Of a stretch of DNA of 38,434 bases, positions 1 through 38,434 are shown piece after piece. The notes under the pieces were generated by a model. It ran no database searches and had not been told where the DNA came from. It saw nothing but the letters and a program-made list of their open reading frames with translations. Position numbers and translations under genes: made by a program. The DNA comes from Nemertoderma westbladi. Its lineage: Eukaryota > Animalia > Xenacoelomorpha. Numbering within the stretch: position 1 is the stretch's first letter; the number at the start of each line of letters is the position of its first letter. The stretch is taken from the NCBI GenBank assembly GCA_032718475.1, contig JAUCBJ010000395.1, forward strand, positions 1-38,434, in the 5' to 3' direction.

Positions 1-1117
1 GTTGCACACGGACCCGTCGGTGGCCAAACAACTCGCGTTCGAGCTGCGGCACTCGCAGGCCGCCCCGGTGTAGCCCGACTCGCACTCGCAGTAATGGGCG
101 ACCAGCGATCCGCTCGAGTTGCAACCGGCACTCACCGTTACCACCGCAAACAGCCCCGCGGTGCCGCCGACACGCCAAGTTATCGCACTCGCAGAACTCC
201 GAGTAGAACCGATCGGTATAACACCGACACTCGCTGCACAGACACTCCCCCCTCTGGCTGCAGACCCCGCCGCCCCCGCCCAATAGGAGCGTCGCATTCC
301 CGCTGCCAGGCCGACGACACTGGCCGGGGTCGTTCATCTCGGGGTCCGAGGTGTCGCAGGTGCAGTTGGGCCCCGCGTGCGGCGGGTCGCAGTCGCAACC
401 GCCGCAACTCAACGCGCCCTTCCCGCTGCACAGCGACTCGCTACGCTCCCGCACACCGTCGCAATCGCAATCACCCAGGAAACCGACGTTCATCTGGAAC
501 ACTTCATCCACGCCTATAGGCTGCACGGTATACGTTCTAGAACCATTAGTAAAGGCGCCCGCGTGCATTGTGATATCGAAGATCGCTTTCTCTCCGATTT
601 TAACGTTATCGCAGTAATCCTGCGGGAGCATCGAGTCTACGTTGTTACCGGGGGGACACGCGGCCACTATAGAAACCGATATACTATCGTCGTGTTTATC
701 GTCTATAACCAGTTGAACTCGACTCGATATCTTCTTGTAATTATCCTTGACTAAGTCGATGATGTTGTCCCCGGAGCTGCTGACGACGCCGGCAGTGGAG
801 CCCCGGATGAACCTCGCGAAGTCCGCGTACAACGGGAACTTCTCCGCGACCACGGCGAATATCGTCTGTATCCCTCGGGCCTGGAGGCGGTCGTTGATCT
901 GCTCCAACGAGGGGTAGTCGTACCGCTCGGCGGCGGGGTGGTAGGTGTGCTGCCGCCCCGAGGTCCCCGGGATCGGCTCCAGATGGCACCGCGCGTCGTT
1001 CGGTTCCACTATGCCGGCTAACTTCCCGTCGCCCGCCCAGTGGATCGAGGCGTCCGTCGAGAACACCAGCAGATGGCGCGCCCCCTCGCGCCACCCCGTG
1101 GAATTACAAACGGCCAC
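1..1117 (-). CDS. ITGB: Integrin beta subunit, coding exon 3 (beta-I end, hybrid, I-EGF repeats); partial, continues beyond window; apparent +1 frameshift at ~123-124
   Basis: Acceptor ctcccccgtctag then VAVCNSTGWREGARHLLVFSTDASIHWAGDGKLAGIVEPNDARCHL...YDYPSL...IFAV..., followed by Cys-rich I-EGF repeats (CSGKGALSCGGCDC, CSQRGECLCSECRC, CGGNGEC, CECESGYTGAACEC). Absent from the ORF track, probably because the frame has no stop within the window. Confidence 0.92.
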   Translation of the reverse strand, partial: MAVCNSTGWREGARHLLVFSTDASIHWAGDGKLAGIVEPNDARCHLEPIPGTSGRQHTYHPAAERYDYPSLEQINDRLQARGIQTIFAVVAEKFPLYADFARFIRGSTAGVVSSSGDNIIDLVKDNYKKISSRVQLVIDDKHDDSISVSIVAACPPGNNVDSMLPQDYCDNVKIGEKAIFDITMHAGAFTNGSRTYTVQPIGVDEVFQMNVGFLGDCDCDGVRERSESLCSGKGALSCGGCDCDPPHAGPNCTCDTSDPEMNDPGQCRRPGSGNATLLLGGGGGVCSQRGECLCSECRCYTDRFYSEFCECDNLACRRHRGAVCGGNGECRLQLERIAGRPLLRVRVGLHRGGLRVPQLERELFGHRRVRVQ

Positions 1118-1323
1118 CTAGACGGGGGAGAAAGAAATACACGGTAAAGCGATGAGGGCGGCAATGGGGTCGGTCGATAAAGGGAACTCAGTCAATGTAG
1201 AAAAAATTAGTTTTTCTCAAACATTTCTAATATTAGAAGTAGAAATTATTATGTTAATAATTTTTGTTTTTATTAAAAATTATGTTAATTAAGAAACAAA
1301 TAATTATTACTATGGTAACGAAC

Positions 1324-1404
1324 CTGCATCATAGCGTCGAGACCCCCTTCTGGTGAATCGAGATTACCTGAGATTTCAGCTCTGTAAACCGCAGCTAGAA
1401 AGTC
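1324..1404 (-). CDS. ITGB: Integrin beta subunit, coding exon 2 (beta-I domain)
   Basis: tttcctttag acceptor, 81 nt reading DFLAAVYRAEISGNLDSPEGGLDAMMQ (conserved ISGNLDxPEGGxDA motif), GT donor; phase 0/0. Confidence 0.93.
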
Positions 1405-1836
1405 CTAAAGGAAATACAAATAATATTAATGATTAGTGGATATAATACTGGAATATACGCGAAATGCTGGAATATAGTGTCGTAATTCAGTGACACCCCC
1501 CCCCCCCCCCCCTAATTTTTCTACAAATCGTAATGAGATTGCATGAAATTTGAAACAGAGATAGTTTCACCTCCCGACCACTGACTGGGTGAGCCAGAAT
1601 TTTTTATTTTTGCTTTCAATCTTTAGCTACAAGCGTTTAAAAAAAGTGTCTCCAGCGATATTACACCAGTTACACCGCAGTTATTCTTCTACCTTATAGC
1701 TGTTTGTTGGTACCAATGGAAAATGGAAAGCTGGCCCTGCAAGGATTCCAAATATGTAACGACAATTTGAATTTCGTTGAAAAATAGCGGAGATATGGGC
1801 GTTCAAATGTTGCATGGTTTTGCACCGAGTGCGAGG

Positions 1837-2003
1837 CTATTTTATTCTATTTAATAAATAAACCATATTCTGGAACATTTTGTTTATGTACCAATAGCTA
1901 CACTTTAGTATGATTATAGAGTTATTGTATTGTTGCACAGCTACGTATTTGGATAAACAAAATGTTCTAGAATATGGTTTATTTGTTAAATAGAATAAAA
2001 TAG
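1837..2003. mobile_element. Small MITE-like hairpin element in integrin intron 1
   Basis: 51-bp inverted repeats at 1837-1887 and 1953-2003 (2 mismatches) around a 65-bp spacer. Confidence 0.65.
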
Positions 2004-3252
2004 AATAGAATAAAAAAATGAAATGTTTTTAATCTCACGCAGGCCGAACTAGGTGGCGCCAAATTTTTTTTTTAATTTAACTGATGATTCTCTTTTCGAT
2101 GGTACCGTATCATTTACTATGTATTTTTCAACACATCCCCCCCCCCCCCCCCCCCCCCACTCTTTAATTATTTCACATGTCTTCTGGTGGTGGGTCATCA
2201 TTTACCTTTTTGATGCATTTTATAATATATTACTTTATTAATTCATAATTCATAAATAGAAGGTATTTAATATTACATACATTAAATTAGAGTTATATTT
2301 CATGTTAAACTGTTGCAGAATATATTAATGACAAAAAATATTGAGGACATTAGAGACATGTACCGGTATAAAATAAGAAACACCATTTTAAATGTTACCT
2401 AATAAATTAAATATTAATTAATATTAATTAGGGGGGGGGGGGGGGGGGGGGGGGGGTACACCAACTCTTCGATTAATCACTCTCAGCATTTCAAATTGTT
2501 TGGTTTTAGATATAATTTGGAATAAAGATACCTAAGGCTTTTACAGTTTTGAATCTAATCACATGAAAGTTTTTTTATATGATAGATTTAAGATGGGGCA
2601 ACATAACTATCAGGCGAAATTTTGTGAAAATAATTCTGCTCCGCTAGGTGGCGCTCCAAATTTATGCTAAGTTTTAGGTTTTTTATATATAGTATTAAAT
2701 TTTATTAACAAAAAATTTCAAAAAGTTGTCTGATACTTTTATGCAGGGTGGACACCCACAGAAAGTTTCAGACTAATTACTCAAAAATTGTAGAAATAGT
2801 AGGGTTTTGAAGTTGACAATTTCATGAAAAAAATATTTGGAGATAATCGACCTTTCATTATACATAGTAATAGTAATTTCAATAGGAATCCCTAAATGGA
2901 AATTTACATAACTTGAAAACTAAAAGAGCTATTAAATAGCGGTTTTCAGATTTGAAAACACAATTTAAACATGTACCGGTCCGATATTATAATCGATCAT
3001 AAAAACAATTTCGTAATATTTTGGACCAAAATGGAGTTAACACCCCCCCCCCCCCCCCCCCCCCCCCCCTTAATATTTCCAGGTACCGGTAAATATAATT
3101 TAGCCAAGAAGCCAAGGGATAAATAAAAAAATATAAAGGGAACATGTCCGGTACAGTTAAACCTGTAATAAAAACAATAACAAAAATGTCAGTCTGACAG
3201 GTTCCGCTTACCGGTACGTAAATGAATTTAATCTTAAATAACTTAGACTTAC

Positions 3253-3957
3253 ATCTTTAGATGGCGTTAGAGACAAGAGATTCTTGTATGAGAATGGATC
3301 GGCGCAACTGAAGTTGGCTGTGTGATGCGAGACGCAGGCGTCCATAAGCGCGGACCTATTTCGGGTCACGAAAGGTACAACCGTTTTATCCTGAAATATA
3401 CCGAAACCGATGCGAAAATTAGATGTTAAAAGTTTCATTTCATCGAATAAATGTTTAGCTAAACGCTGGAGGTTTCCCAGGTCGTCGTCCATCGAGTTGG
3501 AGACGTCCATGAGGAAGTACAAGTCCACCGGGTAGTTCTTAGCTAAACGGACCACCACGCGCACAGTCTCGGTGTCATAGGAACGGATAGACAAGGAGAC
3601 CTCCTGCGGTTTAACCTGAACCGCCTCCCCCGAGTCGCCTCCGGCGTCGGTTAGTTCGCGGTCCCGGTCCACCCGGAGAGTTGTCTTCGGGTTGTGGAGG
3701 TCCGTTCCGTGGCAGCCCCTGGCGATGTGTCGGTGAACTGCGTCGCAGCGAGTGGTGTAGTTAGCGGCAGCGCACCAAGCGCAGTCGGGGTTGGTCCGCA
3801 GACAGGAGGGGCAGGAGTGGGCGGAAGAGCAGGGAGAGGGTTGGGATGCGTCGGTAGCAGCCGGTGGTTTCGTCACCTCCGGAGGTTGCGGTTGCGCCAC
3901 GGACAATCGGTTGCCGAGGGCAACTGACATAACCAATATTATAACAATTGGACACAT
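3253..3957 (-). CDS. ITGB: Integrin beta subunit, coding exon 1 (signal peptide, PSI domain, start of hybrid and beta-I/vWA domain)
   Basis: Hydrophobic N-terminus (MCPIVIILVMSVALG), PSI cysteines (CPSCLRTNPDCAWC), YPVDLYFLMDVSNSMDDD (MIDAS/ADMIDAS DxSxSxxDD), TSNFRIGFGIFQDK; GTAAGT donor after 3253, phase 0. Confidence 0.95.
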
Positions 3958-4929
3958 TTCTAGCGTATGCTGTTATCTATGTCAGTATGTGCGGTGGCCT
4001 AATAGTCTTGCGCCTAACAGCCTAATAGTCTTGGCCTTTCAGCTGTTCAGCCTTTATGCTTTAAGTTAAGCTGTTAAGTATGAAGTAGGCTAGGTACCGG
4101 TATAGCGGAAACCCTACTGCTGTACTAACTGCAGACTGGCAGAAAGTAAGAGCACACTCCTGCAGCATGTACGTACGTCGTACAGCCAGCGCCAGCAGCC
4201 AGGCTGGAATTGCGCACAATGTACGGTGCATCAGTATCATAGTACCGAGACCGACATTCATGTAGGCTTACCTCCTTGTCTGGGATAGAACCTGCTTTCA
4301 GGCTTTAGTAGCCATTCAACATTGTTCTACGATACTGTAATAATAATTACTGAATCATGAATAGTACTGTTGTAGTAGGCCTAGGCTACATTTTCATTGG
4401 ATTCTTATGCTGTTAAGGCTGTAGGCCTAAGGATATCATATCATCATCACAGGAAGTTTAGATTCCTACAAAAGGTAGAATTTATAGTCTAGAATATTTA
4501 ATCAATCAATCAATGCCGTACGGTATGAAAGGATTTGAATAAAGACAATAATGGAATTCTGATATAGGCCTAGTAAATATACTGTGTAGTAAATGAACAC
4601 ACGAGCACACGATCAAACGATGTGGAGTGTGGAGTTAGGCCGTTGCGCAGCACGAGAGGGTATTTGAGATTATTTTGCATAGCTATTAATCCATTTTTAT
4701 TAATCTATATAGCAACTAAACTACTGTAGGTCTATAGTAGGCCTATGTATTGTACTACATCTAGCACATGATACAGTATGTCAATCCATTGTCAGATTCG
4801 AGAACATATATTTTTGCACAGTTATACATTCTGACATTGACATACTGTAAGTATAAGATTATAGGATACTGTTATTACTGTAGTTTAAACTTAATAAAAT
4901 TATTATATAATTCAGTTTGGTATATTAAA

Positions 4930-7900
4930 TTAAAAAAAATAGCAAGTGGTAAAACTCCTTCGATCGTAAGGCCCAATATCGTCTATATTACGTAGGCCGT
5001 TTCTAAATAACTCCTTATTCCAAGCAGAATAATGTGCTGAATTTCTTTTCGTCCATTTCGTGTAATACTTGTTTAACTTGTAACCCATGACGCCAGCCAA
5101 ACATCCACAGGCAATCGTGCAGAATAGAGGAGGCACCGTCACTTTCACCAAGCTCAAACTGAGAAAAATATACAGACATTTTAGATATTAGAAAACAATA
5201 ACTGTTGCGGGCTAGCGACTAAGTATAAGCTTAGCATTACAGTATACCGCTGTTTCAACCGTTGTCTGTCAGCGCTCGGTCTGTCTGTCTGTAGGTCTGT
5301 CTGTCGGTAAATGTTTGTTAGCTCATAAATATTTGATGAAATTAAACCAAACTTGGTACACATCTAGGCCTACAGTAGTCTGTCGAAAGTCTGTAATAGA
5401 ATTTGCAAGGCGATCTCACCAGTTCTCACGCTAGAGGGCGCCTAGGCAACTGTACTTTATACTTATACTTTGTATTATCGGTTCAAATAATCTAATATAT
5501 GCCTACTGTGCAGTACAGCACTCGCAGCAACGCATCACCCGACTCAAGTAGAAATATTCACGCAATCAAACAACGTAAGTTAGCTGCATGCAGTATTTAC
5601 TTCTCCCTTCCAACTTCAAAACTTGCGACCACAGTGTAATTATCTACTACATACAGTATACTGTACATGTACTGTCCTGTAGGCATTTTACCAATTCGGG
5701 TGTCGTTTCTGCCTATTTGAATGGGATAATCTTTTAGGCTCGTTAAGCCAAGGAATGCCTGTTCACCACGATGGGTGATCTTCCACAGTAAACCCTTCTA
5801 CTCTGTTTCCCAAGTTGCCTTGGTTCCCATTTTTCGACCACTGAAGAATGAAAGCCGGTGTTGGGCTAGGCTGCAGCATTTAAAGCACTGCGCCCAAACA
5901 GTGCTGCCCCATCTAGGGATCGAACCAGAGCTCCCTAATCGGAAGCACAGTAATGTCACCACTAGACCAAGCTGCTGCTCGTTTCTGCCTAATTAACAGA
6001 TTAACTTAATTTCGCGAATATTTCATTTTGATTCACCATTTATGGTAACTTTAAAGGAAAGTACTGTACTGTAACATGTCATAATTGCAGGCTATTCTAA
6101 CCAAAACATAAACTAAATTTAGGAACACAGTTTACAGTAAAATGTTTACTTCTAGGTACAACTTTTTCAATATTAGGCCTACTTTAACTGCAGGCCTAAC
6201 CCCATGGGATGGCTGAAACAAAACCCGGAAATTTGCGTACTGGTACTTGTCGACGACCCGCGTACAGTACAACGCATGCCTTCATAGCGGTATAATTATA
6301 ATGTTGTAGGCCCTACTTCTTACTAACTTTAAATACGGCTGCCGTTCATCTATCTTCGACATCATATCGATATAATGGCCGTGTAGTCTAGATGCAATCC
6401 CTCCAACTCTACACAGATTGGATAATAACACACTATTTGCGTAGGTTGCTGTGGAACTATCGGAAATGCTGCATGACAAAAAATACAGTACAATATTAGC
6501 GGTCGGTAAACTCCATATGGTCCCTGCTCTGCTCAGTATACTGTAGGCCTACTGTACAGGTACACACACCGGATATACTGTACGATGGAAGTCTATAAGC
6601 AGCTTATAAACTACATCGGATGAAATCCCAAACTTTATACCGGTATCTCACCGGATATAATAAAGAACAATCTTATACGTCTGACAATAAAAGCATAATT
6701 TTGAAGATATAAAATATTTTTATCGGAAATATTATCTTTTTCTCACTAATATTTTAAAAAATGAGTAAATTAATCTAGCATATTTTCACTGATGTTCCAG
6801 AAGATTTGTTTTTGAGAATGAATAAAAAACGAGGGAGAAAAAGGTGGTATTTTCAGCTTACTTTCTTTTTATCCAATATTAGCTATTTATACAGTACAGT
6901 ATGTAAGTTTCGGTCGGAAACATTTTATTTAATTTCTATGCAAAATGCAATGTTATGACTTTACGCTAGGCCTATAGCGTAACCGCAATGTATATGTAGT
7001 GTACTGGGCCTACAGTATTAGCTACTATAAATATGTTGGAGAGCTGGTGGTGTATGGTGGCGTGACCCTGAGTGACCAGTTTTGTAATCTTTTTGTTTCC
7101 CCGACATTTTGCAAACAACTTTACAAAACTCAGAATTACGCTTAAATAAGAAATCCCCCTTCACACTACTGTATAATAGGCCTACCTGCTTTCAGTATTT
7201 TTATACACTGTACAGTACTTAGTCAATCTCACCTTTCTGGCATGGCTGTAACATAAACTAATCCGTATACCAGATATAGAACTGATTGAGATACATCATA
7301 ACGTATGTGCTGCTGGTGGATTAAATCATCTTTAAACTGGTCATTCACGTAACGCATTACCGTGTCGCAGACAGCAACTGCGTGCAGAATGTGAGGGGGA
7401 CACTCTGCTATATAATTGCACAATCTTCCTCGCAAACTAGAGATATTATAAAACGGAAAAGATTTCTCACTTTTCTTATCAGCATGACCCACTATACAGT
7501 ATTATAATTATATTAGGTCATGGGTACAGGCAGACTGGCTACTGCGAAGCACAAGAACCCATGTAATGAATACTGTACGTTCGTTGTTCATACTGTACCT
7601 GCATAAAATGTACTGTATGTCCAGTAATATCCCAGCAATACTACAGTAAGTCTACTGTATACCAGACTTCCAACCTTGAGGTCACCAGTACTGTGGATAC
7701 TGTACTTTGAAACGCACCTTTAAACTAGGTTGCGGTGTTCAGTACTTGTGCACTTCTCAAGAGTTAATCCTTGGTATCAATTTCAGGCAGGTTTTCATTC
7801 AACTATAGGCCCAGTATAGTATGCTCAGTATCGCTACCAAGCACTACTCCATACAATAAATAAGGGATAAACTGAATGAGTGGGCCAATGTGAGGTATTT

Positions 7901-8406
7901 CAGCTGTTCAGAAATTATTTAATTACTAATATTTTATATAATTACTATATATTTAATTACTTTACAGTATATTTCACTTTGCAGTTTACACCCATGCCAT
8001 GTGAAGAATAGCAGGTTTTCACTAAAAATCCAGATTAGAGAAGAGCTGAATCTAACCAAAACAATAAACGAATTGGTACATATTTGAAGAGGTTATTAGA
8101 TAGAAATATGCGTTAGAACACTTAATAAAGATAATTTTAAGAACATACAAATTCTTTGTATATAAAATAAAGCTTTCGACGAAATAGTGAAATTTGGTGA
8201 ATGCCTTTAATATTTATACTGTAATTTACTGTACAGTATATTATTTCTTACCTTCTCTCTTTTAATCCTCTCGTCGTCGCATAGAACCTGTATGATATTG
8301 AGAGCAAACCACCAGCCGTGCAGAATAACGTCCCAACGAGAATATATCCACTAATCGCATTATTGGGTGCGATGAAAAGTTGTAGTTTATTGGGAACTGG
8401 CAACAT
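4930..8406 (-). CDS. Putative multi-exon gene of unknown function with N- and C-terminal hydrophobic segments (exons about 8406-8252, 7491-7233, 6468-6328, 5158-4930; one linking exon uncertain)
   Basis: Four stop-free segments with canonical splice sites (ATG at 8406, TAA at 4930). Exons 7491-7233, 6468-6328 and 5158-4930 join in compatible phase 2 (...TAMPES-ISDSS...QPYLN-LSLVKVTVPPLFCTIACGCLAGVMGYK...FF*). The first exon ends in phase 2 and the next starts in phase 1, so an extra exon (~8050-7980) is required. No family recognised. Confidence 0.45.
5200..5550 (+). mobile_element. Degenerate Helentron/HINE (DINE-1-like) non-autonomous element
   Basis: (GTCT)n microsatellite followed by gatgaaattaaaccaaacttggtaca, a core shared with the element at ~26800-26835 (opposite strand). 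Boundaries approximate. Confidence 0.4.
5716..5978 (-). mobile_element. tRNA-derived SINE with 13-bp target-site duplication
   Basis: Minus strand starts gcagcagctTGGTCTAGTGG (A box) ... GGTTCGATCCC (B box); flanked by direct repeat TCGTTTCTGCCTA at 5703-5715 and 5979-5991. Confidence 0.85.
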
Positions 8407-8749
8407 AGTAGCGTTCTAGAACAGATTAATTTAATACTCTATTTGTACTATTAATACCCCGTTTGTATCAATTCCTATAAACTTACAGGTACAGTTTATC
8501 AAGGGTTTTATGTAGGCCCTACTAATAATGAATATTATTAGACTTTACTTTACGTGGAACAGCGTCTAGGGTACGCTACTCGGAGGCGGGTGAGGGCCAG
8601 AGCAAGAGGTGATCTTCCTGTCAGCTAAATTACTCACACTAAACTTTGGTCTCTGTAATGTACAGCAGTTTGATTCTAAACTGATTTGTGCGATGCATTA
8701 ACAACATGACCAAATCTGGCACTTTAATTACTGTAAGTACTGCATGTAT

Positions 8750-9419
8750 GCAACGTTTAGAGTTACAGGCACAACGTGTCCTGATAATATAAAGGTACAG
8801 TAGGTGTAAATTACACCAAAATTTACGGAGAAGTTACTGTACAAGACATAGCGGCTGCTGATAAAGGGAAGAGCATTCCCCACGGAACTTCATTCCATTT
8901 CCAATATTCTATTGGACACAGATTCAACTCTAATACCAAAGGCGAAAAAATTATCATATAGAAATACAGAATTAAACAAAGCAACTTGATAAAGAGTCGG
9001 TTCCCCTATTATTTTCTTGAATAATATATCGTATATACCCATATAAAACCCCCTGAAAAAAGCAGCTAAAAAACCAAACAGACACCTAGAACCGACTGAC
9101 CCAAAAATAAATTTTCCATCACAATAAGAACAACACCTCCAACAGAAAGAAACACAGAACATAATTTCAGAAGAAGACAAGTCTCTCCAAGAATTAGCAA
9201 AGATAAAAGATAAACAAAAACAGCGTACCAGCACCAAGCCGTACAGCGGAACCAAACCATGAAGAACGGAGCCTGGAAGTTATCGCTGAGAGCGGATTTC
9301 CCTATTTGGGTTTGAGCCGAAGTGGTAACAGCTATGACGACCACGATTATTACTCCCTTTAACATCCTCCGTCTCCAACCTGTTGTAACTTCGCTTTGAG
9401 GCTGGGGGGTCATTTCCAT
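8750..9419 (-). pseudogene. SLC35F: Intronless, disrupted SLC35F3/F4-like (EamA/DMT) transporter pseudogene
   Basis: Segments resemble SLC35F3/F4: GVIIVVVIAVTTSAQTQIGKS...FQAPFFMVWF; AVFVYLLSLLILGE; YDILFKKIIGEPT; IEYWKWNEVPWGML; NFSVNFGVIYTY. They lie in different frames (several frameshifts and stops), and a block of the first EamA repeat is missing between WF and AVF. Confidence 0.75.
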
Positions 9420-10150
9420 TTCAAGTATTTACTACAGTAGCTACTGTATGATTTAAATCGTATAATACTGAAATTATTTAACTGCTAGAGATACATAAAT
9501 GTGAAAGAATAGACTTACTCACTGACATTGTTAAAGGAAGTGATCTATAATAATACTGTATGTAGGTCTTCAAATATTTCGCCTATTTTAATTGTGTTTT
9601 GCGGTTTGCTATTGGCTATGGTACGAGAGCCGTGTGTACAATAAATGTACAGTATGTTAATAAATGTATCAAAATTACTGTAGGAACATGTTGTATATTT
9701 ACTGTAGATTTTCACAAAATTTGTGAACACTACAGTAAAACTATAAGCATCCAATTACTGTATACCTGCAATCTTGGCAATGCTGAGTAGTAATAGTAAG
9801 AAATCAGCGATGTAACATTGGCAGTTTGAACTGAAACGGACTCAACCATAGACCCAACACTAGCCGCCACTGGGGATAGATCTCGGAACATTGCGGTTGC
9901 ACCTGACGTAGCAACACATATCTAACAAAAGGAAGAAACAAGTTGAATTATTAGATATTAATGAGTGATATTGAATCATGCGGCGTGTCACAAGGTAATC
10001 TACAGTTTAAATTTGCACAATAGGCCTACACATGAAGGTCTATAAACAAACCGTGGCTAAGCACGATGAACTGTAGCTCTGACAATTCGCCCCCAGGGGC
10101 AGATAGAGGAACTGTAAAAGTCTGTCTGTGTGTATAATTTCTAAACTTTT

Positions 10151-11345
10151 TGTAAAAGCTTTTGCGGATATAATCAGTCCCCTTGCCCGCAAAGTACCGT
10201 GTGGGTGTTTTAACGGACATAAAAGTTGTTCTTCTATATGTGTGCTTTGGAGGACATGGCAAGACACAAAACCCGCAATGCGTCAAATCCTCTAGCACAG
10301 TGTAGCCTTGATGATTCAGATTACGACATCTAACAGCTGGTTGCTGGCATGGAAACGGCCGTTGGACACATGGTTCTTTGTTCAGCTTAACAGCCAATCA
10401 GAGCGATTTTTACTTTAGACGTGGAGATATTCTACAGATCGTACTAGGCGTGTTCAGTCTTACAGTGTTAGAGTTTTGTTGTTTCTATCTAGGCCAAGAA
10501 CACCGGCTCTGGAGTCAATTTGTTTCAGACTTTAGAAGAAACATTAGTAGGCTTAGATTATAGAACGTATAACTGTTACTCAACCCAATCAGTTCAGTCT
10601 TACATTATCGGTTCAGTGCACGGTGCAAGTCACTGCAACATACATTATTATACTGCTATTTACTGTTGTCATTATTTGTATCAGTTGGTTGAATATTATT
10701 ACTTGGAGAACATCGATAAATAACCCAAATTTCCCAATTTTCTTGATACACTACAGGTTAGAGAGACAGGTTACATATAGCGATTGCGACTTATATTATC
10801 GTGGTTTGTAGTGAATTTAATGCTATTTGATAGGCACTACATGAGTCAATTGCTGTTCTCTTTATGTATGATAAAATTCATTGACGGTCGGCAGATTAGT
10901 GTGCAGTATTGTGCGGTACCGGTAGTGTGCATGATTGTGGCTGATAACTAAGCATTTCCTAAAGAATGCGCCTCATACGTGAATCATAAGCCTTACCTTC
11001 TTACCGTTGTGTTTAGTATAAGTCATATCTCTGTTTACCTAGATAGAGCGCCACGTCCTAAAGGAACTGTTAATATTTCCCGAAAGTGAATAATATTCGT
11101 CAGAAATTATTTATTAACGATCAATCGAATAATACAGTAAGCTTACACTGCAATAAAATCTAAGCCCTCCGAATCCAGTCTCCCGGGTATATCCAGCGGG
11201 TGAATGGACGCGCACTAGGCTGGCTTCGGCTAATGTTGTGTTTATTGGTATTAAATACTTGTCATATGTTAAAGTCTATTTATAAACCAAAAGACATATA
11301 AATTTTGGCAGGTTAAACTGCTAAAGGTCTTCAAAAGCGCGTACA
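10151..11345 (+). repeat. 5' LTR of BEL/Pao element
   Basis: TGTA...TACA ends with an imperfect 14-bp terminal inverted repeat (tgtaaaagcttttg / caaaagcgcgtaca); by eye it differs from the 3' LTR by about 4 substitutions and 3 single-base indels; AATAAA near 11152. Confidence 0.95.
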
Positions 11346-11407
11346 ATAACAGTTATCTTCTTTATTGCAGTAAGCAATAAAGTTGAAAGTACCGGTCGAC
11401 CGGTAAA

Positions 11408-11573
11408 CCTGAACCGGTACTGCTGTAGGTCCGTAGGCCCAACTGCTTGAACCGGTACTGCTGTAGGTCCGTAGGCCCAACTGCCTGAACCGGTACTGCT
11501 GTAGGTCCGTAGGCCCAACTGCCTGAACCGGTACTGCTGTAGGTCTGTAGGCCCAACTGTCCTAACCGGTACT
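11408..11573. repeat. 38-bp minisatellite, 4 copies plus a partial one, in the element leader
   Basis: Unit gaaccggtactgctgtaggtccgtaggcccaactgc(c/t)t starting at 11411, 11449, 11487, 11525, partial at 11563; no spacers between units. Confidence 0.9.
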
Positions 11574-11744
11574 TCCAGTATAAGTACATTAGTATTATTC
11601 GATTTTGATTATTGTATATCGGTAGGTCTTAGTACTTAATCAGGGAACGGCCGCCCTGGTTTTTTATTGAGATTTTACTTATTTCTGTCGGTTTTATTTA
11701 CATGTAAGTTAATATTGAGCAGAAGACGTGTAAGTCTGCGCAGA

Positions 11745-12330
11745 TTGTTCAGATAATTGTAGGCTGGACTGTTGTCGGACTGTTGTTGGGTCTGGAGAGA
11801 TTGCGGCGTGTGTAGAGTCTGTCCGATAAAGTGCCAGTTAGTAAGTTGGGGCATCTTGAGTTGTAAGGTCAACCCCCTCCTAAAGAATAAGTCGTACTAC
11901 CGTGTTAGAACGCATACTAACTAACCATTTTGGAATCTGCATATACTGTAGTTTATTTAGGCTTGATAGTAGTCTACCAGCGTTTTAGCCTGTGTTTGTT
12001 TGTGTGGTCTGTTCAGGTACCGTAATAGTTATTACTCAGATATTTTGTAGGCTGGATTGTTGTCTGGCTGTTGTTGGGTCTGGAGAGATTGCGGCGTGTG
12101 TAGAGTCTGTCCGATAAAGTGCCAGTTAGTAAGTTGGGGCATCTTGAGTTGTAAGGTCAACCCCCTCCTAAAGAATAAGTCGTACTACCGTGTTAGAACG
12201 CATACTAACTAACCATTTTGGAATCTGCACATACTGTAGTTTATTTAGGCTTGATGGTAGTCTGCCAGCGTTTGGTTTGTATTTTGTTTGAGTATTCTGT
12301 ACGGGTAGCGTAATATTTATTATTCAGAGT
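11745..12330. repeat. 288-bp tandem duplication in the element leader
   Basis: tgttgttgggtctggagagattgcggcg... at 11781 recurs at 12069; ~200-bp core nearly identical, edges diverged. Confidence 0.85.
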
Positions 12331-13630
12331 TTATGCGATTATTCGCAACATTCATGTCCCCAAGTTTATTCCTACAGTAATTGTGCTTGTTACACATACC
12401 GTTATAGTTAAATTAACCCCGGTACTACACGGGCTGCTTGGCGTAGGTAAAGACTGGTGACTTTGTGCTCCGGTCACTCCAGCAGATGCCGTGGTTCTTT
12501 TAACTGTTCAAGTATATTTAACTGCTAGTTATCTGTTTTTAATAAGTACTTGTACCTAATTTAGGGTTTGGTGTACAGTGCTTTCCGAAAGTAATTAGTG
12601 TGTAGGCAGTGTATTGTGTTGTAAAGTGGTTAATAGGCACGTTGGATCTGGTAGTCCGCGGTAATTAACTTCCAGGTAGGAACACTCCGTGATACATAAC
12701 GTAGTACCTATAGCGATACGGCTATAGGTCGTCAGACGGTGGTATTTTTCCTATCTGGACAGCGCAACATATTTACTACTACTTATTATTTTCAAATACC
12801 GTAGTACCCTGTCCGTTGTAATAACCAGAATTCTAACCCTTTGTTAGGCTGGTTTGTAGACTTCCTGTAAAATTACCCTAAAATTTCGTACGTAATATTT
12901 TTGTTGTGTTTAGTTAGAGAATTAATCTCACCAGTATCGTAAGTAATTCGTAGATAAGTAACTTAGGAAGTAGAATTATCTGTTTTAGTGTCCAATAAGT
13001 AGCACTTCACTGAGAGCGCACAGCTTCTGTGTAGTGATTATTTCCCAGAAATAGTAACATCTATTTCAATATTGTAACAAAACCCCTCATACGGGTATAT
13101 ACATATATATATATCTATTATAAATCAACTCAAAGGTTTATAAGCGAGTAGGCCTGTCATACAACAACTAGGTCTCAATATCAGTTGGACTACTGCTTAA
13201 ATAACGGTAATAAAGTAAGTTAAAGTAACCAAGTAACCCTAAAATTTCAGAAATTCAATTATTCTAAAATAATTGACATACCGGTATTTACCATAGGCTT
13301 ATTATATTTATTTCTATAAATTTGGGCTGAAATCATACCGGTATTCTGTAATTAATTCTAGTTCATAATTATACTTATATATACTATAAGTGTAAGCTGC
13401 ATACCGGTATTCACGATAGGCCTATTATATATTTATATATATTTGTGCTAAAATTATATACCGGTATTCTGCGACAAACCTAGTCTACAATACTTATATA
13501 TACTATAAGTGTATACCGGTATTCTAATATACTGTAATAAATTACCGGTACTAGGCCAACGGTCATACTGAATTACTAGACTTGCTTTAACTGTAACTAT
13601 AGCAGTAAGCATTCAACTGTATAGCTAAGC

Positions 13631-16600
13631 ATGTCTGACACTAAGCAAAACCTGTCAGACAGTCTAATCGATACAACCATCTGTGACACAGATAGGAGTG
13701 TGGAGCGATTAAGAAAAGGGTTCAGCTCACCTCCTACTGAAAGAAAGGTCATCCCTCCAGTAGTAGTATCAGACCCTAGGCTAATCCAACACCGTAGGTC
13801 TATCATCGGCACTCGGGCCCAGGTCAAACGGAACCAAGAAGCAGCTGTCCAACAGCAGCAACATCCTAGTCAAGAAACTCGTTCCCAGCGACCCGATAGC
13901 TCCAGTAGTTCGGATACTGTAGAGCTGACCCCCGAACGCGGAGTGAAGATGGCGGATACAGCCTATTCGGATCCCCTTCTCACTCTTCCTGCCGCAGTAC
14001 TAACAACGATATTGATTGCGGTGGAGGAACACCAAGTCGATTGGGCGAGAAGTAAGCGAGCGACCCAAGATAGTTATGCGGGATACGCGGAGCGAGTACC
14101 GGAAGGAACACCAGTAACTGAGAGAACGTATTACTTAACACATCATTATGTTCCCAAACCCGGTAAACCCCATGAAGTACGAGTCGTATTCGATGGCTCC
14201 GCTCTATATATGGGCCAATCCCTCAATTCCGAGTTGTTACCAGGACCCAACTTACTCCAATCTTTGTTGGGAATACTTTTAAGATTAAGACAATATTCCA
14301 TCGCGTTCGCCTCCGATATAGAAGGAATGTTCTTACAAGTCAAGGCGCTGGATAGAGATAGAGACAGCCTAAGATTTCTGTGGTGGCCTGAAGGAGATCT
14401 CAACCAGAAACCGGTAGAGTATTGGATGACCATCCAGGCTTTTGGGATCATATCAAGCCCTTCCAATGCCTGCTCCGTGGTGCGGACCACTGCGAATGAC
14501 AACCGAGACGCCTTCTCCAAAGAGGTGATAGACAACATCAAGCGCGATATATACATGGACGACAATTTAAAGTCCCTTCCATCAGTAGAAGAAGCCATTG
14601 ATGTCGCAAAAGGAATGGTAGAGTGTTTGAAAAGAGGTGGATTTCGACTGACGAAATTCACCAGCAACTCCCGTGAGTTTCTGGAAGCGATACCGGTAGA
14701 AGACCGAGGAACGAAAGACCTAGACTTAATAAAGGACGATCTTCCAGAAACCAAGACGCTTGGCTTGAAGTGGGACACAGAAAGAGATATCCTGTTTTTT
14801 CAGCTAAAACAGCGAGATAATCCAGTTCGGACCAAACGGATTTGTTTAAGTATCCTGAGCACTTATTTCGACCCATTGGGATTTATTAGCCCAGTTATAT
14901 TGATTGCTCGGAGTTTAGTACAACAAATGTGGCTTGAAAACCACTCATGGGACGATCCACTTAAGGGAGAACTGTTAAAGAGGTGGATGAAATGGGAAGA
15001 TTCTCTACCTGCCATCGAGAGCTTTGTAATTTCCCGTGCATATTTTGGTCATGTTCTCCCTACGTATTCCTATCAACTCCATGTGTTTGGAGACGCCAGC
15101 GACATGGGAATAGGTATAGTAGCATATCTGCGAGTCGAAACTCCGGATGGAATCAAAGTCGCCTTGGTTACCTCTAAGGCATTGATTAACAACAAGTTAA
15201 AGGTTCCTCGAGCGGAGTTAAAAGCGGCTTTATACGCTACAGCCATCGGCCGGAACGTAACAGAACAAATCGACTATCCACTGGAGAAAACTGTTTATTG
15301 GACCGACGCTTTACTCGTGTTGGAGTATATAACCAATGAAGTCTGTCAGTTCAGCGTTTTTGTTACTAACAGGGTAGCTATTATTCTTAGTCGCACAAAG
15401 ATAGATCAATGGAGACATTGCCCTGGTACGATTAATCCAGCCGATATCGCCTCCAGGGGAGCGACTCCACAGGAACTGATAGATACTCCAGACTGGTTGG
15501 GTGGACCCGACTTCCTGAGTAAGGAAGAGGATGAATGGCCTCCTCACCTTACTACGGCGGAGATTAGACAAGCCAAGGGAGCGGAGAAAGTCAAACCTAA
15601 AACCTGGGCGAGTAAATCGAAGTTATTTAAACCGACGATCGATCTATCTGTATTACATACTTCCGGAAACGATGCTTCGGATCCACAATCCCTCGCCACA
15701 AATAAGTCTGTTGTGGAAATTAGAGATAGAGATTGGAAATCTGGAATACCAGACGTCTCGCAAGGAATCTCACCCCTGCTGCAGAGAGCAATGCATCACT
15801 ACAGTTCCTGGAATCGGCTCTGTAAAGCCGTCACATATTTAAGGAGATGTTTTCATCATCACTACTCCAGGACGAAGACCATTAGTGATACCGCTCCATT
15901 GACATCTGCGCAAGTTCATGTTATTAAAAATTTACCCAAATATAAGACATCCGACCGGTTCCTAAAGGAGAAAATCAGTTACCAGGAGCATGAAGAAACC
16001 AATAAGCAGATACTGAGACTCCTGCAATGCTATGAGGATTCCAATAAGTATTTCCTGTTGTTGAGAAATCCGCAGATGCGCTTAAGGGATCGCTTCTCTA
16101 GCACAATGATAGATGGGTTAATACGTGTTGGAGGAAGACTCACCAATGCGCCATTATCCTTTGACACTAAATTCCCCATACTCATTAGAAATCTTGAAGT
16201 ACAAATCAAGATGATTGTAGATGTTCACAGTAAACTTTATCATGCTGGTAGAGAACGAGTTCTTAGCGAAATCCGAACTCGCTATTATTTTTATAAACCC
16301 CGTAGAGCTCTGAACCAAGTTCTTAGGAACTGCATACCCTGTAGGAAAGCATTCAGTAGGCCTTTAACACAGTGAGAGGCAGAATTACCTAGGGAACGAG
16401 TAAGCTTCTATGAACCACCTTTTACTAATACTGGTGTAGATTTATTTGGCCCTATTGAAGTATATCGTGCTAGGACTATAGTCAAGAGATGGTGTGTCAT
16501 CTTCGTATGCATGACTTGTAGAGCCATCCATCTCGATATGGTGAACGATCTGTCTACCAACAGCTTCGTCTTAAGTTTACGCCGACAGATCGCTCGCTTC

Positions 16601-17437
16601 GGGACTAGTAATACCATGAGATCGGATAAGGGAATGAACTTCATTGGTGCCAACAACGAAATCCAGGCTTACGTGAAGGACTGGAACCAAAGACAGGTGG
16701 ACGATCAGCTAAGGATAACAGCATCTAGCTGGACCTTCAACGCCGCCGACGCCCCTTGGTGGGGAGGAAGTTGGGAGAGATTAATTAGAAGTGTCAAGAC
16801 CGCATTTCACTTTATAGTGCCATGCCGCGCGTATCTCACCGACGAACTTTTGCAGACGTTAATGGAGGAAATAGCTGCCTATCTCAACGAGAGACCGCTT
16901 ATGCCAGTCTCATCGAGTCCCGATTCCCTGGAAGCGCTAACACCCGCGCACTTTCTACTGAAGAAACCTGTAGCCATGCTCCCACGATCGGAGATTGCCG
17001 ACGGAGACGAATACTGCCGTCGAACTTGGCAACTTATGCAGTTGCTATCCCGTCGTTTCGCTGACCATTTCGAGAAACATTATCTGCCCACGCTACAACT
17101 TCGAACTAAGTGGTTTGCGCAGCAAGAAAACGTCAGCGCCGGAGATATGGTGCTTATTGTAGATTCAGACCTTCCACGTAAACGGTGGCAGACAGGTCGT
17201 ATCATCGAGACTCACATCTCGGATGATGGTTTAGTGCGCTCGGTAGAACTCGTCGTCATGCGGCGTAACTTCAAGAAGCCAGGCATAATCTTTGAGACGC
17301 AACAGCTCAACCGCCCAGTTGGTCGTTTATGTTTACTGGAAAGAGACCGAGAACTCTCCGGAAACTATGGAAGGCAAGACACTCTTCCCACGACCACCTC
17401 CCTAATTCCTCAAACATCTAGGGACTCCCCAACGTGA
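13631..17437 (+). pseudogene. pol: BEL/Pao pol (short gag N-terminus fused to RT, RNase H/Pao A17 region, integrase, C-terminal DUF5641-like region), one in-frame TGA at 16373-16375
   Basis: VRVVFDGSA...SLNSELLPGPNLL, SDIEGMFLQV, YMDD; LHVFGDAS, PRAELKAA, YWTD, NPADIASRG; integrase HHCC (HSKLYH...CIPC) and D-D-E (GVDLFGP, RSDKG, WERLIRSVK). ORFs 13631-16375 and 16511-17437 share one frame. Confidence 0.95.
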
Positions 17438-19056
17438 TACGTCTGGAGTGGGTGCATGACTATATTATTCTATCTATTTTTATTATTTTTATATGCGAAC
17501 GTTATTATGTATTTTATTATAATCGTTTTATTTAATTTTATTTAGTAGAATGTTATTTTAGATTATTTAGTAGGTTAGTGCAATATATTAGTGTTTATTA
17601 CGTAATTACACATAATATATATTTAATATGATGGCGAGAAATAATTCTTTCTTTTTCCTTACTGTCCGTATTATATTATAAATACGAGACTACATGTAAG
17701 ATGACATGTCAATACTTATTAAAGTACAATAAAGCTCCTACTATATTTAAGTATTATTGGTAGGCAGAGTATTAGGAATGCAAAGTTCAGATCCTCGTGT
17801 CTCGGCTAAACCAAGCTCTGGGTAGACCTTGGAAACGACTTGCCTCTTCACACTGACATTGCTTCGTGCGATATTGCTCTTCTACTTTATATTAAATAAT
17901 ACATATAGTAGCGTGATGTCCCTATAACAGTAGCGTAAAACGCAAATAAATCTGTTAAACCTTTTGACCATCTGTAATTTTAGTCGATTAAGATATCGCG
18001 GCACCCACCGATATACTTGAAAGACAAATTCTAGAATCAGTGGTTAACGTCCCCAGACAAGTTCTGGAATAAATCGGTGCCTATCTTAAATATTAATGTA
18101 ATATTTATTAAAATCTGTAAAATACAGATCCTTTAAAATTTCTAATCAATTAAGATATCGCAGCACTTACCGATATTCTTAAAAGACAATTTTATAGAAT
18201 TAAGGATCCTAGGTCCCCAGACATGCTCTGGAATAAAATTGTGTCAATTTTACCATCAAATAATAAAATTCACGGGAATAAATTTAAATTCATATCTTAA
18301 ATGAATTTCATAAATTGTCATTTTGTGCAATTTATAACATTCCCAAAATTCCATTAATTAATAGATCATGGGAGCGGAGATTCATCCTATTGAGCGTATT
18401 AGAGTACGAGAATCTCCAACATATAGTCAATAGCCGATAAAATTAATAAAATCATGCATAAAGAGGATATTGACAATTAAAGAATTACTATTAAATAGCA
18501 TTCCAGATCTGTATGCATGAGAATTACCCTAATTCTACCGCTAGCTTTCCATAATGTCACCATAGCAACACCCACGCTAGAATTAGAAGCAAGTTAAAAG
18601 AACAATAGAAAGCTTGTCCCATTGCATAGCATAGAGAATACATAGCACACGGTTAGTATCCAAGGATACACAGTAATAACGTGACATTCTGGAAGGCACT
18701 GACTAACGGACAAATGGCCTGTATGTGTACAATTGGAGACAGTTGTGTGGAATTTGTGCGTTTATAGGTGAATGTTACTGCTAAAGTGTGTTTACAGTAG
18801 CTAGTCGCAATTGTGAAAGTAACCCTAACTCTACTATAGAAAGAACCTAAAGTGGATTCAAGCCTTTGGGACGGACAGTGGAGTGACTTGTGCCGGTTAT
18901 CGTTGTCGTGCTGTTGCTACATGTTGGCGTAAACACCGCGACAATGGTACATCGGCGCTGAGAATCCCACTGTCCGGGGGCAAAGAAAGGTAGGCAGCAA
19001 CGCCCGCTCGCCTAAACATAAACTCATTATAATATTAATAAACCCAAATAGCAGAT

Positions 19057-22000
19057 ATGACGGAGTTGATAGAAGATGATCTTGGTATCAGGGAGCGATA
19101 TACTCTACCTTTACAAGCATTTGTGGATAGCTTGATACGCGGTGAAGCCGATCCAACCATTACGGAGGACGATGGTCGTTATATCGAACCGCCGATGTCC
19201 CAAGAGCAACTTACGCGTGAATTGGACTATCGAAAATTCACCGCTCGCTATACGCATCGTAATGGTACGTATATGGACTTCTTAACTACCGGCCATCCTA
19301 TCGATTTACATGATACGGACGATGTAGACACCGAAAGGGAAATGGTTCTATTTAAATATCATACCCAGTGGAGTCGTAACGATAAACCGAGAATAGAACA
19401 CGAAAATTCTATTCGCAACAGACTGGAAAGAGAAAACGTTGAAGAACCGGATAAACGCATCGACTTCAACGACTACCTGGAATTTTTGAGAGAAACCTAT
19501 CTCAACATCGCCAGTCAGCAGAACCTAGAGACTAGCTATCCTCAAGGTATACATCATGACCCTATGGTAGAACTCAAACGGCTCTATTTCACTATGATGT
19601 ATCTTACCGCCGATCGTCCACTACCTGTTATCCCGGATAGTTTTGAACAAATGGAAGAATATTGCAAAACTGGAGAACGATCACCCGCGTTTCCTCTACA
19701 GGACGTACTTATTATTGTGACGAATGCCCTAGACCCAACCAACAAACTGAAAGACATAAACATCCGCGGAGACGTTGCGCTAAACACAGCTTTACGCGTT
19801 ATACTTACGGGAGTTTCGAGCGAAACCTGTTCGATGTATCACCTACGATCGCTCGTCTTAAACGATCACTAAATAAACCTATGATCAGAGTTCCGGAATA
19901 CTCGGTCAGGCCTCCTCATTCCCTAGTGAGACCTCAAACTCTTGATCCTAACAGTATCACTGATCCTCCCGAACTATATTCCCTGTTCAAAGATTTAGTG
20001 TTACCCGAACGATTAATCGGTGGTGCTCCGGTAGTGGGTTCGTTAGACATTCGCCCATCCTACTTAGCCGGATTGGGACGCGGGCATCTAATATCACCAT
20101 TTGATCCTTACAATCGTCCAGGATTAAACCCAATGCAACCCGCCACGGAAGTCGAGGAGAGCGTTATAAGAAACGCTTTAGACGCTATTCGACAGAAGAT
20201 CGGAAAGGGAACACAAGATTGTTTAGAGAAACGTAAATTACAACAACAAGTCCAATCGGTGAAGGAGTTAGCCTTGCCACAGTTCGATAGAGAAATCCAA
20301 AACCTCGAGGAGGACATCGAGCTTGGACGCACGTATTCTCTACAAGAGTTTCTAGATGAATGCTTACAGAGACAAGCGGAGGAAAATCTACTCGAGGAGA
20401 AACACACTAAATTGGACGAGAGAGAAGAAGCCGCTTTAGCCCAACCCGAAGCTCAAATCCTTATGACAGATCTCTACTCTAAAACCATCCGTCATCCCTC
20501 GATGGTTCCACATTTCGGAGACAAACTCTTCGCGACGATACAACCCCAACCGGTTGATATCAGTACAGGATCGCAAAATCTTATCGCTGACACCCCTATG
20601 TTACAGCGTCCGCCAATCGAGGCTGCTCGTGTTGACGGTATACTCGTTGAACCTCCGGACAATCGAGCGGATCTTGTCCGTCGTATGGTACACGATGTCA
20701 ACATACGCGCTAGACCTTTACAGAACTCGTTTTATGGGATCAAAGACCACCCTTATTACGTTAATCTGACTCAATATTATATGGTAAAACCAGAAGACCC
20801 GACGCATAATTTAAAGTTTCTACCACTAATAAATCCTCTAGACGTTGTCGAACTCGAACAATTGCAGAAACATCTGGATCAGTTAGTAAAGGTAAACTCA
20901 TTCAGAAAACCATATAACATTTCTCGAATCGAGAAGGATATAGAACCTCCTTATAATCTCGATGGATTTATTAAAACTCGATTAGTCCATTGGAATCTAG
21001 ATGTATTATTTGAAGAAGAGAAAATACAAAGATATGGAAATGTGGAGACGTATACCACTCGGTACATGAAGTATAGTGATCTCCCTGACGCCAACCAATG
21101 CGCCACCTTGTGGCATCCAGTAGGGATGACCCTAGAGAACGCCACCAAAGAGTGGAATGAAACTCTTAATGTCATTGAGATGTATGGAGTTGTCACCTAC
21201 GATAATGAAGGTAGCGTTCCGGTCGGAGAACTAGGAACTACGCGCATGATCCACATACGCGGATTAGCTGGTTCTACCCACGTGTTTACTCGAGCGTGTT
21301 CCGACGTGATTGATTATTCCTTTGAAACTCTCACCGAAACGCAAAAGAATCTCCGACATGGACAATTCGAACTCGCGCAGCGTTACGTCATTGACACCGA
21401 ACGCAAACCGGCCATGGGTATCGATGGATCGATGTTACCCCAGCCCGTACTCGAGATGTTGTTCAACGAAAGAATCCTTAAAATCGGCTCAGCTGTTTAT
21501 GGAGATCTCCAAAACGACTTTCGGAATATGGAAAATATCCCATATCCTTTCGTGGATACGCAGCTGATTGCTCCCTGGGCAGAAGGTCGAGGTTTCTTTC
21601 GCACCATGTATGCTAATACGTCCAGCAACATTACAAAGGTGCAATGAACTTCCATCGGACATCTTGCCTTTCAGGAATACGGATGGAATTTCAAAGTCGG
21701 AAATCCCATCAACTATCAACAAGTATACGGAGACCATTATTCTCGATTATACTTTGATGGACCATTGACCGCACCTGGCGCCGTGAATAGCTTCATGAGT
21801 GTTCCACTCCGTCCCTCCTTAGCTATCTACACGATCTTTGAAAACACCGCACTTTCCGGTTGGCTACCCGATGTGTGCAGTCGCACTATACGCGCCCATC
21901 CATTAATACTTGGGACCAAACTCGCTAAGCTAGATGAACATAATAAATTCATCCGCTTCGAATGTTTTCGGCGATTTTTAACCCCGTTCCGCAACGTGGA

Positions 22001-23303
22001 TAGCCAATTTAAAGACCGCGCTTTGACCAAGCTCAGCCTAAGAAACTCAGCTGCAGAGAAGTTAGATAGCGCTGGATTTGCCATTTTCAAAGAGATTTGT
22101 ATATCGAACTTGCACTCCTCTGTTATACAAAGACCTCGAATCCCCACAGGTTATTCTGTCGTGGAAATTCAGACAATAGGTCCACTTGAAGAGACAGACA
22201 TGCCCACCTCAGCTATGCACTGGGAAGACGAACCAATATGCCTAGAATCTGAGGAGATTCAGCCTATCGCGCCCCGGAACAGCGACAACGATTACATCCT
22301 AGAATGGTATCAAGGTCCACAGTGTCTCACTGCGTACGATTATCACCATGCCAACTATGTTTCTCGGCAACGTTGTCGGTTATGCGCATCGAGAGACCAT
22401 GTTACGCCCATGGACACAAACGTCCGCTGTTCCTATTTCCACGAACAACCGGCGATGGAAATTTATTGCGCATATTGCAGACTCAATAACTTGCATATTT
22501 TTGCGGTTTGCCCTCAATTTATGACTCAATGTCACCATTGTCAACTAAAGGGACACGCCAGTTTCGATTGCCCTTTTAATCACGATTTGGAAAGCGTAGA
22601 TGAAATGATCACACTACGTTACATCAGAGCTTGGGAAGCGAACGCTGATTTACATTGTGATTCGCGCCATCGCTATTATCCTGGACGCGCTTACGAAGGA
22701 GTTTATGCGTTCCATCCTTATCTATTCGCTTCTGTCGAACAGAAATCACGCATATCGAGTTACGAACTACTGAAGCGCGTCGGAGAATGTATTTCAACCA
22801 AATTCGTACGCAAATTTCTCAGGAGTGTTAATCCTAGCGACCTTCATTCCTATAACTTAATCAATTTTATCCATCAGGATCCGGACTATGGAGACTTATT
22901 TGTTAACTCACGCCCCGAGTTACAAGAAGTATATCGACGGCCTTACGAATACCGAGCCCACGAACGCGAGTTGGAAAGAACCATTAAACCCAGGAAGTTC
23001 CTGACTGCCTATGGTCCACCCACGGCTCTCATTCAGACCACTCGTAAAGGACCCGTAAGAGCGGCCGTCCTAAAACGCGCTCTAAAGGCCGTTAGACCCC
23101 TCTCCCCCGACGTTGATGTCAACCAACCCGGCACTTCGACCGGCGGATACACCGACCATAATCCTACACCCTCTGATGAAATCATATTGCACCCTTCACC
23201 CAGGAGTTATAGCCCTCCTTGTAAAGTGGCTCGCCCCAAAGAGAAAAGGACTCTGGCCAGCTTTAAAAAACTGTGTAAACGCCATCCGCGCAAGAAAGAC
23301 TAA
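19057..23303 (+). CDS. Retrotransposon-borne extra ORF (~1415 codons when repaired): unknown N-terminus, coiled coil, DEDDy 3'-5' exonuclease-like domain, three zinc knuckles, basic tail; one frameshift (~19800-19815) and one TGA (21645-21647)
   Basis: ORFs 19662-21647 and 21765-23303 are in the same frame with only one TGA between them; 19057-19872 overlaps in another frame. ExoI VVTYDNEG, ExoII LPQPVLEMLFNERILKIGSAVYGD...FVDTQ, SIGHLAFQEYG, ExoIII-like PLRPSLAIYTIFE; CRLC..H..C, CAYC-x5-H-x4-C, CHHC-x4-H-x4-C. Confidence 0.8.
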
Positions 23304-23380
23304 CTGTTTAGAGTATTTACGTATATTAGAAACTGTGATTTTGTATATTTATAGACTTGAATCCCATTTTCTGGGAGCGG

Positions 23381-24576
23381 TGTAAAAGCTTTTGCGGATA
23401 TAATCAGTCCCCTTGCCCGCAAAGTCCCGTGTGGGTGTTTTAACGGACATAAAAGTTGTTCTTCTATATGTGTGCTTTGGAGGACATGGCAAGACACAAA
23501 ACCCGCAATGCGTCAAATCCTCTAGCACAGTGTAGCCTTGATGATTCAGATTACGACATCTAACAGCTGGTTGCTGGCATGGAAACGGCCGTTGGACACA
23601 TGGTTCTTTGTTCAGCTTAACAGCCAATCAGAGCGATTTTTACTTTAGATGTGGAGATATTCTACAGATCGTACTAGGCGTGTTCAGTCTTACAGTGTTA
23701 TAGTTTTGTTGTTTCTATCTAGGCCAAGAACACCGGCTCTGGAGTCAATTTGTTTTCAGACTTTAGAAGAAACATTAGTAGGCTTAGATTATAGAACGTA
23801 TAACTGTTACCAACCCAATCAGTTCAGTCTTACATTATCGGTTCAGTGCACGGTGCAAGTCACTGCAACATACATTATTATACTGCTATTTACTGTTGTC
23901 ATTATTTGTATCAGTTGGTTGAATATTATTACTTGGAGAACATCGATAAATAACCCAAATTTCCCAATTTTCTTGATACACTACAGGTTAGAGAGACAGG
24001 TTACATATAGCGATTGCGACTTATATTATCGTGGTTTGTAGTGAATTTAATGCTATTTGATAGGCACTACATGAGTCAATTGCTGTTCTCTTTATGTATG
24101 ATAAAATTCATTGACGGTCGGCAGATTAGTGTGCAGTATTGTGCGGTACCGGTAGTGTGCATGATTGTGGCTGATAACTAAGCATTTCCTAAAGAATGCG
24201 CCTCATACGTGAATCATAAGCCTTACCTTCTTACCGTTGTGTTTAGTATAAGTCATATCTCTGTTTACCTAGATAGAGCGCCACGTCCTAAAGGAACTGT
24301 TAATATTTCCCGAAAGTGAATAATATTCGTCAGAAATTATTTATTAACGATCAATCGAATAATACAGTAAGCTTACACTGCAATAAAAATCTAAGCCCTC
24401 CGAATCCAGTCTCCCGGGTATATCCAGCGGGTGAATGGACGCGCACTAGGCTGGCTTCGGCTAATGTTGTGTTTATTGGTATTAAATACTCGTCATATGT
24501 TAAAGTCTATTTATAAACCAAAAGACATATAAATTTTGGCAGGTTAAACTGCTAAAGGTCTTCAAAAGCGCGTACA
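23381..24576 (+). repeat. 3' LTR of BEL/Pao element
   Basis: Direct repeat of 10151-11345; preceded by PPT-like GGGAGCGG (23373-23380). Confidence 0.95.
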
Positions 24577-25295
24577 CATAGGAAGATCTACAACTATCTC
24601 ACTCATCTCAGACAGAAAATATTGTTTCATTTGATTTGATGGTGGGCCTAAATCCTTGGGCCCACAGGTCGATTTCTTCGCATTTCGCAGCTACAGACTG
24701 ATACAGAGCTGCACCTGCATTTAATTAATATATCAGCCTAGCGGAATCAATGAGGAGTATGGTGGCTTATTTGGGCAAATTAATTTTATTTATTTTATTG
24801 ATATGTTTTTTTTTTGGCTTGTTGGTCTTGGTAGTTAGCTGAATTATCAAATTATTTAACCGATAGAAAGCCGCCCCAATATTAGATTATAAAAACAACA
24901 TTTCCATTGGGTAAGAAAGTGGAGGAGAGCCAGCCCGACTTTTAATTAAATTTTATATTACGCGATCAATTTTCACTCGTCATGAAACCTAACATGTACT
25001 GATGTATGTGAACCTTTTGTTAAATTTGTTGGCTGTGCGTTGGCGGCTGTTTGGGCGGGGTGTGGTACACTTTTCACACTGAAACAATAGGGTTGTGAAA
25101 TGTTACAGGGATCCAAGATATTTCATTTATATTTTATTATGAGAGGAATTTTGAACAAACAACGTAATTACTGTATGTAACGAAATAATTGTTTTGGGGT
25201 TTAACTTGAAATCCTCCCCAAATATTTAATATATATATATCTATTTAGATATCAGGAACAAGATGGGTACAGTACGACCTGACCTGACTGGCGAA

Positions 25296-25896
25296 ATATA
25301 TAGAAACAATGTGATCCAGTCTCCTATCAAAAATGAAACCTAACTACAAATAAACACTTTAATAACTGCACGAATAACTATCCTATATATTAGAAAATAC
25401 AGCACTTTTAGTCCGCCGAAAGGGGTAACTCTACATACTAAATTTGTTAAAAATAAAGGGTTTCAGGATTTAAACACTGTACCCGGGGAAACCGTGCAAT
25501 ACAGCCATTATAGATTTATTTGTTATTTTATTTAGGCTTAGTGGTATCAGTTTTTGGGTTTCATCTATTTACTACTAATTTGTTGTATTTCTCTATTTCA
25601 GTATTTTTGGTTTCATTTCCTGTATTATATTGGTCAATTGGTACTGTGCCGTATTTAGATAGGGTAGGGACTCACAGTACACTGCTGATGATGGAGCTGT
25701 GTTTCCCCGGGTACAGTGTTTAAATCCTGAAACCCTTTATTTTTAACAAATTTAGTATGTATACTTACCCCTTTCGGCGGACAAAAAGTCCTGTATTTTC
25801 TAATATATAGGATAGTTATTCGTACAGTTATTAAATGTTTATTTGTAGTTAGGTTTCATTTTTGATAGGAGACTGGATCACATTGTTTCTATATAT
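25296..25896. mobile_element. Foldback/MITE DNA transposon with ~196-bp terminal inverted repeats in a TA-repeat context
   Basis: 25296-25492 is the near-perfect reverse complement of 25701-25896; AT-rich ~210-bp spacer; both ends abut (TA)n. Confidence 0.85.
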
Positions 25897-25983
25897 ATAT
25901 TTTATATATATATCTTTATATTTATATATCCATATATGTATTATATTTAAAATTATTTCCATGATCATGGTCATTCACTCGTC

Positions 25984-26587
25984 TGTGAGCGGATTCAATT
26001 CCGCTCCATTACCCTCACAAAGTTGGGAAGTGGCACCTTTTCAGCAATATTGGAGATACGAGATTGGTAACAACCAATCTCGTATCACACCCAATAACGG
26101 GGACAACACACACTCCAAAAGCCACACAAAGGGAGGTTAGAGGTCAAATTACCTCGGGAGAGAAAATAACCAACAGGGGCCAACAGAGGGGGAAGCACTC
26201 TCAAAGAGGTGAAAGGCGTGAAGTAGGTTATCAACCAATAGGAGCGGGGAAAAGCATCCACTGAACGAAGGCCACAGTAGTGTAGGAATGGTTACATATA
26301 TATATTGTCAGTGCACATTTACCGGTTCAGTTATTCAGTCGTTAGTTCAGTGCAGACCGGTGATATTCTTCACTGTCACCAATACATACCGGTACTGTTT
26401 CAGGAAACTATCATCATTCAGTTACTCGGTTTATTGTGCTATTATTATCAGCTCTATCATTATTAGAGAACATCAAGGGACAACATCGAACTCTTGTTAT
26501 TTTATCACAACGGCCTCGGCCTAGCTACTATACAAACGGTGACGCATAGATTAACTTATCCGGTCGGGATCCCTTGATCCCGTCACA
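25984..26587 (+). mobile_element. Solo LTR (604 bp) of a second LTR family
   Basis: Starts TGTGAGCGGAT and ends ATCCCGTCACA (imperfect inverted ends, TG...CA); flanked by 5-bp direct repeat TCGTC (25979-25983 and 26588-26592); CCAAT (~26235) then TATA-like (~26297) suggests plus orientation. Confidence 0.8.
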
Positions 26588-26629
26588 TCGTCTTTAGTTA
26601 TAATTTTGTTTGCATGAAAGACACGTTCG

Positions 26630-26905
26630 TGGAGCCTTCGCGCAGCACGAAGTGAGCAAAGCCTTTAGCATATGGTCACCATTAACGAGTTGTCTGCCGT
26701 TAGTCAGAAGTCTTCAACACAATACTCGTCCTCCTCTTGTGCCTCGTAGCGTTCGTTCGTTTTTGACCAACTTCGAATTCTTTCTAAACTTTCGACGGAC
26801 TACATACATACCAAGTTTCGTTTAATTTCATCAAGGAATAACCGAGTTATTAGCGATGAAAATTTTACGACGACAGACAACTCGCCAATGGCACCCATAT
26901 GCTTC
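26630..26905 (-). mobile_element. Helentron-associated (HINE/DINE-1-like) non-autonomous element
   Basis: 30-bp imperfect subterminal inverted repeats (26667-26696 / 26874-26903) plus a short terminal hairpin CTTCG..CGAAG (26636-26652); core shared with ~5335-5360. Confidence 0.55.
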
Positions 26906-27009
26906 TGATATAATCTTAATCTTAAACCAATATAAGCTCTTAAAGTCAGCCAACTATTAGGGGGGGGGGGGGGTTGTATTACCCCTAAATTGAACTTCAC
27001 CTATTGGTG

Positions 27010-27585
27010 TCTCAATGAGTCCACTGTATTCATAAATTTTTGGGTCCGGCCCAACCATATAGAATAGGATATAGGCCTATGTAGCCAAACGTCTCTACAG
27101 CTCCAGGCTGGACTACTGTAAGTAGTCTATGGTAAAGTTGAAATACTTAGCAAGCTTCCGTCCTTCTGCCAAATCAGCTCCTGATGATCCATCTAAGCTT
27201 GCAGCTTCGAGGCGGTACGGTTGGTGCAGGTAAAGTCCCACACAGGGTTTATTTCCATTTGACCATGGGAGCAGTGTGGCGGCTACATCAGGTCGCTTTA
27301 GGTCGTTGTTGTTGATAAGCTGACTGGCACAAGTGTGGCGGGTACCTCAGCGGATTGGAGAGCACAGCCCACAGGCGGTGTCGTGCGTGTCTGCTCTTGG
27401 CAAACTTGCAGATTAAAGCATGGCTGGCTGAACCATCAACGACGGCACCAGTGGTGCCGTCGTTGATGGCACCACAAACACAACGGTGGGTAGAGCAAAC
27501 AGGTGCGCCAAGACGGAGAGCAACAGTCATACCGAACTGTTCGTCAGTAAGGCTGAGGCCAATGATTGTAGAAGGGATAGCATAT
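27010..27585 (-). mobile_element. Decayed CRE/HERO-like (restriction-like endonuclease) non-LTR retrotransposon, 3' part
   Basis: YAIPSTIIGLSLTDEQFGMTVALRLGAPVCSTHRCVCG...HALIC...RHARH (zinc finger), then frameshifted KRPD...LPWSNG...VWDFTC (PD-(D/E)xK RLE motif). Confidence 0.75.
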
Positions 27586-29915
27586 TCTGTTTCGTAGGAA
27601 ATACAGCAGCTCTATACAAGACTGTAATGCATTTACACTTCAACCCTTCTCCAGTGATCACCGCCTTATTGTGGCCAAGGTAAGACTTAGTCTGCGTGCT
27701 AGCAGAACAACGAAATCTGCCTTGCCGCGGCATGACTGGTCCTCTCTGTTGCAACAGCCAAGTGTGAGATCCAGCTTCACACTACAGCTGAGCAACAGGT
27801 ATGAGGCTCTTGCCTCTGAAGCGGCAGATCACTGTGAGGGCTATACTGCCTTTACAGAAGCAGTTAAGTTAGCAGCTGCAGAAACAGTTCCTGTATACCC
27901 TCGAAACAGGAAAAGGGCCCCCTGGACTGACAACAAAATTCAGAAGTGCCGAAATGACCTTCATAAGGCGCAGAAAGAGTCCCGACTCAAACAGACTACA
28001 GCGGCCAAGAATGCAGTTAAGGCTGCATCTAGGTCCCTGAACAGGCAGTACTCTGTTAATCTACAGGAGCTAATAAACCAACAGGTTGATGCCATCAATG
28101 ATGCTGACGACAGCAGGCAATCATCCCAGGCATGGAAATCGATCAATTTGCTTACTGGGCGGAAAAGCCAACCAACCACCAAGGTTAAGGCTGAATCACC
28201 AGCCGATCGCCTCAATGGTTGGAAAGCCCACTTTGAAAAGCTCCTAAATAATGACAGGGTATTGCCTGATAACTTTATAGAAGTAAAAGTGTCTGAGTCT
28301 GTACTCCCAGATATTCCCATTGGCGATATCTCCTTTGCAGAAGTGAAGGCTGCTGCAAAGAGCATTAAGACCAATCGTGCCAGTGGAGTAGATGGTGTTC
28401 CCCCTGAGGTCTTTAAAATACCTGAGTGTTTAAAGCTCATCTATCCCATCATAGTAGACATGTACCGAACAACAAGAGTCCCACAAGAAATGAAAACAAA
28501 TAAGTTGGTGCCAGTTCCCAAGAAGGGCAACCTAACACTCTATGGTTCTTTTCGGGGAATCTCATTGATCTCGATTGCTGCAAAGCTATACAATAGGATT
28601 CTATTAAATCGCATTAGGGATCCCATTGAGAGACTGCTCCGTGGAAATCAGAATGGGTTCCGTAAAGGTCGTGGGACCATGGAGCCCATTTTGGCACTTA
28701 GAAGGATAATTGAAGAATTATCAAAAAAGACAGGCATCTGGCTGTTATCTTTGTTGACTTCTTCAAGGCCTTTGATTCAGTCTCTCGCTCACGTATGTTC
28801 AGCATACTTTCATTATATGGGATTCCTGATGAAATTATTGCAGCAATCAGATCAGTATACGATGGTTCGACAACATTTGTGTCTACTGTTGATGGTGACA
28901 CAGAACCATTTGAAGTGTTATGGGGCGTCCTCCAAGGAGACACACTTGCACCATTCTTGTTCATTATTGTGGTTGACTATGTTCTACGCATGTCCTTAGA
29001 TCATCATAATGATGATGGGGTGATGATAACTCCACCTACTGGCTCCAGAAGTCGAGGAAATCCTGCCAAGTACCTACTGATCTAGACTTTGCTGATGACT
29101 TTGGAGTACTCTCAGAATCATTAGAGGGAGCCCAACGGCTCCTCAGCTCATTAGAACATGCTGCTTCTAGTGTTGGTCATTTTATTAACTCCAGAAAGAT
29201 CAACATTTTGACAGTTAACTTTGAAAGTCCTCAGCAAGTCTCTGATCGGATGAGCATAAGCTCAAAGGATGGTATGCTTGAGCATGTGGACGACTTCTGT
29301 TACCTGGGATCATGGATCCGGAAGTCAGGTGAGGACCTTCGAATACGTAAGGGAAAGGCATGGGCAGCCTTGAATAGGCTTTCCAGGATTTGGAAGTCAC
29401 CGAGAATTAATCGGAAACTTAAGGTCCGATTATTTAGAGCAGCAGTAGTTCCAGTACTCCTCTACGGGAGTCCATGCTGGGCTCTAACTGCTGAGGACAC
29501 CAAATCTCTGGATGGCACATTCACAATAATGCTACGCCGGGTTCATTGTGTCAAGTACAATGCACACATCTCCAACCAGACACTATATAACATTGGAGGT
29601 GTCTCATTGGTTCCCCCAAGCTTGACACTAGAACAAAATCGCCTCCGCTTTGCAGGACATTGCTTTCGCCGTGAGGACCAGCCAGCGCATAATCTTGTAC
29701 TTTGGCAGCCTCATGGAGTGAATAAGCATGGTGGACAGCCCATGACTTTCTTGAGACGCATCTTAAAGGACACTGTCCTTGAAGATGCGGATGATCTAGC
29801 AAATGTCATGGGTGATAGGGAGTTGTGGCGGTGCAATTTTGTTGACAAGCCGGCACAGCATTCTTAAAAATGCAGCTGCAATGCAGCATGCCGATACTAG
29901 TAGTAGTAGTAGTAG
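27581..29915 (+). mobile_element. 5'-truncated RTE-like LINE with two frameshifts and a (TAG)6 tail
   Basis: Begins in the APE endonuclease end (HILFRRKY...SDHRLIVAKVRL); RT motifs FRGISL, QNGFRKGR, VDFFKAFDS, GVLQGDTLAPFLF, DLDFADD, YLGS; frameshifts at ~28725 and ~29077; stop at 29865-29867; TAG repeats 29898-29915. Confidence 0.9.
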
Positions 29916-30045
29916 ATGCGTGGCAGCCCTTAAGGCAGGATACAGTGCTGTTGTCAATGGATGATATCAGTGATGTCAGTTGGGATTCGGACACTGGATC
30001 CTGCCAAGATCTTAGATTGCTCCTATGTTTCTGAGTTATCATATA
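29916..30045 (-). mobile_element. Upstream remnant of the CRE-like element, separated by the RTE insertion
   Basis: RSWQDPVSESQLTSLISSIDNSTVSCLKGCHA resembles the segment that precedes the A(L/I)PS...LRLG block in CRE-type ORFs; same strand as 27010-27585. Confidence 0.55.
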
Positions 30046-30259
30046 GGAGGGAGAGTGGTTTATAAATTTTTATTAATTAAATTGGAAATAATTATACAAA
30101 TTCTGTAATACGACCTGTGTTTTTATTCTTAATAAATAATATTTTACCTAATGTGATAATTTAGTGCTATTCATTATTAATATTCTGTAGTATACTGTAT
30201 ATACAGTTATTTAGTAGTTATTTTAATGTAAATTTAATATGTTTCATTAATATTTTCAG

Positions 30260-30431
30260 GGTGCGACTTCATTCCGATAGCTGAATTACTAATTGTTATG
30301 GAAGGTCTATCATGTGTGGCTATTTGTAGAGTTTGTGGCGATGCCTCCAGTGGCAAACACTATGGTATCCTAGCCTGTAATGGCTGCTCGGGCTTCTTTA
30401 AAAGGAGTGTTAGAAGGAAGTTGGTTTACAG
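30260..30431 (+). CDS. NR2E3: NR2E3/PNR (Hr51/fax-1-type) nuclear receptor, exon with zinc finger 1 (in-frame ATG at 30298)
   Basis: [36 protein letters not shown]; the CNGCSG P-box is characteristic of NR2E3/Hr51/fax-1; ttttcag acceptor and GTAGG donor. Confidence 0.92.
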
Positions 30432-30762
30432 GTAGGATAGAACATTCATACAAATAGAGTTTTGGTTGAGCTATGTTGCAGGGGAAGTTTTGTTTATAGC
30501 CGGTCATGCCGTATATATGGTTTTCCATTCCAGTGAGCTAATACTTGACAAAAGGGTCGCGTACAATCTTCGATAGTTTATTAATATTTTTTTTATTTTT
30601 TAGTCCGCCCGTGAATCTATTCCAGTTTCTTACCTATAAACTGATAAGACTTCATGTTAGATTATTTAGAGTATTTACAACAGTACATGTATGGTACCTA
30701 TTTGCCAGTACCTATAGCTACATGTATTATTTTGCGACCAGTTTTAATTTATATGTTTATAG

Positions 30763-30866
30763 ATGTCAAGGCGGTAACAGTTTGTGTATAATCGACAAGG
30801 CCCACAGGAACCAATGCCAGGCGTGTCGGTTGAAAAAATGCCTTGAATCTGGAATGAATAAGGATG
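30763..30866 (+). CDS. NR2E3: NR2E3-like exon, zinc finger 2
   Basis: [34 protein letters not shown]; AG/GT boundaries in phase. Confidence 0.93.
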
Positions 30867-31642
30867 GTTAGTAAGTTTCTTATTTAAAAAAATAATAATC
30901 ACCTTTTTCGGTGTTTAATAATACAAGCCATGAGCCTCAGTCAGCATCATACGAGACACGAGAGATCGACCGTCAACAGGATCTCAGATGGTTAATTTCC
31001 ACAAGCAACGTCATTCAGCACATCTTCCATAGTTCCATCGTCTACCTGTAATCATGTGGCATGGAAATGTAACCATGTGGCTGCCAGCGCAGGTGTCCAC
31101 CGTGTCAGACCTCTCTTACGAATGGGGTGGGGTAAAAGACAAGAAGCACCGGAAGATAAGAAGATGATTGCCATTAACATTGTTATAAAAAGAACTAAAG
31201 AGCGACTGGTCCAATATGGACAAGGACAACTGTTTCAAAAATGTGTTTCTAAAGATTGAAATCACAAAAGTAGAAACTATAATTCACCAACATAACGTGG
31301 TAGTAAATGCGTCAAGCTATTGACTAATGTGGAGTTGTTGGGGGCAAGCCATTTATTTAAGGCACTACAGTTTATGTATTCCACGAGTTGTGATTATTAC
31401 ATATTTTTAAAACTATTACAAAATATATGACTGCTAATTGATTAACAAGGTTCCATTCTACTGTAGCAATAGCGTGTATATCCTATTATCTCTCAAATAA
31501 CTATATCATTGAGTTCTCACACATTTATTTTACAATGCTTTGCCCTTAATTTAAATTGTAACCGTTTACATTATTTTTATTTGCAACTTTGACAACTTCA
31601 TAATGTAACAAGATTAAAATACAGTAGCTATATTTTTTACAG

Positions 31643-31840
31643 CGGTACAAAACGAACGACAACCCCGGAGTACAACACAAGTTCATCTGGAACAAATAAG
31701 TAGAGAGGTTTATCGACGAAAGATGAACATGACATGGCCCTTGAATCCACCTGCAGACTGCGGAATGATGAGTCGGCCTCTAGAAGGTTTCCCGTCGATG
31801 TCGCTGCCCCACCACCAACAGAGACCGTTAATGATAACAG
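31643..31840 (+). CDS. NR2E3: NR2E3-like exon, T-box/hinge
   Basis: AVQNERQPRST continues MNKD; tttttacag acceptor, GTATGT donor. Confidence 0.88.
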
Positions 31841-32305
31841 GTATGTGGATAATGTGCTAAGCTACCAGTATATTATTGATGTTGAAAGCCGACACCGACA
31901 ACTTATGAATTGGTGTATAAAAATTTAAGCGGAAGGACCTCACCGGTGTAATAAGCATAGTTCTTCAATAATTGAATTACCCAAGCTCAAGCTGTTACGC
32001 AAGGCTGTCAGGAGTAACCTCTACGGTCCATGCGTATCGAGGATCGAAGAAGGTTGAACAGCTAGAAGAAACGACACTTCGAAAATGGAAGAATGAATCC
32101 AGAAGCAAAAATTGCAAAGATCTATCATATTTCTTATAACAGTAACATGTATTTCTTATTACCTTTGATTCGTCTGCCAAGTAATCTGTTTTGTATTCTT
32201 GATTAAAATGATTAGGTACAAATTCAAATAATTCAAAGGTAAAAGAAATATTCTTATGTATCCCAAACAACTGTTATTCCCAAAGTTTAATTAATAATTT
32301 TTCAG

Positions 32306-32484
32306 ATATCCCTATCAACTACTGTCCAAATGGTACCGGTACCATGACAACTCCTCCTATTCCTCGCTACCCTCTACCAATGCTCAATCCCGAAGTTAAT
32401 GAAGTCATGGCCAACCTGTTCCTCGCCTCCATACAATGGGCCAAAAGTATCTTCCACTCCAAGGGCATTGGCTTCTCTGACCAG
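32306..32484 (+). CDS. NR2E3: NR2E3-like exon, ligand-binding domain helix 3 region
   Basis: ...EVMANLFLASIQWAKSIFHSKGIGFSDQ (WAK...DQ signature); phase-compatible splice sites. Confidence 0.82.
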
Positions 32485-32829
32485 GTAGGTCGGTTCTTCG
32501 GTTCATGATCAACTTGTAGGTCAGATAATGACCAAGTAGTAGGTCACATATTATGCCTGTTGTTCAACATATTATGTTTCTTAACTAACACAGGATAGGT
32601 TATTGCGTTAGATAATAAGTAATAATTAATCAATTAGATTATGTATAAACGTTTTCTAAATAGTTATAAAATAGCGAGTTCTATTTCTAACAATAAAGTT
32701 GTCTTAAACAATTTTAATAGGATTTTGTTTAGAAGAGGAAAAAATGAGGAATGTCCTAACCGGGGATTGAACCAACGATAAACGGTCCTCTTCAGGGTTT
32801 ATGAAATAAAGTTGCAAATTTTAAAATCC

Positions 32830-33205
32830 ACTTGATGGTTGACTGGTCGTCATTGGCTTATCATCTAGCTGTGAGATCCGGGTTTCGATCCCGTGTGGAA
32901 CCAGTTACAATTTCGTGCAAAACACATAGCGATATGGAAGCTTGATTTCTGCTGGGCTGGGGGGGGGGGGGGGTGGGGTAAAGGAAGGGTTTGTATTGTT
33001 ATGGAGTGTATCTTACCACCTTTCTGGTAACAGCCCAGAGAGAGGAGCATTGGGATTGCCTCAATGTTTAGTATTTCACGATCACCAAACACGTCAGTCC
33101 TTCAGCCCTGTTCAGTAACGATAAACAGAGCTCAACACACTCCCCTGCCACGTCCTTACTTATAAATTTATTTGTAGGGGACTTCCCTCCTGCTCCACTC
33201 TAATA
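32830..33205 (+). mobile_element. Possible degenerate tRNA-derived SINE in NR2E3 intron
   Basis: B-box-like GGGTTTCGATCCC at ~32880 after a weak A box; GC-richer body than the flanking intron; no TSD identified; ends approximate. Confidence 0.35.
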
Positions 33206-33398
33206 TAATTGAGGCCTGTGGGTCAGCTGTTATATATAGAGGATAATGTAACAAATAAGACAAATATACCGCAAGTGTACCGTACAGGTTAGGTACGCAG
33301 CTTATAATTAATACGGTATACCCAGATACTTTATGTAACATATATTACTAACTAAATTGGCTAACGAATTAATTGTTAGTAAATTTATACTTATTTAG

Positions 33399-33669
33399 AT
33401 ATCTCTGCTGGAAGAATCGTGGTCCGAATTGCTACTGATTAATTCGATACATACGGGTTCCATGTCCAGCTACTTGGTGTCCCCACCACCGGGGCCGGGG
33501 ACAATGTCTAGCTACCTGGTGTCCCCTCCCGTTCCAGGGACCCGCCCCAACAGCTACGCTCTATGTCCTGCCCTCTATCGACTATCTGAGGTCAATGCAG
33601 ACTTCTGTGGTATTCAACTAGATGGCGTGGAAATGGCCTGTCTAAAAACTGTGGTTCTATTCAGACCAG
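33399..33669 (+). CDS. NR2E3: NR2E3-like exon, ligand-binding domain helices 4-8
   Basis: ISLLEESWSELLLIN...LDGVEMACLKTVVLFRP; ttatttag acceptor, GTAAAT donor. Confidence 0.87.
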
Positions 33670-35544
33670 GTAAATAAAATGTCATGTTTTTCCTGAATAA
33701 TTAGATACAAATCACATCATCCATCTCCAGGGCAAAATCGACACTGTATATCAGCTGATTACTACCAAAAATAATATTATTAAGTTTAGTTTATTGTTTT
33801 GGTTAGAATAAGGTGTCACTGTAACCTGCTCCTTTTCCTAAATTGATAATTAAACATTGAGGCGAGAAATTAATACGCCGAGATGGGATTTGCGACCAGT
33901 CCCCCGCCCAGGTGTCACTAATTATTAACGAAGGTATTAAGGAATTCTCTAATTCACATAAAATTCAATACACGAGGGCAGAATAACTGAATTTCGGCCA
34001 ACTGAAACTAGTAAGAAGAAAGTTCTTTCAAACACGTTTATTTTATCGAATACACTTGGAAATATTATGTAACTCCGCAGGTACATAATAATGTTTAAAA
34101 GATAGAACTTATAAGGCGGGTAAAATGGCCAGTGAAAATTTCAGCTAGTCTAGATGACACTGCATATGAATATGACCTATCACGCTGTTAGCTATACACG
34201 TAAACAAGTAGATCAGCTAGGTAGAAACAACAGATGTGGTGGAGGAGGCAGAGCTCCCGCACTCGGTACTCGCGCTGCACAATGACGAGGTAGGCCATAT
34301 CGGCTTTATTGATACCGGCAAGACGGCGATCATTCGCACCAATAATGGAATAGTTGTCGGGATACAACAGATGACAGCAGATAAAATAGTAAACAACTGA
34401 TTGTGCGACTGCCGACTAGGCTACCATGGTTTGCGAATCAACATCAGTTTAAATTATTAAATTAAATATTTTTACCTTTTCTAAGATCCGACTCCGAACT
34501 TGTATAAAAACTGTTTGGGATGATAGTATGTATAATCAATGAAAAAAGGTTATATTTATGGAATTTTGTTCTCATATTATTAGGTATAAAACGCAAGCAA
34601 GTTCCCCAAGAAAACGAAAAAGAAGCACATTTTGCAAATTGTTTGGGTTTCTGGAGAAACACCCGAAAATGTCAGTCCCCCTCAAACACTATGTTTTTTG
34701 TTTTCCGAAATCCACTATAAATCAATGTCATAAAATCAGGTTGATTTGCTTATGATTTTTTATTATCAAATTTGTGCTATTTGTATTTTTAGCGCCACAC
34801 ATTGACACATTGACACAAAAAGGCATAATCAACAAGGTACGATTTATTTCAGTGTCATATTCGAGATCAGCATCCCAAAAAATCATTTAAACATCTGATT
34901 TCTATAATCGTGATCAACATCCAATAAACCGCTATATAACGCAAATAAATTAATTTGAGAGAGCCGTAAAAACTTTTGAAAATTTGAGCACGAAAAATAT
35001 TGGGAATGGGTGCAAGAAAGGGACCACAGCACGAAAACTAACATAGCCATGTAAGTAGCGTTTGCGATGTTGGATAGCCCATTAAATTTTAGGAAACTAG
35101 TAAAACTATAGGTACTAGTAAAAGCATAATTGTAGGCTATAAGGCAAGTTTACAGTACATTTATTGTATTGTAGATAATAGAGGATTCAAATTTACCGCG
35201 CAACTTATCACAACTACTAATACAGAGGTTTACAGTTTGGCAAATAAAAGTGAATAGTTTATAGATATTGATTCCAACCGAATACAAGTCAAAAACAGAA
35301 GACGGATTCTGCATAAAGGAAACCATGAATTTATTTACAGAAGTTGAGATAGACGGTTTTAGCAAAAATATAACTCCTTAGGACTTCATAATAACGTCTT
35401 AAGACTTGGCTAGAAAGATTCGCAATCGCAACCGATTCCATCAGATTCCAAATCGAAAACAACTTAGAGTGAGACTGACTTAGACGGTTTTGGCATTTAA
35501 GTGCCGAATAGTGTAACAAATGTGTTGATAAAGCAATAGAATAG

Positions 35545-35716
35545 AGATGTGTGTGGTACATCTTATACTTTAGAGGTGTGTGTTGTGGTACATCTTATAC
35601 ATTAGAGGTGTGTGTGGTACATATTATACTTTAGAGGTGTGGGTTGTGGTACATCTTATACATTAGAGGTGTGTGTTGTGGTACATATTATACTTTAGAG
35701 GTGTGGGTTGTGGTAC
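35545..35716. repeat. 28/31-bp minisatellite, ~5.5 copies
   Basis: Unit gtgtg(t/g)(gtt)gtggtacat(c/a)ttatac(t/a)ttagag repeated head to tail. Confidence 0.85.
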
Positions 35717-36553
35717 GTTTTAGGTTTAAAAGAAGCCTAACAAACCTTTTAAGATATTGCAATTGTTTGTAATACCAGTAAATAATAATAAATTAATAAT
35801 TAATAAATTGCTTATTTGCAAATAAATTAAATTATATTATAACTTTAATTTACCATAAATTTATCACCAATGCAATATGACAAAAATAAATCCAACGTAC
35901 CAAAAGGGCTAAGTATAAAATAAAAAGTACAGCGCTATGCAATGGAACAAAATAGAAACGGTAATTTCGAAATATGGCAATTGAGGTAGGCCTAAGCCTA
36001 ACTGAAAAGTTAATCTCGCATTACAAGGTGGCGAGCTGGCGAACATAATTAAAAGTTTTATTGTGATTCTAACCCTAAGTTAATAACGTTTTCGGACTTT
36101 CGGACGTCATTGCCATTGGCACACAGAGTCAATAGTGTCCGAAAAGGACTGACCAACTAACCACCAAATAAAAAAAACAATCGAAAATCACAGTAAAAAG
36201 TGATTGAAAATTACAATTAATTGTCAGTTCCTCAATTAAACTATACGGCTGTGGGCTGCGTGCTGAAATGTTCTGACATTTGCATGCAGTAGACATAGTG
36301 CTAAAATATAATATGAAGTAAGGCTGTAAGATACCTCACCTCAATGCAAATTGCGATGCGATAGTACCAAAGAGTATGTGAAACCGTAGCAAATTCTGGC
36401 AGGAATAATAATAATAATACAGTAATAGATAACAATATAACAAATTTAGCCTAACCAGGTTGCCTACTTACTGCTGTTTTATTCTATTGCATTCCTGTAC
36501 TGTGAAAATGTCCATAATAAAAATAATGTAATTAATAAGATGTAAGCAGCTAT

Positions 36554-37093
36554 TTAAGAGGGAATAAAGTGTTGGTAGTAATTCTTTGTTATATCAATCA
36601 TTAAATCTTTGGTACATTCGGGTAGTTCCTCGTAAGGAGCGGAAGTTGTCCCAGAGAAGAATGACAATGGTGGGATTACAGTTTCGGGAGGAACAATAGA
36701 GCCCTCGGCTATAGCGCAGCATTCTTTAATAATGCATCTGCGCCCGATGATAGAACCCTTACCGATATAACAATAGGAGCCAATGTTAGCAGCACTTATA
36801 ACGCAATCGCTCTCGATAAATACGTGGTCGCCGATGTGTAAAGGAAAAAAAGAAACCCCTTTCGAGAATTTCTTGAAAGACGGCCGTAGGACTGTGTTCG
36901 GGTTTATAACACAGTGTCGTCCGATTCCGATGTTCGCCAGATCGCCACGGATAACGCAGTCTCGTTGTATCACCGTCTTACCGTTTAGCGTTATGTTCTG
37001 ACTGCCGCACAGTATAGATTGTCGGGAAACTTTGTTTCCTGACGCCGTTTCAATGAAGTCGGCACGACTGTACTTAACATCGCCCAATTCCAT
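36554..37093 (-). CDS. DCTN5: Dynactin subunit 5 (p25), intronless, 179 aa
   Basis: [40 protein letters not shown]...IRGDLA...[25 protein letters not shown]...ELPECT...YY; left-handed beta-helix hexapeptide pattern; ATG at 37093. Confidence 0.96.
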
Positions 37094-37379
37094 TACAGCA
37101 ACTGGATTACAACAGTACAATCAATTCTGCAATCAGTCAGTCATACAGCAATAAAGTGGCATGTCAACGGATCACAGCTCTTCAGTGCAGTGCTGTATGC
37201 TGTCTCGGTACCGGTAGGCTTATGGTTGTGCTTTACAGCTGTCAGACTGTCCCATTATACAAAACTAAACACAAATTAGAAGTGCTAATTATATGCTGAA
37301 CAATTAATTATTCAGCCTACTACAACTGTACATTGTCACACAATTATACAACTACAGTACATACAACTACAATTAAAGT

Positions 37380-37680
37380 GGATGGGTGGGTGGAAAGGTT
37401 GGTGGGTGGGAACAGGGAATGTGGAAATCAAAAGGTGGTGGATGGGAAATATTAGGCGGGTTGGAATATGGGAAGATGGCAAAATAAAAGTGGAAAGATG
37501 TGAATGTAGGAAGATGATAATATGGGAAGATGGCAATGTGGGAAGATGGATTGGAATGTAAGAAGATATGGAATATGAGAGGATGGATGGATGGAATGTG
37601 GGAAGATATTGATGGGAATGTGGGAAGATGGGAAGGTGGATGAGAATGTGTGTAGATGGATGGGAATGTGGGAAGATCAG
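37380..37680. repeat. Purine-rich low-complexity repeat (GGAAGATGG/GGAATGTG-like)
   Basis: Degenerate reiterated gggaagatgg and ggaatgtg words. Confidence 0.7.
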
Positions 37681-37722
37681 AATGATTGTGAGGAAAAGTT
37701 TAGTACGATTTATAAGATCATA

Positions 37723-38070
37723 AGGGGCCGTCCAAGAATGACGTCTGCACTTTTCCCCAAAATGTTGACCCCCTCCCTCCCCTAAATCAGATGTCATCAG
37801 ATAGGCGTTGACCCCCCCCCCCCCCCCGCCCCTTCCCTAAATCAGATTAAAAAAATTTTCGCGTCCTAATCACTGAAGCAGAAGATTAGAAATCACCTAA
37901 TCACTGGTAACTGAAACAGAAGGTCGTGCTACGGGCCTTCGGGGGCTTCGAACAATTAAAATAGGCAAGCTATTTACTCTTCTGCTATATCTCTTCTAGC
38001 ACCTATAAATGAACATGCTGACGTCAGATTTTGGCTGACCCCCTCCCCTCCCCTCATCAGCACGTCATCA
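37723..38070. mobile_element. Partial MITE-like DNA transposon remnant
   Basis: TAA-GGGGCCGTCCAAGAATGACGTC left end and internal tgacccc(c)n/acgtcaga repeats; right terminus not intact. Confidence 0.4.
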
Positions 38071-38082
38071 GTAATGGTTAGT

Positions 38083-38400
38083 AAAGGAATAGGTTACCTT
38101 ACAGTCTCAGGTTTATCATACCAAAAAATAAACAATGACGTTATCAATTGAGGGAAAGGAGCAAGTTACATACAGAGGTGGGCTTTTCTAACTAAAATAA
38201 ACGATATTGTTACCAATAGAGGGAAAGGAGCAGGTTACAGAGGTGGGTTTTTCTAACCAAAACAATAAACGATATTGTTACCAATTGAGGGGGAGAAACA
38301 GGTTACAGAGTTGGCCTTTTCTAACCAAAACAATAAACGATGTTGTTACAAAATTGAGGGAAAGAAGCAAGTTACAGAGACTGTGTTTTCTAACTAAAAC
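38083..38400. repeat. ~68-bp diverged tandem repeat, ~4.5 copies
   Basis: Unit taaacgatattgttaccaattgagggaaaggagcaggttacagaggtgggttttctaaccaaaacaa. Confidence 0.8.
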
Positions 38401-38434
38401 TATATATTGGCTTGGTGCATTGTAGCTGCACATT

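Follow-up and report, generated by a model that had tools for sequence, protein, structure and literature searches.

A predicted RNase D-like exonuclease gene with zinc knuckles in the env position of a high-copy BEL/Pao retrotransposon

Introduction

DEDDy exonuclease genes are described from the Juno and Vesta LTR retrotransposons and the Terminons of bdelloid rotifers, which contain them as a third open reading frame, ORF3 (PMC5408684). Neither selection on this ORF3 nor a benefit from it could be shown. Here we analyse a window of 38,434 nt, the whole of contig JAUCBJ010000395.1 of Nemertoderma westbladi, which contains a BEL/Pao-type element with a gene of the same kind. As described there, the rotifer gene resembles ours in that it is of the RNase D-like DEDDy type and occupies the env position, with no membrane segment, with predicted activity, and with its acids kept apart from one D-to-E change. 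The two differ, when compared by description, in the motif itself (DEED there, D-E-D-E here); furthermore, the carrier here has BEL/Pao pol domains and neither gag nor protease, the protein here bears three CCHC knuckles and begins with a long N-terminal part, and the rotifer families are described in that text as low-copy, whereas ours is present at very high copy and displays purifying selection within one species.

The carrier itself is best compared with the Belpaoviridae. The ICTV profile of this family (PMC8742986) lists a gag with capsid and nucleocapsid, a protease within pol, and an 18-nt primer site for tRNA-Arg or tRNA-Gly; it names only env-like genes as the optional third gene, and it calls the replication of these elements poorly understood. 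The present element shares the order reverse transcriptase (RT), RNase H, integrase, the Pao-type domains, LTRs of up to 1.2 kb, the polypurine tract and an optional third gene (PMC8742986, PMC3118150). It departs from the family in its length (14.4 kb, as opposed to 4.2-10 kb), in a third gene that is a predicted exonuclease, in the absence of gag and protease, and in the apparent absence of a tRNA-type primer site.

Two more distant comparisons are useful. The Dada DNA transposons of Laccaria and Ectocarpus also carry a DEDDy exonuclease, for which a role in processing 3' ends during transposition has been proposed; according to PMC3706591, however, that domain lies inside a DDE transposase, and not in a separate gene as in our retroelement. 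The cellular DEDDy exonucleases include RNase D, EXD2, Nibbler/Mut-7, the WRN exonuclease, Rrp6, Exd1 and Egalitarian. Our domain is like them in that its ExoII stretch scores against RNase D and its alignment-guided model resembles RNase D; it is unlike them in its low identity (<22%), its two insertions, a glutamate as fourth acid, the lack of an HRDC match, and the attached zinc knuckles.

The arrangement is thus less surprising than the earlier note on this DNA had held, since DEDDy third ORFs are already described for rotifer LTR elements and Terminons, and DEDDy domains for Dada, in the papers cited above. For DEDDy cargo in BEL/Pao we found no published report, although Repbase, Dfam or paper supplements may hold such elements.

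Results

Structure of the element

The features of the element are collected in Table 1. The element is young, its two LTRs being 99.4% alike and differing by four substitutions and three one-base indels. The lengths of the LTRs, together with the purine run before the 3' LTR, fit what is expected of BEL/Pao elements (LTRs of 0.2-1.2 kb and such a run). Coding-like codon usage starts at the first base of pol, which matches PF05380 (E 3.3e-36), PF17921 (E 3.5e-7) and PF18701 (E 6.6e-21) in Pfam; the match to RVT_1 is weak (E 0.09). A single in-frame TGA (16373-16375) interrupts pol in this copy. Judged by the order of its pol domains, the element classifies as a BEL/Pao retrotransposon, and the identification made in the earlier note is borne out by BEL/Pao pol domains lying between near-identical LTRs.

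Table 1. Coordinates of the annotated features within the window
Feature	Position	Strand	Remarks
5' LTR	10151..11345	+	1195 nt, TGTA...TACA
Leader, non-coding	11346..13630	+	2.3 kb; tandem repeats at the usual place of gag and protease
Primer-binding-site position	11347..11356	+	10 nt, perfect complement of LTR bases 10569-10578
pol	13631..17437	+	own Met, RT, Pao-type RNase H region, integrase zinc finger, integrase core, DUF5641
Spacer, non-coding	17438..19056	+	1.6 kb; ~162-nt repeats
ORF A	19057..19872	+	271 aa, no known family; separate gene or front of exonuclease gene
ORF B	19881..23303	+	about 1140 codons from its ATG
RNase D-like DEDDy 3'-5' exonuclease domain (predicted)	21105..21881	+	two insertions
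Three CCHC-type zinc knuckles	22374..22571	+	at 22374, 22467, 22530
Polypurine tract, inferred from position	23373..23380	+	purine-rich run, adjoins 3' LTR
3' LTR	23381..24576	+	1196 nt

We did not find a gag: the longest stop-free stretch on the + strand of the leader is 53 aa, and no part of the element matches a capsid family. Similarly, the six frames of the whole element contain no D[ST]G motif of a protease. In the public runs, which we matched to the element at 85% likeness, the gag-less leader is covered as deeply as the remainder. This copy is therefore excluded as an autonomous BEL/Pao member, and is compatible with a non-autonomous derivative.

The third gene

Between the spacer and the 3' LTR lie three stop-to-stop frames, 19042-19872, 19647-21647 and 21648-23303, the last two of which are in one frame and are separated by a single TGA (21645-21647) that interrupts ORF B in this copy. 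The earlier note had joined these frames into one gene of about 4.25 kb. The frames are indeed where it placed them, but a single protein of about 1400 aa does not follow: ORF A and ORF B each have their own ATG, ORF A has its own stop, and no signal for a switch between them was found. Specifically, codon usage, though coding-like in ORF A, cannot locate a change of frame from A to B (best score 5.8, against 5.0 with no switch); the overlap of the two frames has no strict slippery site, with no stable fold nearby; and, though this is no more than a hint, none of the 12 indels listed, out of 160 indel rows in the public runs, falls in this overlap. A pair of genes, coding for 271 aa and about 1140 aa, is as good a fit as one protein of 1400 aa. 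A CAG at the end of the spacer, two bases before the ATG of ORF A, is a possible splice acceptor.

ORF A has no match in Pfam, PHROGs or NCBIfam, and its best Atlas score (0.80) is uninformative. ORF B comprises a predicted coiled-coil stretch, the exonuclease domain, a linker, the three knuckles and a basic C-terminal tail; from the end of its stop it is 69 nt to the purine run, in accord with the 70 nt or so noted earlier, and 77 nt to the 3' LTR. The view that the gene is not env also holds, for hydropathy reveals no membrane segment (the highest 19-residue values are 1.0-1.15 across the three frames) and Pfam returns no env family.

The three knuckles, which had been noted as a zinc knuckle, follow the patterns Cx2Cx4Hx9C, Cx2Cx5Hx4C and Cx2Cx4Hx4C, and they match known families weakly (Pfam zf-CCHC_3, E 0.073; Air2, E 0.024). 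Among 1.84 billion representatives ORF B has a sole homologue, P0003 (E 2.2e-4, 29% identity), from a single 9449-nt contig; word-indexed searches returned nothing beyond it. P0003 has the layout of ORF B, with an exonuclease domain, three knuckles and a basic tail. In the Atlas, 25 of the 30 hits assign its domain to the PF01612 set (score 0.94), and its knuckles match retroviral nucleocapsids. The knuckles of the window align to those of P0003 in a way that none of 3000 shuffles equals. Since the metagenome and viral contigs scanned contain no related loci, a second BEL/Pao element with this gene has not been seen.

Kinship of the exonuclease domain

All the motifs listed in the earlier note are present where it put them. 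The acids D-E-D-(Y)-E stand at 21201, 21207, 21504, 21828 and 21840; the first two belong to VVTYDNEG (21189-21212), and the third to LPQPVLEML...YGD, followed by VDTQ (21552) and SIGHLAFQEYG (from 21651). The last catalytic acid is E, as it is in P0003, whereas the canonical ExoIII motif, Y-x3-D, has D. In a multiple alignment of trimmed family rows (58 of 78 kept, with standalone short members of the family left out), all 60 aligned rows have the same D, E, D and Y, and the last acid is E. The positions of ExoI and ExoIII rest on this multiple alignment and have no significant score of their own (ExoI is matched or beaten by 2075 of 5000 shuffles); the ExoII stretch, by contrast, scores by itself. 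An alternative D-x-E, VIDTE, was rejected: it is too close to ExoII, and the alignment places it on a later strand.

The profile comparisons point to RNase D. An RNase D profile scores 17.9 bits, a value that none of 2000 shuffles reaches, with profiles built without the 30 fetched loci described below. HHalign gives probabilities of 88.9% and 93.2% for two of four family profiles, the other two being weak (1.0% and 17.6%). The domain also matches the RNase D models TIGR01388 (E 0.003) and PRK10829 (E 0.024), in both cases far under the model cut-offs. Searched against 201 bacterial genomes, a two-sequence profile finds a match at E<=0.05 in 32, at a single place in each, and all 30 of the places fetched are RNase D-family genes. 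Other resources are silent or nearly so. Pfam gives no exonuclease match at E<=10, and the PDB no nuclease match either by sequence or by the two-row profile; the best 'exonuclease' family in PHROGs has E 0.31; and RNase D is among four plasmid tblastn matches at E 3, which is not significant. A profile made from 53 RNase D tails of bacteria detects no HRDC after the domain (E 0.13), at a sensitivity that a distant HRDC could escape.

A model folded from the single sequence is unusable (pLDDT 31). The alignment-guided model has a mean pLDDT of 60, with 104 of 259 residues at 70 or above and two low-confidence insertions. It superposes on RNase D with Z 15.6 and an rmsd of 3.1 over 163 aligned residues, and its fold neighbours include Nibbler, Exd1, Rrp6 and Egalitarian; this match is partly circular, because the alignment that guided the model is itself rich in RNase D. 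On the evidence of profiles and alignment, we place the domain with the RNase D kin of the DEDDy (DnaQ-like) group, and exonuclease activity is predicted. Of the earlier claim of a DEDDy exonuclease, then, the kinship is strengthened and made specific to RNase D-like proteins, while the glutamate at the last acid and the silence of Pfam count against it.

Abundance and selection

Summed contig depth over the gene is 1e5-1e6, as compared with 27-113 on the left flank, in all three runs (one organism, two studies). The family is very high-copy. The stop at 21645-21647 is absent from >99.9% of the summed contig depth in both runs examined, and is private to this copy; no indel at a level of at least 35% occurs in 21180-21860.

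Over the 681 nt of the domain to which the selection test applies, 15 of 16 segregating differences are synonymous, against an expected fraction of 0.23-0.30 (p<=1.5e-7), and the five catalytic codons are untouched among the variants listed. Elsewhere and within ORF B, seven of the ten best-supported rows are non-synonymous, nearly all of them peculiar to this copy. Within the 681 nt covered, the exonuclease core is under purifying selection. The private stop and the excess of synonymous differences thus indicate a selected cargo of the family and not a one-off capture, which, together with the high depth, agrees with what had been proposed from the sequence. That a different LTR superfamily carries such cargo too, in a family abundant enough for strong purifying selection to be evident on the core of the nuclease, is an argument that nucleases of this type were acquired on more than one occasion by LTR elements, and that these elements need them.

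Possible roles of the gene

The reading that we favour, to which we give somewhat less than an even chance, is that of a high-copy BEL/Pao family with a selected RNase D-like and knuckle gene in the env position, whose product would trim the 3' ends of the element's own RNA or cDNA. The gene would be expressed, as env genes are, from a spliced or internally started RNA. Its knuckles would bind single-stranded RNA, as in nucleocapsid and Air proteins, and its domain would be catalytically active with E as the fourth acid, so that the protein would bind the RNA of the element and trim the 3' ends of RNA or cDNA intermediates during copying. The substrate may be the end of a primer or template of the element itself, in keeping with the apparent lack of a tRNA-type primer site; capsid and protease would be borrowed from a helper family.

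It is possible, if rather unlikely, that the protein instead acts in counter-defence, as an active and possibly nuclear RNA exonuclease directed against host piRNAs, siRNAs or their precursors, which would enable the high copy number. The very high abundance of the family agrees with such a role, as do the structural neighbours Nibbler, Exd1 and Rrp6 (a partly circular argument), the weak likeness of the knuckles to Air2, and the basic C-terminal tails here and in P0003, which could be import signals. But a suppressor acting in trans would help all copies and should weaken selection on each, and the selection seen is strong. Moreover, the rotifer DEDDy ORF3 has no clear link to copy number, and small RNAs cover every ORF type (PMC5408684).

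Alternatively, the domain could be an adaptor of little or no catalytic power that binds the RNA of the element so as to protect or transport it, in the manner of Egalitarian, Exd1 or Maelstrom; we consider this unlikely. Its large insertions, and the E at the fourth acid in both proteins, would suit an adaptor, as would the presence of Egalitarian and Exd1 in the fold matches. Egalitarian works without catalysis. The same is stated for Maelstrom and EXD1 in PMC5408684. Against this, the protein and P0003, just 29% alike, share the tyrosine and all four acid positions, and the catalytic codons are free of change among the variants listed.

Quite improbable, in our estimation, is a gene that stands in for gag, with ORF A, or else the first part of ORF B, as shell or scaffold and the knuckles as nucleocapsid, in an autonomous element of reversed gene order. 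There is no gag or protease upstream of pol, pol begins at its own Met, the leader without gag is covered to the same depth as the other parts, and the P0003 knuckles match retroviral nucleocapsids, all of which agree with such a gene; yet a capsid match is absent throughout the element, and P0003 indicates that the knuckles go with the exonuclease module. Nor does the fact that no helper family was seen in the runs favour it, since matching was at 85% likeness and a more distant helper would escape notice. Finally, that a host gene was captured once, or that the gene belongs to a nested element of its own, is largely refuted and highly improbable: although the gene is less deeply covered than some non-coding parts and a contig joint skips 20404-23141 at low depth in three of four runs, the gene has no introns, no nested repeat pair surrounds it, its depth is thousands of times that of the flank, and it is under purifying selection.

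Trimming of the element's own 3' ends remains the reading that we prefer, and the family is a system in which processing of own RNA, counter-silencing and RNA binding can be tested against one another.

Priming and flanks

The gag-less and protease-less build, together with an apparently non-standard primer site, is a second oddity for BEL/Pao. No TGG start follows the 5' LTR, as a tRNA-type primer site would have, and the window has no tRNA gene. The flanks of the LTRs do not repeat, so that a target-site duplication is missing; two insertions may have recombined, or the assembly may have been joined here. The earlier note had not remarked on the absence of gag, protease, tRNA-type primer site or target-site duplication.

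We judge it very improbable that gag, protease and tRNA priming have all been lost, with LTR self-priming in their place, the exonuclease-knuckle gene serving as gag and finishing the primer, and hundreds to thousands of copies persisting helper-free. The 10-nt complement that follows the 5' LTR is a possible self-priming site, a post hoc lead at about p 0.01: a complement of this length is reached by 30 of 3000 shuffled LTRs and by one of 400 leader 25-mers.

Structure of the element

The exonuclease encoded in this DNA is a real, selected cargo of a gag-less, high-copy BEL/Pao family. The assignment to BEL/Pao made in the earlier note holds, given the Pao-type RT, RNase H and integrase domains of pol. 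The copy is 14.4 kb long, and since its LTRs differ by only four substitutions and three one-base indels (99.4% alike), it is young. Despite this likeness, no target-site duplication was found at the element's flanks (10151, 24576); both near flanks lie at single-copy depth in public runs.

Coordinates of the element and of neighbouring host genes
Feature	Position	Strand	Remarks
Integrin beta (host gene)	2-1117 and 3208-3972	minus	long exons
5' LTR	10151-11345		
pol	13631-17437		Pao-type domains, order RT, RNase H, integrase
Spacer between pol and extra-gene frames			1.6 kb
ORF A	19057-19872		271 aa; own start and own stop
ORF B	19881-23303		ATG nine bases past ORF A stop
3' LTR	23381-24576		
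Dynactin subunit 5 (host gene)	36554-37120	minus	single open frame

The pol frame begins with its own methionine, its short unrelated N-terminal part shows coding-like codon usage, and one in-frame TGA (16373-16375) separates the integrase zinc finger from the integrase core. Because the 2.3-kb interval from 5' LTR to pol (11346-13630) holds no plus-strand frame longer than 53 aa, and because none of the six frames of the whole element contains an aspartic-protease motif, this copy lacks gag and protease.

No primer site of the tRNA type, with its TGG start, was found after the 5' LTR. Directly 3' of the 5' LTR, positions 11347-11356 form a perfect 10-nt complement of 10569-10578, 418 nt inside the LTR, a pairing whose significance by shuffles (p of about 0.01) is post hoc. 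Tf1-type elements self-prime through such pairing, and here, as in them, the bases after the LTR pair with an LTR-internal site. No BEL-specific report of self-priming was found in the portions of the literature searched.

Frames of the extra gene

The ORFs and motifs of the extra gene (ORF A plus ORF B) all lie where the earlier note had placed them, and no membrane segment occurs in these frames, in agreement with its view that the gene is not env. A frame switch from ORF A to ORF B could not be placed by codon usage, and no strict slippery site was found. Of 160 indel rows from public runs, none of the 12 listed falls within the overlap, which hints at a frame change common to the whole family; two overlap variants are synonymous in frame B only, which hints that frame B is coding already upstream of the ORF B ATG. 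Neither hint decides between the single gene of about 1400 aa proposed in the earlier note and two separate genes. The ratio of observed to expected CpG is 1.26 in the extra gene (19057-23303), 0.93 in pol and 0.75-0.79 in the flanks; the excess may mean that the gene came from elsewhere or that it has escaped the CpG decay caused by methylation.

Identity of the exonuclease domain

The domain has no Pfam exonuclease match, nor did a PDB sequence search with it return a match; weak NCBIfam RNase D matches (E 0.003 and 0.024) cover the ExoII stretch. Among 1.84 billion representatives, a single protein, the distant homologue P0003, passes E 0.001, with 29% identity over the domain. P0003 has the same exonuclease motifs, with E likewise as the last acid, three zinc knuckles that align with those of the window (0 of 3000 shuffles as good) and, again as here, a basic tail. 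Of 30 Atlas matches to its domain, 25 place it in the PF01612 set. A two-domain profile (window plus P0003) marks one place each in 32 of 201 bacterial genomes, and all 30 places fetched are RNase D-family genes.

We also built family profiles from loci not chosen by the two-domain profile. The window's domain beats all 2000 shuffles with the RNase D set (20 rows; HHalign 88.9%) and with the whole set (50 rows; 93.2%), and does not exceed all shuffles with two smaller family sets (1.0% and 17.6%). ExoII is the only stretch significant by itself; ExoI and ExoIII were positioned by aligning 60 rows, all of which share D, E, D and Y. With a profile of 53 bacterial RNase D tails, no HRDC domain match was found in the window's protein. 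We judge the DEDDy assignment proposed earlier to be very probably correct, and the domain to be probably catalytically active.

Structure prediction, suggested in the earlier note, gave a fold whose best match is RNase D (Z 15.6, rmsd 3.1, 163 aligned; Foldseek E 1.2e-3, no match at E≤0.001), but the model has a mean pLDDT of 60 and two uncertain insertions, and, being made from the 60-row family alignment, its match is partly circular.

Published DEDDy ORFs, of putative activity and with DEED as their motif, occur in the rotifer LTR elements Juno and Vesta and in Terminons (PMC5408684; PMC6431247; PMC6338049), and a DEDDy domain is described for Dada transposons (PMC3706591). For BEL/Pao, the Belpaoviridae ICTV profile (PMC8742986) and the consulted portions of a survey (PMC3118150) give env-like third genes only, genomes of 4.2-10 kb and tRNA priming. 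In the part of the open literature covered here, which lies outside subscription journals, Repbase, Dfam and supplements, we found no BEL/Pao element described with an exonuclease gene.

Abundance and selection

Four public runs were compared over 9500-25500; three, from two studies, are labelled organism A, and one of these three may be the source of the window. In the organism A runs, contig depth sums to 1e5-1e6 over the extra gene versus 27-113 on the left flank. This sum is itself no copy number; as individual contigs within the gene lie at about 460 times (run X3) and 73 times (run X2) flank depth, however, the family likely has hundreds of copies or more.

Within the domain (21180-21860, 681 nt; two runs, share ≥35%) we find 19 differences and no indels. 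The in-frame stop of ORF B is missing from more than 99.9% of depth in both runs, and is thus peculiar to this copy. That row aside, two rows are near-fixed against this copy (one synonymous) and 16 segregate, of which 15 are synonymous against an expected fraction of 0.23-0.30 (p≤1.5e-7). The expectation of dN/dS below one is accordingly borne out, with a rough value of 0.02-0.03 for the domain, subject to the share filter, the shared ancestry of subfamilies and the 681 nt covered. In the whole-element comparison, 5 of 7 listed pol rows and 3 of 10 listed ORF B rows beyond the overlap are synonymous; these say little, because nearly all are this copy's own changes. Purifying selection is demonstrated for the exonuclease core alone, not beyond it.

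No second BEL/Pao element with the extra gene was found in metagenome and viral contigs. In run X4, labelled as a second organism, the element including the extra gene appears at low depth (10034-24985), with both outer flank bins uncovered; this signal may stem from a related species or from carried-over DNA.

Possible functions

The env slot holds a selected RNase D-like domain and three CCHC knuckles. Because selection is strong in a many-copy family, and because the element has neither its own nucleocapsid nor a recognisable tRNA-type primer site, we tentatively favour the reading that the protein would act on the ends of RNA or cDNA made from the element itself. The protein would be expressed from a spliced or internal RNA, and a helper would supply capsid and protease. 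RNA binding would fall to its knuckles, which are similar to Air2 (E 0.024); those of P0003 are similar to retroviral nucleocapsids. Counter-silencing by the exonuclease is a somewhat less likely reading. A putative non-catalytic RNA adaptor is unlikely, and a putative gag substitute seems improbable. A one-off capture, in a family of this copy number and selection, is very improbable.

Neighbouring sequence

The integrin beta and dynactin subunit 5 genes make an animal host likely. To the right of the element, a MITE-like element of about 600 nt (25296-25896) has long inverted arms that are 96-98% complementary, and depth near it is high in public runs. Further on, at 27581-29867, lies a broken non-LTR-type RT element (RVT_1, E 1.6e-7; DUF6451).
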